The translations under genes and the position numbers were made by a program. The notes under the pieces are model-generated. The model made no database searches and had not been told where the DNA came from. It worked only from the letters and a program-made list of their open reading frames with translations. A stretch of DNA of 64,000 nt from Candidatus Omnitrophota bacterium. Its GTDB lineage: Bacteria > Omnitrophota > Gorgyraeia > Zapsychrales > JANLHA01. This document shows positions 1 through 64,000 of this stretch, one piece after another (the stretch's first letter is position 1; each line of letters begins with the position of its first letter). The stretch spans positions 2,868-66,867 of the forward strand of contig JAHFFT010000001.1 in NCBI GenBank assembly GCA_023247795.1, read 5' to 3'.

Positions 1-824
1 GCGATGGCCGTCGGGGTTTTTTGCTGGGTATGCGCGGCCAGATCAGTGATCGTCAGATTGATTTCATGGCCAATCCCGCTTAAGACGACAATCGGCATCT
101 GCGCGATCTTTTTAGCGATGCTCTCACTGTCAAAACAACTGAGCTCGGCAATGGAACCACCGCCGCGGGTGATAACCAAGACATCCAAATCATCAACTGT
201 ACTCAGTTCATCCAAAGCGCGACAGACGTCAGCCTCAGCCCTGCTCCCCTGCATCAAGGTGTTGCGACAAAAAATTTTAAATCCGTATCCGCTCAAACGC
301 AGTTCCGAAACAAAATCATGATACGCCGCCGAGTCATACGCCGTGATCAAACCGATGTTCAATGGGACCTGTGGAAAGGCAAGCTGCTTATTCGCGTCAA
401 GAACACCTTTGCTTTTTAACTCAGCAATCAATTTTTGCTTGGCCTGAGCGATTTTACCCAACGTATAAGTGGGATCAATATTCTCAACGATCAAACGGAG
501 CGCGCCATGCGGTGGATAAAAATCAATCCGGCATAAAAACTTGACCTCGATATCGTCTTTCAAAGGAAAGGCGTTTTGAGCGTCGGCCAAAACCTCCTCG
601 ATATAAATCTTCTTGCCGGAAAAAATCACCAGTCCCACACGGGCGACAATGTCCTTGGTCTTAATATCCTTCTCGCAGAGCTCAAAAAAGACATGCTTCT
701 TGTCCCGGTTGCGGTTAAATCCCTGAATCTCACCGCAGACCCACACCGCCTGAGGAAACCCCATCTGTAGGACTTCCTGAATGAGGGAATTCAATGCTGA
801 TACGGTAAGGAATTCTTGTGACAT
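1..824 (-). CDS. xseA: Exodeoxyribonuclease VII large subunit, N-terminal ~274 codons (gene runs off the left window edge)
   Basis: Absent from the ORF track because no stop lies in the window. The minus-strand frame from ATG 824..822 (3 nt after the sixA stop) stays open to position 3. Hand translation gives MSQEFLTVSALNSLIQEVLQMGFPQAVWVCGEIQGF (OB-fold N-terminus) and LVITRGGGSIAELSCFDSESIAKKIAQMPIVVLSGIGHEINLTITD, matching the XseA RGGGS/GHE core. Plus-strand ORFs 4..770 are antisense to it. Confidence 0.85.
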   Translation of the reverse strand, partial: MSQEFLTVSALNSLIQEVLQMGFPQAVWVCGEIQGFNRNRDKKHVFFELCEKDIKTKDIVARVGLVIFSGKKIYIEEVLADAQNAFPLKDDIEVKFLCRIDFYPPHGALRLIVENIDPTYTLGKIAQAKQKLIAELKSKGVLDANKQLAFPQVPLNIGLITAYDSAAYHDFVSELRLSGYGFKIFCRNTLMQGSRAEADVCRALDELSTVDDLDVLVITRGGGSIAELSCFDSESIAKKIAQMPIVVLSGIGHEINLTITDLAAHTQQKTPTAI

Positions 825-827
825 TGT

Positions 828-1280
828 TTAGCGAAGCGAAGAAGGATTGATCAAAGAAACCAACTTCCAATTCCCTTTGGAATCGCGGTCCAAAATTGCC
901 AAACTGCCGGTTTGAAAACCAACCGCGTTCTGGGCCTCATCATAAGCCAACAATTTCATGGCCAGCGTCCCCAAAAATGGCATGTGCCCCGCGATCAGGA
1001 CCACCTTTTTTTCCTTGGATAAATCTTCCATAAAACCCTCCACCGGGTCATTGGGGTTAAGATCGTTTCTGATCTCAATGGAAACATTCGCGGCAACTTT
1101 CTGTTGAATGATTTTTGCGGTCTCTTGAGCGCGGGCCTTGGGACTGGAATAAATCCGTTCAATCACGGCCTGTTCTTTCAGCAAAAATTCCGCGATGGCT
1201 TCGACTTCCCTCTTCCCAGCAAAATTGAGCGATTCGGTTTCCGTCGCGTATTGCCCGTGGCGCAGCAAATAAAGTTTCAT
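828..1280 (-). CDS. sixA: Phosphohistidine phosphatase SixA-type (histidine phosphatase superfamily)
   Basis: ORF 828..1292. The preferred ATG at 1280 gives MKLYLLRHGQ (RHG catalytic motif), with a second His in LIAGHMPFLG. The ~150-aa size is typical of SixA. There is an ATGA start/stop overlap with the upstream ORF. Confidence 0.75.
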   Translation of the reverse strand: MKLYLLRHGQYATETESLNFAGKREVEAIAEFLLKEQAVIERIYSSPKARAQETAKIIQQKVAANVSIEIRNDLNPNDPVEGFMEDLSKEKKVVLIAGHMPFLGTLAMKLLAYDEAQNAVGFQTGSLAILDRDSKGNWKLVSLINPSSLR

Positions 1281-1699
1281 CCCTTGCCCCATCCTCTCAT
1301 TTTCAATTCCTTCGCGATTCCCTGCACAGCACTCTTAAGAATTCCCTCCAACGGCTTAAACCGGGCCTTTGCCTCTTCCTGCTTCTGATGAAGGACCAAC
1401 CCATTTTCTCTGGTTTTATTTTTCTCATCGGACGTGTACCAATTTTCAAAATCATGAAACCCTTTTAAGGCCTGCTGATAACTCTCAATCGCCGCGGCAT
1501 ATTTTAAGACCGGTTCCTCGAAGTTGACCTCTTTGCTTGCTTTGATCCGCTGCCAAGCGTCCAATTTAAAATCGCGCAATCGATTGATCTGAAACATGAC
1601 ATAATACGACTCTAAATTTTTAGCCGCTTCTTGATCAAGGGCCAGCAGTTCTTTTCGAAGCTGCCGTTCTTTCTGAAATTGTCGCAATAAATTTATCAT
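1277..1699 (-). CDS. Hypothetical protein (K/E/Q-rich, probably helical)
   Basis: 140-aa ORF whose stop overlaps the sixA start. No motif recognised. Confidence 0.5.
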   Translation of the reverse strand: MINLLRQFQKERQLRKELLALDQEAAKNLESYYVMFQINRLRDFKLDAWQRIKASKEVNFEEPVLKYAAAIESYQQALKGFHDFENWYTSDEKNKTRENGLVLHQKQEEAKARFKPLEGILKSAVQGIAKELKMRGWGKG

Positions 1700-1771
1700 G
1701 TCTGGAAGAATTATTTTTTTATTCTACCAAATCTGCTAAAATAAACAACCTCGAGCAAAAATATCGTATCT

Positions 1772-1801
1772 CTCACCTCGCAGGTGTACCTGCGAAGTGA
1801 G
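1772..1801. repeat. 30-nt hairpin palindrome of the CCTCGCAG...CTGCGAGG family
   Basis: CTCACCTCGCAGG-TGTA-CCTGCGAAGTGAG: 13-bp arms with one mismatch, in the divergent intergenic region between 1699 and 1843. Confidence 0.7.
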
Positions 1802-1842
1802 AATTGGTAAAGATAAAAAGCACAAAAAAGGAGAATTCGCTC

Positions 1843-2436
1843 ATGAAAAGAATGTCTCGATTTGCACAACTTGTCGTCGTTGGGTTCTTGAGTCTGCTGG
1901 CAAACCCCTGCTGGGCGGCCAGTTATTCACTTGATCAAGCGCACAGCTCCATCGGTTTTTCCATTAAGCATCTCATGGTCAGCACCATCCGCGGGAGTTT
2001 TACTGACGCATCGGGTACAATTGAGTTTGATCCGACCGCGCTCGAAACTTTTAAGGCCTCGGTCACAATTCAAGCGACCAGCATTGACACCAACAATGAA
2101 AAACGGGACAACCATTTGCGTTCCGCGGATTTTTTCGACGTGGCCAACCATCCCGCGATCACTTTTACGGGGAAATCGCTAAAGAAAAACGGTGACTCTT
2201 ATCTGATCGTTGGTGATTTGACTCTCCTCAATGTCACGAAAGAAATCTCCATTCCCTGCAGCATTCAAGGCCCGATCAAAATGCCGTCGGGCGGACAAGC
2301 CATCGGCATCTCCGGACAGACCACCATCAACCGCAAAGATTTTGGCATGACCTGGAACAAACCCATGGACCAAGGTGGATTGATGGTTGGCGAAGACGTC
2401 GCAATTGATGTCAACATCGAGGCGCATCAGAAATGA
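1843..2436 (+). CDS. YceI-family periplasmic protein
   Basis: ORF 1804..2436 opens at TTG. The ATG at 1843 is preceded by AGGAG. Signal peptide MKRMSRFAQLVVVGFLSLLANPCWA, then the YceI-like region SSIGFSIKHLMVSTIRGSFTDASG. Confidence 0.8.
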   Translation: MKRMSRFAQLVVVGFLSLLANPCWAASYSLDQAHSSIGFSIKHLMVSTIRGSFTDASGTIEFDPTALETFKASVTIQATSIDTNNEKRDNHLRSADFFDVANHPAITFTGKSLKKNGDSYLIVGDLTLLNVTKEISIPCSIQGPIKMPSGGQAIGISGQTTINRKDFGMTWNKPMDQGGLMVGEDVAIDVNIEAHQK

Positions 2437-2448
2437 ACCTCGGTTAAA

Positions 2449-2976
2449 TCAGCTGCTCAATAGCCTTTTATAAATTCGATAATCCTGGTCATCAAAACAA
2501 CAGAAAATAACTTTTTCAATTGCGGATACGCGGGAAAGGAACTCTTTAACGGTGGCGACTGCTATCTGACCTGCTTTTTCTTTTGGAAAAAGGTAAACTC
2601 CGGTGCTGATGCAGGGAAAGGCCATTGATCGAATCTTATTTTCTTCGGCAAGCAAGAGCGACCGCTGATAACATCTTCTTAAAAATTCTGCTTCGCGATG
2701 CTGCCCGCCCTTCCAAACAGGCCCAACGGTATGAATCACATATTTTGCAGATAAACGATACCCTTTCGTTATCTTCGCCTCTCCCGTCTGACATCCACCG
2801 AGTGTACGGCACTCTGCAAGAAGCTGGGGGCCGGCGGCCCGATGGATCGCCCCATCAACGCCTCCCCCGCCGAGCAGTGAAGTGTTTGCGGCATTGACAA
2901 TCGCGTCAACCGACAATCGGGTGATGTCTGCGCAGACAGCTTCGCTTTGATTCATCGACTCCATGATAACCGTCAT
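2449..2976 (-). CDS. ymdB: Macro domain protein (O-acetyl-ADP-ribose deacetylase, YmdB-like)
   Basis: [41 protein letters not shown] and [15 protein letters not shown] are canonical macro-domain motifs. The ORF-track start at 3009 is TTG. The first ATG is at 2976, so the start is uncertain. Confidence 0.85.
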
Positions 2977-3075
2977 TCCCAATGAAAAAAAATCCTCGGA
3001 ACCGGACAAAAACTCCCCTCCCAGACTCTTTATTAAACAGATTCAATTTATCCTTTATTTTCAGACGAGTAGGAA

Positions 3076-3870
3076 CTATATCATTCTCTTTCTTACCAGC
3101 TCCATGATTTGAATGATCGCTTCTTGGGCATTGTCATAGATCACCAAATCCGCATAAATGTCATAAGGAGTTGCCATCAGATTGATGATCAAAACTTTGG
3201 CCCCCCGCCGTTTGGCCTCGATCACCAAATAGGCGGCCGGCTGGACTAAAAGGGACGCCCCAATGACGATAAAAAGATCGCTTTGCATGGTAGCCTGCAG
3301 GGATCGCAGAGAAGACTCCAAAGGCATGGGTTGTCCAAAGGCAATGGTGTTTGATTTTAAAATACCCCCGCACAAATCACAATAAGGAACCTGGATTCCC
3401 CCTCCTTTAATCCGCTGATAGATATGATCTCGAGAGAACCGGGCATAACAATGCAAACAACTGACCGAAAATATACTGCCATGGATTTCGATCACTTTTT
3501 CTTCTGACGATTGCGCCCTTTGATGAAGGCGATCGACATTTTGGGTGATCACCGCCAACAATTTCCCTTTATGTTCTAATTCCGAATAGGCATAATGAAC
3601 CTCATTCGGTTGTACCCGCAGCACCAATTCATAAAATTGCTGTTCCATTTCCCAAAAGATCTTTCGTGACCTTTCACTGTCAATGAATTGCTGATAAAGA
3701 AAGTCCTTAGGATCATATTTGGTCCAATAACTGTGTCCGATCCCTCGAAAATCAGGTACACCCGAATCCGTGCATGCCCCCGCACCAGTAAAGCCGACGA
3801 TCTTCTGTGAACCTAAAATCAACGACGCGGCACGTTCAATTTTTTCCTTTTTCTTTCGCGTTGAAAACAT
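3076..3870 (-). CDS. cobB: NAD-dependent protein deacylase (sirtuin, CobB/Sir2 family)
   Basis: GAGACTDSGVPDFRG Rossmann/NAD motif, TQNVDRLH, catalytic IEIHGS, and a Zn ribbon CLHC...CDLCGG. The ATG shares one nt with the upstream stop (TGATG). Confidence 0.85.
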   Translation of the reverse strand: MFSTRKKKEKIERAASLILGSQKIVGFTGAGACTDSGVPDFRGIGHSYWTKYDPKDFLYQQFIDSERSRKIFWEMEQQFYELVLRVQPNEVHYAYSELEHKGKLLAVITQNVDRLHQRAQSSEEKVIEIHGSIFSVSCLHCYARFSRDHIYQRIKGGGIQVPYCDLCGGILKSNTIAFGQPMPLESSLRSLQATMQSDLFIVIGASLLVQPAAYLVIEAKRRGAKVLIINLMATPYDIYADLVIYDNAQEAIIQIMELVRKRMI

Positions 3871-4958
3871 CAGCCTTGTCCAATCAGTTTTTCAAGGTCT
3901 CGCCAATAATGATCAGCAAAAACTTCTCCGCGGTACCACTCCAGACCAAATTCCGGAGAATAGACCAATTCCATGGGAACGGCATAAAATCCATCTTTTC
4001 GCTTTAATCGATTCGACTTAACTAACCAAATGATAAAAATAGTCACGGCATTGAAAGGAATAACAAAAGTTGGGAAAGGAAGATAATGGATTCCCAGATA
4101 GGTCAGAAGAACAGCGCCGAGACACCCCAAGAAGGTCAAGACACAAACATGTTTGTTAATCACAATAAAAATCCCCCCCAAGGCCAAGACAGTGGGAATC
4201 GAATTATAAATGTACAATTCCAGCATTCCAAATTCGTGTACTCCCCCCAGGAAAAAAATCAATATGATATTGATCAAGGTTGCCACGCTGACCACGAAAA
4301 ATGATAGCGAGGAATGGTAAAAAACGGCAATCATAATAATGAAAAAAGCCATCATATGATTAGAAAAGGCTTGCAAGAATATTTTTATGGTCTCCCACGT
4401 CCATTGCTTATTGGATAACGTGATGATACTCGCATTGAAATTCCGAAAATATTCGATCATACGCTCATCGGGGCCGCGCCAACTGCTCGACGGAAAAAAA
4501 TGGTTTGAAAGACTGCTCAGCAACAATAGGAGAAGTAGCGAAGGAATACTAAAGACCGGGAGGTTGGCAATTGTTCGGGCATTGAAATCACTCATCGCCT
4601 TCATCATCACTGAAGAAAGCGCCGCCGCAAAAATGAAAAGCAGAAGCGAGATAAAATTCAAATTGAAAAACCAAGCCCAGGCCACCCCAAGGACAACACC
4701 ATTGAATCCGTAAACCCCCGAGTTGATATGAAAGGGCCGCACTTTCAGATGAATGGCTGTGGCCGTCGACGCCATAACCCCTAAGACCGTCAGAAACCAT
4801 ACCTCCCTCGAAATAACAAAAATGGCGACGGATAAAAGAAAACCGGTGAGTTGATTAGGGCAAATCAGGACTTGCCCATATCCCTTTAAAAGGACCTGTA
4901 AATGTGGAAGGAATTTATCACGGGGAAGAAATTCTCTCCATTCGGTAAGATAATCCAT
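3870..4958 (-). CDS. Urea-transporter (UT) family channel-like membrane protein with an extra C-terminal cytoplasmic tail
   Basis: First-half signature LLKGYGQVLICPNQLTGFLL...LGVMASTATAIHL...SGVYGFNGVVLGVA. Second-half signature LYIYNSIPTVLALGG. About 10 hydrophobic segments, then a ~60-aa hydrophilic tail. Confidence 0.65.
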   Translation of the reverse strand: MDYLTEWREFLPRDKFLPHLQVLLKGYGQVLICPNQLTGFLLSVAIFVISREVWFLTVLGVMASTATAIHLKVRPFHINSGVYGFNGVVLGVAWAWFFNLNFISLLLFIFAAALSSVMMKAMSDFNARTIANLPVFSIPSLLLLLLLSSLSNHFFPSSSWRGPDERMIEYFRNFNASIITLSNKQWTWETIKIFLQAFSNHMMAFFIIMIAVFYHSSLSFFVVSVATLINIILIFFLGGVHEFGMLELYIYNSIPTVLALGGIFIVINKHVCVLTFLGCLGAVLLTYLGIHYLPFPTFVIPFNAVTIFIIWLVKSNRLKRKDGFYAVPMELVYSPEFGLEWYRGEVFADHYWRDLEKLIGQG

Positions 4959-4970
4959 GCGTGGACGATT

Positions 4971-6371
4971 TCATTTTTGCAGTTTCAAACGGTCGGGTAA
5001 CACATCTAGACGACGAAAGTCGGACATGACTTCCGGCATTCGCAAATATTCCGCCTCACCATGATGAACAATGACAACCGCGGGACGCGCATAAATGAAC
5101 TGCATTGATTGGCTCATATTATAAGCGCCGACATTCTTAATGATAAGCTGACTGCCCTTCTGCAACTGTGGTAAGCGCACGCCTAAACGAATCACATCGA
5201 TTTGCATGCACAAGGGGCCATACACATTCACATTATCCAAATGGGGGCCCATGTCCTGGACAGTCATAAATTCATGTTTATACCAATAAGCCGTAACCAA
5301 AATATTAACACCCGCATCAATGATAATCGCCTTTGTTCCATCAGCGAATCGTTTGGTCGCCACAACCGTTGTTATCATCGACACTGCCTCATCTACCAGG
5401 GAACGTCCCGGCTCGAGGATCAAACGGGGTTTGCTCTTAAACTCCTGAACCCGATTGCGCAACGGATAACAGAGGGCTTCCGCATACTGCTCTAAGGTCG
5501 GAATGATCGCGGAACCGGTTAAAAACTGCGAATGGAGAGTATTGCAGGAGGCATAGCCTCCCCCCATATCAAGATACTCAATCTGCACGTCGAATTCCCG
5601 CTCCAATTTTAAAGCAAAATCAATCAACTTATTAACCGCCTGATAATACGCCCCGTGGTCAGAGATGTAAGTCCCGATATGACAATGTAAGCCGTTCAAC
5701 TGCAGACTTCCCGACGAGACAACCCGACGCGCTGCTTCAAAGGCCTGTCCGGCCTCGAGATTAAAACCAAACTTACTCCAAGCCGGATAAGTCACATCAA
5801 CATTGACCCGAATCCCTACCTTCGCGGGATCCTTCTTAGACGGCCAAAGATTTTCAATTTGCTGAATCTCATCAAAAGAATCAATATTTATGATCGACTT
5901 TCCTTTTATGGCTCGCATCAGATCGGCACTTGTTTTATGGACACCATTGAAAACAATTTTTGTCGATGGCATACCTAAGTCTTCGGCCATTTCATATTCC
6001 AAACCCGAAACGACTTCTGCCCAGGCCCCTTCTTGATGCAAAATCGTACAAATACCAGAAAGATAGTTGGTCTTGTAAGAATAGGCAATATAGGTATCGG
6101 AATAAATTTTGCGTAAATTCTTGATAAAATCCCGATATCGCTGCCGAAGATCTTTCTCCGAAACAACATACAAAGGAGAACCATATTTGGCAACGAGTGT
6201 GGAGACATCCACACCGTCGATCTGCTGACAGGGAGTCGCGCTTAATGTTCGACCACGATATTTGTTCGTTGCTGCCAGCGAATGAATCGTGATCAGCGGT
6301 TTTTCGTAGGTGCCTCGGCGAACGCCGGGCGTCACAGTTTGACTTTTGGAATCATGATTTCTATGAATCAT
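4971..6371 (-). CDS. Fold-type III PLP-dependent decarboxylase (Orn/DAP/Arg decarboxylase family)
   Basis: YSYKTN (PLP lysine), GLHCHIGT, DMGGGY, EPGRSLV and GPLCMQIDV are the family motifs, in the correct order. There is an 11-nt overlap with the upstream ATP-grasp gene. Confidence 0.85.
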   Translation of the reverse strand: MIHRNHDSKSQTVTPGVRRGTYEKPLITIHSLAATNKYRGRTLSATPCQQIDGVDVSTLVAKYGSPLYVVSEKDLRQRYRDFIKNLRKIYSDTYIAYSYKTNYLSGICTILHQEGAWAEVVSGLEYEMAEDLGMPSTKIVFNGVHKTSADLMRAIKGKSIINIDSFDEIQQIENLWPSKKDPAKVGIRVNVDVTYPAWSKFGFNLEAGQAFEAARRVVSSGSLQLNGLHCHIGTYISDHGAYYQAVNKLIDFALKLEREFDVQIEYLDMGGGYASCNTLHSQFLTGSAIIPTLEQYAEALCYPLRNRVQEFKSKPRLILEPGRSLVDEAVSMITTVVATKRFADGTKAIIIDAGVNILVTAYWYKHEFMTVQDMGPHLDNVNVYGPLCMQIDVIRLGVRLPQLQKGSQLIIKNVGAYNMSQSMQFIYARPAVVIVHHGEAEYLRMPEVMSDFRRLDVLPDRLKLQK

Positions 6372-7419
6372 GAAAGATGAGTTCCTTTGTTGTTGCTAAC
6401 TGACCTAAACGACTGATCTCACACGTCATATCCAGCGAACTTCTTGCAAATAAAATCCCTGGTTTGAAGGGCAATTCAAAATCACCTTTTTTCCCAGAGG
6501 CAATCATAATAGCCGCCTTGGGCATATTACAACCGGCCTTGGCAGCCAACTGAATCCAATTCGGAAAACGCGGCCGGATATCCGTCAAAACATATTGGTT
6601 CGTAGTATGGCTCTTCACAAATTCCAATTCGGCCGGGCCACACCATTGGATTTCTTTTAACACCTTCCTCGCCATATCATCCAAGATCTCATCTTGCGTG
6701 GTCATGCCAATCCACGTTGACCCGTTTCTCGATTTGACAATTTTTTTCATGCCGGCACAAGCAACAACCTGATGCCGACGATTTGTCAGAGCGGCGATGG
6801 AATACTCATCACCACTGATATACTGCTGTAAGACCAAGGGACTTCCCCAACTCTCAAAAAATCGGTTGCTAAAAACACCTGCTTCTTGCGTAGAATAAAC
6901 TAACTGCTGTTCGCCACTGGGACATTTAACGTAAAAAGGCGAATAGAAATTCAGTGCCAAACTGGCTAATTGAGCTTGATCCCACAAAGGCATCGTATAA
7001 GGAACACCGACTTCGATGTTAACGGCCCAATAAGGAATACTTTCGGTCCGTGCTTTTCTTAAACTCGCTTCGCTGGGAATGAGCATTTTTACACCAAGGT
7101 CCCGCAGATCCGGCTCGAGTTTGATCATCGATGGGATTTCAAATTCCAGATTCGGGATAAGAAAATTGTTCTTGGACGTATCAACAATTTCTTTCATCCG
7201 TGATAGGTAACGATCTTCCTCTTCCTGCGGATAAGGAACAACATAAACCGCATCCACAAGTTTATCCAAATAGGCAATGCTGTCCAATAATTCATATACC
7301 AGCGCAATGATTTTGACTTCGAAATCGGCTTCGTTGCGAAGACAGCGAATAACCCCTATTCCGGGAGCTGGATCGGCTCCGGCATTTAAGCCGGTGACAT
7401 AAATATGATACCGTGCCAT
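6361..7419 (-). CDS. ATP-grasp family ligase (paralogue 2)
   Basis: 352 aa. The N-terminal layout is shared with 7430..8518 (YVTGLNAGADPAPGIGVIRCL vs FTGVDSTENPYPGLSVLRAI). The C-terminal ELEFVKS...VLTDIRPRFPNW resembles the ATP-grasp E-x-N/D-x-R Mg/ATP site. Confidence 0.7.
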   Translation of the reverse strand: MARYHIYVTGLNAGADPAPGIGVIRCLRNEADFEVKIIALVYELLDSIAYLDKLVDAVYVVPYPQEEEDRYLSRMKEIVDTSKNNFLIPNLEFEIPSMIKLEPDLRDLGVKMLIPSEASLRKARTESIPYWAVNIEVGVPYTMPLWDQAQLASLALNFYSPFYVKCPSGEQQLVYSTQEAGVFSNRFFESWGSPLVLQQYISGDEYSIAALTNRRHQVVACAGMKKIVKSRNGSTWIGMTTQDEILDDMARKVLKEIQWCGPAELEFVKSHTTNQYVLTDIRPRFPNWIQLAAKAGCNMPKAAIMIASGKKGDFELPFKPGILFARSSLDMTCEISRLGQLATTKELIFHDS

Positions 7420-7429
7420 ATCGACGTTG

Positions 7430-8518
7430 TTATAAAGGTGTCTGTTCGTTACTCGATAACTGGATACTGCGCCAATTGAGCGATCCCTGAAGATTCAGTT
7501 GAACCAAATGATTAAAATCACAAAAGATGTCCTCAAAAACACGGCTGAACATAACACCCTTCTTATACTCCAGTTGCGGCTCTACGCGTTCGCCTAACGC
7601 CAGTTTGAGCGTGAGCAGCGGCAAATTCAAATTGCTTGACATCGTGGTGTATATCCAAGCGGGTAACCGGGCATTGATCTCAATGATAAATTTCTTATTG
7701 AAATACGGATTCTTGATGATTTCGAGTTCCATGGGGCCTTGCCATTGCAACGCCTTAACGACCTTGCTGGCCAATTCATGAAACTCTTCGCCATCAACGG
7801 TCACGCCGGCAAAAGCTTTACCAGAATTTGTGATCCCAATTTTTTTCATCACCACTTTGGCCACGATATCACTGTTCTGGTCGGCAACCAACGCGATATC
7901 ATATTCGTCTCCATCAACACATTCCTGAACAATGAGCGGCAATCCCCATTGATAGGAAAAACGATGAAAAAAAACCTGCGCCTCATCTCGGTAATAAACC
8001 TTCTGTGCGTCAATGATCGAGCCTTTGATCAATAATGGATAATGCAGCTCAACCGAATGTTGATCAATTTCCTGGGGATCGTTGATCACATAACTCTTCG
8101 GATGATCAAATTGATTTTTTTCACAAAATTCCCTTAAAAACGCTTTCGATCGGGCCTTAACTGCCGCTTCCGGCGGAACAAAAGTCTTGATCCCGATATT
8201 CCTCAATTTATCTGCCAAACGGGCATAGGTGGCAATCTCCGAATCTAAACACGGGATCAAAACATCGATTTTGGTTTGGCGATGGATATCCTCGATCCTG
8301 GGAAATAGATAATTCTCCGGTTCGGAAGGGAAGGGGATCTGATAAACTTCATCGATCAGATCATATTTGTAAAGACCGGTCGTTACGCTATCATAAGTAA
8401 AGACAATGATTTTTCCTAGAAACTCGCCGGATTCCTTAATGGCCCGCAGCACGCTCAAACCCGGATAAGGATTCTCCGTCGAGTCTACGCCGGTGAAGGC
8501 CACATTGCAGTCAATCAT
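7430..8518 (-). CDS. ATP-grasp family ligase (paralogue 1)
   Basis: 362 aa. YPLLIKGS, LIVQECVDGDEYDI and MELEIIKN...FIIEINARLPAW (an EINxR motif) are typical of the ATP-grasp fold. Confidence 0.75.
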   Translation of the reverse strand: MIDCNVAFTGVDSTENPYPGLSVLRAIKESGEFLGKIIVFTYDSVTTGLYKYDLIDEVYQIPFPSEPENYLFPRIEDIHRQTKIDVLIPCLDSEIATYARLADKLRNIGIKTFVPPEAAVKARSKAFLREFCEKNQFDHPKSYVINDPQEIDQHSVELHYPLLIKGSIIDAQKVYYRDEAQVFFHRFSYQWGLPLIVQECVDGDEYDIALVADQNSDIVAKVVMKKIGITNSGKAFAGVTVDGEEFHELASKVVKALQWQGPMELEIIKNPYFNKKFIIEINARLPAWIYTTMSSNLNLPLLTLKLALGERVEPQLEYKKGVMFSRVFEDIFCDFNHLVQLNLQGSLNWRSIQLSSNEQTPL

Positions 8519-8889
8519 TGCTTAATTCCAATTTCTAACTCGCGCAGTTGATAAAGCAGATCATGGATATCGGAAACTAAAATTCCTTCACTGACCTCAT
8601 ATTCTTGAGTGAGTTGTTTTGCTAAGTCCTCCAGCGAAAGCCCCTCTTTGATCCTGGCGATAATAAAAGAAGCGGTCGTATTTAAAGCATAGACCCGGCC
8701 TGATTTAGCGTCAAATAAAAACCCATGACCATCTTCCGAGATTTCCGTACTCACGTGCTCCGGGATCGAAATCACATAATTTCCTAAATCCTTAAATTGG
8801 CAATCCTTCTTATTATTTCGATTGCGGAAACGTTCCAGGATTTGATCGATATCCTCGATCTTTCCTTTCCTTTTGATATACAATTTCAT
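8515..8889 (-). CDS. PqqD-like (RRE-type winged-helix) small protein
   Basis: 124 aa. GFLFDAKSGRVYALNTTASFIIARIKEGLSLEDLAKQLTQEYEVS matches the PqqD-family pattern. There is a 4-nt overlap with the downstream ATP-grasp gene. Confidence 0.6.
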   Translation of the reverse strand: MKLYIKRKGKIEDIDQILERFRNRNNKKDCQFKDLGNYVISIPEHVSTEISEDGHGFLFDAKSGRVYALNTTASFIIARIKEGLSLEDLAKQLTQEYEVSEGILVSDIHDLLYQLRELEIGIKQ

Positions 8890-8895
8890 CGTACC

Positions 8896-11400
8896 TTATG
8901 CCCCTCTATTCAATTCCCCCAAACCGTTTAAGGCTCCCAAATGTCCTGGAACAATTTCCAAGGCTTTCATAAATCTTTGCTTTGCCGCACTTTTATCGCC
9001 CTTCTTCAAATCACACCAACCCAACGCGGTATAAGGATCGGCATAAATATCCTGCTCTTTATGCAGCTCGAGAAGTTGATTAAAATATCCGGCTGCCTTA
9101 TCATAATTTTTAGTGTAAAAGTAACTCCAGCCTAAATTATTCAATACCACACTCCATTTCAACCATCCGTCTTCCTTCTCCGGTTTCTTCGATAAGAGCG
9201 GTTCCAGTCGATCAATCGCCCCCTTATAATCACCCTGGATAAAATAGATCGCTCCTAAACCTAAAGAAGCGCTTTCCGAGGTTGGCTCCTTCGCTAATAC
9301 TTTTGCAAATGATTCGGAAGCCTTCTTATAAATGCCCTGATAATAATAACTCCATCCTAACCGGCTATAAAGATCAAACCAGCCCTTTTCTGCGGCAAGG
9401 ATCTTTTGAAAATCCTCCGTCATTACATAATCCGGATAAATGTCGATGGCTTTCGCAAAGGCTTCTTTAGCAGGATCCAAGTTTTTAACTTGATACTGAC
9501 TTAACCCCAAACCATAATAAGGATCGACCCAATAGGGGTTGATATCAATGGCCATTTGAAAGCTTTCCGCGGCCTTAGCGTAATCTTTGATCTTATAAGA
9601 ACTCCAAGCTAAAGCGGTCAAGGCGGAATAATTTTTTGGGCTTTCTGCCACGGCTTTCTCTAAATATTCTTTAGCGCCGACATAATCTTTCCTTTGAAAT
9701 AAAATATTGCCTAAACCACTCAGGGCATCGAGATTTTTAGGATATTCCGCCAATAATTCTCGGAATTCTTTCTCCGCACTATCCTCTTCCCCTAAACGAT
9801 AGTAACACCAACCGATCCCTCCCCGCATGGCCAAGGCCTTATCTTGCGGAATATTTTTACCAGCATTTTGCAGGTCATATTTAAATTGCTTCAAGGCCGA
9901 AAAATAATCTCCTTGATAATAATAACTCCAGCCCAAATCGGTCCGCCCATATTTGGCTTGATCAACGGCCAGCAAACCATTTAAGGCATCCGCATAGCTT
10001 GGATTGAGAGCGAGCACGGCTTTAAATTCTGATTCCGCATCATCAACCTTTTTCAACATATAATACGACCATGCCAATCCATCATGCGGATCAATCCAAT
10101 TAGGCTGATTCGTAACCGCCTTTTTAAACTCTTGTGCTGCTTCACTGTATTGTCCCAGTTTATAATCCGCCCACGCCAGGCTTGACTGGGCATCGCTTTG
10201 CACTAAATAGCTGGCAATGGTCCCGGGGATTTGGACATATTCGCTCACCGCCGGTAAAGTCGGATTCTCCTTTAACGATTGCTTAAAATATTTTGCAGCA
10301 TCTTCAAATTGACCCAATTTATAAGCGGCATAACCCAAACCCCTTAAGGTTTCGCCATTCTTTCCTAAAACTTTAGAAGCCTCATCAAATTCTTGGGCCG
10401 CGAGTTGAAAATACCCTTGTTGATAATAACTCCATCCAACCACATTATAGAGATCTTGCCAATCCGTCTGAATTTTGAGAACATTCTTAAATTGTTCATC
10501 GGCGACAAAAGGATAAATGTTGATGGCCGTCGTAAAATACTCCTTTGCCTTCGGGAAATCCTTCAAATCAAAATACGTCCAGGCCAAACCTTTATAAGGT
10601 TCAACCAAATAGGGGTTCAATTGTCGGGCCTTCTCAAACTCTGCTTTTGCCCTCTCAAAATCAGATTTGCGATTATAAATCCACCCGATCTTGCTTTGCA
10701 CATCCGGTTGATAAGCTTGAACATCAAGCGCTTTCTGCAAAAAAACCAAGGCCTGATCAAAATCATTCATCTCAAAATACGAAAAACCTATTCCTTTGAT
10801 GGCATCAAAACTATCCTTTTGCAGACTCAACACTTGCTCAAAATTATGAATGGCTTCCTGGTATTGCTTGTTGAAATGATACGACCATGCCAATCCAGTG
10901 TGAACCCTCCACAATTCTATATTCGGTAAACGTCCACTGGTATCAGCAACAATGGCTTCAAAGATAGTAATCGCCTTGCTATAATTCCCGGCATAATAAT
11001 ATTGCCAAGCACGATTAAAAGGGCGATAACGCCAAGCACTCACTTCTGCCATCCCGTTCAGGGAACCGGGGAAATATGGATAAATTTGTAGACATTTTTT
11101 AAAATTCTCTTCCGCAGTAACAAATTCGCCTTTTTGTAAATAATTCCATCCTAACCCATCATAGGGATCACACCAATCCGTGTGCTCCTGAACTTCTTTC
11201 TGAAATACCCCAATCGCTTGATCATATTGTTTATCATAATAAAGATCCCAAGCCTCTTGGGAAACGGTGGGCTCTTCCTTTTTATTGTTTTCCTCAGCCA
11301 CGGCCTTTTGAACATTGATGAAAACATTGATCAAAACAAAGATCGTCACAACGACAAAACATAACATCGTTTTACAGCTCATTAATTTTTTTAAACGCAT
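8896..11400 (-). CDS. Large TPR-repeat protein with N-terminal signal/anchor
   Basis: 834 aa. Hydrophobic N-terminus MLCFVVVTIFVLINVFINVQKAVA, followed by about 20 repeats of the W/G-WxY...A...F.KAL...P TPR pattern. Confidence 0.8.
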   Translation of the reverse strand: MRLKKLMSCKTMLCFVVVTIFVLINVFINVQKAVAEENNKKEEPTVSQEAWDLYYDKQYDQAIGVFQKEVQEHTDWCDPYDGLGWNYLQKGEFVTAEENFKKCLQIYPYFPGSLNGMAEVSAWRYRPFNRAWQYYYAGNYSKAITIFEAIVADTSGRLPNIELWRVHTGLAWSYHFNKQYQEAIHNFEQVLSLQKDSFDAIKGIGFSYFEMNDFDQALVFLQKALDVQAYQPDVQSKIGWIYNRKSDFERAKAEFEKARQLNPYLVEPYKGLAWTYFDLKDFPKAKEYFTTAINIYPFVADEQFKNVLKIQTDWQDLYNVVGWSYYQQGYFQLAAQEFDEASKVLGKNGETLRGLGYAAYKLGQFEDAAKYFKQSLKENPTLPAVSEYVQIPGTIASYLVQSDAQSSLAWADYKLGQYSEAAQEFKKAVTNQPNWIDPHDGLAWSYYMLKKVDDAESEFKAVLALNPSYADALNGLLAVDQAKYGRTDLGWSYYYQGDYFSALKQFKYDLQNAGKNIPQDKALAMRGGIGWCYYRLGEEDSAEKEFRELLAEYPKNLDALSGLGNILFQRKDYVGAKEYLEKAVAESPKNYSALTALAWSSYKIKDYAKAAESFQMAIDINPYWVDPYYGLGLSQYQVKNLDPAKEAFAKAIDIYPDYVMTEDFQKILAAEKGWFDLYSRLGWSYYYQGIYKKASESFAKVLAKEPTSESASLGLGAIYFIQGDYKGAIDRLEPLLSKKPEKEDGWLKWSVVLNNLGWSYFYTKNYDKAAGYFNQLLELHKEQDIYADPYTALGWCDLKKGDKSAAKQRFMKALEIVPGHLGALNGLGELNRGA

Positions 11401-11489
11401 ACTCTCCTCCTATGTTAATCTAAATCTGTTAAATAACTGCTCAAAATAGTTATCCTTGACAACAATGATCGTACGGGAAGTTTTTGTTC

Positions 11490-12611
11490 TTATAAAGAAT
11501 TGGTCTTTTGATCGACTTGCTCAAGTCCGGTGAGAGAACTCTTATACGAAGGAGTAAGAGCTAAGGCTTTATTGAACATCACTCGAGCAGCTTTCATACG
11601 TCTACGACTCGTTTTATTTTTTCCTTTGGCGGTCTTATCATTATCCCAGTAAAGATACGACCAACCGATCTTATCGTAAATTTCAGCATTTCTTTCATAC
11701 TTCAAAGCCTGTTTATAAATCCCTATGGCTTCTTGATATCGCTTTAAAGAAAACAAGCAATCTGCCCATTTGATTCGGGCGTCATTCCATTGCGGCTTCA
11801 GCCGAGTGGCCATTCGAAACTCTTTTAAGGCCTTTCCAAAATCCTGACGGCTAAAATTAAGATAACCTAATGCCCGATGAGCTTCCGGCTCAGTTTTAAC
11901 ATGCACGCCCCTTTGATATCGCATCCCTTTAACTAAGGCCCGCTGGAGATATTTTTCGGCAATCTCAACTTCTCCCTTTCGAAAATAACACCAACCCAGA
12001 CCTGCATAGGCATCAGAAGAATTAGAATCTATACTCAACGCTTGTTCAAAATAGTTAATGGCTTGGGCCCAATCTGATTTTTTAAAATTTGCCCAACCTC
12101 TCCCGGTATAAGCATCAACGACCTTAGGATCCACTAAAACCAAATCGCCAAACGTTTTGCTGGCACTCTCATAATCACCTTTACCAAAATAGGCCCACCC
12201 TAGCAAAGTCAAGGCCTCTGAACTCAAGGGATTCTGTCTCACTGCTTTCTCAAAATATTCAATGGCTTTCTCGTGATTGTTAACCGATAAATAATACGAC
12301 CCTTCTGAGGCATAACCTTTGCCTCGACGATCTCCGGTGGAAGTAAAAATGGGTTCTTCTCCTACATTAACAACGGTCATCGCCATTTCAACGGGCTTTG
12401 TTCCTATTTCATAAAGTGACTTAAAAAGTTCCGGTACCTGCTTGACATTCGTCATAGACTTCGCAACATCAACCGGTAGCTTCGCGATTCCCACAACCTC
12501 CTCTTTGACCAGTTTCGGCACTTTTTTAACGGTGGCAGCACAGCCGGTCATCATTCCTCCAGCCAGCAGCAGGGTGATGAATTGCAAACATGGGTATGAG
12601 GAAATTTTCAT
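11490..12611 (-). CDS. TPR-repeat lipoprotein
   Basis: Lipobox-like LLLAGGMMTGC at the N-terminus. Multiple TPR units (GWAYFGKGDYESA, GWANFKKSDWAQA, GWCYFRKGEVEIA). Confidence 0.75.
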   Translation of the reverse strand: MKISSYPCLQFITLLLAGGMMTGCAATVKKVPKLVKEEVVGIAKLPVDVAKSMTNVKQVPELFKSLYEIGTKPVEMAMTVVNVGEEPIFTSTGDRRGKGYASEGSYYLSVNNHEKAIEYFEKAVRQNPLSSEALTLLGWAYFGKGDYESASKTFGDLVLVDPKVVDAYTGRGWANFKKSDWAQAINYFEQALSIDSNSSDAYAGLGWCYFRKGEVEIAEKYLQRALVKGMRYQRGVHVKTEPEAHRALGYLNFSRQDFGKALKEFRMATRLKPQWNDARIKWADCLFSLKRYQEAIGIYKQALKYERNAEIYDKIGWSYLYWDNDKTAKGKNKTSRRRMKAARVMFNKALALTPSYKSSLTGLEQVDQKTNSL

Positions 12612-12628
12612 CGTAAGCCGTTCCTTCT

Positions 12629-14227
12629 TTAAAACTCGATATCCAAACCAAATTCCACTTGATAGGCGCCATCGGCCTCGCCATCCCGTCGAGGAGTAGG
12701 CGCGAATATGTTATTGGCGGCAGTATCGGCGCGGGTTTCCTTATAATAATCTCCCGGGAAAAAATATCCTGACAAAATACTAAACTTTATGGCTTTGGTG
12801 ATTTGATAACTAGCAAAGACATCCAATTCCTGGCCCAAGTCTTTTGAAAAAGTTTTTAAATTCCCATTGCCATCCAGACCCCATCCCGGTTCTTTTGAAC
12901 GCAAATACCAATAATCCACGCCGATATACCATTTTTCAAGTGGGGTATAATCAAATCCAACGGTCGAAGCAATCAAATTTTCAAACATGAAAGGGTCACC
13001 AAAGGTCCCGGGACGAGCGACGCCAAAATTGACCGCGTATCCGCCTGCCATTGCCACATAAGGACCAAACTGTTTCTGATAATGCGTATCGGTTAAATTG
13101 GTGTTTAATGGGGAAAAAACACTGAAGGCCTCATTTTCATTACTGGTGAGGGTAAGTTCATTATAATTCTGCGCGTTGAATCGGTTACCGGAGGCCATAA
13201 AAAATTTCGTCTTCGGTTTGAACGCCCCCAAATCATAACTGGCATCCGCAACCAAAAGATAACCTTTATGTTCGATATCATTTTGTGCCGTGTTGATGGC
13301 CTTCGCCTTTCCCAAATTTTGGTCCCCTTCAAACCCAAGATTCAGACGGTCAAAATTCAGTTTTAAATAAGCCCCTGGTGTCACAAGATCTTCGTTTTTC
13401 ACACGGGTGCTGAATCGACTTGCACGCGCACCTTCTGGTGTTCGATCCCTCAGCCAGCCGGTATAAAGTTGTAACCGTTGTTTACCCAATTTGAATGTCG
13501 TATCCGCCGTATAAAAGTAAGCATTGGTGTCATTCCAATCATTGACCTTCTCATGATCAATGACTTTTCCTAAATGAATACGATTATTCAGATCTTCTTT
13601 TTCCCAGTGGACATTCCAATCGAGTGATTCATTAACTCCAGAAAGGGTTAGCCCATAATTTTCATATTTTCCACCCAAGGCAATGTTATGACCAAGATCG
13701 CGTCCGTAAGGATACAGACCAAATTTGAAATTGACATCTTTCGTTGAATTCACCGGAACTTCCAGCCAGGTTTCTCTTAATCGAGGATATAAATCTGAGT
13801 TTTGGTACCAATGATACCGTCCAAATAAAGAGTTGATGCCACGGCTCCCATAAAGCGGGGCATCATAATCGGCGCGCCCCCTTCTTTCTACAAAAGAATA
13901 AAACTCAAGGCCGGAAAGATGGCGGAGATCAAAAGTAAAGTCATAAGCTAACCCAAGATAACTGGTCTTATCATTGTTATTCGCTAAATCAAGATCAACC
14001 GTATTGTTCACTAAATTATAAGACGTACGCAGGTGCGCTCCGGAATGAAATTTCCAATTTGATTCATCCAATAAAAAAGGATGTTTCTCAACATCCAAAT
14101 CTTTAACGTCTTTAAAATAACTCTGAGCATATATAGAGGAAGGCAGGGCAAATAAGGAAAGGAAAATAAAAATATTGACGAAAGGCTGAAGGAAAACTTT
14201 TTTACTTTTTTTGTTTTTACAAGTCAT
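12629..14227 (-). CDS. Outer-membrane beta-barrel protein (porin/exporter-like)
   Basis: The ORF-track start at 14269 is TTG. ATG 14227 gives MTCKNKKSKKVFLQPFVNIFIFLSLFALPSSIYA (signal peptide). Alternating amphipathic strands run throughout, and the C-terminus is FGLDIEF (aromatic terminal residue typical of OMPs). Confidence 0.65.
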   Translation of the reverse strand: MTCKNKKSKKVFLQPFVNIFIFLSLFALPSSIYAQSYFKDVKDLDVEKHPFLLDESNWKFHSGAHLRTSYNLVNNTVDLDLANNNDKTSYLGLAYDFTFDLRHLSGLEFYSFVERRGRADYDAPLYGSRGINSLFGRYHWYQNSDLYPRLRETWLEVPVNSTKDVNFKFGLYPYGRDLGHNIALGGKYENYGLTLSGVNESLDWNVHWEKEDLNNRIHLGKVIDHEKVNDWNDTNAYFYTADTTFKLGKQRLQLYTGWLRDRTPEGARASRFSTRVKNEDLVTPGAYLKLNFDRLNLGFEGDQNLGKAKAINTAQNDIEHKGYLLVADASYDLGAFKPKTKFFMASGNRFNAQNYNELTLTSNENEAFSVFSPLNTNLTDTHYQKQFGPYVAMAGGYAVNFGVARPGTFGDPFMFENLIASTVGFDYTPLEKWYIGVDYWYLRSKEPGWGLDGNGNLKTFSKDLGQELDVFASYQITKAIKFSILSGYFFPGDYYKETRADTAANNIFAPTPRRDGEADGAYQVEFGLDIEF

Positions 14228-14407
14228 TCTCAAAGATTGTTGAGATTCAAATTTTATAACATCTCGCAAACATTTTTTATCCTAAGCATTTTTCGTTTCA
14301 ATTGCAAGTTTTTTTTAAATTTTTTGTGGGACAGGCCAAAAATCCCGGGTATCAGGGATAAAAGATGTTGCTGGTAAAAGTCGTAAATCCTTTTTCTCGT
14401 CGAATGT

Positions 14408-14437
14408 ATTATAAAAATTTTTACTCTCACATAGCAA
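14408..14437 (-). promoter_or_regulatory. Candidate sigma70-type promoter for the OMP/TPR operon
   Basis: The minus strand reads TTGCTA - 18 nt - TATAAT. The -35 element lies inside the palindrome CATAGCAAA-CGGA-TTTGCTATG (14430..14451). Confidence 0.3.
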
Positions 14438-14483
14438 ACGGATTTGCTATGTCCAAAAAATTTATCCTAGAAGTCGGCTGGAA

Positions 14484-14513
14484 GAATTCCTCGCAGCTAG
14501 CTGCGAGGAATTC
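14484..14513. repeat. Perfect 30-bp palindrome of the CCTCGCAG...CTGCGAGG family
   Basis: GAATTCCTCGCAGCTAGCTGCGAGGAATTC is its own reverse complement. Confidence 0.9.
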
Positions 14514-14580
14514 GCTCGAGTAAAAACTGAAGATCAGAGGTATCGTGGTTTAACAGCAAGGATAAAATTCAATACTTAAC

Positions 14581-14670
14581 TCAAGTCTCATGTCTCATCT
14601 CATATCGCAGGTCGCAAGTCATTTGTAACTTGCGACTTGGTACCTGGGACTTGTTACTTTGTCACTTCGC
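14581..14670. repeat. 3'-UTR repeat block: hairpin plus ACTTG/CAAGT heptad units
   Basis: GTCGCAAGT-CATTTGTA-ACTTGCGAC hairpin (14611..14636). ACTTG-type units at 14628, 14635, 14649, 14656 and 14663. The block lies directly after the stop at 14678. Confidence 0.6.
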
Positions 14671-14677
14671 CGTGATG

Positions 14678-15778
14678 TTAATTGGGTCGCGGACCATCAC
14701 TGCCAAGGCCGCCCGGCTGACCACCAACATGATTGGCGTTATTCAGACCCGCGCCGCCCAGACCAGGTCTTTGCGTACCCTGACTTGATAATACCCCAGG
14801 CTTCGGCATGACAGGACCGACAGGCCGATTGCCATTTAACTCTTGATGGCCGGCTCCTTGCCCTTCCATTTGGGGAGATTGGTCGGACTGCATATTCCGC
14901 ATTTGACCTTGTTCTTCTTGACTATGCTCTTGCATCGCTCCCTTCGGTGCTTCATGTTGTACTTTTATCCCTCGCATTTTCTCATACTCGCTTTTCATTT
15001 GTTCTCGACGATCTTGCTGCTCTTCATGAGACGCTTGCATTTTCTCTTGATGCTGCTCTTTCATTTCCTGCAGCTGTTCATGCTCAGCATCCATCTGCTC
15101 TCGATACTCCTGTTGCTCTTCACGAACCGCTTGCATTTTCTCTTGATGCTGCTCTTTCATTTCCTGCAGCTGTTCATGTTGCGCCTTCATTTCTTCTCGC
15201 TGTTGCTGAAATTGTTCTTTATAAGCCTCTGCGCGTTCCGAATTAGCTAACGGCGGTTTTTGGTTAGGCCCGCTTATCAGTGGTCTATTCATTTCGCCCA
15301 TTGAAGCATTGGGACGAGAACCTTCTTGCTGATCACCCATAGGGCCATTATCACGTTGCCCCATCTGATCAGGTTGATTCATTGGTTGCTGCGAACCTTG
15401 ACGGTCATTATCTGTTCGTGGACCAACCTGAGAATTGCCTTGTTCACCTTGCTGCGCACCCGATTGCGGACGATTTTGTTCTCCACCCATACGATTGCCC
15501 TGAGATCCACCCTGGCCTTGCATTCCCGATCCGTTGGGCCGATCGTTATTCATACCAGGATCTCCTCTTTGGCCTCCTGGACCGCCAGAACCACCAGGTC
15601 CACCTGCTCCGCCTTGACCACCTTGATGTCCAGCGTTCATACCCTGTCCCGGACCGCCATGTCCACCTGGACCTCCAGCTCCCGGACCACCACCCGGCCG
15701 CGGCCCTTGCTGGGCGAAAACCACACCCGAAAGCGCTAAGCAAAAAATTCCAATCAAAGCCATGATTCTCATTTTCAT
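14678..15778 (-). CDS. Secreted low-complexity G/P/Q/E/M/H-rich protein
   Basis: Signal peptide MKMRIMALIGIFCLALSGVVFAQQ. A good SD (AAGGAAAGG) precedes the ATG. Composition-biased throughout, with the internal repeat EQLQEMKEQHQEKMQA. Confidence 0.75.
   Translation of the reverse strand: MKMRIMALIGIFCLALSGVVFAQQGPRPGGGPGAGGPGGHGGPGQGMNAGHQGGQGGAGGPGGSGGPGGQRGDPGMNNDRPNGSGMQGQGGSQGNRMGGEQNRPQSGAQQGEQGNSQVGPRTDNDRQGSQQPMNQPDQMGQRDNGPMGDQQEGSRPNASMGEMNRPLISGPNQKPPLANSERAEAYKEQFQQQREEMKAQHEQLQEMKEQHQEKMQAVREEQQEYREQMDAEHEQLQEMKEQHQEKMQASHEEQQDRREQMKSEYEKMRGIKVQHEAPKGAMQEHSQEEQGQMRNMQSDQSPQMEGQGAGHQELNGNRPVGPVMPKPGVLSSQGTQRPGLGGAGLNNANHVGGQPGGLGSDGPRPN
15032..15178. repeat. Intragenic direct repeat (51 bp identical, 96-bp period)
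   Basis: 15032..15082 and 15128..15178 both read CGCTTGCATTTTCTCTTGATGCTGCTCTTTCATTTCCTGCAGCTGTTCATG. Confidence 0.9.
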
Positions 15779-15816
15779 TGTTTGTTCCTTTCCTTAATAT
15801 TAAACGCCTGTTCAAT

Positions 15817-15845
15817 AAAAAAACCTATTCCCCAAAGAGAATAGG
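15817..15845 (-). terminator. Intrinsic terminator (riboswitch expression platform)
   Basis: Minus-strand RNA is CCUAUUC-UCUUUGGG-GAAUAGG followed by U7. It lies between the aptamer and the SD/ATG of 14678..15778. Confidence 0.75.
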
Positions 15846-15859
15846 CTTAATTCAAAACA

Positions 15860-15945
15860 CTTGATTCGGTAATCAGGCTATCCTCTCTTAAAGGACCCTT
15901 GACTTTGCGCCCCACTGTTACCAGTGGTTTGCCTTTTCGTCAGAC
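15860..15945 (-). promoter_or_regulatory. c-di-GMP-I (GEMM-I) riboswitch aptamer
   Basis: Minus-strand RNA is ACGAAAAGGCAAACCACUG-GUAA-CAGUGGGGCGCAAAGUCAAGGGUCC...GGAUAGCCUGAUUACCGAA. This carries the GGCAAACC / GNRA-capped hairpin / GCGCAAAG / UUACCGA core of GEMM-I. Confidence 0.8.
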
Positions 15946-16018
15946 CCGCGAATTGTTAAAGAACATTTTAAATATAAAATATTTTGCCGGTAAAAATCAA
16001 GTGACAAAAAAATATTTC

Positions 16019-19000
16019 CTAAAATTCTTGTAAAGACTTAACTCTTTTTGTTTCTTGATGATAGCTCAATTGCTCTTCGTTCGGTGGAACCGTTTTCCCG
16101 ATCAGAGCTGGTAAATTGGTCACAGGCTTGATCTCCATGATGATCGGCAGAAAGCCATCAAATTGTAAATTTTTAATCTGCTCCGGATCAAAATCAAACT
16201 TGATTGCTGGCCCTTCATTTTGAATCATCAGCTCCAAATTTTCCGGATTCAAGTCGATACCACCAACCTCCGATGAAGCATTTTGCGGAGCAATGGTAAT
16301 CGCCGACACCTGTGGATTATTTGTATTACCTAGAAAAAAGGAATCCTTCATCCCCGGAGCTAATACCAAATTTTGGTCTAATAAATCAAGATCATTGCTG
16401 TCTCCGTTTTCTTTCTTAACTTGATTTTTAGCAATGTCCCAGACCCCGCCAAACCCAAAATCGAAAGCCTTGCCAGCCCACCCAGGGTATCGAGCAAAAT
16501 CAATCTGAACAGCATTATCTTCTGCCATAACCGGCTTTCCAGTCTCTGGATCTCTGACCATCACTTTTCCCGTGGGATCAAAATAAAGTCCTAAATCCAA
16601 ATGCCAATTGACAATTTCTTGCGCGGTCTGCCGACTTTCACCGTTTGTTACCGCAAATGCCTTGGATTCAATCAACTGATTGATTTGGGCGGAAGCACTT
16701 TCTGACAAATCATGAGCGCTTTCAGAACGAGGCTTGGCATACCAAGATCTTTGAATCTCACCGGTTTCCGGGTCAAAGAGGGCCATGACCGCCTCCTGCC
16801 TTTTCCATTTGTATTGACCGGTAACGGTCGAATAAGTATCACTGCTGTAATAAAGTTCCATCCGATTATCACGCGAAGCCAAAACATAAATACGGTCGTG
16901 CATAAAAAACGCTTGATGGAACAGAAACAAATTGGGTTTACCTTCGGTTGTATTTTGACGGTTCTGCCTGACATATCTGGCAAATGCCTCTTTTGTGGGA
17001 GCATCCTTCGCGTTGATCACCTTGAATGAGTAATCCCCGCTGTTCACTTCGCCGATGACGCGATCTTCATCCCTGCGCCATTGAGCTTTTTTGTTTTTCT
17101 TGATCAGAAGTCTCTTGACCCGCCCCAATTCAACCGCCTTGGAAAATTTATAGCTCCGATATTTGTAGATCAATTCCGAAATGACGTATTTGAGATCCAC
17201 CACCTTCTCTGCCTTCTCAAATTGATAAACCAAAACGAGGTAATGCGTGATCAAAGCAAGAATATCGGCCTGATCACCCTCAGTTTTTACACCGAGTTCT
17301 TTGTCAACATCACGGATAAAATCCTGATCAATATACTCAGCCAGTTTTAGAATCCCATCTTTATCTTTCCCTAAAAAATATTTTTTCATCTCATCATTAA
17401 CTTCGATCGCCATTATTGTGTTCAACCGTTCTATTCTCCTTTCAAGCTTTAGTATTTCCTCTTGACCAAAATTTTCCTTTAACTGTAATTTTAGTAGCAC
17501 TAATTCATGCCTTCGTTCCGCGTTAGTCATTAATATGCTGCGGACTGGCACTTGAGTAAATTTGTGATACCCATTCGCCGTTAGGACCGGTGCTAAACGA
17601 TTCGCCTGAGCAAAAAAGTCAGCCCGATCTGACGGGTTTGTTGTAAGAACGATATCCAAGGCCAAAGCAATGAGATTGAGAATATTCCGGTAGCGGTCTG
17701 GATCAGATTGAAAAATCTTAGCCAAAGGAAAATCGACATCTAACTTGAAACGATTTCTTTCTTTTTCATCATTTTGGACAACAATCTTTAAAACGTTGCC
17801 GGGGCTGCGCTTTTTTATCGTTTTCTTGATTCGATCTCGATCGATATCCGCTTTCGTGATCTCATTGATCGCCATGGTTCCTTCTGTTCCAGCGGTCCCC
17901 TCGATTTCATCCTCGAATGCTTCAGGAACAGGTACGAGAGGGATATCCGACTTGGATTCTTTATGGCCTTCGACAATGGCAGCAATCGTTTGCTGTTGAA
18001 AATCTGTGAGATCTTCATCAACACCTGGTTTCGGTGTTCGAACAGGAAACCCTTTGCCAATCTCGGCCAAGACGGGTTTCAATTCACTCCATTCCTTAAT
18101 AGGCAATTTAGTAAATCGAGAACTTTCTCTCAATAAAACCAACCGCGAATAAATCCTGCCGACATGGCTTTCTGGTTCCAGTTCATCCAGTTCATGCAGA
18201 TCGATGGCTTCCAGCAACTCCGCGATATCATCCCTCGTTGCCTCAATCCTTTCCAAGTCACTCGCCACCGTCTGGCGAAAATACTCCATGACAACCTCTG
18301 ACGATTCCAAAATTTTTTTCATAGCGAACATCGCTTCTTCATCATCCATTTGATCACGGACCGAATTCATCCCTCTCGCGAAATAGCGAGTACATACCTC
18401 TGGTTCTCTTTCAAATTTCCCCAAAATCTTCGCAATCAACCCCTCACGTAATGCTGCTGCTAATTTTTGCACGTTCACACTGAATTTATTTTCCCTTCGA
18501 ATCATATCAAATGTTATAAGCTGACTGGCCGTAAGCTCTTGCTGACCTTTCCCACGTAAAATCTTGACCGCTTGCGGCAATTGCTTTTGTTGCGTTAGAA
18601 TGACGGCTAAAATCAATCGCTTTTGATCATCGGTCAATTGCGCGCTTTCTTTGATTCGCTTTTTTTCATCCAAATAATCCTGATTGGCATCAGCGACCAG
18701 GAACTTAACCGCGCGTTGCAAATATTCTGGCATTGCCTTGAGCATTTTATTATTTTGTAAAACATATCTTTGGTTTCCAGAATCGGGATCAAAAATTCTT
18801 CCGCAGCGCGTTGCGATGATTTTAAAAGGATACGAATCCCCGACCGAATCGTTATGAGTGGGTTCAAAATCAATCTTGCCCTCATCATCAATTCGACCTT
18901 CCAGCATCGTGGGCGTATACTCACTATGCATCGCCTCGGTTATCAAAACCTTTTCAACGGATTGATGGAACCGGCTTCTTTGATTTATCGCCAAGCTTTG

Positions 19001-22000
19001 AATTTTTTTGTCCGAAAGCGTAAACGCGCTTTTCCACGCAACACCGATGCCATTTTTCGATTTCAAATCTTGAATCTGAAACCGATACCCTTGCTGTTCA
19101 CTGCCCAAAACTTGAACTGAAAAATTCCTTCCCGAAAGCTTATCGTCATTCGCGAATAATAGCTCTGCCCCAGCACCCCTACCAACGATAAATTCCTTAC
19201 CTACGCTAAATGCCCTCACATCCCCAGCTAGTGCTGTGTCAATTGTTTTATCTGGAAACGCCTGTAGGTAGGCACGATCACCCGCAACCCAAAGCCGATA
19301 CCAACCTGTTCCGGCTTGGATCCAAACATCATCAATCAACTCTTGCATTCCCGTATCCAAGACCTTCTCTTCCCTCGTTTTCATATTTCTATCGTCTAAG
19401 ACTTGATCTTTAGTTTTGACCATCCTTTCCCATTCCACGGTGATGGATCTATCTGTATAAGTCCCTGTCTTAACTCGATAATTCTCTGTCCCTGGAATAG
19501 GGTCTACGACGATATAACAATGTTCCGATTGAAGGTTGGGATCATTCGGGAAATAAAGTTCATCGATCTGCTTATTTTTTCCAAAAGCATGGAGCTCTCC
19601 TAAACTTATTTTGTAAACTTTCGATTCGTTTGAGGGCGGACCATTCTTGATGTCATGCTGCAGGACCCGGACCTGGTTGTTCACAACCCGAATACTGTAC
19701 CAAAATTTTCCACCCTCGGGCTGGATCCACTGGACCCTACCGGGCAACAAAACAAATTCAACCGGTGCCGGAGTTTGCGATTCTCCCCGCCTATTGTTCG
19801 TCGGAGCCAAAACAACCGGCTTGCCCGCTTTTGTTTTCATATACCTTGCTGTTGCTCCTACTTTGGGAGCTGAATTAACCACAGCAGCATTGTCCATCGA
19901 TCTTTGAATGCCAATCAGATTGGATAAATTCTGATAGACACGGTGATAAAATCTTGCGTCTTGAGGAAAAAAGTCGGAGTCATAAATAAGACGGTTTGCC
20001 CACCCCAATGATAACCAATCCTTTTTCCGCAATTCGCTCATGATTTCAGCCTTTTCCACGAGACTTAAAACTTTCTCTTGTTTGAAATAATTTAAGGCTG
20101 CGTCATAATCATTTTTTAAAAGCGCCCCTAACAATTTAAAAGTTGCGTCGTTTTCTTTAGAATCACTTTGCATTTCACGCAAATATTGCACCAAATGATC
20201 CGCAGAAACTTGTTGAGGATATCTCTCTTGTAATTTCGCTTTCACGCGATTTTTAACTCGCAAAAAATTTTCGGTCGCATGTTCACCAAGCAAATAAGAA
20301 CGCTGCAACTCAGGTGTTTTCATGAAATTGAGCATTAAAGCATTGTCCACCGTACCAAAATAAGGATGAGCCTCTAGCGCATCCATATAACTACTCATTT
20401 TAGCAACGACTGCATCAAAGTCGTCGAAATCACCAGCGCTATACCCATCCTTCATGAGTGCCTCGGCAATGCCCTCTATCATTCGATCTTCATCAGGATT
20501 TTGAGATTCCACTGCGGTACCGATGGTGCTGACTTTATCTTGACGACCCGCGTTGGAATCAAGCAGTTGCTCCCGGTCCTGCTCGGTATATGCCCCGGTC
20601 CCCGTTCGTTGATCCGCCGTGACCCATTCTGCCGGTTGTTCCAGCAGTCCTAACTGCTCTCTGGCCCGTTTGATTTTGACCCGCCCATTGATTTCACTCA
20701 GCTCGTGCTGTTCGACCGCCTCGGTCATATCGTCGCTGAAACCGAGGACAATCCACTCTCCCCGGACCTTATCGAAATAGTTGATCGCCTTGATCCCGGC
20801 CTTGGCTCCGGTTTTACTGCTCATATGGTTGATCACCCATTTATCAAAAACTTTTCCTAATTCTGTTTCTTTCGCCCCGCGATCAATGCGGATGACCTTG
20901 ACTTTGTAGTTTAAGTCCTTTTGATTGATAACTTGCTGCCCCTCATAATCCAAGGTCTCGCCTGCTGCCACCTGCTGCTCAATCGACGGAGAAGCTGTTG
21001 GCAAAAACCCATTCTGGTCAAGAAGCCCAACGATATGATTCAAAATCTGGTCTTCACTGGCGTTTTCAGGAAGTTTTTTCCCCTTGGCAACGGTGTTCAA
21101 CAAACGAATCATCCGGTTATAATAGGTTACCGGGGTGACAACCGCGGAGGCATTATAAACTTTTTGGTTTTCTAATTGCGCGGAGGTTAAATTCTGAGCT
21201 TCTGATGAGACATCAATGGTGGTGACACCACTAACCTCTGTTCCTTTAAATCCTCCGGAAAAATATTTCCTCGGGATGGAGGCTTGAAGATACGGATCAT
21301 AATCTTCTTTGATGTAGTTATAAACCCCCTGCTTGAAGGCCGCGATATACTGCTCATAAATCTGCTGTTGACCGTCCTTGTCATCTGAATCAACTCCGAC
21401 GACCTTATTTTTATCCACATAAATGCTGTCGAGAATGCTTTCGCGCAACTTCTTTTTGAACCAGGTCGCGAGGATCATGGCGTTGTAAATCTGGCGCAAT
21501 TGGGCAAAATTCTGACCTTCATTGACTTCTTTTTCGATCGTCGGTAAAACGATTTTCTTGACGATGTCTGAAGAAAAAGTACTGACGCTACCAACATCCG
21601 TGTTAGTCAATGACTCCGTCCCTAAATTTTTATTGCCTCGATTGGAATCCAGAGCGAGATAATCTTCTTCCAACATCACCTGCAAATGACTTTCAATCAC
21701 AAAAGCGGTCGCGCCATTTTCATAGACCCGGGCCTTGTCAGGAACAATCCAGACTTTATTGAAGGTATTGATCGGGACGTTGGTGGTACCATATTCCTGA
21801 TAGGCCTTTTCATAAATTTCCTTCCAAAACTGCGCACCCAGCTCTTTTTCCGGGTAGATCAAAGAGGCAGTGATTTGCTTTAACAGATAGTCCTGGGCCA
21901 AAAGATCGCGCCCCATCTCGGTCTGACCAAACTGTTCGGGAATGATCCGATTTTCTTCATAGGGCGACAAATTGACCCACAAGTCCTTTTCCGGGACCGT

Positions 22001-22300
22001 CAGGGTTGCTAAAAAATATTTGATCATCTTTTGCGATTCTTCCTTCAAGGCTTGATCAGACAGCGTTTGGTCCCCAGGTGTTACGATGAAATCAAACCGA
22101 AAAGGGTTATTAGGGAAAACCTTCACCCCCTTTAACAAGGCCGGCGCAAAGGCCTGGCTTAGCCCGACCATCGAGCCTGCCTGCGGAAGATTGAGCGGTT
22201 GAATTTGCGCGAAACCATTCCCGGGGCTGATCAGATTGAAAAAAAAAGTGAAAATAATCAGCAGATTGATACTTCGATATTTTTTGATTTGCTTTGCCAT
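16019..22300 (-). CDS. Giant secreted protein (2093 aa), function unknown; two FHA-like segments and a C-terminal domain shared with 60206..64000
   Basis: Single uninterrupted ORF. Signal peptide MAKQIKKYRSINLLIIFTFFFNLISPGNGFA. FHA-like stretches are encoded at ~19427..19600 and ~19033..19190 (FIVGRGAGAELLFANDDKLSGRNFSV...IQDLKSKNGIGVAW). The C-terminal sequence is VGGIDLNPENLELMIQNEGPAIKFDFDPEQIKNLQFDGFLPIIMEIKPVTNLPALIGK. Confidence 0.8.
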   Translation of the reverse strand: MAKQIKKYRSINLLIIFTFFFNLISPGNGFAQIQPLNLPQAGSMVGLSQAFAPALLKGVKVFPNNPFRFDFIVTPGDQTLSDQALKEESQKMIKYFLATLTVPEKDLWVNLSPYEENRIIPEQFGQTEMGRDLLAQDYLLKQITASLIYPEKELGAQFWKEIYEKAYQEYGTTNVPINTFNKVWIVPDKARVYENGATAFVIESHLQVMLEEDYLALDSNRGNKNLGTESLTNTDVGSVSTFSSDIVKKIVLPTIEKEVNEGQNFAQLRQIYNAMILATWFKKKLRESILDSIYVDKNKVVGVDSDDKDGQQQIYEQYIAAFKQGVYNYIKEDYDPYLQASIPRKYFSGGFKGTEVSGVTTIDVSSEAQNLTSAQLENQKVYNASAVVTPVTYYNRMIRLLNTVAKGKKLPENASEDQILNHIVGLLDQNGFLPTASPSIEQQVAAGETLDYEGQQVINQKDLNYKVKVIRIDRGAKETELGKVFDKWVINHMSSKTGAKAGIKAINYFDKVRGEWIVLGFSDDMTEAVEQHELSEINGRVKIKRAREQLGLLEQPAEWVTADQRTGTGAYTEQDREQLLDSNAGRQDKVSTIGTAVESQNPDEDRMIEGIAEALMKDGYSAGDFDDFDAVVAKMSSYMDALEAHPYFGTVDNALMLNFMKTPELQRSYLLGEHATENFLRVKNRVKAKLQERYPQQVSADHLVQYLREMQSDSKENDATFKLLGALLKNDYDAALNYFKQEKVLSLVEKAEIMSELRKKDWLSLGWANRLIYDSDFFPQDARFYHRVYQNLSNLIGIQRSMDNAAVVNSAPKVGATARYMKTKAGKPVVLAPTNNRRGESQTPAPVEFVLLPGRVQWIQPEGGKFWYSIRVVNNQVRVLQHDIKNGPPSNESKVYKISLGELHAFGKNKQIDELYFPNDPNLQSEHCYIVVDPIPGTENYRVKTGTYTDRSITVEWERMVKTKDQVLDDRNMKTREEKVLDTGMQELIDDVWIQAGTGWYRLWVAGDRAYLQAFPDKTIDTALAGDVRAFSVGKEFIVGRGAGAELLFANDDKLSGRNFSVQVLGSEQQGYRFQIQDLKSKNGIGVAWKSAFTLSDKKIQSLAINQRSRFHQSVEKVLITEAMHSEYTPTMLEGRIDDEGKIDFEPTHNDSVGDSYPFKIIATRCGRIFDPDSGNQRYVLQNNKMLKAMPEYLQRAVKFLVADANQDYLDEKKRIKESAQLTDDQKRLILAVILTQQKQLPQAVKILRGKGQQELTASQLITFDMIRRENKFSVNVQKLAAALREGLIAKILGKFEREPEVCTRYFARGMNSVRDQMDDEEAMFAMKKILESSEVVMEYFRQTVASDLERIEATRDDIAELLEAIDLHELDELEPESHVGRIYSRLVLLRESSRFTKLPIKEWSELKPVLAEIGKGFPVRTPKPGVDEDLTDFQQQTIAAIVEGHKESKSDIPLVPVPEAFEDEIEGTAGTEGTMAINEITKADIDRDRIKKTIKKRSPGNVLKIVVQNDEKERNRFKLDVDFPLAKIFQSDPDRYRNILNLIALALDIVLTTNPSDRADFFAQANRLAPVLTANGYHKFTQVPVRSILMTNAERRHELVLLKLQLKENFGQEEILKLERRIERLNTIMAIEVNDEMKKYFLGKDKDGILKLAEYIDQDFIRDVDKELGVKTEGDQADILALITHYLVLVYQFEKAEKVVDLKYVISELIYKYRSYKFSKAVELGRVKRLLIKKNKKAQWRRDEDRVIGEVNSGDYSFKVINAKDAPTKEAFARYVRQNRQNTTEGKPNLFLFHQAFFMHDRIYVLASRDNRMELYYSSDTYSTVTGQYKWKRQEAVMALFDPETGEIQRSWYAKPRSESAHDLSESASAQINQLIESKAFAVTNGESRQTAQEIVNWHLDLGLYFDPTGKVMVRDPETGKPVMAEDNAVQIDFARYPGWAGKAFDFGFGGVWDIAKNQVKKENGDSNDLDLLDQNLVLAPGMKDSFFLGNTNNPQVSAITIAPQNASSEVGGIDLNPENLELMIQNEGPAIKFDFDPEQIKNLQFDGFLPIIMEIKPVTNLPALIGKTVPPNEEQLSYHQETKRVKSLQEF

Positions 22301-22450
22301 GCTTTGTAAATGGTTGAAATTCCGTAATATGTTATACCTTTAAAAGTATAACACCTGATGATAGGAATGAAAGGCGTGGGGGGTTTTGGGAGGAAGCGCT
22401 TTCACGATACTTTAAGGAGGTTAGGGTAGGGACTTCTTTGCAGAGATCAA

Positions 22451-22498
22451 GCTACAAGTCTCAAGTTGCAAGTTGCAAGATACTTGAACTTGAGACTG
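22451..22498. repeat. Phased CAAGTNN heptad array forming a hairpin (3' UTR of 22515..23105)
   Basis: CAAGT at 22455, 22462 and 22469, and CAAGA at 22476 (exact 7-nt phasing). The inverted AACTTGAGACT pairs with AGTCTCAAGTT. Confidence 0.7.
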
Positions 22499-22514
22499 GA
22501 ACCATCGCTGTCCC

Positions 22515-23105
22515 CTATTTGCCTCTTACGATTTCTTCAAAGGCCTTTTGCGGACATATGTGCTTAAGGATATAATTCAGCAAAACCGACGCCAAGGAAC
22601 GGAGCCTTTTATCAACCTTTGGATCGAGACACTTTCCTTGATCGTCAAAGAGCTGATGAACGCCCGCCACCGATACAACGTCAGGTAAGACCACCGCGCC
22701 AATGTGCGCGCATACACTGCGTAAATGTTCCAAGGCCTTAATCGCCCCAATCTGTCCGGAAGCAACACCCAATAAGACAACCGGCTTTCCCGCCAACACC
22801 GACGGGTAACCTAAATTTTCAATGATCAATTTGATCACACTGCTATAGCTGCCGTGATATTCTGGTGTTGCTAAAATGATCCCGGTCGCCTGAGCAACTT
22901 TCGCCTTGATATCCTTCACCGACCGGCCTTCGCTTTCGCCTGGAAAAGCAAGGGTCAAACAGCCCGGATCAAGGATGTCGACCTCCAATGAATGGCTGTT
23001 CTTAAGCTCCGCAAGGACAATATCAAGCGCCTTGCGAGTAAAACTATCCCGACGGACACTGCCCAAAATAGCCACAATCCTAATCTTTTGTTCTTTTTTC
23101 ATCAT
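22515..23105 (-). CDS. NAD(P)H-dependent FMN reductase family protein
   Basis: IRIVAILGSVRRDSFTRK and LATPEYHGSYSSVIK are flavodoxin-like FMN reductase motifs. Confidence 0.8.
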   Translation of the reverse strand: MMKKEQKIRIVAILGSVRRDSFTRKALDIVLAELKNSHSLEVDILDPGCLTLAFPGESEGRSVKDIKAKVAQATGIILATPEYHGSYSSVIKLIIENLGYPSVLAGKPVVLLGVASGQIGAIKALEHLRSVCAHIGAVVLPDVVSVAGVHQLFDDQGKCLDPKVDKRLRSLASVLLNYILKHICPQKAFEEIVRGK

Positions 23106-24775
23106 TGACCCTTTCCTTCCACCCCTCGTTCAAGAAGATAAATCTTCAATTCTTCGGGAATCGGCTGCCCCCACAAAGCCAATTTCTCAACACACTGCTT
23201 GGCTTGGTCCGGCTGCCCATTGCGATGATAAATTGAAGCCAGTTGATAATACGCTTGAAACAAATAGGGATCGATAGCTACCGCCTTCTGCAGCGAAGCA
23301 ATCGCCTGCTCAATCTTATTCTCTCGGAAATATAACAACCCAAGATTGAAATGCGCTGAGGCATATTCTGGGTTCAATTTGATTTCATTTTGATAAGCCT
23401 GTTCAGCCAGTTCAACCTGATTCGCCGCCGCATAAATCAATCCCAGATTATTATAGACCATGGGTTCCTGATCGTTGAGCTGCAGGGCCTTTTGATACTC
23501 ATCAATCGCCGCCGGGTAATCGCTTTTCAAATAATAAACCACACCCAAATTTTTGTGGGCCAACGCGCAATGCGGTGAGTGTTCAACCGCGTCCTTCCAA
23601 AAACTAAAAGGTCCCTGATAATTTTGGCTGTACTGAAAGGTCAGGACCGCCAAACCAACAACACTCACGCTCATCAGCAAATATTTCAAATTTTCAAATT
23701 GCAAAATCTTCTTAACCAAATCCGTTTCGAATAAAAACAGGAGGATCCCGATGATGGGAAGATAAAGACGGTATTCATGATCAACAAAACTAATAAATAA
23801 CGACGGCAATAAAAACAACAAATACCATAACAAACCCAACATCATGACCCGCCGCCGCTTTTGAGGCGAACGTTTCCACAACACGACGAGCACGGTAAAA
23901 GCAGCTAGTCCATACCAAGGATGAAGGTCTTGCAACAACGGAAACGGCGACAAATTGAAAGGGAAAAAAACCTTGCCAAGATACGTTATCAGCGACGGCA
24001 AATTCAGCAGAGATTTTGGCAGCGCCTGCGCTAGCGGCACGCCTAACCCATGACCAAGAACCAAAGACCGGATCACCAGCCAACTGATCAAAAGCACCCC
24101 CCAAGCGCCGAAATAAAAATGGAGTCTTTGCAAAGCAGCTCGCGGAACGGCAACGACCAGAAGTAAAAGAACATAAAATAAAGGAACAACGACCGCGGTC
24201 TCTTTTGTGAAAAGGGCCAAGACAAAAAAAAGATTTTGCAGTAAAAACATTCCCCAACGGTTTGATTGCAAAAAGTCCAGCCAGCACAGCAATGAGAGAA
24301 GAACAAAAATCGCCAACAAGGAATCGGTGCGCCCGGGGATCCAAACCACGGCCTGGGTGAGTGCCGGGTGCGCTAAAAAAATCAGACTCGCCCAAAGGCT
24401 TTGCTCTTTCGTGAAATTAAGTCGCAGAAAAAAAATAAAGAGCAGCCCACTATTCAAGACATGGATCAAAATATTCGTCAGATGATAACCCAACAGATTT
24501 TGTCCGTATAGCTGGGCATCCAGCATAAAGGAAAGACTTAAAACTGGACGATAAAAAACCGCAGAAACCAAATCTGGATTGAGAAAGATATCTTTCATCT
24601 TAGTAAAATCTTTCAAAAGCCAGTGCTTATCAAAAATCCACACTTGATCATCGAGCAGGGTCAAATCAAAAAAAAGGCTTTGCCAAAACAAAAGCACCCC
24701 CAGTAGCAAAAATAAACCTATGAAGGCGAATCGCGCTAATACCGAATGGCTTTTCAAGGAGGAAGGATGCTCCAT
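23102..24775 (-). CDS. Polytopic membrane protein with C-terminal TPR repeats (GT-C/PMT-like glycosyltransferase architecture)
   Basis: About 11 hydrophobic segments, then TPR units (NLGVVYYLKSDYPAAIDEYQKAL, NLGLIYAAANQVELAEQAY, NLGLLYFRENKIEQAIASL). There is a 4-nt overlap with the FMN reductase gene. Confidence 0.6.
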   Translation of the reverse strand: MEHPSSLKSHSVLARFAFIGLFLLLGVLLFWQSLFFDLTLLDDQVWIFDKHWLLKDFTKMKDIFLNPDLVSAVFYRPVLSLSFMLDAQLYGQNLLGYHLTNILIHVLNSGLLFIFFLRLNFTKEQSLWASLIFLAHPALTQAVVWIPGRTDSLLAIFVLLSLLCWLDFLQSNRWGMFLLQNLFFVLALFTKETAVVVPLFYVLLLLVVAVPRAALQRLHFYFGAWGVLLISWLVIRSLVLGHGLGVPLAQALPKSLLNLPSLITYLGKVFFPFNLSPFPLLQDLHPWYGLAAFTVLVVLWKRSPQKRRRVMMLGLLWYLLFLLPSLFISFVDHEYRLYLPIIGILLFLFETDLVKKILQFENLKYLLMSVSVVGLAVLTFQYSQNYQGPFSFWKDAVEHSPHCALAHKNLGVVYYLKSDYPAAIDEYQKALQLNDQEPMVYNNLGLIYAAANQVELAEQAYQNEIKLNPEYASAHFNLGLLYFRENKIEQAIASLQKAVAIDPYLFQAYYQLASIYHRNGQPDQAKQCVEKLALWGQPIPEELKIYLLERGVEGKGQ

Positions 24776-24849
24776 CAGAATGGAAATACCTTAGAAAATT
24801 GATTGCGGATGACAAAAAAGCTATTTAAAATATAGCGACAGGAGCAAAA

Positions 24850-25194
24850 ATGCCTTACCAGGCTTTCATCAATAAAATCCGGCAGTGGGACAATCAAGCT
24901 TCGAAATGGATCCTCAGACATTTCTATATGATCTTCTTCGAATTTGTTTTGGTTATTATTTTTTTCGTCTTTTTATTCAATACGTTTCACTCGATTGATC
25001 TAGCAAAGACTCCGAATCAAAATTTGACGGAGCAGCTGCTGAGCCAGCAGCTGCTCAACACCTCAATGATCACCCTTTTACTTCTGCTCAATTCTTTTTG
25101 GCTGCTTTATCTGTTCAATGGGATGAACCGCATCCGTCTCTTACTTAAGGACATTGGCTTTCAACTGCTGCGCCGCCGGCACCAAGATGGTTGA
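24850..25194 (+). CDS. Small hypothetical membrane protein (2 TM)
   Basis: AGGAG lies 5 nt upstream of the ATG. Hydrophobic segments MIFFEFVLVIIFFVFLF and ITLLLLLNSFWLLYLF. This is the only plus-strand gene in the region. Confidence 0.55.
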   Translation: MPYQAFINKIRQWDNQASKWILRHFYMIFFEFVLVIIFFVFLFNTFHSIDLAKTPNQNLTEQLLSQQLLNTSMITLLLLLNSFWLLYLFNGMNRIRLLLKDIGFQLLRRRHQDG

Positions 25195-25202
25195 CGTCCG
25201 CG

Positions 25203-26459
25203 TCAAAAATATTCCTGATAAAGTTCTTTAATCCGGCCCATCAAATCCGTCATCTTATTGGTTGAGCCCAACGTCGAAATCAATCGCGCCGCGTTCTGTT
25301 GAACTCCCATCTGTGCCAGACCAACGACCGAGGCATATTTAGCGGCATGATTCAAACGTTTGACGACGCTAGGGACTTTACCGATTTTGACATTCAAATT
25401 GATGGCCTCTTCCAACCGTTCTGCCAATCCAGGAAGAAGCGCTCCTCCGCCGATCATGATAACGCCGGCATTGATGGGTGGATTGAATTCTAAATGTTTG
25501 ATCAACTCATCAAGGGCCTGGATCCATTTGCCAACAACCGTTTCAATGGCCCGCGCAATCATGGCTTTCTTGATCGGAACGTATCCATCATCTCTTCTGA
25601 TCAAGATCTCTTCGTCCAAATTGCTATCGGAACTAACGGCAAAGGCGTACGATCTTTTCAAATCCTCAGCCAAATCAAAAGACAAATTCAACTCTTTGGC
25701 AATATTCACGGTGACATCTTCCCCACCCAAATTCACTTGATCCATAAAGCGCAATTGTCCCTCTTGAAAAACAAGCACTTCGGTCGTGCGGGTCCCAATA
25801 TCCAAAATGATGCAACCCTGGCGTTTATGGTAATCATCGAGAACGATCTGATTCGAAGCGAGCGGTGAATAATAAAAACGGGTTACATCAAACCCCGCTT
25901 CATTAACCGCGCTATTCAAATTCTTAATCAGTGTTGAGTTGGTCACAATCAGCAAGGAATGAAGTTCGATCTTACGGGCAAATAACCCCCGCGGATTCAA
26001 GGTCCTATTGGCGTCGTCCACCTTATATTGCTGCGGGAAATCATGCAACACGTCTTCATCCATGCCGATCCCTAACAGTCGTGCCTGATGCTGAACATGG
26101 ACGATATCGCGATTCCCGACCATTTTTGTTCCCCGGTCCACCAAAGGCACCACTGCGTTTCCCAGCCGCTTTTGCACCAGTTTTCCGCTGAATCCGACGT
26201 TGAGTTCTTTCAATTTGAGCCCGGTTTTATTCGTCAATCCCGCTATGGTGGCATGGATGCTCTCCGACAATTCACTCAAATCCGTGACCGCGCCGTCCTT
26301 AAACCCCGCGGTCTTTGTTTCATAAACACCGATCAGCACCGGACGAACCGGATCTCCGTTCTGAGCAACTGCCGGCACCCGCAGCAGACTGGCTTTGATC
26401 GTTTGGCCGCCCAAATCCAAACCACAATAAATTTTTTCTCCTATCAAACCTTTAAACAT
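25203..26459 (-). CDS. ftsA: Cell division protein FtsA
   Basis: Actin-like ATPase motifs GLDLGGQTIKA, ILDIGTRTTEV and MIGGGALLPGL. Positioned after ftsQ. Confidence 0.9.
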   Translation of the reverse strand: MFKGLIGEKIYCGLDLGGQTIKASLLRVPAVAQNGDPVRPVLIGVYETKTAGFKDGAVTDLSELSESIHATIAGLTNKTGLKLKELNVGFSGKLVQKRLGNAVVPLVDRGTKMVGNRDIVHVQHQARLLGIGMDEDVLHDFPQQYKVDDANRTLNPRGLFARKIELHSLLIVTNSTLIKNLNSAVNEAGFDVTRFYYSPLASNQIVLDDYHKRQGCIILDIGTRTTEVLVFQEGQLRFMDQVNLGGEDVTVNIAKELNLSFDLAEDLKRSYAFAVSSDSNLDEEILIRRDDGYVPIKKAMIARAIETVVGKWIQALDELIKHLEFNPPINAGVIMIGGGALLPGLAERLEEAINLNVKIGKVPSVVKRLNHAAKYASVVGLAQMGVQQNAARLISTLGSTNKMTDLMGRIKELYQEYF

Positions 26460-26505
26460 TTTCTATACCATCCCCGTTAAAATAAGCTTTCCTAAAAATC
26501 CAAAC

Positions 26506-27267
26506 TCAATGCTGGCTTAAGATCGGCTGTTTAAACCGCAGATCGATATAATTGATCTGATTCAAATCAAGGTTGCCCTGACTCAAAACCAAGGCCAGCT
26601 GTTGGAGTTTCGCTTCAACACGATCCCGATCCATAATCACCCTGACTTTATTGTCAAGGATCATCTGGATTTGCGATAAGCTTTCAATCTGAAAAGAAAC
26701 AATCTCAAATTTTTTAAGGTCTTCTTGCTCCCGCATCAACCGCATGATTCGCAAAGCAATTTCGATCTCTTTTGAATTCAGATGCTTACCCAAAACCGGC
26801 TGCTGCTCAAGTTTGACTCCATTGATGGTCGGCAGATCCGGATACCCCTTCGCATCAAAGGCGATCGCGTATCCCTGTTCATCGATCACCATGTCTTTGC
26901 CTCTGCTGGAAAAAACAGCGACCGGATCACGTCTTTTAGCAACGATATAAATTTTATCAGGGAACCGCCGGTAAACCTTAAGATCTTCCACGTTCGGGTA
27001 CTGCGTTTGCAGACGCCGATGGAGCTCCTTAAGATCCACGGAAAAAATATTCTTTCCCTCCAAGTAAGAAATTTGTTTGGGTTCAATGAATTGCAGCGAT
27101 GGCGCCAGCACAACCGCTTTGATTCTAAACATCTTGGCGTCTTTAAACGAGCGGACTGTACTTCGCGTTAGCGCCACGACCAAAAAAGCAAAAACCAAAA
27201 ACAGAATCAAAAACTTTAAAAACTTTGTTCCCAATGGAGCAGGCTTTTTATTTCCGCGTTTCGTCAT
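26506..27267 (-). CDS. ftsQ: Cell division protein FtsQ (POTRA domain)
   Basis: ATG 27267 gives an ATGA overlap with the murC-ddl stop. MTKRGNKKP... then TM FLKFLILFLVFAFLVVAL, followed by a POTRA-like region. The dcw position supports the call. Confidence 0.75.
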   Translation of the reverse strand: MTKRGNKKPAPLGTKFLKFLILFLVFAFLVVALTRSTVRSFKDAKMFRIKAVVLAPSLQFIEPKQISYLEGKNIFSVDLKELHRRLQTQYPNVEDLKVYRRFPDKIYIVAKRRDPVAVFSSRGKDMVIDEQGYAIAFDAKGYPDLPTINGVKLEQQPVLGKHLNSKEIEIALRIMRLMREQEDLKKFEIVSFQIESLSQIQMILDNKVRVIMDRDRVEAKLQQLALVLSQGNLDLNQINYIDLRFKQPILSQH

Positions 27268-29633
27268 AATAGGGCACTTAAATTTTGCAATACTTGCGTC
27301 CTTCTTTTGATGGCCAACCCAAGAATGGTCCAACACAGATCGTCAAAACTCAAACCTGCTTTTTGCGCGGCCATGGGCAAAAGGCTGGTCTCGGTGAAAC
27401 CCGGGATGGTATTGGCCTCCAAAAAATAACTTTGATTCTTTTCATCCAACATAAAGTCCATGCGGGCCAGATCCCTGGCTCCGATCATGGTGTAAATCGC
27501 GAGCGCTATCCTTTGCAGTTCCTGAGCTAATTCTGCCGGTAAATCCGCGGGTACCAGATATTCCGTGAGCCCTTTCTGATATTTGGCCTCGGAATCAAAA
27601 AATTCCCGTTTGGTCCTGATCTCGATCACCGGCAACGGTTCACCGTCGAGGATCCCAACCGTCACTTCCCGTCCCCGGATGTACTGTTCGACGATAACTT
27701 CATCGGCTAAGGCGGCGGCATCCTTCACAGCCTGATCATATTGTTCCGCGGTTCTCACAATGGCCACCCCAAAACTCGACCCTGCACATGCTGGCTTGAC
27801 CACCAACGGAAAAGCCATGCGGCACGCATCCAAAGAGTTCAAATCACGCACTGCGATCCGTTGATAAGCCGCCACGTTGATGTGTTGGCCGCTTACAAAA
27901 TCCTGCATTTTCCCTTTATGAAAAGCCAGCCGGCTTGGCCCTACGCCGGAACCGGTATAGACAAACTTCCCTTCTTCCAAAATCGTCTGCAACTGGCCGT
28001 CCTCGCCAAAATCGCCGTGCAGCGCGTTGAAAACAACATCGACCTCCTTTTCAAAAAGCAGGGATAAAATTGTTTTCCGATCGGTCGAAGTCAAATCAAA
28101 TGCGGAGACCCTGGCACCTTTTCTTTTCAAGGCTTCATAAATCGCTTTGCCTGATTTCAAAGAAACATCCCTTTCCGGAGAAACCCCGCCCATCACGACG
28201 GCAATATGGTCGGTCTGCTTGGAAGGACTGATCAACGACGCGGTCACCTGATCCGGCGATCTTCTTTCCTTAAGCCGCTGCACAAGGATATCTGATATCT
28301 GTGTGATGTCCCCCGCGCCCAGAGTCAGCACCAGATCACCGGGCTGAACGATTTTGAGAATGTGTTCGACAATCTGTTCTTTGCGTAAATAAATCGCTTC
28401 AGAAAAATCCCTGGCTTTCAGCCGGTCACAGATGTCCTGAGCGCTGATCTGATTATTATTTTCTTCACTCGCGGCATAGATATCGGTCACGATCAAGCGG
28501 TCCGTCAACATGAGACTACTGATGAATTCTTCCAACAAAAATTTCGTTCTGGAAAAACGATGCGGTTGAAAAATGGTGATGATCCGCTTTTTATTCAAAC
28601 TGCGCGCCGTCTTCAGCGTCTGTATGATCTCCGTCGGATGATGTCCGTAATCATCCACAACGCTGATGTCATCGACTTCCCCCTTCCATTGGAATCGGCG
28701 TTTGACGCCCTGGTAAATCTGCAGCGACTGCTGCATCATCGAAAAAGACAACTCCAATTCTAACCCGACCGCGATCGCGGCCAGAGAGTTAAGGATGTTA
28801 TGTTCTCCGGGAACGGCTAAGATCACCGGGCCCAACAAGCGGCCCTGCAAATAACAATCATATTGAGAATGGCCTCCACCGTCGGCGAGTTTTTGAATGT
28901 TGCGCGCCTGCAATTCATTATGATCTAAGAAACCATAGGTGAGGAACCGACGTGATGAGCGTTTCACAATACTCTTTAACGTTTCCTGATCTCCCCAGGC
29001 AATGACCTTTCCCTGCGGCTGGGTCTGCTGGATGAACTGTTGATACGCCCCGACGATATGCTGCAGGCTGCGATAATAATCCAGATGTTCCATGTCCAAA
29101 TTGGTGACCACCGAAAGGAAGGGATAAAAGCATAAAAACGTCCCATCACTTTCATCGATCTCAGCGACAAAATGTTTACCGCGGCCAACCCGGGCGTGAT
29201 TTTCGGTTCCGCGGATGATCCCGCCGACCGCCGTTGAAGGATCCAGCCCCGCGTGGATGAGCAGATTGGCAATCATTGCCGTCGTGGTGGTTTTCCCGTG
29301 CGCCCCGGCGATCGTTATCCCAATATATGTTTGCATCAATTCGGCAAGGCATTCCGCTCGTCTTAAAATCCGTAAATCCCTTCGTTTGGCCTCCTGCAAT
29401 TCCGGATTATCAAGGGAGACCGCCGAGGAATAAACAACCACCGGCGCCCCGTCGAGATTAGCGGCAGCATGACCGATGGCGATCCTGGCACCTTGTTCAC
29501 GCAGTTTCCGCACCATTTTATTTTCAGTAGTATCAGAGCCGCTCACCTGACAGCCCTGGCGCAGCATGAGCGAGGCAATCGTGCCGACCCCAATCCCGCC
29601 AATTCCGATGAAATGATATTTTTTCTCCATCAC
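27264..29633 (-). CDS. murC-ddl: Bifunctional UDP-N-acetylmuramate--L-alanine ligase / D-alanine--D-alanine ligase (MurC-Ddl fusion)
   Basis: MurC half: HFIGIGGIGVGTIA, GAHGKTTTTAMIA. From about aa 480 the Ddl half: IAVVMGGVSPERDVSLKSG, an ATP-grasp body, EANTIPGFTETSLLP. A single 789-aa ORF. Confidence 0.9.
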   Translation of the reverse strand: MMEKKYHFIGIGGIGVGTIASLMLRQGCQVSGSDTTENKMVRKLREQGARIAIGHAAANLDGAPVVVYSSAVSLDNPELQEAKRRDLRILRRAECLAELMQTYIGITIAGAHGKTTTTAMIANLLIHAGLDPSTAVGGIIRGTENHARVGRGKHFVAEIDESDGTFLCFYPFLSVVTNLDMEHLDYYRSLQHIVGAYQQFIQQTQPQGKVIAWGDQETLKSIVKRSSRRFLTYGFLDHNELQARNIQKLADGGGHSQYDCYLQGRLLGPVILAVPGEHNILNSLAAIAVGLELELSFSMMQQSLQIYQGVKRRFQWKGEVDDISVVDDYGHHPTEIIQTLKTARSLNKKRIITIFQPHRFSRTKFLLEEFISSLMLTDRLIVTDIYAASEENNNQISAQDICDRLKARDFSEAIYLRKEQIVEHILKIVQPGDLVLTLGAGDITQISDILVQRLKERRSPDQVTASLISPSKQTDHIAVVMGGVSPERDVSLKSGKAIYEALKRKGARVSAFDLTSTDRKTILSLLFEKEVDVVFNALHGDFGEDGQLQTILEEGKFVYTGSGVGPSRLAFHKGKMQDFVSGQHINVAAYQRIAVRDLNSLDACRMAFPLVVKPACAGSSFGVAIVRTAEQYDQAVKDAAALADEVIVEQYIRGREVTVGILDGEPLPVIEIRTKREFFDSEAKYQKGLTEYLVPADLPAELAQELQRIALAIYTMIGARDLARMDFMLDEKNQSYFLEANTIPGFTETSLLPMAAQKAGLSFDDLCWTILGLAIKRRTQVLQNLSALL

Positions 29634-29640
29634 GTTCCTT

Positions 29641-30447
29641 TCATTCTTCTTTCAATAAAAAATCATACCAGGCGGAATTCAAATCGTTAAGCGATTTTAT
29701 TTTTAAATAAACACTGTCCAAAGCCGAATCCATGGTCAGTCCCTCATTCAATTTTTGACAAAAACGAAGAAACCGCGCATTATCCAATTGATTGATGATA
29801 AAAGAAACCGCGCTGGCCGATTCCGCGTAATACAAGTCAACGATCTCTTCATTTGTCGTGTCGTCCAATTTCATCAACGCCAATTGCGATAAAGGAATGA
29901 ATCGATTTTCTCTGATCGCTTGTCTGACTTGGGCCTGCGCCGATGCTCGTCTGGCCTTTTCCTGAAAACACGCCACACCTTCATCCAGCCATAAAGGGAA
30001 ATCGGTGTCCTCGCCGGCAAACTCGCGAAAAATGATATGTCCCAATTCATGCGGTAATATGGTATCAAAAAAACCGCTGTCCTGAGGAAAGGTGGCGATC
30101 ACCTTTTGCCGAATGTCCGCCGCACCGTGCGACCAATGCGTCATGTTGGTCGATTGAACATACTTTTCTTGCGAGTCATAAATATAAATTTTCGCGCGGT
30201 TGTTGTACGACCAGCCTTTGTAACGAGTGAACCCTAAGTCGGCCGTAATGCTCTCATAATATTGTTCGGCGGATTCAGCAACCGTTTTCGCGAAATCTTT
30301 TGGCGTCTTCTGATAATAAACCGAAAAATGATCCGTGCGCTCTTCCTGCCATTGGTCTTCATCAGCCTGAACGCCGATGCTAAAAATTCCAAACAAAAAC
30401 ACACCCAGTAAACAAAAAACGAAATGGCTCAGGCGACTTTTCTTCAT
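29641..30447 (-). CDS. Secreted HExxH (gluzincin-like) metallopeptidase-family protein
   Basis: ATG 30447 forms an ATGA overlap with the murG stop. Signal peptide MKKSRLSHFVFCLLGVFLFGIFSIGVQA. LPHELGHIIFREF...WLDEGVACFQE gives HExxH plus a downstream Glu. Confidence 0.6.
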   Translation of the reverse strand: MKKSRLSHFVFCLLGVFLFGIFSIGVQADEDQWQEERTDHFSVYYQKTPKDFAKTVAESAEQYYESITADLGFTRYKGWSYNNRAKIYIYDSQEKYVQSTNMTHWSHGAADIRQKVIATFPQDSGFFDTILPHELGHIIFREFAGEDTDFPLWLDEGVACFQEKARRASAQAQVRQAIRENRFIPLSQLALMKLDDTTNEEIVDLYYAESASAVSFIINQLDNARFLRFCQKLNEGLTMDSALDSVYLKIKSLNDLNSAWYDFLLKEE

Positions 30448-31517
30448 AAAAATGCAACCGCCGCTTGGGCGATCCTTTGGGCGGCATTCGGAAAAAATAA
30501 TTTCTCCTCCACCTTTTTCCAATCTCCACCACCCACTGGAATTTGCGTGAGAGCTATGACAGCATCGGCCAATGATCTCGCGTTCAACTCCCTTTCTTCC
30601 AATTTTCGAAACATCGGGAATTCAGCCAATTGCCCAGCATTTTCATTTTGATGGCCGTCAGCATGCGGATAAGGAATCATAATGGCCTTTTTTTGCAGGG
30701 TTACAATTTCAGTAATGGTAACCGCGCCTGCGCGACAGATCACCAGATCGGCGCAGGAATAGAGTTTCATGATTTCCTTTGAGAAAGGTTGAACATAGCA
30801 GGGAATCGAGAACGCCTGATACCTCGCCTTGACCCATTCATAATCACTTGGCCCCGTCAAATGGATCACCTGGATCGCTCGCTGATCTTTCACAAGCGAG
30901 ATCGAGTCCAAAAACACTTGATTGACGGTGCGGCTGCCCTGCGATCCCCCAAAAACCAAAATGGTCAAACGCCCGGTCTCAAGCTGAAACCTCTCTTGCA
31001 ATTCCTCACGCGACAAAGTCCGGTCCGGCGTTTGGCACGGGCAACCGGTCAAGACTGTTTTTCCCGTCGGAAAATAAGCCTCACTGGCTTTAAAACTGAT
31101 CGCGACCTTTCTGGCAAAAGGGATTAAACAGCAATTGGCCTTTCCAGGACGAACATTCTGCTCATGCAGCAAAACCGGAATCCCCGAGAAACTCCCCATA
31201 AACACAAAAGGGAACGAAGCATAACTGCCAAATCCGATGATGCGGTCCGCCTTGATGCAGCGCAAAAATTCCTTTGCCTGAAATAATGACCGGATGAGGA
31301 GATATCCGCATCGCCCAAGTCCAAAAAGCGAACGGCCAGACCACCCACTCACCACCGTCTCAAAAACACGAAAATTTTTTTCTTGAATGACCGGCTTGAA
31401 AGCACCGAACTTTCCGGCAAAAATCACTTCGTGTCCCGCCGCTTTCAACTCTTCGGCAACTCGCAGGGCCGGATAAATATGCCCGCCGCTTCCGCCGGTA
31501 GCTAATAGCATTTTCAT
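30444..31517 (-). CDS. murG: Undecaprenyldiphospho-muramoylpentapeptide beta-N-acetylglucosaminyltransferase
   Basis: LATGGSGGHIYPAL G-loop. GGSQGS. dcw position. Confidence 0.9.
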   Translation of the reverse strand: MKMLLATGGSGGHIYPALRVAEELKAAGHEVIFAGKFGAFKPVIQEKNFRVFETVVSGWSGRSLFGLGRCGYLLIRSLFQAKEFLRCIKADRIIGFGSYASFPFVFMGSFSGIPVLLHEQNVRPGKANCCLIPFARKVAISFKASEAYFPTGKTVLTGCPCQTPDRTLSREELQERFQLETGRLTILVFGGSQGSRTVNQVFLDSISLVKDQRAIQVIHLTGPSDYEWVKARYQAFSIPCYVQPFSKEIMKLYSCADLVICRAGAVTITEIVTLQKKAIMIPYPHADGHQNENAGQLAEFPMFRKLEERELNARSLADAVIALTQIPVGGGDWKKVEEKLFFPNAAQRIAQAAVAFL

Positions 31518-31518
31518 T

Positions 31519-32613
31519 TTAAGTTTGCGAATCCTGAACGCGCGAAATGTTCAATAACAAGGCCACCGCCAAAAGATTGACGATCAACGCCGAGCCTCCA
31601 TAACTGATAAAAGGAAGCGGCAGGCCTTTGGTCGGCAAAGCGCCGATACTGACTCCGACATTGACCATGGCCTGAAGACCGATCATAAAAACAATCCCCA
31701 TCGCGAGAAAATAGCCGAAGGGATCCATCGTGTTTTTGACAATCCTGGTCCCTTGCCAAATGAAACAGACAAAAAGGACAATGACCGCGAAGGCCCCCAA
31801 GAACCCCAATTCTTCACCAATGATGGATAAAATGAAATCGGTATGCGCCGCTGGAAGATAAAATAATTTTTGCACACTCTTGCCCAGGCCGACGCCAAAT
31901 ATCCCGCCGGAACCTAAAGCAATCTGCGATTGAATCAACTGAAAACCTGCTCCCTGGCTGTCGCTCCAAGGATCTAAAAAAATCATGATCCGCCGCCATC
32001 GATAAGGCACCATCATGACCAAAAAATAAAACGCCGGGATTACGGCCAAGGCTATGCCAAACAAAATTTCCAGACGCATTCCGGCCGTAAACAATAAAAC
32101 AAAGGCGATACTGGCAATCACCAGAGCACTTCCCAAATCCGGCTGCTTAAGAATCAAAAGACAGGTCACCCCCACAACCAGGCACAAAGGGATCACCCCT
32201 TCCCGCATTTGCTGTATTTGCTGCTGTTTCCTCGCCAAATAATCCGCGGCGTAAAGCAGAATCGCCAATTTAGCAAATTCCGAAGGTTGGATATAAAACG
32301 ACCCGATATGAAACCACCGACGAGCGCCAAAGCTGAGTTTGCCAATACCGGGGATGAGCACAACGACCAAAAGAAAGATCGATAACAACATGAGCGGTTT
32401 GGCCAAATGTCGAAGGTCACGATAATCGAAACCCAATGACAAAAAAGCCAACAACAACCCGACCAACAAAAAAAGCAAATGCCGTTTGAGAAAATAAAGA
32501 TTATCACCAAGTTCATGCATGGCATAGACGCCACTTGAACTGTAGATCATAATCACCCCTAAAAAAATGAGGATCGAAACAATGAAAACAATGGATATTC
32601 GCAGATGACGCAT
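31519..32613 (-). CDS. ftsW: Peptidoglycan glycosyltransferase FtsW (SEDS family)
   Basis: 10-TM SEDS pattern. FQPSEFAK-like IQPSEFAKLAIL. HTDFIL. PTKGLPLPFISYGGS. Confidence 0.9.
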   Translation of the reverse strand: MRHLRISIVFIVSILIFLGVIMIYSSSGVYAMHELGDNLYFLKRHLLFLLVGLLLAFLSLGFDYRDLRHLAKPLMLLSIFLLVVVLIPGIGKLSFGARRWFHIGSFYIQPSEFAKLAILLYAADYLARKQQQIQQMREGVIPLCLVVGVTCLLILKQPDLGSALVIASIAFVLLFTAGMRLEILFGIALAVIPAFYFLVMMVPYRWRRIMIFLDPWSDSQGAGFQLIQSQIALGSGGIFGVGLGKSVQKLFYLPAAHTDFILSIIGEELGFLGAFAVIVLFVCFIWQGTRIVKNTMDPFGYFLAMGIVFMIGLQAMVNVGVSIGALPTKGLPLPFISYGGSALIVNLLAVALLLNISRVQDSQT

Positions 32614-32626
32614 AAAAAGGATTAAC

Positions 32627-33949
32627 TCACTTTGATTTTTTTAAATCCTTCGATGATGCTTCGCATAGTCCACCCTGTTCAAACTTTTCTTTCAACATTT
32701 CAACCAGCTGTTTGAAACGCGAACCGCGCTCCTCAAAATTTTTAAACATGTCATAACTCGCGCACATCGGACTCAACAAAATGCAATCACCGGCCTGCGA
32801 ATTTTGATAGGCGGTCGCCAGCGCGTCCTCAAGCGTTTCACATTCCCGGACCGGAACCAGATGATGAAAACACTGCTTGATCTTTTCTTTCGCCTCGCCG
32901 ATGACGATCATCGTCTTGACTTTTTGCCGCACGATGTCCTGAATGGTTGAAAAATCAATGTTCTTGTCTCTCCCACCACAAATGAGCAAGACCGGGCATG
33001 AGATGTTCGCTAAGGCCCAGGCCGTTGCTTGCGCCGTGGTCGATTTGGAATCGTTGATAAACTCAACCCCTCGCAAAAGACCTAATTTCTCCATACGATG
33101 TTCCACCCCGCGGAATTCCGAAAAAATTTTGCGATAAATGTCTGGAGCAATATTTAAAACCCGACAAACTTGGGCCACCGCCCATTGGTTCTGGTTCAAA
33201 CCACTTTCCTTTCGTTGCTGCTCCTCGCTGTTAAAATAAAAGACCTTCGGGGTCAATCCCTGGATCCGCTGACTTAACGGATCACCCGCATTGATCACCG
33301 CAAAATCGGCTTGGGACTGATTCATAAACATCCGCTGTTTGATTTGAAAATATTCTTCCAAATTCGCGTGACGATCAAGATGATTTTGCGAGACGTTCGT
33401 CAAGACCGCGATCTTGGGACAAAATGCGCTAATCAACTCCAACTGAAAAGAACTGACTTCTAAGACGATAAAATCAATCCCACGAAGATCTAAGACCGCC
33501 TCGGAAAACGGCCAGCCGATGTTGCCGCATAAATGAACATGATAGCCGGCTTCGGTCAGAACCCTCGCCGTCAAATGCGACACGGTTGTTTTACCATTGC
33601 TGCCGGTGATGGCGATGATCGGGACCGGACAAAAGCGGTAAGCGAACTCAATTTCCGACCAAACCGTAACCCCTTTGCCCCTCGCCCACTTGACCGCGTC
33701 ACAGTTGAGATTGATCCCTGGACTCACAATCAAAAAATCGCTCTGCTCGATAAAATCCTTGGTATGGCCGCCGGTTTCTAAACGGATTTTATTTTGCTCA
33801 ATCCACTCGCGGAGAGCCGGAGTCAACTGGTCTTCAACGGCCTTTTCAGAAACCTTGACCTTGGCCCCTTTTGCCAGGCCCAAGGCCGCCGCAGCCTGAC
33901 CACTTTTCCCCGCGCCTAAAACCGTAACGATTTTTCCGGTCAAATCCAT
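32627..33949 (-). CDS. murD: UDP-N-acetylmuramoylalanine--D-glutamate ligase
   Basis: ATG 33949 shares one nt with the mraY stop (TGATG). VLGAGKSGQAAA. ITGSNGKTT P-loop. Confidence 0.9.
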   Translation of the reverse strand: MDLTGKIVTVLGAGKSGQAAAALGLAKGAKVKVSEKAVEDQLTPALREWIEQNKIRLETGGHTKDFIEQSDFLIVSPGINLNCDAVKWARGKGVTVWSEIEFAYRFCPVPIIAITGSNGKTTVSHLTARVLTEAGYHVHLCGNIGWPFSEAVLDLRGIDFIVLEVSSFQLELISAFCPKIAVLTNVSQNHLDRHANLEEYFQIKQRMFMNQSQADFAVINAGDPLSQRIQGLTPKVFYFNSEEQQRKESGLNQNQWAVAQVCRVLNIAPDIYRKIFSEFRGVEHRMEKLGLLRGVEFINDSKSTTAQATAWALANISCPVLLICGGRDKNIDFSTIQDIVRQKVKTMIVIGEAKEKIKQCFHHLVPVRECETLEDALATAYQNSQAGDCILLSPMCASYDMFKNFEERGSRFKQLVEMLKEKFEQGGLCEASSKDLKKSK

Positions 33950-35034
33950 CAACGAATTTTTAAAGTCATCAAGGTTAATAGAGCGAAAATGATCCCCAAG
34001 ATCCAAAATCGAATGATGATCTTTGACTCATGCCAACCACTTAACTGCAGGTGATGATGCAGCGGGGAGACTTTGAAAATCCTTTTCCGTCGGGTACGGA
34101 CCGAAATCACTTGCAAAATGACCGAGAGCGCTTCGATCACAAAGACACCGCCCAAAATCACCATGAGCAATTCTTTCTTGATCAACACCGCGATCACCCC
34201 GATCGTTCCGCCGAGGGCCAAAGATCCGGTATCTCCCATGAATATCGTTGCTGGGTGAGCGTTGAACCACAGGAAACCCAGACTAGCACCAAGGATCGCG
34301 GCACAAAAAATCGTGAGTTCCCCGGCCTCGGCCACATAGGGCAGAAAAAGGTATTCGCTGAAACGGCTGTGTCCGGTGATATAACAGAGTATCGCCAACG
34401 TGGCACTGACAATCAAAACACTGCCAATGGCTAATCCATCCAGCCCGTCGGTCAAATTCACAGCGTTGGAACTGCCGATGACAACCAGTGCGGCAAACGG
34501 TATGTAAAGGACTCCTAAATCGATCAAATGTTTGAAGAACGGCATGTCCAGGCGGCTGGATAAGGAAGGATGAAAATAAACAAAGGCCCCAATAAAACAT
34601 CCTAAAAAAACCTGCCAAAGCATTTTTGTTCTTGGCCGCAATCCCCGATGAGGCTTAAGCCCTTTCAATTTTGTATAATCATCAATCGCCCCTAAAACGC
34701 TCAAGTAAAGACAGGTGAATAGCGTCAACAAAATCAATCGGTTGCTCAAATCGGCCCATAGCAAAACGGAAAGAACAATGCTACCGATGATAAAGACCCC
34801 GCCCATCGTCGGGGTCCCCTCCTTACTGACTTGCAAATGATCCAAAGCCGGACAATCCTCCCGCTTGGCGCGCTCGCGAATTCTAAGGGCGATGAAATAA
34901 CGGGTAAAGATCGGGGCAAAATAAATACAGGACGCGAAAGTTGTCACCGCTGCCATGGCCGCGCGGAACGTGATATATTTGAAAATGTTTAAAAGAGGAA
35001 AAAATTCACGCAATTCCGCCAAAAGATAAAACAT
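33949..35034 (-). CDS. mraY: Phospho-N-acetylmuramoyl-pentapeptide transferase
   Basis: KEGTPTMGG, NAVNLTDGLDGLA, FMGDTGSLALGG and APLHHH-like SPLHHH motifs. Confidence 0.95.
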   Translation of the reverse strand: MFYLLAELREFFPLLNIFKYITFRAAMAAVTTFASCIYFAPIFTRYFIALRIRERAKREDCPALDHLQVSKEGTPTMGGVFIIGSIVLSVLLWADLSNRLILLTLFTCLYLSVLGAIDDYTKLKGLKPHRGLRPRTKMLWQVFLGCFIGAFVYFHPSLSSRLDMPFFKHLIDLGVLYIPFAALVVIGSSNAVNLTDGLDGLAIGSVLIVSATLAILCYITGHSRFSEYLFLPYVAEAGELTIFCAAILGASLGFLWFNAHPATIFMGDTGSLALGGTIGVIAVLIKKELLMVILGGVFVIEALSVILQVISVRTRRKRIFKVSPLHHHLQLSGWHESKIIIRFWILGIIFALLTLMTLKIR

Positions 35035-35075
35035 GTTCGCCCCTTTGTTGCTGTTTGACGCCGCTTGTTATAACG

Positions 35076-36452
35076 TCAATCTTTTGAAAAATGTTTGGTT
35101 AAAAATACAACTGTTTTTTCCATCTGCATCGCCCGCGAACCCTTGACCAGCAAGACATCCTCGGGCTGGCAGACCTTGGCCAATCTTCGATGCAACTGCA
35201 ATCGGTCCGAAAAATGCTCAACCAGAACAGCTGGGTTTCGACGGACCGCTCCCTCGCTAATCAAACGTGAATTTGTACCAAATGTCAAGATTTGACGGAT
35301 CCCTAAATCCGCGGCCAACGTTCCCATGGCCAGATGCGAAGGCCCGCTCCATTCTCCCAACTCCAGCATATCCGCCGCCACCAAAATCCGCTTTTTTCTC
35401 GTCGGCCAGGCTGCCAATGTCTTCAATGCACTGCGAAAAGAAACAGGATTGGCATTATACACATCATCAATGACCATGACACCACCAATGGATTTGATCG
35501 TCTGCCGGGAACAATCGAAATCAAAAGTCTTAAGTTGCCGGCGGATGGTCTGATACCCGACTCGAAATACCCGCCCGCAGGAAATGGCGGCTAAGGCATT
35601 GTACACGTTGGCCTCGACCGGAGTGTTCAACTCAAATTTTTGTCCGTCGATTCTAAATTGGATTTGCTGTCCCCGACCAAGCAAAACCTTCTCTGCTCTA
35701 AAATCCGCGTCGCCCTTGATCCCGTAAGTCAAGATCCGGTCTTTCCATACGCGGCTGAGCAGTTTCCTTAACCAAGGATCATCGCTGTTGATCAAAATCT
35801 TTCCTCCTTTATCCATCCCTTTCAGCACTTGAATTTTTTCCTGAAAAACTTTGGCCGGACTCTTGAGTTTTTCTAAATGTGCCTCGCCAATGTTGGTGAG
35901 AACGGTAAAAGTGGGATGAACGATCGACGTCAGCCAGGCGATATCCCCAGGCTGATTGGTCCCGAGTTCCAGAACAGCCATTTGATGCTGCTTGGTCAAT
36001 TGGAACAATGTCAAAGGAACGCCGATAAAATTGTTAAACGAGCCGGTATTTTTCAAAACCCGGTAACGGGCCGCCAAGACCTGCGCTACCAATTCTTTGG
36101 TTGTGGTTTTACCCGCCGATCCAGTAACGGCAATCACCGGTATGGAAAATTTCCGACGGTGCGCGGCTGCCAACCGTCCCAAAGCCTTGGTGGTGTCGTC
36201 CACGTTGATGACGCTTACGTCACGCGGGACCGATCGCACCGATTTGGCAACAACAACGGCTCCCGCTCCTTGACGTACCGCTGCTCGAACAAATTGATGT
36301 CCATCGAGCCGATGACCTTGGATGGCAAAAAAAATATCACCGGTCTTGACCGAACGCGAATCAATGCTGACCCGATGAAACTCTTGATTTTTTCGCGACT
36401 GCGTGATCATTCCCTTAACCGCCCTTGCAATTTCCTTAACGGTTCCAATCAT
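35076..36452 (-). CDS. murF: UDP-N-acetylmuramoyl-tripeptide--D-alanyl-D-alanine ligase
   Basis: VTGSAGKTTTKE P-loop. The ORF-track start at 36560 overlaps murE. The ATG at 36452 (MIGTVKEIA...) is more plausible, but the start is uncertain. Confidence 0.85.
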   Translation of the reverse strand: MIGTVKEIARAVKGMITQSRKNQEFHRVSIDSRSVKTGDIFFAIQGHRLDGHQFVRAAVRQGAGAVVVAKSVRSVPRDVSVINVDDTTKALGRLAAAHRRKFSIPVIAVTGSAGKTTTKELVAQVLAARYRVLKNTGSFNNFIGVPLTLFQLTKQHQMAVLELGTNQPGDIAWLTSIVHPTFTVLTNIGEAHLEKLKSPAKVFQEKIQVLKGMDKGGKILINSDDPWLRKLLSRVWKDRILTYGIKGDADFRAEKVLLGRGQQIQFRIDGQKFELNTPVEANVYNALAAISCGRVFRVGYQTIRRQLKTFDFDCSRQTIKSIGGVMVIDDVYNANPVSFRSALKTLAAWPTRKKRILVAADMLELGEWSGPSHLAMGTLAADLGIRQILTFGTNSRLISEGAVRRNPAVLVEHFSDRLQLHRRLAKVCQPEDVLLVKGSRAMQMEKTVVFLTKHFSKD

Positions 36453-36486
36453 CTTTACCCCACCCCCGAAAACAAACTTTTGCAAG

Positions 36487-37977
36487 TCATTTGACCGCCA
36501 GTCCACGAGACGTTTTCGAATTCCCCAACAGATAATCACGGATGACCTTGCGATCATCAAAAGGAATCGTCTGATTTTTTAAAATCTGATAATCTTCATG
36601 CCCCTTCCCCGCCACCAATACAATGTCGTCCTTCTGGGCCATCGCCAAGGCCTGTTTGATCGCTTCTCGACGATCATAAATGATTTCATAATTGTTCCGA
36701 CTGAACCCTTTGCTGATCATCTCGATGATCAACTGCGGATCTTCTCCCCGAGGGTTATCATTGGTGACAAACGAAAAATCTGCCCACTTTCCAGCGACCG
36801 CTCCCATTTTCGAACGCTTGCCCTTATCGCGATCTCCTCCACAGCCAAAAACCAAAATGATCCGCCTGCTTTTCATCTGCTGAAGACATTCAAGAACGCG
36901 GAACAGAGCGTCTTCGGTGTGGGCGTAATCAACAAAGATCTGATAATTCTGACCACAAACCACGCGCTCCAATCGCCCTGGAACTCCCGCCAAATTCTCC
37001 AGACCAGCCTGAATATCTTCTTTAGCGATGCCCTCTCCCAAAGCCACGGCCGTCGCAGCCAAAATGTTGTAGACATTATGAATCCCAATGAGCGGCGTGC
37101 GGACTCGAAATTCCTCATCGGCCGTTAGCACCACAAAAGTCGATGCGTTGACATCCATCTTAATCTCCTGGGCCATCACATCACTCTGCTGGTTGATCCC
37201 GTAAGTGACGGCCGGCACATCCGTCATTTTGACCAACTTTTTACCATAAACGTCGTCGCGGTTGATGACCACCCGTTCTTTATCCGTGGGTTTGGTAAAA
37301 AGTTTGGCCTTGGCCTGAAAATAACTTTCATGGTCCTTGTGATAATCCAAATGATCTTGAGTAAGATTGGTAAAAACGCAATTTCGAAAATGGATTCCGG
37401 CCACCCGATTTTGCTCTAAGGCATGCGAAGAGACTTCCATAACGCAATATTCGCTACCGGCTTCAAGCATCTGTGAAAGAAAGGAATAATTTTCAACCAA
37501 CCCAGGAGTTGTGTTTTTTGAAACTACCGTGCGCTGAGCGAAACGGTGATTCACCGTTCCAATGACTCCGGTCCGCTTATGGGCGGCCTGAAAAATGGCC
37601 TCCAAAAGATACGTGATCGTTGTTTTGCCGTTGGTTCCGGTCACCCCAATGACTTTCAATTGGCGGCTGGGATTTTTATAGAAAATATTAAGAAGTCGAG
37701 CAAGTTCCTGGCAAGGGTTTTCACGATCAATCCACAGAACACCGTTGGAAGTAGCTAGGCGTTCATCATCGCTGCTTTTGACGATCACTTTTGCCCCCTT
37801 CGCGACGGCCTGCGGAATGAATTTCTTTCCATGTTCTTTGACCCCCGGCAAGGCCACAAAAATGCTGCCATGCTCGACTTGCCGGGAATCTGATGTGATG
37901 GAACTCACGTCAAAATTTTGCCACTCGCCGGAAATCGTCACATCCGCAATATCTTTAAAAAGCTCAATCAATTTCAT
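36487..37977 (-). CDS. murE: UDP-N-acetylmuramoyl-L-alanyl-D-glutamate--2,6-diaminopimelate ligase
   Basis: GVTGTNGKTT P-loop. DYAHTEDAL. The DNPR motif (TNDNPRGEDP) is consistent with meso-DAP specificity. Confidence 0.9.
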   Translation of the reverse strand: MKLIELFKDIADVTISGEWQNFDVSSITSDSRQVEHGSIFVALPGVKEHGKKFIPQAVAKGAKVIVKSSDDERLATSNGVLWIDRENPCQELARLLNIFYKNPSRQLKVIGVTGTNGKTTITYLLEAIFQAAHKRTGVIGTVNHRFAQRTVVSKNTTPGLVENYSFLSQMLEAGSEYCVMEVSSHALEQNRVAGIHFRNCVFTNLTQDHLDYHKDHESYFQAKAKLFTKPTDKERVVINRDDVYGKKLVKMTDVPAVTYGINQQSDVMAQEIKMDVNASTFVVLTADEEFRVRTPLIGIHNVYNILAATAVALGEGIAKEDIQAGLENLAGVPGRLERVVCGQNYQIFVDYAHTEDALFRVLECLQQMKSRRIILVFGCGGDRDKGKRSKMGAVAGKWADFSFVTNDNPRGEDPQLIIEMISKGFSRNNYEIIYDRREAIKQALAMAQKDDIVLVAGKGHEDYQILKNQTIPFDDRKVIRDYLLGNSKTSRGLAVK

Positions 37978-37982
37978 AGACT

Positions 37983-39668
37983 CTACATCCCCGCGTCCAA
38001 CGCGTTAAGATACCGGAGCGAATCAGAAATCACCTCACGAAAAACCGGAGCGGAAACCGTTCCGCCAAAATGATTCGGATGAGGCTCATCAAAAACCACA
38101 ACCGCCGCCAATCGCGGATTCTCGACCGGCGCAAATCCGAAAAAAGTCGCGTAAAATTTGGAATTGGAATATCCGCCGCCCTCGGGCTTTTGCGCGGTTC
38201 CGGTTTTACCGGCGACGTTGACTCCTTTAATTTGGGCCAACTTACCCGTACCCTGCTCAACCACCTTTTGTAAAATGGCTTTAACTCGTCGGGCCGTATC
38301 AACGCTCATCACTTGATCAACCACTTTCGGATCCGTTGCCTTGATCAATTCCTCATGAACATCTTTGATGTATTTTACCACAAAGGGTCGCATGTACACC
38401 CCGTCATTTGCAATAGCAGAAATGGCACTGACCAATTGCAACGGCGTCACCGCGACTTCCTGGCCAATGGGAATCGCCCCGATCGAGGCTTTCGACCATT
38501 GCGAAGGTGGCTTTAAAATTCCCGGGACTTCCCCTTGGACATCAATGCCGGTTGTTTCGCCAAAATGAAACCGTTTAGCGTATTTGTAAACCGTTTCTAA
38601 TCCAATTTTTTGCGCCACTTTCACCGTGCCGATATTGCTGGATTGTTCGATGACTTCACTGAAGGTCAACCAGCCATGAGCATGATGGTCGTGCAGCATG
38701 TGATTGGCCACGCGGTACTGCCCATTTTCGCAAAAAAATTTGTCGGTTTCTTGGACCGCCTGCTCTTCCAAGGCCGCGGTCAACGTCACAATCTTAAAGA
38801 CCGACCCTGGCTCATAGATATAGGAAACCGCCCGATTCGTTCGGTCTTCCGCATGACTATCATTATAAGATTCCAAATTGTACGTCGGGAGATTGGCCAA
38901 GGCAAGGATCTCGCCGGTCCTCGGGTCCATCACAATGATGCTAGCGGACTTGGCCCGATGTGTCTTAAAGGCCTTTTCTAAAGCCCGCTCAGCGATATAT
39001 TGAATCGTTTCATCAATGGTCAAAACCAAACTGAAACCATCCTTAGGCGGGATAAATCCCTTATCAAGCATCAATTCCTGCTGCCGGGCGTCCCGCAGGA
39101 TCATCATCCAACCAAACTCTCCGCGAAGGTCCTTGTCATACGCGAGTTCCAATCCCTCCAACCCCAGATTATCAACTCCCGCGAACCCGATCAAGTGCGC
39201 GGCCAAATTCTGATTAGGATAATATCTTTTGCTTTCCTTAATGAAACCCACTCCCTTAAGATTCAATTTCTTGATCTGTTCCGCCAAATCCAATGGCAGT
39301 TTACGCACCAACCAGACAAAATATTTTTTCCGATCCAATTGATTTTCTAAATAACTTCTATTGAGACCTAGCATGTCACTGAGTTTTTTCGCGGCGATCT
39401 GCTTATCCTGACTGCTCATCTGTCGAGGATTCGCGTACAAGGATTGAACGCTGAGATTAATGGCCAGCGGGCGCATCTGCCGGTCAAAGACCGTTCCGCG
39501 CACCGGTTCCAGTTTTACATAATGATTTTGCTGTTGCTGGGCGAGTTCCGCCAGATGCGCGGATCGAAAGACCTGAATGAGGACCAGTTGGACAGAAAAA
39601 AGAAAGAGGCAAACGATGAGAAAAAGAAAAACCAAACTAAACCGCAGCGCACGTTTTCTTAAGTACAC
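37983..39668 (-). CDS. ftsI: Penicillin-binding protein 3 (FtsI, class B transpeptidase)
   Basis: N-terminal TM. SxxK (GSVFKIVT), SSN (SSNIG) and KTGT (AGKTGTAQ). Confidence 0.9.
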   Translation of the reverse strand: MYLRKRALRFSLVFLFLIVCLFLFSVQLVLIQVFRSAHLAELAQQQQNHYVKLEPVRGTVFDRQMRPLAINLSVQSLYANPRQMSSQDKQIAAKKLSDMLGLNRSYLENQLDRKKYFVWLVRKLPLDLAEQIKKLNLKGVGFIKESKRYYPNQNLAAHLIGFAGVDNLGLEGLELAYDKDLRGEFGWMMILRDARQQELMLDKGFIPPKDGFSLVLTIDETIQYIAERALEKAFKTHRAKSASIIVMDPRTGEILALANLPTYNLESYNDSHAEDRTNRAVSYIYEPGSVFKIVTLTAALEEQAVQETDKFFCENGQYRVANHMLHDHHAHGWLTFSEVIEQSSNIGTVKVAQKIGLETVYKYAKRFHFGETTGIDVQGEVPGILKPPSQWSKASIGAIPIGQEVAVTPLQLVSAISAIANDGVYMRPFVVKYIKDVHEELIKATDPKVVDQVMSVDTARRVKAILQKVVEQGTGKLAQIKGVNVAGKTGTAQKPEGGGYSNSKFYATFFGFAPVENPRLAAVVVFDEPHPNHFGGTVSAPVFREVISDSLRYLNALDAGM

Positions 39669-39703
39669 TTGATCCTAACCAACGTTGTTCACAACCCATT
39701 TGG

Positions 39704-40114
39704 TTATTGAAATTTCTTCCAGGGATTCAAACTTTTCTTTTGACTCTCGGCCCGCGCTTCCGACAGGGTTAGCAAAGACAGCAGTCGTTGCAAAAAACTA
39801 TTGTCTGAAGAATGAACATTCGTGACACCATTGTCGAGATCATCAGATCGTTTCGCCAACCGCACGGTCTGCTGTTGATCACGGAACCGCAAATCGGAAT
39901 CCTTGGCCAATAACGTATCACCTAAATGATGCGCTGATTTGAGCCGGAGGATTCGATAATTGATCATCGTATTGTACTCTTTCAGATTTAAAAAAATCCG
40001 TTCCTTCTGCTTCCCTTGATAGGCCAGCTCATAGATGTTCATCTGCATATAAATGTAGACCAAGGCAAGGAACGTAAAAAACAGCATGCATTTGAGTGAT
40101 CTGACTAACGGCAT
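39704..40114 (-). CDS. ftsL: Small bitopic division protein in the FtsL position
   Basis: ATG 40114 lies 10 nt after the rsmH stop. Single TM CMLFFTFLALVYIYMQM followed by a helical region. The call rests mainly on synteny. Confidence 0.5.
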   Translation of the reverse strand: MPLVRSLKCMLFFTFLALVYIYMQMNIYELAYQGKQKERIFLNLKEYNTMINYRILRLKSAHHLGDTLLAKDSDLRFRDQQQTVRLAKRSDDLDNGVTNVHSSDNSFLQRLLSLLTLSEARAESQKKSLNPWKKFQ

Positions 40115-40124
40115 ATCTTCATCC

Positions 40125-41057
40125 TTAAACTTTCTCCACGACCCGCAATCGAGCGCTGCGGGCACGGGCATTTTTTTGAACCTCAACTTCTTGAGGACGA
40201 ATCGGCTTTTTTGTAATCAAACTGACCGTTTCCGTTCGGGCTAAATGACGAAATTTATGTTTCACAATCCGATCTTCCAAAGAATGAAAAGCAATCACCA
40301 CCAAACGCGCTTTGGGTTTCAGGACCTGAACGCATTTTTCCAAAGCATCGGACAAGGATTCCAATTCATGATTCACGGCAATTCGAAAAGCCTGGAAAGT
40401 ACGCGTGGCAGGATGGATCTTCTGCTGCCAATACGAACGCGGAACGGCTTGCAAAATCGTTTCGCAAAGCTCCTGCGTTGTTTGCAATGGTTTCTTCGAA
40501 CGTGCGGTGACCAAATATTTGGCAATCCGATGAGAGAATCGCTCCTCACCATATTCGCGCAAAATTTGGGCCAACTCACGTTCCGATAAAGAATTGATCA
40601 AATCGTAAGCGCAGACCTGACCGTCCTGATCCATGCGCATATCCAACGGCCCTTCGTCCTTAAAACTGAACCCGCGCTGAGGATTATCCAGCTGAAAACT
40701 CGATATCCCTAGATCCATGAGGATCCCGTCGACCTTTTGAACTCCGCAATCCGCAAGGACTTGATCGATATGACGAAAATCCGCGTGCACGAAACGCATC
40801 CGATCAGCAAAATTCTTCAAGCGCTCTTTCGCAAATTTCAAGGAACTCTCATCGCGGTCAATGCCAATGATCCGCCCCTGCCCGCCCAGCCTCTGGACGA
40901 AAAGCTCACTATGCCCGCCCAGCCCTAGGGTCGCGTCAACCACGCAAGCGTCCGCGAAAAACGTCAAATAGCGCGAAACCTCTTCGGCCATAACCGGGAT
41001 ATGGTTGATTGGATCATTCATTAAATTTTGCGAATAATCTAGTGCTAAAGAATACAT
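40125..41057 (-). CDS. rsmH: 16S rRNA (cytosine1402-N4)-methyltransferase
   Basis: HIPVMAEEV and VDATLGLGGHS motifs. ATG 41057 is preceded by GGGGAGG (7-nt spacing). The alternative ATG 41021 lacks an SD. The ORF-track N-terminus (to 41162) reads through intergenic hairpins. Confidence 0.85.
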   Translation of the reverse strand: MYSLALDYSQNLMNDPINHIPVMAEEVSRYLTFFADACVVDATLGLGGHSELFVQRLGGQGRIIGIDRDESSLKFAKERLKNFADRMRFVHADFRHIDQVLADCGVQKVDGILMDLGISSFQLDNPQRGFSFKDEGPLDMRMDQDGQVCAYDLINSLSERELAQILREYGEERFSHRIAKYLVTARSKKPLQTTQELCETILQAVPRSYWQQKIHPATRTFQAFRIAVNHELESLSDALEKCVQVLKPKARLVVIAFHSLEDRIVKHKFRHLARTETVSLITKKPIRPQEVEVQKNARARSARLRVVEKV

Positions 41058-41064
41058 GTATGAA

Positions 41065-41176
41065 CCTCCCCGCAGCAAGCTGCGAGGTATCAGAGTTGTA
41101 TCCTGAATTCGAGAAACCCATAGTTTCTCGAGCTCTTCCTTCAGATGGTAACCCCGGAGCAAGCTCCGAGGAATTC
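41065..41176. repeat. Three hairpin palindromes in the mraZ-rsmH spacer
   Basis: 41065..41087 CCTCCCCGCAGCAAGCTGCGAGG. 41109..41131 TCGAGAAAC-CCATA-GTTTCTCGA. 41152..41176 CCCCGGAGCAAGCTCCGAGGAATTC. Confidence 0.8.
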
Positions 41177-41255
41177 TCTCGATTAAAGTGAATTGCTAAG
41201 TTTTTTAATACCCCTGCCGCTAAAAAAATCCTTCGACGGAAAATAAACTCCGCTA

Positions 41256-41705
41256 TCAGCTCTGCGGATTGCCTTGAACCAAATTCTCCGCAATCTGCTC
41301 AAAAGATTCCTGACAATTTGCGTAAAAATTTTCCCAGGTGGTCTTATCCCAAATCTCGATTCGATTTGATATCCCAATGATGATGGTGTCCCGTTTGATA
41401 TTGGCGTAATTTTTCAAAAATTGTGGAATGATAAATCGGCCCTGCTTATCCGGCAACACCTCAACGGCCCCGGAAAAAAATAACCGATTGAAACTGCGCG
41501 ATTCCTGTTTGGTAAAAGGCATTGTTTTAAATTTTTGTTCTTGCGTCCGCCACTCCCCCTCGGCGAAAACAAACAAGCAACGGTCCAAACCTCTGGTTAC
41601 AAAGAACTTTTCAATACCGCATTCTTGGCACACTTCGCGAAACCGTGCCGGAAGGATGATGCGACCTTTACGGTCAATCCCATGAATGTATTCGCCGTAA
41701 AACAT
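41256..41705 (-). CDS. mraZ: Transcriptional regulator MraZ
   Basis: MFYGEYIHGIDRKGRIILPARFRE, with a second DxxGR repeat (PDKQGRFIIPQFL). Confidence 0.9.
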   Translation of the reverse strand: MFYGEYIHGIDRKGRIILPARFREVCQECGIEKFFVTRGLDRCLFVFAEGEWRTQEQKFKTMPFTKQESRSFNRLFFSGAVEVLPDKQGRFIIPQFLKNYANIKRDTIIIGISNRIEIWDKTTWENFYANCQESFEQIAENLVQGNPQS

Positions 41706-41821
41706 AGGTTCTCAAGATTCGTTTTAATCCACTTCACTCCACTTTGCTCCACCATTTGCCAGTATAAACACCTCACCAGGGGATGTCAATCAGTATTTTT
41801 GTGTTTTTTTGTGATAAAAAA

Positions 41822-42751
41822 TCAGCGCTTTTGAAAAAACGCGCGGGCGAGTCTTACGTCATTTTGGATCTGCTTTTTGAGGGTTTCTACGGAAGGAAAA
41901 TATTTTTCGTCGCGGACTTTTTTCAAATATTGCAAGATCACCGTCTTACCATAAAGGTGACCGTGAAAATCCAGCAAATGAACTTCTAAAACGACTTCCT
42001 TTCCGCTTTTAAACGTTGGCCGATGACCAAGGTTGGCGATCCCCGGAAAAACTTTTCCGTCGAATCGAACGTAAACGAGATAAACCCCTAAAGGCGGCAA
42101 GACCTCGTTGGACAATTGGATATTGGCGGTGGGGAACCCGAGTTTTTCCCCTCGAGAATCGCCCTGAACAATGACACCCATCGTCGAGACCGGTCGCTTC
42201 AACAAACGCGCCGCCTTTTTCAAGTCGCCGGTAGAAATCAACTCGCGGATCACGCTGCTGCTCACTGTTTTTTTTCCCTGATTCCCCACTGAAATCGCAG
42301 CCACATGCAGGCCATATTTACGGCCAGCCTCTTCAAAATCGGCAAAAGATCCAGAACGATTCCTACCAAAGCGAAAATCCTCGCCGATGACAACCTCTTG
42401 CGCGGCGACTCGCTTCAAAAGATATTCCTGGATGAATTGCTCTGGAGTCTGAAGGGAAAATTTTTTGGTAAAAGGAACAACGATACCGATATCCACACCC
42501 TGCTCGGCGATCAATTTCAGTCGATAATCCAACGAGACAATCAACGGCAGATCAATTTCCGGGTGCAGCACATGAACCGGATGCGGATGGAACGTCATGA
42601 TCACAGACTTGACATTGAGTTTTTGGGCCCTTTGAACAACCCTTTGCATCAAACGCTGATGGCCGCGGTGGACGCCGTCAAAGACACCTATCCCGAGGAT
42701 GCACTTGGTTATTGTGGTCTTGATCTGACGGATGCCGTAAAGAATTTGCAT
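41822..42751 (-). CDS. ribF: Bifunctional riboflavin kinase / FMN adenylyltransferase
   Basis: GVFDGVHRGHQ. The C-terminal riboflavin kinase region contains GFPTANI. Confidence 0.9.
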   Translation of the reverse strand: MQILYGIRQIKTTITKCILGIGVFDGVHRGHQRLMQRVVQRAQKLNVKSVIMTFHPHPVHVLHPEIDLPLIVSLDYRLKLIAEQGVDIGIVVPFTKKFSLQTPEQFIQEYLLKRVAAQEVVIGEDFRFGRNRSGSFADFEEAGRKYGLHVAAISVGNQGKKTVSSSVIRELISTGDLKKAARLLKRPVSTMGVIVQGDSRGEKLGFPTANIQLSNEVLPPLGVYLVYVRFDGKVFPGIANLGHRPTFKSGKEVVLEVHLLDFHGHLYGKTVILQYLKKVRDEKYFPSVETLKKQIQNDVRLARAFFQKR

Positions 42752-42757
42752 TTTGAT

Positions 42758-43435
42758 TTACGCGGCCTTGAGCGATGAAGCCGGCAGCACGTGCCGCTCC
42801 TGGAGCTCTTCTAAAGAAACAGCACAAGCAATATCGTACGGACCGACTTTGCTGCGTTCAATTTGAGTGATGCACGCCGAGCTGCCCAATTTCTCACCGA
42901 TGTCTTCGGCCAATTGGCGGACATACATTCCCTTTGAGCATTGAACGCTAAACTTGACTTCCGGCGGTGAAAAATGCAACAACTGAAGTTTTTGAATCGA
43001 GACAGTGCGCGTTGGCCTTTCCACTGCGATGCCTCGGCGGGCCAGTTGGTATAAGCGTTTGCCTTTCACCTTGACGGCGGAAAACATTGGTGGTTGCTGT
43101 TCGATCTCTCCTTCAAAAGTCTTTAACACCTCGAGAAACATGTCTTTCGTGATGTGATCATAAGGTTTATTCTCGATTACTTTTCCTTGGATGTCAGCGG
43201 TATTGGTCTTGGTTCCCAAAATGAGTGTTGCTTCGTAGGCTTTATCGCACGCTTCAAAATCAGAAAACTGCTTTGTCGCTCGTCCCAAAAGGATCACTAA
43301 AACACCGGTCGCTAAAGGATCCAACGTCCCGGCATGACCAACCCGGCGCATCTTAAACTTAGCACGCACACGGTCGACGACATCGTGCGACGTGATCCCC
43401 TTTGGTTTGTTGACGATGACAATACCTTCTAACAT
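42758..43435 (-). CDS. truB: tRNA pseudouridine(55) synthase
   Basis: MLEGIVIVNKPKGITSHDVV and GHAGTLDPLATGVL (catalytic Asp). The ORF-track N-terminal extension to 43561 overlaps nrnA and is unlikely to be real. Confidence 0.9.
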   Translation of the reverse strand: MLEGIVIVNKPKGITSHDVVDRVRAKFKMRRVGHAGTLDPLATGVLVILLGRATKQFSDFEACDKAYEATLILGTKTNTADIQGKVIENKPYDHITKDMFLEVLKTFEGEIEQQPPMFSAVKVKGKRLYQLARRGIAVERPTRTVSIQKLQLLHFSPPEVKFSVQCSKGMYVRQLAEDIGEKLGSSACITQIERSKVGPYDIACAVSLEELQERHVLPASSLKAA

Positions 43436-43488
43436 CCTGCCCTCAGCTGTTCTAGTCGTTGAAAATGATCTCGCGCCAGATGTTGAAT

Positions 43489-44460
43489 TCATTTCAAATT
43501 CGCTCGGATTTTTGCTATGACTTTTCGTCGGGTATTGAGCAAATTGGTTGCGAGCACGCATCCACTGGCTTTGCGATGACCACCGCCATTGAAAAAGCTG
43601 GCGAGTTTGGCCACATTGACCTGCCCCTGGGAACGGAAGTTGACCCGTGTGATATTTTTCCGTTGTTCGGTAAAGATCGCGATCACCTCAACACCCTTGA
43701 TGGCCCGCAGGTACTGAAAAATTTTGTCCCGCAAATCAAATTCTTTCGAAAACTGCTTTACCCGCCGTCGCAGCAGGTCCAGACAAACCAATTTGCCGCC
43801 GTATAAAAAGTCAAATTCACTCACGACTTTTCCAAAATGGCGCAGGTCCTTGAGAGGGATCGTCTCATAAAGCCTTCGGTAAAGCTCGTCAACCGGAATG
43901 CCAAACCGCAAAAGTTCACCGACCACTTGATGCGTGCGCGCCGAGGTATTGTCATAGCGAAAGGATCCCGTGTCCGTCATAATCCCCAAATAGAGCAACA
44001 TAGCTACTTTTTTGGTTAAAGGGAACCGCGCGTGCTGAAAAAAATCAAACAAGACTTCTGCCGTCGAGGAAGCATTGGGTTTGACCAAATGGACATCCCC
44101 AAAAGAATCATTCGTGACATGATGGTCGATATTGATGATTGGTTGTCCAGTTCCGATCCCACCCTGCACCTTCCCCACTCGCTCGAGATCACCGCAATCG
44201 ACAATGATGACAACGTCCCAAGGTGACGGTTGACCTTTTTTAAGACTTTGATACGATTTGATTCGCGCCGTCCCGGGAAGGAAGCGAAGACGAGCCGGTA
44301 CTTCTGAATCATTAACCAGATGCACTTTCTTTCCCAAAAATTTCAGATATTCCGCCATCGCCAATTGCGAGGACAAGGCGTCCGGATCGGGATGGGTATG
44401 GGTCGTCACTAAGAATCGTTTATGTTTTTTGATCAGCCGCTCAATGGCTTGAAGACTCAT
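43489..44460 (-). CDS. nrnA: DHH/DHHA1 phosphoesterase (NrnA-type oligoribonuclease / pAp phosphatase)
   Basis: HTHPDPDALSS, DCGD, NIDHHVTN and GGGHRKASG motifs. Confidence 0.8.
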   Translation of the reverse strand: MSLQAIERLIKKHKRFLVTTHTHPDPDALSSQLAMAEYLKFLGKKVHLVNDSEVPARLRFLPGTARIKSYQSLKKGQPSPWDVVIIVDCGDLERVGKVQGGIGTGQPIINIDHHVTNDSFGDVHLVKPNASSTAEVLFDFFQHARFPLTKKVAMLLYLGIMTDTGSFRYDNTSARTHQVVGELLRFGIPVDELYRRLYETIPLKDLRHFGKVVSEFDFLYGGKLVCLDLLRRRVKQFSKEFDLRDKIFQYLRAIKGVEVIAIFTEQRKNITRVNFRSQGQVNVAKLASFFNGGGHRKASGCVLATNLLNTRRKVIAKIRANLK

Positions 44461-44813
44461 GGTTTACTCTCTTCGGTTTTATGAATTTCGTCGATGATCC
44501 GTTCAATCCGATCACTATCGGTGACCGAAGGATCAAAGATAAATTCGATGTCCGGGGTGTAACGCAGACGCACACGCTGACCTACCAGCTTACGAATAAA
44601 TCCTTTGGCCCGCGATAGGGCATCTTCCGCTGCTAAAATTTTTTTATCATCGCCCAGGACACTGAAGTGAACATACGCGTTGTGCAAATCCGGACTGACC
44701 GAAACCCTGGTGATGGTCACAAATTCCAGACGCGGATCACGAACATCCTCTAGCAACATTGTGCTGATTTCACGTTTCATCAATTCGTTGACTTTATCCA
44801 ACCGTGACATCAT
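44457..44813 (-). CDS. rbfA: 30S ribosome-binding factor RbfA
   Basis: 118 aa. RLDKVNELMKREIS...VTITRVSVSPDLHNAYVHFS is the typical RbfA pattern. Confidence 0.9.
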   Translation of the reverse strand: MMSRLDKVNELMKREISTMLLEDVRDPRLEFVTITRVSVSPDLHNAYVHFSVLGDDKKILAAEDALSRAKGFIRKLVGQRVRLRYTPDIEFIFDPSVTDSDRIERIIDEIHKTEESKP

Positions 44814-46093
44814 TCCCCTCCCTTATCACTTCGCGGCACTGATTTGGTCAAACTCAAACGGATATAGGCTTCTTCCTTTTCCCTAGAACCAAGCTGCCCA
44901 TCGATCTTTTTAGACAAGACCGCCTTAAGCAATCGCCCAATTCGCTGACCATCAACAACACCCATTTTTCTTAAATCATTCCCGGTCAAGGACGTCCTAA
45001 CCGCCGAAGACTTTCGCTGATAGAATTCCAACGCCCTCGTGGCCCTTTGACTATTTGTCCGCAACTGCAAATAAACAATCGCGGGCAAAGGAGAATTCCG
45101 CGCAAGTTCATACACGGCACTGGGTGACAACTGCAAGCTCTCAATCTTTCGAAGAACTTTTAAATAACCGTCAATGTTGAAAACACATTCGCCCGCTATT
45201 TTGGTCAACTGAAAATTTCTTGCTAATTCTTCACGCTGTTTCACATTGAGCTGTTCCGCAATCGCTAGCAAATAAAACAGCGTCGTTTCATCACTGTGGA
45301 TCGCCGTCTTCGGGCGTCCGCTTCGAATACGTCGGTACAAACCCGCAACAACCCCAAAATCCAAATCCTTCCCAAACAAAAAATCCGTGCCGCAAATCTT
45401 ACGCAGTCGCTTCAAGCAGGCCAGCGGGTCCTTTTCACATAACATCTTTTTGAACTCAACCGCGTTTCGTTGAGCGCTGACAGTCCGCAAGAACCCTTCC
45501 TTGACCGACCATTTTAGCAAAGAAAGCGTTCTTCGTTCAATCTGAAAATGCAGACGCTGTTCAAAACGGATAATCCGTAAAATGCGAGTCGCGTCGTCGC
45601 GGAAACTTTGATCATGAAGAATCCTAATTTTTTTTCCTTTCAAATCCGCATATCCCTGATAGGGATCGATCAATGTTCCCTTGTCTTGAGGATGGATCTG
45701 GGCTGCCATCGCATTGATCGTAAAATCCCGACGGAACAGATCTTCTTGCAAACCACCGGGTCGAACTTTTGGCAAGGCCCCTGGTGAGGCATACGTTTCC
45801 TTTCGCGTCATCGCGATATCAACACGCAAATCATTTGCAAACGTCAGGGTCGTTGTTTGAAATTGCGGATAAATTTTTAGTTTTCCATTTTTCTTAGCCG
45901 CCAAAAACGCCGCAACTTTGCATGAATCGCCCTCGATGGCCATGTCCACATCAATATTCGGCTGGTTTAGAAGCAAATCCCGCACGCACCCGCCGACCAA
46001 ATAGGCAGAATATCCCCTAGATTCAGCTTCACGGGCTGCATCCTCAATGATCTCGCGTTGTTTTTTTGAAAAATTTCTAAATGTGATCTTCAT
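44810..46093 (-). CDS. tRNA nucleotidyltransferase / poly(A) polymerase family protein (CCA-adding type)
   Basis: The head-domain motif YLVGGCVRDLLLNQPNIDVDMAI and RRDFTINA are present. CCA-adding and poly(A) polymerase activity cannot be told apart by eye. Confidence 0.75.
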   Translation of the reverse strand: MKITFRNFSKKQREIIEDAAREAESRGYSAYLVGGCVRDLLLNQPNIDVDMAIEGDSCKVAAFLAAKKNGKLKIYPQFQTTTLTFANDLRVDIAMTRKETYASPGALPKVRPGGLQEDLFRRDFTINAMAAQIHPQDKGTLIDPYQGYADLKGKKIRILHDQSFRDDATRILRIIRFEQRLHFQIERRTLSLLKWSVKEGFLRTVSAQRNAVEFKKMLCEKDPLACLKRLRKICGTDFLFGKDLDFGVVAGLYRRIRSGRPKTAIHSDETTLFYLLAIAEQLNVKQREELARNFQLTKIAGECVFNIDGYLKVLRKIESLQLSPSAVYELARNSPLPAIVYLQLRTNSQRATRALEFYQRKSSAVRTSLTGNDLRKMGVVDGQRIGRLLKAVLSKKIDGQLGSREKEEAYIRLSLTKSVPRSDKGGE

Positions 46094-46150
46094 TTCAATC
46101 TTAACCTGTTACCGTCATGGAGGACAAGTCCCTAAAGGGACCGCCCCCTC

Positions 46151-47038
46151 TCATCCTCGCGGATGAAACTGTTTATGCACGGCCTTCAAACGCTCCCGAT
46201 CCACATGCGTATAAATCTGTGTGGTTGAAATATCAGCATGACCGAGCATCTCCTGGACCGAACGCAGATCAGCCCCATGCTCTAAAAGATGTGTGGCAAA
46301 AGAATGTCGCAACGTATGCGGTTTGATCGATTTTTTGATATTGGCTTTACGGCCATAAGCCTTGATCAATTTCCAAATGCTTTGCCGGCTCAATTTCTTC
46401 CCCAGCCGGCTTAAAAAAACCTGCGGCTGCGCTTGCAACTTCACTGATTTCCGACGGGCCTGCTCAAAATACCGTTTGACCGCCTCCCTGGCACTTTTGC
46501 CGATCGGGATGATCCGTTCCTTACTGCCTTTGCCAACGCAACGGATATATCCCCCGTCCAAATTCACATTTTCAACCTTCAATTCCACGAGTTCCGAAAC
46601 CCGCATGCCGCTGGCATAAAACAATTCAAGGATGGCGAAATCCCGGACCTGTTGCGCCTTCCTTCCTTTCGCGGCATCGATGATCGCCTCAATTTCCTGA
46701 CCTGAGAGCACATCGGGTATGCGTTTCCAGGTCTTTGGCGTATCCAAAAGATTCGTGGGGTCTTCTTTGACCAATCGTTCCCTGACCAAAAAACGATGAA
46801 ACATCTTGGTCGCTGCCAAGCTGCGGCAGATTGAACCCGTCGACAATCCTTCTTCCTTCTGCGTAAAAATATATTTTGAAATCATTTCCCGATCAACCCG
46901 TTCCCAACGGCTCACTTTATGATGTTCCAGATAAGCCAGATATTTATTCAGGTCCCGATGGTAAGCCAACAAAGTGTTCTTGGCCAAACCTCGCTCAATT
47001 GACAAATGATTGATAAAATCGTCAATGAACTTCTCCAT
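46151..47038 (-). CDS. Tyrosine recombinase, XerC/XerD type
   Basis: N-terminal SAM-like domain, then catalytic residues in ASGMRVSEL, HTLRHSFATHLLEHGADLRSVQEMLGH and TTQIYTHV. Confidence 0.85.
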   Translation of the reverse strand: MEKFIDDFINHLSIERGLAKNTLLAYHRDLNKYLAYLEHHKVSRWERVDREMISKYIFTQKEEGLSTGSICRSLAATKMFHRFLVRERLVKEDPTNLLDTPKTWKRIPDVLSGQEIEAIIDAAKGRKAQQVRDFAILELFYASGMRVSELVELKVENVNLDGGYIRCVGKGSKERIIPIGKSAREAVKRYFEQARRKSVKLQAQPQVFLSRLGKKLSRQSIWKLIKAYGRKANIKKSIKPHTLRHSFATHLLEHGADLRSVQEMLGHADISTTQIYTHVDRERLKAVHKQFHPRG

Positions 47039-47047
47039 GGAACAATC

Positions 47048-49583
<2,536 letters not shown>

Positions 49584-49604
49584 TTACGGAAACTCCCGTA
49601 CCGC

Positions 49605-49874
49605 TCAAAAAACAATCTGAAAATCCCGACAGCTTTCTTTAACCTCCAACCAACTGACCGCTTTTTCTTTAATGCCCCTGTCAAAATGGTCGTCGATTTC
49701 CTGTATCAATTGTTCAATTTTTTCTTTGGAACCCTGCGTTCTGATCTCAACCCGGCCATCGGCCAAATTCTTCACCCATCCACAGATTTTGAGCGGTCTG
49801 GCGAGACTTTGGACCGTGTAACGAAAACCTACACCTTGAACTCGACCGGAATAGACAATGTGAGCTTCAATCAT
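49605..49874 (-). CDS. acyP: Acylphosphatase
   Basis: 89 aa. YSGRVQGVGFRY and GWVKNLADGRVE motifs. Confidence 0.85.
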   Translation of the reverse strand: MIEAHIVYSGRVQGVGFRYTVQSLARPLKICGWVKNLADGRVEIRTQGSKEKIEQLIQEIDDHFDRGIKEKAVSWLEVKESCRDFQIVF

Positions 49875-49891
49875 GCGGATCTAAAAAAGAT

Positions 49892-49968
49892 GGTCGGGAA
49901 GGTGGGATTTGAACCCACGACCTCAACGTCCCGAACGTTGCGCGCTAGCCAGCTGCGCTACTCCCCGA
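49892..49968 (-). tRNA. tRNA-Pro (anticodon CGG), CCA encoded
   Basis: The reverse complement folds as a cloverleaf. Acceptor CGGGGAG/CUUCCCG. D stem GCGC/GCGC. Anticodon stem CAACG/CGUUG with loop UUCGGGA. T arm GUGGG-UUCAAAU-CCCAC. ACCA tail. Confidence 0.95.
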
Positions 49969-50064
49969 ACACATAAACGACCATCGAAGTTAACAATAAA
50001 ATTTGAAGGGTCATTTTACCATCGACCGGCAGGCGCGTCAACATTACCCCATTTCTTTAAAGCG

Positions 50065-50092
50065 ACAAGTTTCAAGTCACAAGTCGCAAGCA
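50065..50092. repeat. Phased CAAGTNN heptad array (3' UTR of 50130..51188)
   Basis: CAAGT at 50065, 50072 and 50079, and CAAGC at 50086. This is the same 7-nt phasing as at 22455..22480. Confidence 0.7.
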
Positions 50093-50129
50093 ATACCTCT
50101 CCCGCAGAGGGGTACCTACGGATTCAGAA

Positions 50130-51188
50130 TCAACGCCGGATGTTAAGCTCGCAGTGGATCTGCTCCAAAGTACTGACAAGATCAAACTTTTGCTGCCACT
50201 GCGGATAATGCGACTGAAACTTGGCTAATCGGGTTATGTACCAGATATGGTCCCCGCTTCGCGGCTGATCCAAATACTTAGTTTTTAACTTTTTACCGCA
50301 AATTTTTTCACACAGTGACGCAGCCTCGATCAATGAACAATTGTTTTTCCGACCGCCGCCGATGTTATAAACCTCCCCCGGCCGTGGGTCCTGAAAATAA
50401 TAATAAAAGGCATTCACCAAATCCCTGCTGTGGATATTGTCACGGACCTGTTTGCCCTGATATCCATAGATCGTATACGTTTCTCCAGACAAACAGCATT
50501 TCATCATATAGGATAAAAACCCATGCAACATGGCCCCGCTGTGTTTGGGGCCGGTCAAGCATCCTCCTCGAAACGATACGGTCTTCATCCCAAAATAACG
50601 GCTATATTCCTGCACCAAAATATCGGCTGCCACCTTCGAGGCCCCGAATAAAGAATGCTTGGAAAAATCAATGCTCATTTCTTCATCGATCCCGGAAAAA
50701 TAAGAATGCTTCGTGGGAAGTTCCCAACGTGTCGCCTGTTCCTCAAACGGTAAAGAATTGGGCCGGTCGCCGTAAACTTTATTCGTACTGGTAAAAATGA
50801 ATACCGCCTGTGGACAATACCGTCGGGATAACTCCAAAAGGTTCAACGTCCCATTGGCGTTGATGCTAAAATCGGTCAAGGGCTCTTTAGCCGCCCAGTC
50901 ATGCGACGGTTGGGCCGCGGCATGGATGATCAGTTGGATGCCTTTTTTAAATTTCTGAAAAATTTTTTCACACGCGCCGAACTCACGGATATCCACATCA
51001 CAATGCCGGTAAGACTTGATATGCTTCTTTAAACGGTCACGGTTCCATCGGGTTGACGCGCTTGGACCAAAGAAATACTTCCGGGCGTCATTATCAATCC
51101 CGACAACATCAAAACCCTTTTTCGAAAAAAATTCAACCGCTTCCGAGCCAATGAGCCCAGCTGAACCGGTGATCAACACGATAGCCAT
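50130..51188 (-). CDS. Extended SDR, NAD-dependent sugar epimerase/dehydratase family (CDP-paratose/tyvelose 2-epimerase-like)
   Basis: [10 protein letters not shown] Rossmann motif, TSTNKVYGD, and [11 protein letters not shown] in the YxxxK position. Confidence 0.8.
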
Positions 51189-51302
51189 TCATCTCCTCCT
51201 ATGACTTCTCCATTTTAATATAAAATCTCGGAATCAAAAACATTTCGTCAAATAATATGAAAGTTGTTGGGCGCGCTACGGTCATCGTGTTATAATTTTT
51301 TC

Positions 51303-52175
51303 ATGAAAAAAATCCCTGATCTTTTCAAACAAAAAGATCGCACCTATTCTTTTGAACTTTTCCCACCGAAGACCGACGTCGGATATCAAAATCTGCTTAA
51401 GACGATCTCTGCGCTCGCTCTTTTGAAACCGGATTTTTTTACCTGCACCTACGGGGCCGGCGGTGGCAATCGGGATAGGACCTTTGATATTGTTCAACAC
51501 ATCCAAACCAATCATCATTTCCCGACGGTGGCACATCTGACCTGCGTTTTGCACACCAAAGACGAAATAAAAAATATTTTAACCAACATTCAACATCGCG
51601 GCATCGTCAATGTTCTAGCCTTGCGGGGCGATCCGCCACAAACTCATCCTGATTGGAAACCAGGGGCCGAGAACTTTCATTACAGCAGCGAGCTCTGCGC
51701 TTTTATCCGTAAACATTTTGGCCAAAATTTCGGCATTGGGGTCGCCGGGTTTCCGGAAGGGCACCTGCTTTGCCCGGACCGCGATCTGGACGCCAAATAT
51801 CTCAAACTTAAAATGGAAAGCGGCGCTGACTTCATCATCACGCAGCTTTTTTTCAATAATCAAGACTATTTCGATTATGTCAAACGACTGCGAGTATTGG
51901 GCGTGACACAACGCGTGATCCCCGGGATCCTGCCGATCACCGATTATCCAGCTCTTTTGCGATTCACGAAAATGTGCGGAGCCACAGTGACCCCTGAAGT
52001 CAAGGAAATCTTTGAACCCATCCAAGATGATAAGGAAAAAACGCTGCAGACGGGAATTGACTTCGCGATTCGACAATGCCGAACCTTATTAGCCGGCGGA
52101 GCTCCGGGCCTGCATTTTTACACCCTCAACAAAACTCACCCCGTTGACGTGATCCTCAAAGAAGCTCGTTGTTAA
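51303..52175 (+). CDS. metF: 5,10-methylenetetrahydrofolate reductase
   Basis: SFELFPPKT, FTCTYGAGG, LALRGDPP and ITQLFF motifs. The ATG at 51303 is preferred over the TTG at 51264. Confidence 0.9.
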   Translation: MKKIPDLFKQKDRTYSFELFPPKTDVGYQNLLKTISALALLKPDFFTCTYGAGGGNRDRTFDIVQHIQTNHHFPTVAHLTCVLHTKDEIKNILTNIQHRGIVNVLALRGDPPQTHPDWKPGAENFHYSSELCAFIRKHFGQNFGIGVAGFPEGHLLCPDRDLDAKYLKLKMESGADFIITQLFFNNQDYFDYVKRLRVLGVTQRVIPGILPITDYPALLRFTKMCGATVTPEVKEIFEPIQDDKEKTLQTGIDFAIRQCRTLLAGGAPGLHFYTLNKTHPVDVILKEARC

Positions 52176-53713
52176 AACAACTGCATCTGATCTTCCGTCT
52201 TAACTTTCTTACGCCGGACAGATATCTTTTCATAACTTTTAAGATCTTCTTCAATATCACGCAGAAAAGGCGTTGGCCGACTTTGATGAGTTTGACCGAA
52301 AAGTTGACGCTGTTTAGCGTGCAATAAATAAAGTTGTTCCTTGGCCCGTGTCATACCAACGTAAAGCAGCCGACGCTCTTCTTCTTTATTGGACGAAAGA
52401 CCCGCTAAATCAAGCGGCAGCAATTTCTCTTCACAGCCGACGATAAAGACAACCGGAAATTCCAATCCCTTGGCCGCGTGCAATGTCATCAAACTCACCC
52501 GTTCATGATCAAAGACCACATCAATCTCCCGAGTTGGACAAACTTCGTCATCGTCTTCGCTCTTCGGTTCATTCACCTGATAAGGGATCCCACTGCGCTC
52601 AAAGGCCTGTTTCAAGGCATGACGCTGGCTATTGAGCCGGTACAGAACAGCAACATCACCAAAGCTGCGGTCGGCCATTTGATCCGCCGCGACCCGCGAC
52701 GAGTCGTACGAAAACAAGCTAGTCCCTCCGACCATTTTTTCCACTTCATGCACCACATATTCCGCCTCTGCCTTTTCCGTCGGGCAGGAATGGATGGTCA
52801 AACGGCCTTGCTGATAAATCTGTGCCGTGATTTTAGCGACCTGGGCATGACCCGACGAGCCGATCATCTGCGATGAGGCTGATAATAAATTTTGCGCGTT
52901 GCGGTAATTCTCCGTCAAGGACATGACCTCCGCCGGCACGAAATCCTGGCTAAAGCTGGAAAAATATTTCACCTCAGAACCACGAAAGCCATAAATGGCC
53001 TGGTTCGGATCGCCGATCGCGGTCAAATGGTTATCGTGTCCGACAACGCATTTTAAAAGTTCATGTTGGATCCGATTGATGTCTTGATATTCATCAACGC
53101 AAATGAACCGATAACATCCCTTTATATCGTCGAGAGTTTTGCGGTTTTTCAAAAATAACCGGTAGGTCTCTAACAACAAATCGTCGAAATCCAACCAGCG
53201 CAGTTCGCGCAGCCGCTGATCATATTCTTTCAAAACTTCCGGTGCCGCCCCGTCAAATTCGGTCGATTTCCACTGCGAGATCTGTTCGAGCCGTTCCTTC
53301 CGCTCTTTGGGTTTGAGCCGCGGCCAAAGGGTCTTGGCCAGAGCAACACGGTCTTCTTGACCAGCCACTTTAAAATCTTCTGCCAACCCTGAATGTTTTC
53401 CGTATTGCTGCAAAACCTGCAGGCACCATTGATGAAACGTCCCCATCACAATCTGCTCCCGAAATTGTGGCCAACGTTTTGCCACACGGCTAGCCATGTT
53501 ATCGGCAGCTTTATGGGTAAAAGTAACGGCTAAAATCTTTTGATGGGATTCCAATTCTTGGGCGAGGAAAGCCATGCGGTAAGTTAAGGTATGGGTCTTT
53601 CCCGTACCCGGACCGGCCACAATCAACAAATGATTTTTGGGGTGGGTGATGGCCTGCCATTGTGCGGCATTCACATCATCGGGCTTTTGCATAGGGGAGA
53701 CAGGGATTGTCAA
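52172..53713 (-). CDS. UvrD/Rep-family SF1 helicase (short, 513 aa)
   Basis: AGPGTGKTHT (I), VDEYQDIN (II), GDPNQAIYGFRG (III), ENYRN (IV), TLHAAKGLEFPVVF (V) and LLYVGMTRAKEQL (VI). Confidence 0.85.
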   Translation of the reverse strand: MTIPVSPMQKPDDVNAAQWQAITHPKNHLLIVAGPGTGKTHTLTYRMAFLAQELESHQKILAVTFTHKAADNMASRVAKRWPQFREQIVMGTFHQWCLQVLQQYGKHSGLAEDFKVAGQEDRVALAKTLWPRLKPKERKERLEQISQWKSTEFDGAAPEVLKEYDQRLRELRWLDFDDLLLETYRLFLKNRKTLDDIKGCYRFICVDEYQDINRIQHELLKCVVGHDNHLTAIGDPNQAIYGFRGSEVKYFSSFSQDFVPAEVMSLTENYRNAQNLLSASSQMIGSSGHAQVAKITAQIYQQGRLTIHSCPTEKAEAEYVVHEVEKMVGGTSLFSYDSSRVAADQMADRSFGDVAVLYRLNSQRHALKQAFERSGIPYQVNEPKSEDDDEVCPTREIDVVFDHERVSLMTLHAAKGLEFPVVFIVGCEEKLLPLDLAGLSSNKEEERRLLYVGMTRAKEQLYLLHAKQRQLFGQTHQSRPTPFLRDIEEDLKSYEKISVRRKKVKTEDQMQLF

Positions 53714-54996
53714 AACAAGACGAGCTGTTCTTTCGCGGTTTCGCGTTCTTGCGGTTGATAAATCTTGATCACACCATATTCGCCGTCGTACCCAGGTTCA
53801 ATATTGACTTTACCTTCGCGCACACGGCGGATCCCTTCCGCTAAAATCGATCCGGCCATTGCCTTGATTTCAGCAAGCGAGGCTTCCCGCAAAATGTACA
53901 TCTCACTGCCCATTTTTGCTAACAGCTCCCTATAGACGCGCTGAACACCTTGCGCGTTCTGTCCCATGCCTTTGGCGTCGGCAATGATCTCTGGCAATGG
54001 AATCAAACTGGTATACGGCCGCCAGCGAGGAGATTTGCGTCCCTCAGGATGGTCAGCCAATTCTTCCACACGGTGCATGACCCCGATCGTGACCGGCTTG
54101 CCCGTTTGCGGATCTAATCCCTTATGCTTGATCGTTTCCTGAGGATGAAGGCGCAAATTTTGGCTGCGTAATCCGTCATAATGGTATTTTCCCTCTTCGG
54201 GAAAAAACTCAACCGTTCCCACGAGACCCTTATTTTGAGGGTCCTTCAGGGCCTGATAAATACCCGAATAAGAAAATTCTGTATCATAAATGGTGGATTC
54301 TCGACCAAGTTTTTGCGGCGAATGCGCATCCGAATGGGAAACCAACGCGTAAGGATCTAACTGACTCAATCGCCAGTTCATCAAAGGGTCCGACGACAAT
54401 CCGGTTTCAACCGCGAAAATATGCGGGCTAAGATCAGCGAAGCAATCGGTCATCTTATCAAAGCCGCTCTTGGAACCCAGCGCTGAGAACCAGGGCGTCC
54501 AGATGTGCGCCGGGATCAGATAACTCATGGGGTCGGATTCCAAGACAATCTCCAAAAGGTCACGGGAATCCAAACCTAAAATCGGCCGCCCGTCGGAAGA
54601 GATGTTGCCGATGGCCCCCAATCGACTTTGGATCTTTTCCGCGGCCTTAAAATCAGGAGCCAAAACCACGTTATGGACCTTGCGGACCTTATCCAGCCTT
54701 TTATAAATGTTTGAAATCTCGACGGTGAGCATGAAGCGCACCTCGCCTTGACAGGCCTTGGGGAGTTCCTTCTGAATTTTTTTTGTGTAAGCACTTTTGA
54801 GTTTGAAAAAACCTTCCTCTGCCGGTTCGAGCTTTTCTTTCAATTCTTTCATCCATCCGGGATGGGCAAAGTCGCCGGTACCGACGACCTGGATCCCCTT
54901 CAACTGCGCCCAGAGGAATAAGTATTCCAGATTGAGATTTTTGCTCGTCGCACGGGAAAAATGGGAATGGATATGAAGATCGGCGTAATAACGCAT
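53710..54996 (-). CDS. PHP-domain protein, endonuclease Q-like
   Basis: MRYYADLHIHSHFSRATSK N-terminal PHP metal-binding motif. SHSDAHS later in the sequence. ~430 aa. 4-nt overlap with the downstream helicase gene. Confidence 0.65.
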   Translation of the reverse strand: MRYYADLHIHSHFSRATSKNLNLEYLFLWAQLKGIQVVGTGDFAHPGWMKELKEKLEPAEEGFFKLKSAYTKKIQKELPKACQGEVRFMLTVEISNIYKRLDKVRKVHNVVLAPDFKAAEKIQSRLGAIGNISSDGRPILGLDSRDLLEIVLESDPMSYLIPAHIWTPWFSALGSKSGFDKMTDCFADLSPHIFAVETGLSSDPLMNWRLSQLDPYALVSHSDAHSPQKLGRESTIYDTEFSYSGIYQALKDPQNKGLVGTVEFFPEEGKYHYDGLRSQNLRLHPQETIKHKGLDPQTGKPVTIGVMHRVEELADHPEGRKSPRWRPYTSLIPLPEIIADAKGMGQNAQGVQRVYRELLAKMGSEMYILREASLAEIKAMAGSILAEGIRRVREGKVNIEPGYDGEYGVIKIYQPQERETAKEQLVLF

Positions 54997-55087
54997 GTTT
55001 TTATGGATGGATTTTGATTTGTCCTGATCCTAACAGATTAAAGGTGATATTGCAATAACCTTATTCTGACCTGCGGGGTCTACTGCG

Positions 55088-56257
55088 CTAATGATAGTAT
55101 TGGGAAAAGAGATAAAAATTGCGGCCGATAGCGATGAGTAGAAAAATGACGATATTGATAACGAAGAAATCATAGACCGGCTTCCAAGGCTTCAAACCTT
55201 CGATCGATTTGAGAATGAAATAAAAGACGAGTGGCGAGAGAAAAAGCGTCAGACGCTCACCGGTAAACGGATACTTTTTAATGATTGACAAGATAAACAA
55301 TTCGCATAATAAAAAGGCTCCGATGACCCCTGCCGTTTGGACCTTGAACTTCTCTCTTACCATCGCGACTAGCCCAAACCTAACCAGGCCATAAAGAAAA
55401 AATGGGATCAAAAAACTGCTCCATTGAATAAATACTTTTTCTTTCCCATACCAAGTCGTAGCTAGCCGGCGCAGACCTTCCCAGAAACTTTCCATAAAGC
55501 AGCCAAAGGAATGCGTGCAGATAAAATAAGATTCCCAATATTCGATCAGCGGTTGATGGGTGGTCGAATATCGCAAATCGGTCAAATAAACAAAAACAAC
55601 AACCAGCCCGGTTAACAAGAAAAAAATTACGGCGGGCTGATCCAGCTTTGGGGACAGTCCCTTAAGGGACTGTCCCCCACCACGGATGATTTCTGCTAAA
55701 AAATTCAAAATCAGAATACCCATAAAAAAAATAGCGGCATAAGAAAACAGCAAGCAGAACGGCAGCAACCAAAAGAAATACCTTGGCTGTTTTCCGCCTA
55801 AAAGATAAAATGTAAAAATCCCAGCAACGAGAACATCCATACTGTACGGCTTAAATTCTGCAGCATAATAACCAAAAAAATAACTTCCCCCCATCATCGT
55901 CAGTGCCAAAGCATAACTGGTCTTGTCGATGAAAACCTGTCGAAAAATTTTCTGCCAGACCCAAAAAGCCAAAATCATCGCGACGAGTGGAAATAAACGC
56001 AAAACCGGAACCGGATAACCAAACGGCTGGCTGACCGCTTTGATCAACATGAGATAAACCCGCGGGAAGGCTTGGGAATGGTCCAACAGCCCTAAAAGCC
56101 CCGAATAAGAAAACCTTTGGATATTATCGAGAAGAAAAAGTTCATCCATCCATAAGGGACGAGCTGAAAAATAATGCAAAAGTGCCAATGCAAGAAACAG
56201 CGTCCAGCTGCCGATATCAATCCATCTTAGAGAAAGCCTCTGAGAGAATCTAACCAT
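55088..56257 (-). CDS. Polytopic membrane protein (possible GT-C-fold glycosyltransferase)
   Basis: About 11 hydrophobic segments. An acidic first-loop motif PLWMDELF resembles the GT-C DE/DD motifs. No other motif recognised. Confidence 0.4.
   Translation of the reverse strand: MVRFSQRLSLRWIDIGSWTLFLALALLHYFSARPLWMDELFLLDNIQRFSYSGLLGLLDHSQAFPRVYLMLIKAVSQPFGYPVPVLRLFPLVAMILAFWVWQKIFRQVFIDKTSYALALTMMGGSYFFGYYAAEFKPYSMDVLVAGIFTFYLLGGKQPRYFFWLLPFCLLFSYAAIFFMGILILNFLAEIIRGGGQSLKGLSPKLDQPAVIFFLLTGLVVVFVYLTDLRYSTTHQPLIEYWESYFICTHSFGCFMESFWEGLRRLATTWYGKEKVFIQWSSFLIPFFLYGLVRFGLVAMVREKFKVQTAGVIGAFLLCELFILSIIKKYPFTGERLTLFLSPLVFYFILKSIEGLKPWKPVYDFFVINIVIFLLIAIGRNFYLFSQYYH
55650..55677. repeat. Perfect 28-bp palindrome inside a coding sequence
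   Basis: GGGGACAGTCCCTTAAGGGACTGTCCCC is its own reverse complement and encodes GGQSLKGLSP within 55088..56257. A related GTCCCTAAAGGGAC lies at 46128..46141. Confidence 0.85.
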
Positions 56258-56301
56258 GCCCCTATGATGGATAAAAAATTTTTATTTTTCAAGCGGAATA
56301 T

Positions 56302-56335
56302 AAAAAACAACCCCGGGAGTTAAACCCCCGGGGTT
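56302..56335 (-). terminator. Intrinsic terminator after 56368..57024
   Basis: Minus-strand RNA is AACCCCGGGGGUUUAACUCCCGGGGUU followed by GUUUUUU. Confidence 0.8.
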
Positions 56336-56367
56336 GAAGCCAAAGGCGAACTTCGCCTTGAGCGAGG

Positions 56368-57024
56368 TTACTTCTTTGCAAAATACTTGGCTGCTTTATC
56401 TTTGCCGCCTAGCCCATAAGCCAGGGCAAGAGCAAGCACCACACCGCCAAAAAGAATATAGAACGGGGTGCCGACAAAGATCTCGCCGAACCCAAGTTCG
56501 ATGACCGTTACCTTGATGGCATAGATCGTAATGGCCCATCGAGTTACGCGTTCATAGATCTTTGGCTTGGGAAAACCGACGTGCGTGGTGATGACATAAA
56601 TGACGCTTGCAACCACCTTCGCTATGATTAAGCCCAACGCCAAAGCTAATACGGCTGCGACAACCTGCGGCAAATAAGCCACAGTGCCAGAGATCATGCC
56701 GCCCGACATCGTCACTCCGAGGTGATCAACCGTCATCAAAACAAAGATGACCATAACCACCAAGTGGACCAATGAAGCAACCAGATCACTGAATTTATGC
56801 TTTACCCCACCTTTATGAAGAGCCCCTGACAAGCCAATCTTGTCAGAAAGAATGTCAAACTTGAGCTCTGTCAATAATCGGTGAAAGATAACGCGCAGCA
56901 CTTTAGCCACAAAAATACCGACTAATAGAATTATTAGTGCGCTGACCAAAGTGGGGACGTAACTCGCTACCTTATAGACCATGTCTCGAAACGGTGACAG
57001 TAATAAAGTATCGATTGTAGTCAT
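56368..57024 (-). CDS. Small integral membrane protein with MscS-N-terminal-like conserved TM helices
   Basis: ATG 57024 is preceded by AAAGGAGGGG. The ORF-track start at 57081 would lie inside the leader terminator. LVSALIILLVGIFVAKVLRVIFHRLL resembles the conserved TM helix of mechanosensitive-channel N-termini. No MscS beta-domain is present. Confidence 0.6.
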   Translation of the reverse strand: MTTIDTLLLSPFRDMVYKVASYVPTLVSALIILLVGIFVAKVLRVIFHRLLTELKFDILSDKIGLSGALHKGGVKHKFSDLVASLVHLVVMVIFVLMTVDHLGVTMSGGMISGTVAYLPQVVAAVLALALGLIIAKVVASVIYVITTHVGFPKPKIYERVTRWAITIYAIKVTVIELGFGEIFVGTPFYILFGGVVLALALAYGLGGKDKAAKYFAKK

Positions 57025-57078
57025 TTTAATCCCCTCCTTTCTTTTAACCATTGCTGCCTGCATCATCAGCTGTCGTAA

Positions 57079-57112
57079 CAAAAAAGGCCCAGACTTTGAA
57101 TCGATCTGGACC
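57079..57112 (-). terminator. Intrinsic terminator (riboswitch expression platform)
   Basis: Minus-strand RNA is GGUCCAGA-UCGAUUCAAAG-UCUGGGCC followed by UUUUUUG. It lies upstream of the SD/ATG at 57024. Confidence 0.8.
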
Positions 57113-57143
57113 TTAGATATGCGTAAAATCAGTTGGACTGCTA

Positions 57144-57226
57144 TTGTTGCAGCCCGGCCACCATAGAAGTATCCTTAGGTCCGAGGCTTTGCGCCCTTAA
57201 GTTTCCTTAAGTTTGCCTTTCGAGAG
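57144..57226 (-). promoter_or_regulatory. c-di-GMP-I (GEMM-I) riboswitch aptamer
   Basis: Minus-strand RNA is CUCGAAAGGCAAACUUAAG-GAAA-CUUAAGGGCGCAAAGCCUCGGACCUAAGGAUACUUCUAUGGUGGCCGGGCUGCAAC. It has the GEMM-I core plus a GAAA tetraloop and both halves of the 11-nt tetraloop receptor (CCUAAG / UAUGG). Confidence 0.9.
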
Positions 57227-57267
57227 TCCTCCCCTACTTTTCTCACCTCTGAGAACCTCTCAATTAG

Positions 57268-57295
57268 AGCATATCACATTTTGGTGGTTTGACAA
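57268..57295 (-). promoter_or_regulatory. Candidate promoter for the riboswitch leader
   Basis: The minus strand reads TTGTCA - 16 nt - TATGCT, about 40 nt upstream of the aptamer. Confidence 0.3.
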
Positions 57296-57454
57296 GGTGG
57301 CTAGAGGGAATTAGACTAGAATCATAATATATTGAAAATAAATGAGTTATGGATTAGACATTTACAGATCCCTAAAATGAAGCATGCTCGCAACCAAAAT
57401 CGCGCCTCAAGAGAATCAAATGGGAGCCAAGTCCGGATCTGACTCACTTTTTAT

Positions 57455-57512
57455 ACTTAAAAACAATCTCAGGTCGTACAGCGGCTGGATATTGATGATG
57501 GAGACAAAACTT
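57455..57512 (-). repeat. Orphan copy 1 (most decayed) of the 3' end of gene 60206..64000
   Basis: 57474..57510 TCGTACAGCGGCTGGATATTGATGATGGAGACAAAAC aligns to 60234..60273 with a 3-nt deletion. It would encode FVSIINIQPLYDL. Confidence 0.7.
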
Positions 57513-57538
57513 GTGTGAATAGAAAAACTTCCTCAAAA

Positions 57539-58720
57539 TTATTCATTCAAAGATTGTATCCGTTGATAACAATCAAGAACATTCAGGTAGGAATGAATTG
57601 AAACATCTTCCCTGTTAAATTCATTTTTGCCTCCATAAACGACAGCCCGGCCCAACATATCTTTGCCAGCCAAACGCTTTAGAAAATCAAGGCCTTTAAA
57701 AAATTCCTCATGTATGGTCTGCCCCGCTTTGATTTCGACACTCATAATCCGGCGGGCCTTTTCGATGATCAGGTCCACCTCGCTGCCGTGATTATCCCTA
57801 AAAAAATAAAGCGGCGCCTCTCGCCCCTGCGACCAAAAATATTTCAAGAATTCAATGACCACAAAATTTTCAAACAAGGCACCCCGCAAAGGATCACGGC
57901 TCATCTGAGAAGACTTTTCGATCCCCAGCAAATATGCCGCGAGTCCGGTATCGTAAAAATACATTTTAGGGGCCTTAATGATCCTTTTCTTCCAATTACG
58001 GTAATAAGCTGGAAGCAAAAAAACCACATAGCTCGCTTCCAGAACAGACATCCATTCCTTGATCGTCGTATGCGAAACCCCTAAGTCATTGCTGATACTA
58101 GAGAGGTTAAGTATTTGACCGATCCGCCCGGCGCATAGTTTCAAAAATTTCTGGAATGAAGAAAGGTTCTTGACATTGATGACCTGCCGCACGTCCCGTT
58201 CCACATAGGTCGCGACATAGTCGCGCATCGCGTCGGAAGGGTCAATCTTTTGATCAAAAATCCTGGGGAAAAACCCTGTGTGGACAATGTCATCCGCTGT
58301 ACGCTTTTGGATCAAAGAACGGATTTCCTCCACCGAAAAGGGCAAAAGTTTCAGGACGGCCGTACGGCCGGCCAAAGACTGCCGAATGGACCGCAATAAC
58401 AAAAGGTTCTGACTACCACTGAGAATATACAGACCATTTTTGTTACGTTCATCGACAATCCCCTGAAGATAAGAAAGGATTTCCGGGACCCGTTGGACTT
58501 CATCCAGAATAGCTCCTTCAGGATAACGGCCCAGAAACCCCCTGGGATCCTGCATGGCTAGTTCACGAATATCCGGAATCTCAAAAGAAAGATAAGATTT
58601 TTTGGGGAAAACTTTACGGCACAACGTGGTTTTGCCGGATTGCCTAGGCCCGGTCACCGAAACAACCGGATAATGTCTGGCGGATTCCCTGAGTTTGGCT
58701 TCAAGAATTCTAGTGATCAT
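57539..58720 (-). CDS. AAA+ ATPase with C-terminal PD-(D/E)xK nuclease-like domain (AAA_14/DUF4143-type architecture)
   Basis: ATG 58720 gives MITRILEAKL. Walker A GPRQSGKTT, Walker B AILDEVQRVPE, and C-terminal GSEVDLII...MSVEIKAG (D...ExK). The ORF-track extension to 58864 reads through repeat copy 2. Confidence 0.75.
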   Translation of the reverse strand: MITRILEAKLRESARHYPVVSVTGPRQSGKTTLCRKVFPKKSYLSFEIPDIRELAMQDPRGFLGRYPEGAILDEVQRVPEILSYLQGIVDERNKNGLYILSGSQNLLLLRSIRQSLAGRTAVLKLLPFSVEEIRSLIQKRTADDIVHTGFFPRIFDQKIDPSDAMRDYVATYVERDVRQVINVKNLSSFQKFLKLCAGRIGQILNLSSISNDLGVSHTTIKEWMSVLEASYVVFLLPAYYRNWKKRIIKAPKMYFYDTGLAAYLLGIEKSSQMSRDPLRGALFENFVVIEFLKYFWSQGREAPLYFFRDNHGSEVDLIIEKARRIMSVEIKAGQTIHEEFFKGLDFLKRLAGKDMLGRAVVYGGKNEFNREDVSIHSYLNVLDCYQRIQSLNE

Positions 58721-58791
58721 AAATAAACCATACCACATCTTGTACAGTTTGCAAGTTAAATATTCAATTAGTACAGATTTGTTCTCAAACC

Positions 58792-58909
58792 TTAATTCCC
58801 AAAAAGGTCGACAGATCGTAAAGCGGCTGGACATTGATGATGACCGGGACAAAACCTGGAGCATTTTGCAATTGTTTGAGCAGGGCGGGATCGAGATGAA
58901 ATTGGATTT
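58792..58909 (-). repeat. Orphan copy 2 of the 3' end of gene 60206..64000 (118 bp, about 89 percent identical by hand count)
   Basis: Aligns base for base with 60210..60327, with 13 mismatches by my count. It retains the frame KIQFHLDPALLKQLQNAPGFVPVIINVQPLYDLSTFLGIKV-stop. No homologous sequence lies upstream of it. Confidence 0.85.
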
Positions 58910-58976
58910 TTATGGAATACACAATTCTTCGGTTGTTTTAAAAATATTATTGACAAAGGCTCCATATTCGTCGAAA

Positions 58977-60161
58977 ATGGAGTCTATGCAATACATATTA
59001 AGACTGACCGAAAACGATATCCAAAACTCTTTACAACGCAATAAAAGTGTTTTATTGTTGGGCGCTCGTCAAACCGGTAAAACAACCCTCATTCAGCGGC
59101 TGCCGGCCGACTTGTCGATTTCCTTTGTCCGTCCGGATGTCAGGCAGCAATACGAAAAAAACTCCACGCTTTTAGTGGGAGAAGTTGAAGCACTAAAGAG
59201 CAAAACGCCCGCGGCTCGCCCCTTGGTTGTTTTAGATGAGGTCCAGCGTGTCCCAGAAATACTCGACATCGTTCAGGATCTCATTGATCGAAAAATAGCC
59301 AACTTTATTTTAACCGGATCCTCCGCAAGAAAATTACGCCATGGATCTCACATCAACCTTCTTCCGGGAAGAGTGACGGCTTTAAAACTAAATCCACTTA
59401 ACATTCAAGAAATTCCGCAAACAGATCTTAAAACGCATTTGCTCTACGGCTCTTTGCCGGCTATTCATCAGGTTACTTCACTGAAAGACAAAGAAATCGA
59501 CCTAAGCTCTTATGTCATCACCTACCTCGAGGAAGAAATCCGTGCCGAAGCGATTGTTAGAAATTTAGGGCCGTTTGCCCGCTTTCTGGAATCAGCGGCT
59601 ATTGAATCAGGAAAGGTCGTGAACTTCAGAAAACTTTCTCAAGAAATCGGTGTTGCCCACACAACCATTGCCTCTTATTATCAAATTTTGGAAGACTGCC
59701 TGATTGTCGAAAAAATAATGCCACTGACAAAAAGCGAAACACGCAAAAAGCTGACCAAAACCCATAAATATATCTTTTTCGATATGGGCGTTCGACGGCT
59801 CACCGCGCATCAAAATACTCAATTGACCAAAGAAATGTGGGGATATCTGTTCGAACAATTCATTGGACTTCAGCTCATTCAACTAGCCGAGCTCTCCGAT
59901 AAAAATATCCAGATCAAATTTTGGCGAGATCCCGATGGCCCGGAAGTAGACTTTATTGTCGACAACAATCATAGCTACTTGCCTCTAGAAGTCAAATGGA
60001 CAAAAAGCCCTACAGCAAAAGACGTTAAACATCTGAAAGTATTCTTAAATGAATATCCCAATGCTAAACAAGCCTATCTCATCTGCCAATGTGAGCGGGA
60101 TGTTGCCCTTGAAAAAAACATTACCGCAATCCCCTGGCAAAAAATAAAAAATATTTTTTAA
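58977..60161 (+). CDS. AAA+ ATPase with C-terminal PD-(D/E)xK nuclease-like domain (second, divergent paralogue)
   Basis: ATG 58977 gives MESMQYILRL. Walker A GARQTGKTT, Walker B VVLDEVQRVPE, and C-terminal GPEVDFIV...LPLEVKW. The ORF-track start at 58695 is an antisense read-through of repeat copy 2. Confidence 0.75.
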   Translation: MESMQYILRLTENDIQNSLQRNKSVLLLGARQTGKTTLIQRLPADLSISFVRPDVRQQYEKNSTLLVGEVEALKSKTPAARPLVVLDEVQRVPEILDIVQDLIDRKIANFILTGSSARKLRHGSHINLLPGRVTALKLNPLNIQEIPQTDLKTHLLYGSLPAIHQVTSLKDKEIDLSSYVITYLEEEIRAEAIVRNLGPFARFLESAAIESGKVVNFRKLSQEIGVAHTTIASYYQILEDCLIVEKIMPLTKSETRKKLTKTHKYIFFDMGVRRLTAHQNTQLTKEMWGYLFEQFIGLQLIQLAELSDKNIQIKFWRDPDGPEVDFIVDNNHSYLPLEVKWTKSPTAKDVKHLKVFLNEYPNAKQAYLICQCERDVALEKNITAIPWQKIKNIF

Positions 60162-60205
60162 TAAAATATTCAGCCATACCTATTTTTCCTCAGAATCGGA
60201 TCGCT

Positions 60206-63200
60206 CTATTTAATTCCCAAAAAGGCCAATAAATCGTACAGCGGCTGGACATTGATGATGACGGGGACAAAACCCGGGGCATCTTGCAGTTGCTTGAGTA
60301 GGGCGGGATCAAGATGAAATTGGATTTCACCGTTCTGATTTACTTTCAGGTTCATTTTGTTAGGATCGAAATCAATACCACCAAGCTGATCAGGACGATC
60401 CGACATCTCCGGTGCTGCGTCCTCACCTAACATCAACCGATCCGACGCTCCTCCGCCATTGGGCTTCTGATTTTGTAAACTGTCCTCTGCATTACTTTGC
60501 ACTTCTCTAATTTTAGCTTCAATGCGATTGACCGCGTCAGGGTACAATTTACCTTCAACGAAATCGGCCTCATTCAAAGGAACCCAATATTTCGCTTCAA
60601 TCTTCTCTATCCCAACACCGATTAAATCATTGGAATGGTTTTCAAAATGTTCACGCATCAATGCGAACGCATCGGCTGTAGATAAATATTTTATCATTTT
60701 AATAAAATCCACACTGCTGTTTATCGCAGCAACTTGCTTAGTTAGTCTTTCCTCGATATCCAATTCCATTAATTCTGTCTTGTCATCCAAGGTTGGCGTA
60801 TACTCCCCTAATTTTTGAATATATATTGTATGTTCTTTCCCTTCCTCAATGTCACAAGAATAGCCAATGTTGCGCAAAATAATTGATAATATTTCTTTAT
60901 CCTTATATTCACTGTCAAATAAAATGAACCAACCATCATTCTCAAGGACACGCATAACCTCTTTTAAGACCACCATAAAATCTTTGATCGAAATAAAATA
61001 TACCATCACAAAAGACTCGTTGATAATGTCTATGGACTGATTACTAAATGGTAGCCGACGGAGATCACCATTGACAAGCTGCACACCTGGCAACGATTGT
61101 TTAGGATCGATATCCATATCAATGCCTATCCCTTCTACTTGATCACCTAATTCTTTCCTAAGTTCGACCAACGCCCTGCCTTCTGGACCAGAACCCAAAT
61201 CTAAAACCCGCAATTTACCTGGCGCCTTTCGCGCCAGATGGTCTTTGATCAGCTCCAAATGTTTTAGCAAATAATCCGGTCTATTACTATCACGGGCATA
61301 TTTCTGATGAAACACCTCCCACAAAAAAATCTCGTCTTTCTCAAGAGTCCCCAATTCTTTCAGACGATTTATTAATCTTCCCACAATCTTACCTTGCAAA
61401 AGTTCTTGCATATTAAACTTTCTAAAATATTGGACCATAATCATGCCAAGATGTTCTGGGATTGGCTTTTGAATTCCACTGAAACGAAGCCATCCTTCGT
61501 TTAACAGTCGCACTTTTTCATCCATGCTCAAAGACTCCTCCCCCAATTTAACACTCAAAATTTCTGCGAATTTTTCAACATCATCTCCGGTCTCATTCAA
61601 TATTCCCTGAAATATATCCTGACCAAGCATTAGACGATCCGCTGTTTCTACAGTAGCAGACGGCTCCGCCAAATCCCTCATCGCCATTTCATCTAATATT
61701 TCAATAGAAGGATTCTTTGCCATCCTGATCTGCTCCGGCTCTAAAACCGCGATATGAATATTCCTACTCCCAAACATAACCGCATCTTCATCTTGCAGCT
61801 CTCTCAATCCTGTAAAAAATAAATTATCGTATGCTTTTCCCAAAAATTCTGTGACATTGACATATTCAGGATGCCGTTCAATGACATTCAAAGGTTTTCT
61901 GACATTCAAAAAAGCAGACATTAAAATCTTCTTTACTGTATTAGGGACATATAATTGCTCTCCATTAATTTTTATAAGATGACAATTAATTTTATTTGGT
62001 GCTAATCCATCAAATAAATCAGCAAGCTCTGATTGAACAAACAAATTCTTTCCATCAAAAACTACGATTCCAGGTTTCTTTGTAAACGATACCCGATCCA
62101 GATTCTCTGCGTTTTCGATAAATTCATTCCATTTTTTAAACACTGCAGGCGTATCGGTAAGATTAAACTTTTCTTTTAGCAGAGATAACATGCTTTTTAA
62201 AAATTTAAATCTAAAATAGCTAAATTCATTCACAACAAAATCTCGATCTGAAGAGAAATAAAATGCATGTCTTTCACCAAAATCAAAATTCCTGCGCGCA
62301 TTTTTATCAAATTCATTAAATTCCCTGCCAGTTCCATGATAAAAAATTTTGGGCTCACCGGTTTCGGCATCAATCATTTTCGAGGCTAATTCGGGATGAT
62401 TTATCCAATCTCCAAACCATGCGATAAAATCAGGATCTCTCACTTGTAAAAAATGTAGGAGCCCAAGTTTAGAGGGTTTGCCATTTGGCGCTTTCAATTC
62501 AACCACTTTTCCATCTTGAATTTTAATGTTTCCATTCAAAACTTCTCTATTAAAAATCTGCTTATAAATTTCTATATCAATATGATCATCATATCTTTCT
62601 GTCAATGTTGACAACATCAATCGATCAAATCGCCCAACTTCATCCGCTGTTTCTACAGCGGCAGGCGGCTCCGCCAGATCCCTCATCGCTTGATTGCGCT
62701 CGGTGATCTGCTGATCGAGATCAGCGCTGCTACGCATCTCGATTCGATAGACCATTGCTTGCTCGCTTATCATCTCTTCAACCACTTTTTGGAATAAAAC
62801 CGCTGTCTCCGGCGAAGAATGGATGACCCTTCTGTAAATCTCCCTCTGATTTTTATCATTAATCCGCCAATAGGAAACATATCTCCTTATGAACTCTTCC
62901 ATTGATAAATCCAAAGGAACCCACCCCCATTCCGATTCCGGCAATTGCCTGATGAACGCGATCGTCGCTGCCGGTAAATTCAATCGCCGCGGCAGAACCT
63001 CATTAAAAATGCTGTCGCGGGACGGACTTTCAACGCCAATGGTATCCGCAAATCGATCCAGATGGTATAAACGAAACAGCAAGGCTCCAAGATGATCATC
63101 TCTCTCTTTCATCAGCGCCCTTTCCACAGCAAAATCAAAAAATTCTGCATTCGCAACATTGATTCTCTGGGCAACAAACAGCTCTTTCATAATTTTTTGA

Positions 63201-64000
63201 TGACCTTTTCCAGCAAGTGATTGGTACACCTCCCAAAGCAATCGTACCTGCTGTTTTTCGTTCAAATGTCTTAAAGGGATAAGTTGCTGAAGTCGTCTCG
63301 CCAGTTCCTCAAAATTCCTTGCCGTCATAATTGGATAAATCAATGTGGATGAAGACAGCCCCATCAATTCCGCGATCTTTGTATAAGCCCTTATCAGATC
63401 TCGATAATCTTTTGCCTTTTTAAAAAGTATTTTTTTTCGCGTGTAAATTAAGCTATACGGTGAGACGCTGCTCAAATCGCGATTCTCCAATGCATAAGCA
63501 ATGATTTCATCTTTAAAACGTTTAAAGGCATCGAATTCCGCGTCAAACATCTCAGGAGTTTGATTTGGATTGACATTGATTTTCCTTAAAACATTTTTTC
63601 TAAAAAAATAATTGTGAAGTTCATGATGAAATTCGTGTCTTGAGGTACTGTCGTCTTTAAAAATTTTGGTTTCTTGCAAGCTTTTGGCTAATTTGGGCCT
63701 TGGTAATAGCATAAACCCCACATCTCTGCTATTACTGCTCATAAAACAAACAGCCACTCCATTAAAAATAAATAATTTTTGATCACGGAGCAATTCAAAA
63801 AAAGGATCTTCAACTTCCAGCATAAACACACCCGGTTTGATTTCGATCAAAACTCCAGCTTTCCGATTTGCTTGGACGTCGCTCGGGCCAATCTGATATT
63901 GTTTAATGAACTCTAAAACCTGTTTCAAATCTTCCGCAATCTTCTTTGCTCCCCTATTGAAACCATTTGCAATGATAGCAACTGACAGAAAATACAATAC
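60206..64000 (-). CDS. Large modular protein (at least 1263 aa; 5' end probably beyond the right window edge): HExxH module, YHGT ART-like module, class-I SAM methyltransferase module, shared C-terminal domain
   Basis: The frame is open to the window edge, and the track start is a TTG 3 nt from the edge. HEFHHELH at ~63614..63640. FYHGTGREF at ~62331..62345 and AFYFSSDRDF...SY at ~62247..62266. VLDLGSGPEG at 61179..61207. C-terminal LGGIDFDPNKMNLKVNQNGEIQFHLDPALLKQLQDAPGFVPVIINVQPLYDLLAFLGIK at 60209..60388. Confidence 0.8.
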   Translation of the reverse strand, partial: VLYFLSVAIIANGFNRGAKKIAEDLKQVLEFIKQYQIGPSDVQANRKAGVLIEIKPGVFMLEVEDPFFELLRDQKLFIFNGVAVCFMSSNSRDVGFMLLPRPKLAKSLQETKIFKDDSTSRHEFHHELHNYFFRKNVLRKINVNPNQTPEMFDAEFDAFKRFKDEIIAYALENRDLSSVSPYSLIYTRKKILFKKAKDYRDLIRAYTKIAELMGLSSSTLIYPIMTARNFEELARRLQQLIPLRHLNEKQQVRLLWEVYQSLAGKGHQKIMKELFVAQRINVANAEFFDFAVERALMKERDDHLGALLFRLYHLDRFADTIGVESPSRDSIFNEVLPRRLNLPAATIAFIRQLPESEWGWVPLDLSMEEFIRRYVSYWRINDKNQREIYRRVIHSSPETAVLFQKVVEEMISEQAMVYRIEMRSSADLDQQITERNQAMRDLAEPPAAVETADEVGRFDRLMLSTLTERYDDHIDIEIYKQIFNREVLNGNIKIQDGKVVELKAPNGKPSKLGLLHFLQVRDPDFIAWFGDWINHPELASKMIDAETGEPKIFYHGTGREFNEFDKNARRNFDFGERHAFYFSSDRDFVVNEFSYFRFKFLKSMLSLLKEKFNLTDTPAVFKKWNEFIENAENLDRVSFTKKPGIVVFDGKNLFVQSELADLFDGLAPNKINCHLIKINGEQLYVPNTVKKILMSAFLNVRKPLNVIERHPEYVNVTEFLGKAYDNLFFTGLRELQDEDAVMFGSRNIHIAVLEPEQIRMAKNPSIEILDEMAMRDLAEPSATVETADRLMLGQDIFQGILNETGDDVEKFAEILSVKLGEESLSMDEKVRLLNEGWLRFSGIQKPIPEHLGMIMVQYFRKFNMQELLQGKIVGRLINRLKELGTLEKDEIFLWEVFHQKYARDSNRPDYLLKHLELIKDHLARKAPGKLRVLDLGSGPEGRALVELRKELGDQVEGIGIDMDIDPKQSLPGVQLVNGDLRRLPFSNQSIDIINESFVMVYFISIKDFMVVLKEVMRVLENDGWFILFDSEYKDKEILSIILRNIGYSCDIEEGKEHTIYIQKLGEYTPTLDDKTELMELDIEERLTKQVAAINSSVDFIKMIKYLSTADAFALMREHFENHSNDLIGVGIEKIEAKYWVPLNEADFVEGKLYPDAVNRIEAKIREVQSNAEDSLQNQKPNGGGASDRLMLGEDAAPEMSDRPDQLGGIDFDPNKMNLKVNQNGEIQFHLDPALLKQLQDAPGFVPVIINVQPLYDLLAFLGIK
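61637..62689. repeat. Intragenic ~49-bp direct repeat encoding the inter-module linker
   Basis: 62641..62689 and 61637..61685 (CCGCTGTTTCTACAG..GCAG.CGGCTCCGCCA.ATCCCTCATCGC) encode AMRDLAEP(P/S)A(A/T)VETAD, each followed by DRLML. A third DRLML is encoded at ~60428..60445. Confidence 0.8.

Follow-up and report, generated by a model that had tools for sequence, protein, structure and literature searches.

The gene that runs off the end of the window (the 64,000-nt stretch of DNA analyzed here, in whose coordinates positions are given) encodes P0001, a member of a huge, highly paralogous and Omnitrophota-specific family of modular proteins. In this family, a four-residue motif, D-x-A-M, occurs after a conserved N-domain, between the modules, and 1–35 residues before a conserved C-terminal domain (CTD), and it is conserved as a peptide, not as DNA. 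The DRLML sequence that recurs at the module junctions of P0001 is probably a lineage variant of this motif, with Leu for Ala at position 3. Most likely, the motif marks where the proteins of the family are cut or recognized. Omnitrophota are uncultured, ultra-small and probably predatory or parasitic bacteria with very long multi-domain proteins.

The open reading frame in the window covers the 3′ 70% of the gene for P0001 (Table 1). P0001 lies on a 137,881-nt NCBI contig, together with a second family member, P0124. The frame leaves the window, and the complete protein has 1797 residues, starting with a signal-peptide-like N-terminus and the conserved N-domain, both upstream of module A and outside the window. 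Module A is found only in P0001 and in its ortholog P0002 and has no significant match in Pfam, NCBIfam or PDB sequence searches (MPTase-PolyVal included); it contains, as read from the sequence, an HExxH motif (HEFHH, at 63637-63623, residues 655-659 of P0001) that is kept in P0002. Module B matches the ART-PolyVal family PF18760 with E = 1.6e-10 and 42.3 bits (cutoff 31.2), a partial match over profile positions 2–45 of 140, and module C is a class-I SAM-dependent methyltransferase. The precomputed Pfam annotation of full-length P0001 holds methyltransferase and ADP-ribosyltransferase (ART) families only. The modules on the two sides of a junction are indeed unrelated; a forced global alignment of B with the methyltransferase module gives 23% identity.

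DRLML is present at the three junctions (A/B, B/C, and module C with the CTD), in the contexts originally quoted. It is the sole 5-mer occurring three times in full-length P0001; any 5-mer does so at least three times in 29/20,000 residue shuffles. The pLDDT at DRLML in P0001 is ~58, and, in alignment with other family members, the third copy falls at their D-x-A-M. The three cores differ from each other at 2–5 of 15 nt, with every difference synonymous. The DNA repeat of ~90% identity claimed for the first two junctions is a 48-nt direct repeat (44/48 identical, or 92%), the longest of the gene, and its two copies bracket the ART module; a 24-nt core of the repeat gives zero double matches in 100 dinucleotide shuffles. 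The two linkers share the motif, but the A/B junction has 18 extra nt (encoding EVGRFD) between ETAD and RLML. Copies 1 and 2 of DRLML, identical at 10/15 nt, form the least DNA-identical part of the linkers. Since the cores are the least identical part, with synonymous differences, next to 48 nt that are 92% identical, the core is under protein-level selection and the 48-nt repeat is a recent copy.

Table 1. Features of P0001 and of the second family member in the window
Feature	Position in window	Strand	Description or evidence
P0001 gene, 3′ 1263 codons and stop	60206..64000	−	5′ end beyond window edge; window ORF 100% identical to P0001 over its full length
Module A, partial in window (P0001 residues ~346-965)	62690..64000	−	88% identical to P0002
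48-nt direct repeat, copy 1, encoding AMRDLAEPPAAVETAD	62642..62689	−	Repeat search
Junction A/B linker, AMRDLAEPPAAVETAD-EVGRFD-RLMLS	62609..62689	−	Translation
DRLML copy 1, GAT CGA TTG ATG TTG	62612..62626	−	Translation
Module B, ADP-ribosyltransferase module	61685..62608	−	ART-PolyVal PF18760 match at 62365-62219
48-nt direct repeat, copy 2, at a distance of 1005 nt, or 335 codons, to copy 1	61637..61684	−	Repeat search
Junction B/C linker, AMRDLAEPSATVETADRLMLG	61622..61684	−	Translation
DRLML copy 2, GAT CGT CTA ATG CTT	61625..61639	−	Translation
Module C, class-I SAM-dependent methyltransferase module	60443..61621	−	Pfam match 61216-60908 (Methyltransf_11/25/31)
DRLML copy 3, GAT CGG TTG ATG TTA, 20 residues upstream of CTD	60428..60442	−	Translation
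Conserved 58-aa CTD, GGIDF...FVPVIINVQP...FLGIK	60209..60382	−	CTD profile search
P0124, second family member, 2093 aa	16019..22300	−	N-domain 55%, CTD 30% identical; middle unrelated

The proteins of the family have a signal peptide, a conserved N-domain of ~310 residues, variable enzyme modules and the conserved 58-residue CTD, whose family pattern is GGIDL...GFxPVI...FLG. The signal peptide is predicted to be of the Sec type, and the proteins are probably exported. The CTD profile retrieves at least 3,606 representative clusters at 50% identity, always with the domain at the extreme C-terminus, and the CTD of P0001 is the top match of its own profile. For the N-domain, a three-sequence profile (E ≤1e-5) gives more than 1,520 homologs at 50–70% identity, labeled Omnitrophota wherever the source is named, apart from single Heimdallarchaeota- and Minisyncoccia-labeled fragments and unlabeled metagenome records. 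The family occupies 272 genomic loci, with at least nine paralogs in one genome. In P0124, which is 55% identical to residues 1–345 of P0001, no strict D-x-A-M is present and KDSFFLG occupies the pre-CTD position; its neighbors are chromosomal housekeeping genes (FtsA, FtsQ, MurC-Ddl, TPR). No description of the family, of the motif or of either terminal domain was found in full-text searches on Omnitrophota, giant-protein papers included.

The N-domain has no Foldseek match at E ≤1e-3 in the PDB or in BFVD (viral structures), and no recognizable peptidase fold in the structure search. Faint, non-significant look-alikes (latherin/SPLUNC and ClyA/MakA/YaxB) are leads only. The AF2 model of the CTD, of moderate confidence (pTM 0.30), combines a hairpin with a helix and an extended strand (GFVPVIINVQP) and is not compactly globular, which suggests folding on a partner. 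Within the CTD, a near-invariant DPAM(L) is placed at the N-terminus of the only long helix. No conserved neighbor gene emerges from an all-against-all clustering of 802 ORFs from 80 family loci with 10 kb of neighbors (the best cluster is present in 7/80 loci), and there is no recurrent phage or conjugation gene set around these loci. Among the 2.9 million viral contigs of IMG/VR, just one distant relative of the N-domain was found.

In 266 non-redundant members, 371 D.AM are observed between N-domain and CTD for 16.9 expected, a 22-fold enrichment, and 49/135 representatives have one at most 40 residues upstream of the CTD for 0.5 expected. The non-family ORFs at the same loci, as a control, contain 34 D.AM for 25.6 expected (4 of the 34 sit in an uncounted family fragment), and the other ORFs of the window contain 1 for 1.3 expected. 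The tolerated residues are D (or N) at position 1, A at position 3 and M (or Q) at position 4, and no others. Up to 11 copies occur in a single protein (P0220, with DRAML), with a median spacing of 249 residues. In 11 members, no Pfam domain is interrupted by the motif, and for DnaJ, HATPase_c, GNAT, His_Phos_1 and MTase domains, motifs lie 3–44 residues past the domain ends. At DQAM(379) of P0006, the pLDDT is below 50. The flanks of D-x-A-M are not conserved, and neither is the choice of codon: Ala is encoded by all four of its codons and Asp by both. Elsewhere in the family, Leu at position 3 is not enriched, at 1.5-fold; in P0001, the motif takes the form D-R-L-M at each of the three boundaries where it is expected. 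The original prediction missed the phylum-wide nature of the motif and its canonical form.

These counts bear on two further explanations, both extremely improbable: that the repetition is coincidental, or that the Met of the motif acts at the nucleic-acid level as the internal start of separate cytoplasmic enzymes. An ATG is always present within the motif and the cargo modules are enzymes of cytoplasmic type, as an internal start would have it, but D and A are conserved as residues through all their codons. Shine-Dalgarno-like sequences precede 10.2% of the motif ATGs vs. 8.8% of other internal ATGs, and in the absence of an excess the internal start was rejected. Coincidence is opposed by the rarity of such repeats in shuffled P0001 and by the family-wide enrichment.

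The comparison of orthologous loci for gain and loss of modules, suggested in the original prediction, can be made with one sequence. P0002 is the only ortholog of P0001 and is syntenic (its locus contains AsmA, AAA_14 and MS channel genes), with 92% identity in the N-domain, 88% in module A and 91% in the CTD. It lacks the ART module, and a second copy of the methyltransferase fills the ART slot; module C is 84.5% identical to copy C2 of P0002 and 76.1% to copy C1. The similarity between the two proteins ends directly after ...VETADRLMLS and picks up again at D[RH]LML. All three motifs are retained in P0002, and the neighboring spacer differs at 6/13 residues. At the level of sequence, a module exchange bounded by the linker motif is shown. 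With the second methyltransferase in the ART slot and the break in homology at D[RH]LML, the two readings first offered for the linker, cleavage and exchange, both gain support. Otherwise different paralogs also have modules in common, at different positions, that start at or just past a motif. Over the family, the HSPs of shared modules lie within 25 residues of a strict motif for 18% of their starts and 27% of their ends, a modest excess over the 13% of random positions. At one locus (L081), a full-length family gene is followed, ~900 nt downstream, by an orphan fragment with DEAM and the CTD.

It is nevertheless unlikely that the linker is chiefly a homologous recombination joint, in which DNA identity drives the shuffling of cassettes onto constant ends, as at the VENN-type junctions of CdiA or the effector borders of MARTX toxins, and the peptide has no role. 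The 48-nt repeat that flanks the ART module, the swap or duplication between P0001 and P0002 with breakpoints at the linker, the modules shared at different positions and the orphan fragment would all be expected of such a joint. On the other hand, with only four residues conserved over the family, a free choice of codons and unconserved flanks, the DNA identity is far too small for homologous recombination, and in P0001 it is the DRLML cores that are least identical. The extended linker is also not found elsewhere: a back-translated AMRDLAEPxAxVETAD pattern, and module A with its linker as a protein query, have no match in JGI metagenome contigs, and a whole-protein search with P0001 returns only P0001, P0002 and one phage-like ART protein. 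From these searches, the DRLML lineage comprises two known sequences only. Thus, of the proposal of a homologous joint for module shuffling, the exchange at the linker holds, but homology does not explain why the motif exists, with four to five residues conserved family-wide through all codons.

The family-wide pattern is best accounted for by cleavage at the linker of what would be a secreted polyprotein, since a peptide-level motif is present in disordered linkers at every module boundary. Put in full, D-x-A-M, with DRLML as its lineage form, would be a protein-selected linear signal in flexible linkers, read by a trans-acting enzyme that cuts the precursor; we hold this with about even confidence. 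A precursor consists of the signal peptide and the N-domain, then a motif and an enzyme module, repeated n times, followed by a final motif, a short spacer and the CTD. An endopeptidase or sorting enzyme, presumably encoded elsewhere, would recognize the short peptide that selection on the protein maintains, and its cuts would remove the N-domain and C-terminal "handles" and free single enzymes (in P0001, the HExxH module, the ADP-ribosyltransferase and the methyltransferase). Separately from cleavage, modules move within and between family genes as units that bring their own 5′ motif. On this reading, the 48-nt repeat around the ART module is the footprint of such a move and could readily serve for loss of the module, which, with copies 335 codons apart, would be in frame.

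For the reading enzyme, no candidate protease was found among the neighbors of the 80 family loci. If one enzyme reads all sites, the DRLML lineage needs an altered or tolerant specificity, given that Leu is not enriched elsewhere. Per-genome preferences at positions 2 and 5, which would be a sign of a co-evolving reader, are not clearly seen. Further points against cleavage are the lack of a recognizable peptidase fold in the N-domain, the lack of any strict motif in the co-resident paralog at 16019..22300 and the modest clustering of HSP ends at strict motifs.

The near-invariant DPAM(L) inside the CTD raises a different possibility, as the linker motif could be a binding mimic and not a scissile site. 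In that case, the motif would be a docking or recognition signal to which the export or translocation machinery, a chaperone or the family's own N-domain binds without cutting; in one variant, it mimics the DPAML helix start of the CTD, so that long multi-module proteins are threaded through, or held, one module at a time. The position of DPAM(L) on the CTD helix, the distance of merely 1–35 residues between motif and CTD, the non-compact CTD model and the lack of a protease in the searches agree with docking. We regard it as rather doubtful, however: the motif also follows the N-domain and sits at every internal boundary, the pattern expected of sites that separate units, and the polar, variable position 2 and the disorder suit a protease site equally. 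Further, the DPAM of the CTD and the linker motifs do not simply co-vary; in P0216 and P0220, the CTD has DPAQ, whereas the linkers have DRAML or DEAML.

Several known systems resemble the family in part. MARTX toxins (multifunctional-autoprocessing RTX toxins), found in Vibrio and related bacteria, are single polypeptides whose two ends are constant, whereas the middle is a variable series of enzymatic effector modules, unrelated to each other and joined by short, unstructured, cleavable linkers; recombination between alleles alters the repertoire. The family has a similar array of unrelated enzyme modules between constant termini. However, the glycine-rich RtxA repeats and Peptidase_C80 (CPD) are absent (in a Pfam scan, with E up to 1, of the part of P0001 inside the window and in the precomputed Pfam annotation of full-length P0001), the junction motif is D-x-A-M instead of Leu-X, and the predicted Sec-type signal peptide differs from the Sec-independent type I secretion of MARTX. 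Many dispersed paralogs per genome are also unlike MARTX.

Polyvalent proteins of phages and conjugative elements combine 2–15 unrelated enzymatic domains in one polypeptide; once delivered, they are proposed to undergo processing into functional units by embedded metallopeptidases (Iyer et al. 2017, PMC5512222). Of their domains, ART-PolyVal, methyltransferases and SNF2 helicases are seen in the family as well. The family genes are, however, chromosomal, without phage or plasmid linkage and with one distant viral-contig match, and they encode a signal peptide and fixed N- and C-terminal domains; the delimiter motif is not described in that work, whose main text contains neither "linker" nor "Omnitroph". 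By analogy, module A could act as a zincin-like peptidase on the DRLML linkers of its own protein, in line with HEFHH, its retention in P0002 and the PolyVal type of the ART in module B. This is very unlikely: HExxH by itself is common, no MPTase domain of polyvalent type is recognizable in P0001 and HEFHH has no support from Pfam or the PDB. Moreover, the motif is family-wide and module A is restricted to P0001 and P0002, so module A cannot be the general reader of the motif.

Polymorphic toxins (CdiA with VENN, Rhs with PxxxxDPxGL, MafB and others) carry a short peptide at the border between constant and variable parts, and recombination swaps the variable parts. The family shares with them a short conserved border peptide, swapped variable parts and a displaced orphan 3′ fragment (L081). 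In the family, however, there are several variable parts, which lie inside the protein, the constant C-terminus is the most conserved part, no adjacent immunity gene or other conserved neighbor is present at the 80 loci, and known pre-toxin or trafficking domains are not detected in the Pfam scan. In the T9SS (CTD and PorU), sortase and exosortase systems, C-terminal sorting domains or signals are removed by a dedicated peptidase. Like T9SS or sortase cargo, the family has a conserved CTD on many otherwise unrelated, probably exported proteins of one phylum, with a short conserved motif just upstream. Its CTD has no match to Por_Secre_tail, TIGR04183 or NCBIfam sorting signals (Pfam/NCBIfam, E up to 1); with 58 residues and no transmembrane helix, it is not predicted to be a β-sandwich (AF2, pTM 0.30), unlike that of T9SS cargo. 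And, unlike in either type of cargo, the motif is found again inside the protein and behind an N-domain that is just as conserved.

At the P0001 locus, the repeat is explained, and a concrete swap of an ART for a second methyltransferase is seen between close relatives. Whether the giant proteins of Omnitrophota act whole or cut up is an explicit open question in the field; West-Roberts et al. 2023 (10.1101/2023.11.21.568195) state that their own analysis was blocked by missing information on cleavage points. The family identified here, with thousands of modular proteins throughout the phylum, is distinct from those giant proteins. In it, a four-residue delimiter allows module boundaries, along with candidate cleavage points, to be predicted from nothing but the sequence, so that the same question becomes testable by metaproteomics, and it gives a rule to parse the proteins into units for the prediction of structure and function. 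The two conserved handle domains defined here should point the way to the machinery for transport or processing. Tentatively, the N-domain, D-x-A-M and the CTD may be parts of an unrecognized Omnitrophota-specific export-and-processing pathway, in which the N-domain would be a membrane-active or translocation handle and a dedicated enzyme would read D-x-A-M and free enzymes to be delivered to prey or host and act inside their cells. If so, dozens of precursor genes per genome would give rise to J-domains, kinases, ADP-ribosyltransferases, methyltransferases, SNF2 helicases and GNATs.

The window ORF at 60206..63997(-) has no stop upstream as far as the window edge, and the full-length product of the gene (P0001, 1797 aa) is 100% identical to it across the window part. 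P0001 starts with a segment (MSCQRSVSLTVIACFLISSLNLPVVFA|QEG) that looks signal-peptide-like, followed by an N-domain of ~310 aa, the modules A, B and C, and a C-terminal domain (CTD) of 58 aa. The original prediction placed DRLML at all three module junctions, between unrelated modules; both points are confirmed (positions in the table). DRLML is the sole 5-mer with three copies in P0001 (three copies of any 5-mer occurred in 29 of 20,000 shuffles); the feature is genuine and not a product of chance. Of the modules, B has a match to ART-PolyVal, C belongs to the class-I SAM methyltransferases (MTase), and A has no match in Pfam, NCBIfam or PDB. Module A contains a HEFHH (HExxH) motif, kept in the ortholog P0002; it is a possible candidate for a zincin-like peptidase, without profile or structure support.

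Coordinates of the features in the window and of Pfam domains followed by the motif in other family members
Feature	Window position	Strand	Protein position or remark
HEFHH motif, module A	63623-63637	-	
DRLML copy 1	62626-62612	-	P0001 residue 992
DRLML copy 2	61639-61625	-	P0001 residue 1321
DRLML copy 3	60442-60428	-	P0001 residue 1720
48-nt direct repeat, first junction	62642-62689	-	copies 1005 nt (335 codons) apart
48-nt direct repeat, second junction	61637-61684	-	
Two AAA_14/DUF4143-type ATPase ORFs	57539-60161	opposite	overlap 58695-58864
P0124 gene	16019..22300	-	2093 aa
546-aa ORF	12629-14269	-	
Two TPR proteins	8896-12611	-	
DnaJ			1237-1294, motif at 1297
HATPase_c			1655-1753, motif at 1763
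GNAT			973-1060, motif at 1084

Both ends of P0001 recur in a second window protein, P0124 (N-domain 55%, CTD 30% identical), the middle of which is unrelated. The N-domain profile finds >1,520 proteins at 50-70% identity. The CTD profile gives 3,606 clusters (50% identity), in which the domain without exception forms the extreme C-terminus and protein length reaches 3,494 aa; neither domain has a Pfam or NCBIfam model. The N-domain matches include metagenome records without taxon label and, where the source names them, are labelled Omnitrophota, except for single Heimdallarchaeota- and Minisyncoccia-labelled fragments. In species-representative genomes, 272 family loci occur, nearly all in Omnitrophota MAGs. 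Some of these MAGs are evidently mislabelled: many are named "uncultured Planctomycetales bacterium" (L001, L006-L009, L053 etc.) and one "Phenylobacterium sp.", and these names, like the Heimdallarchaeota and Minisyncoccia labels, probably reflect mislabelling or mis-binning. At least nine dispersed paralogs are present in one genome, and tandem paralogs also occur. A viral contig search found the family essentially missing there, and no neighbor gene is conserved across 80 loci. Downstream from the P0124 gene lie an unannotated 366-aa ORF, a 546-aa ORF with a weak match to Alginate_exp (an outer-membrane beta-barrel) and two TPR proteins. An export partner may be among them, or their presence may be coincidental; this type of neighbor is not conserved across the 80 loci.

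Most middle regions have no Pfam match, and P0124 has no Pfam domain at all. The Pfam cargo of other members comprises DnaJ, HATPase_c, protein kinase, GNAT, histidine phosphatase, SNF2 helicase, methyltransferases, NAD-dependent epimerase, HAD-superfamily hydrolase and HEAT repeats. The recognized cargo modules are enzymes that normally act inside cells.

A motif D-x-A-M was first seen, on reading the homologs, directly after the N-domain and directly before the CTD. Of 135 representatives, 49 carry strict D.AM in the 40 aa that precede the CTD (0.5 expected), and in representatives of at least 700 aa the copies outside the CTD number 122 against 6.1 expected. Between N-domain and CTD, 266 non-redundant members have 371 copies where 16.9 are expected, a 22-fold excess. 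Position 1 is D (22-fold) or N (6-fold), position 2 favors Q, R and H, position 3 is only A, position 4 is M (22-fold) or Q (2.5-fold), and position 5 favors T, N, L, A, I and V. The median spacing is 249 aa, and the flanking sequences are not conserved. Two members are extreme: P0220 has eleven copies (ten of them D[RLN]AML) and P0216 nine of D[NQE]AML. The controls show no comparable enrichment, with 34 copies against 25.6 expected in the non-family ORFs of the same loci (four of the 34 sit in a family gene fragment missed by the filter) and 1 against 1.3 in the other 42 window ORFs. A Shine-Dalgarno-like sequence precedes 10.2% of motif ATGs and 8.8% of other internal ATGs, which is no excess; that the motif marks internal start codons, or is due to chance, is barely credible.

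In 11 members scanned, the motif interrupts no Pfam domain and follows domain ends by 3-44 aa; in structure models it falls in low-confidence coil. By its placement, DRLML appears to hold the position of this family delimiter, with Leu at position 3, a variant found at junctions only in P0001 and P0002. P0124 has only look-alikes (VDNALML at 652, MDNAAVV at 803, KDSFFLG directly before the CTD), and its CTD has DPEQI where others have DPAML.

The first two junctions of P0001 share more than the motif. AMRDLAEP(P/S)A(A/T)VETAD precedes DRLML copies 1 and 2 and is encoded by the longest direct repeat of the gene, beyond chance expectation; the ~90% identity over ~49 bp noted originally becomes 44 of 48 nt (92%). 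At junction A/B, an additional 18 nt (EVGRFD) is inserted between ETAD and RLML. The DNA of the three DRLML cores (GATCGATTGATGTTG; GATCGTCTAATGCTT; GATCGGTTGATGTTA) differs at 2-5 of 15 nt, all differences being synonymous, whereas the adjoining 48 nt are 92% identical, which argues that the core is maintained through selection on the peptide. The 48-nt repeat is a separate, recent copy. Over the 177 family motifs with DNA sequence, Asp is encoded by both of its codons and Ala by all four. Such codon data contradict the proposal that the motif is conserved primarily as a recombination joint, which we consider unlikely; recombination still holds as a secondary effect that the 48-nt repeat has locally.

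Module exchange bounded by the motif is seen on comparison with P0002 (1839 aa), the only close relative of P0001 found. The two are 92% identical in the N-domain, 88% in module A and 91% in the CTD. P0002 is without the ART module, and a first MTase copy (C1, 76% identical to module C) fills its slot, before a second (C2, 84.5%). Its junctions are ...AMRDLAEPSATVETADRLMLS|QDIF... (A/C1), ...NRIEDKIR|ITDHLMLSE|TIF... (C1/C2) and ...GGGSSDRLMLGE... (C2/CTD). The breakpoints thus lie at the linker, the motif bordering the difference on both sides, and the exchanged or duplicated unit is motif plus module. Recombination between the 48-nt repeats would delete ART in frame and leave a P0002-like A/C junction. 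The P0002 locus is syntenic (AAA_14/DUF4143, MS channel and a 390-aa gene downstream), with a single AAA_14/DUF4143 ORF on the strand of the family gene. Directly downstream from the P0001 gene there are two, named by resemblance to that annotated gene; the + strand copy appears to have been inserted in the window genome.

Family-wide, homologous modules sit at different positions in different paralogs, and their similarity often starts at or directly after the motif (one shared module starts with VGDNQAML in P0185, VGDEAMV in L004 and DNSML in L063); tested statistically, the clustering of HSP ends at strict motifs is only modest. The near-identical P0011 and P0012 differ by a 55-aa tandem duplication (KYATKAAVEAELKRREEANLDNNAGAL...VALPKAE) directly after the first DQAM, a further case of length change beside the motif. 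At L081 (JGI 3300020867 contig Ga0207006_1001), a stand-alone ORF (8001-8222) consists only of spacer, DEAM and CTD (...EDEAMLHK-GGIDF...CTD), and a response-regulator ORF separates it from an intact family gene (1729 aa) ~900 nt upstream; a similar ORF at L083 (8001-8186) adjoins TraD and relaxase genes. Both are probably displaced or truncated 3′ ends. Displaced 3′ ends are also found at polymorphic toxin loci, and the L081 orphan is similar to these ends. At L014, a family gene is split into an N-domain ORF (976-2283, 435 aa), ending 50 residues past a DYAM motif, and an ORF with modules and CTD (2290-7170, 1626 aa); the cause is either a frameshift or an error of assembly, or the gene is naturally divided close to its first motif.

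The N-domain model (P0006, residues ~40-290) is confidently alpha/beta, with two long beta-hairpins and long helices, and has no significant PDB or BFVD match; a faint likeness to BPI/PLUNC-like lipid binders and ClyA-type pore formers is below significance. The CTD model, of moderate confidence only (pLDDT 69, pTM 0.30), shows a hairpin and a helix together with an extended hydrophobic strand, and resembles a signal that depends on a partner more than it does a globular domain. Pfam/NCBIfam scans and this model rule out T9SS cargo. Divergent CTD subtypes (e.g., GGIDLNSANLSMMIKRDGKGVVLPLAQQDLAQLSNIEGLDPIILSIKP), with QQDLAQL or NPAM in place of the internal DPAM, end proteins of L081 (1909-7098), L021, L026, L039 and L077; the L081 protein has 16 [DN]xA[MQL] sites between N-domain and CTD, many of them NSAMT.

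The same motif follows the N-terminal handle, separates each pair of unrelated enzyme modules and precedes the C-terminal handle in thousands of proteins; a site of 4-5 residues in disordered linkers would be expected to show this pattern if a common trans-acting factor reads it. We give about even chances to D-x-A-M being a proteolytic processing or sorting site, as in polyprotein maturation. Against this stand the Leu-for-Ala change in the P0001/P0002 lineage, the co-resident P0124 without strict D-x-A-M, and the lack of a candidate enzyme. It is conceivable, if doubtful, that the motif serves for docking without being cut, perhaps by imitating the DPAML at which the helix inside the CTD starts. 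Module A is confined to one lineage and the motif is not, which makes self-processing by that module very unlikely; autoproteolysis by a motif-adjacent nucleophile is unlikely since the motif is followed by no invariant Cys, Ser or Thr. Of the two readings in the original prediction, both reasonable, module exchange is borne out and cleavage is strengthened but unproven.

MARTX toxins combine constant ends with effector modules in the center, cleavage sites between modules, and module exchange by recombination. By analogy, they and phage and plasmid polyvalent proteins appear to be the closest functional counterparts: MARTX toxins share constant ends, central modules and module exchange with the P0001 family, and polyvalent proteins, for which processing into units was proposed, the same kinds of domains (PMC5512222). 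P0001 has neither RtxA repeats nor a CPD, which excludes MARTX membership; the chromosomal, non-viral gene context, the signal peptide and the fixed terminal domains exclude polyvalent proteins. Nor does the family count as a polymorphic toxin system as usually understood, since it has a constant C-terminus and no immunity neighbor. Neither Omnitrophota long-protein papers nor full-text searching turned up a description of the family, of its end domains or of its motif, and one such paper states explicitly that cleavage points are not known (10.1101/2023.11.21.568195). The main wider result is the family-wide D-x-A-M delimiter; the family fits a known kind, that of modular multi-effector precursors with junction motifs.
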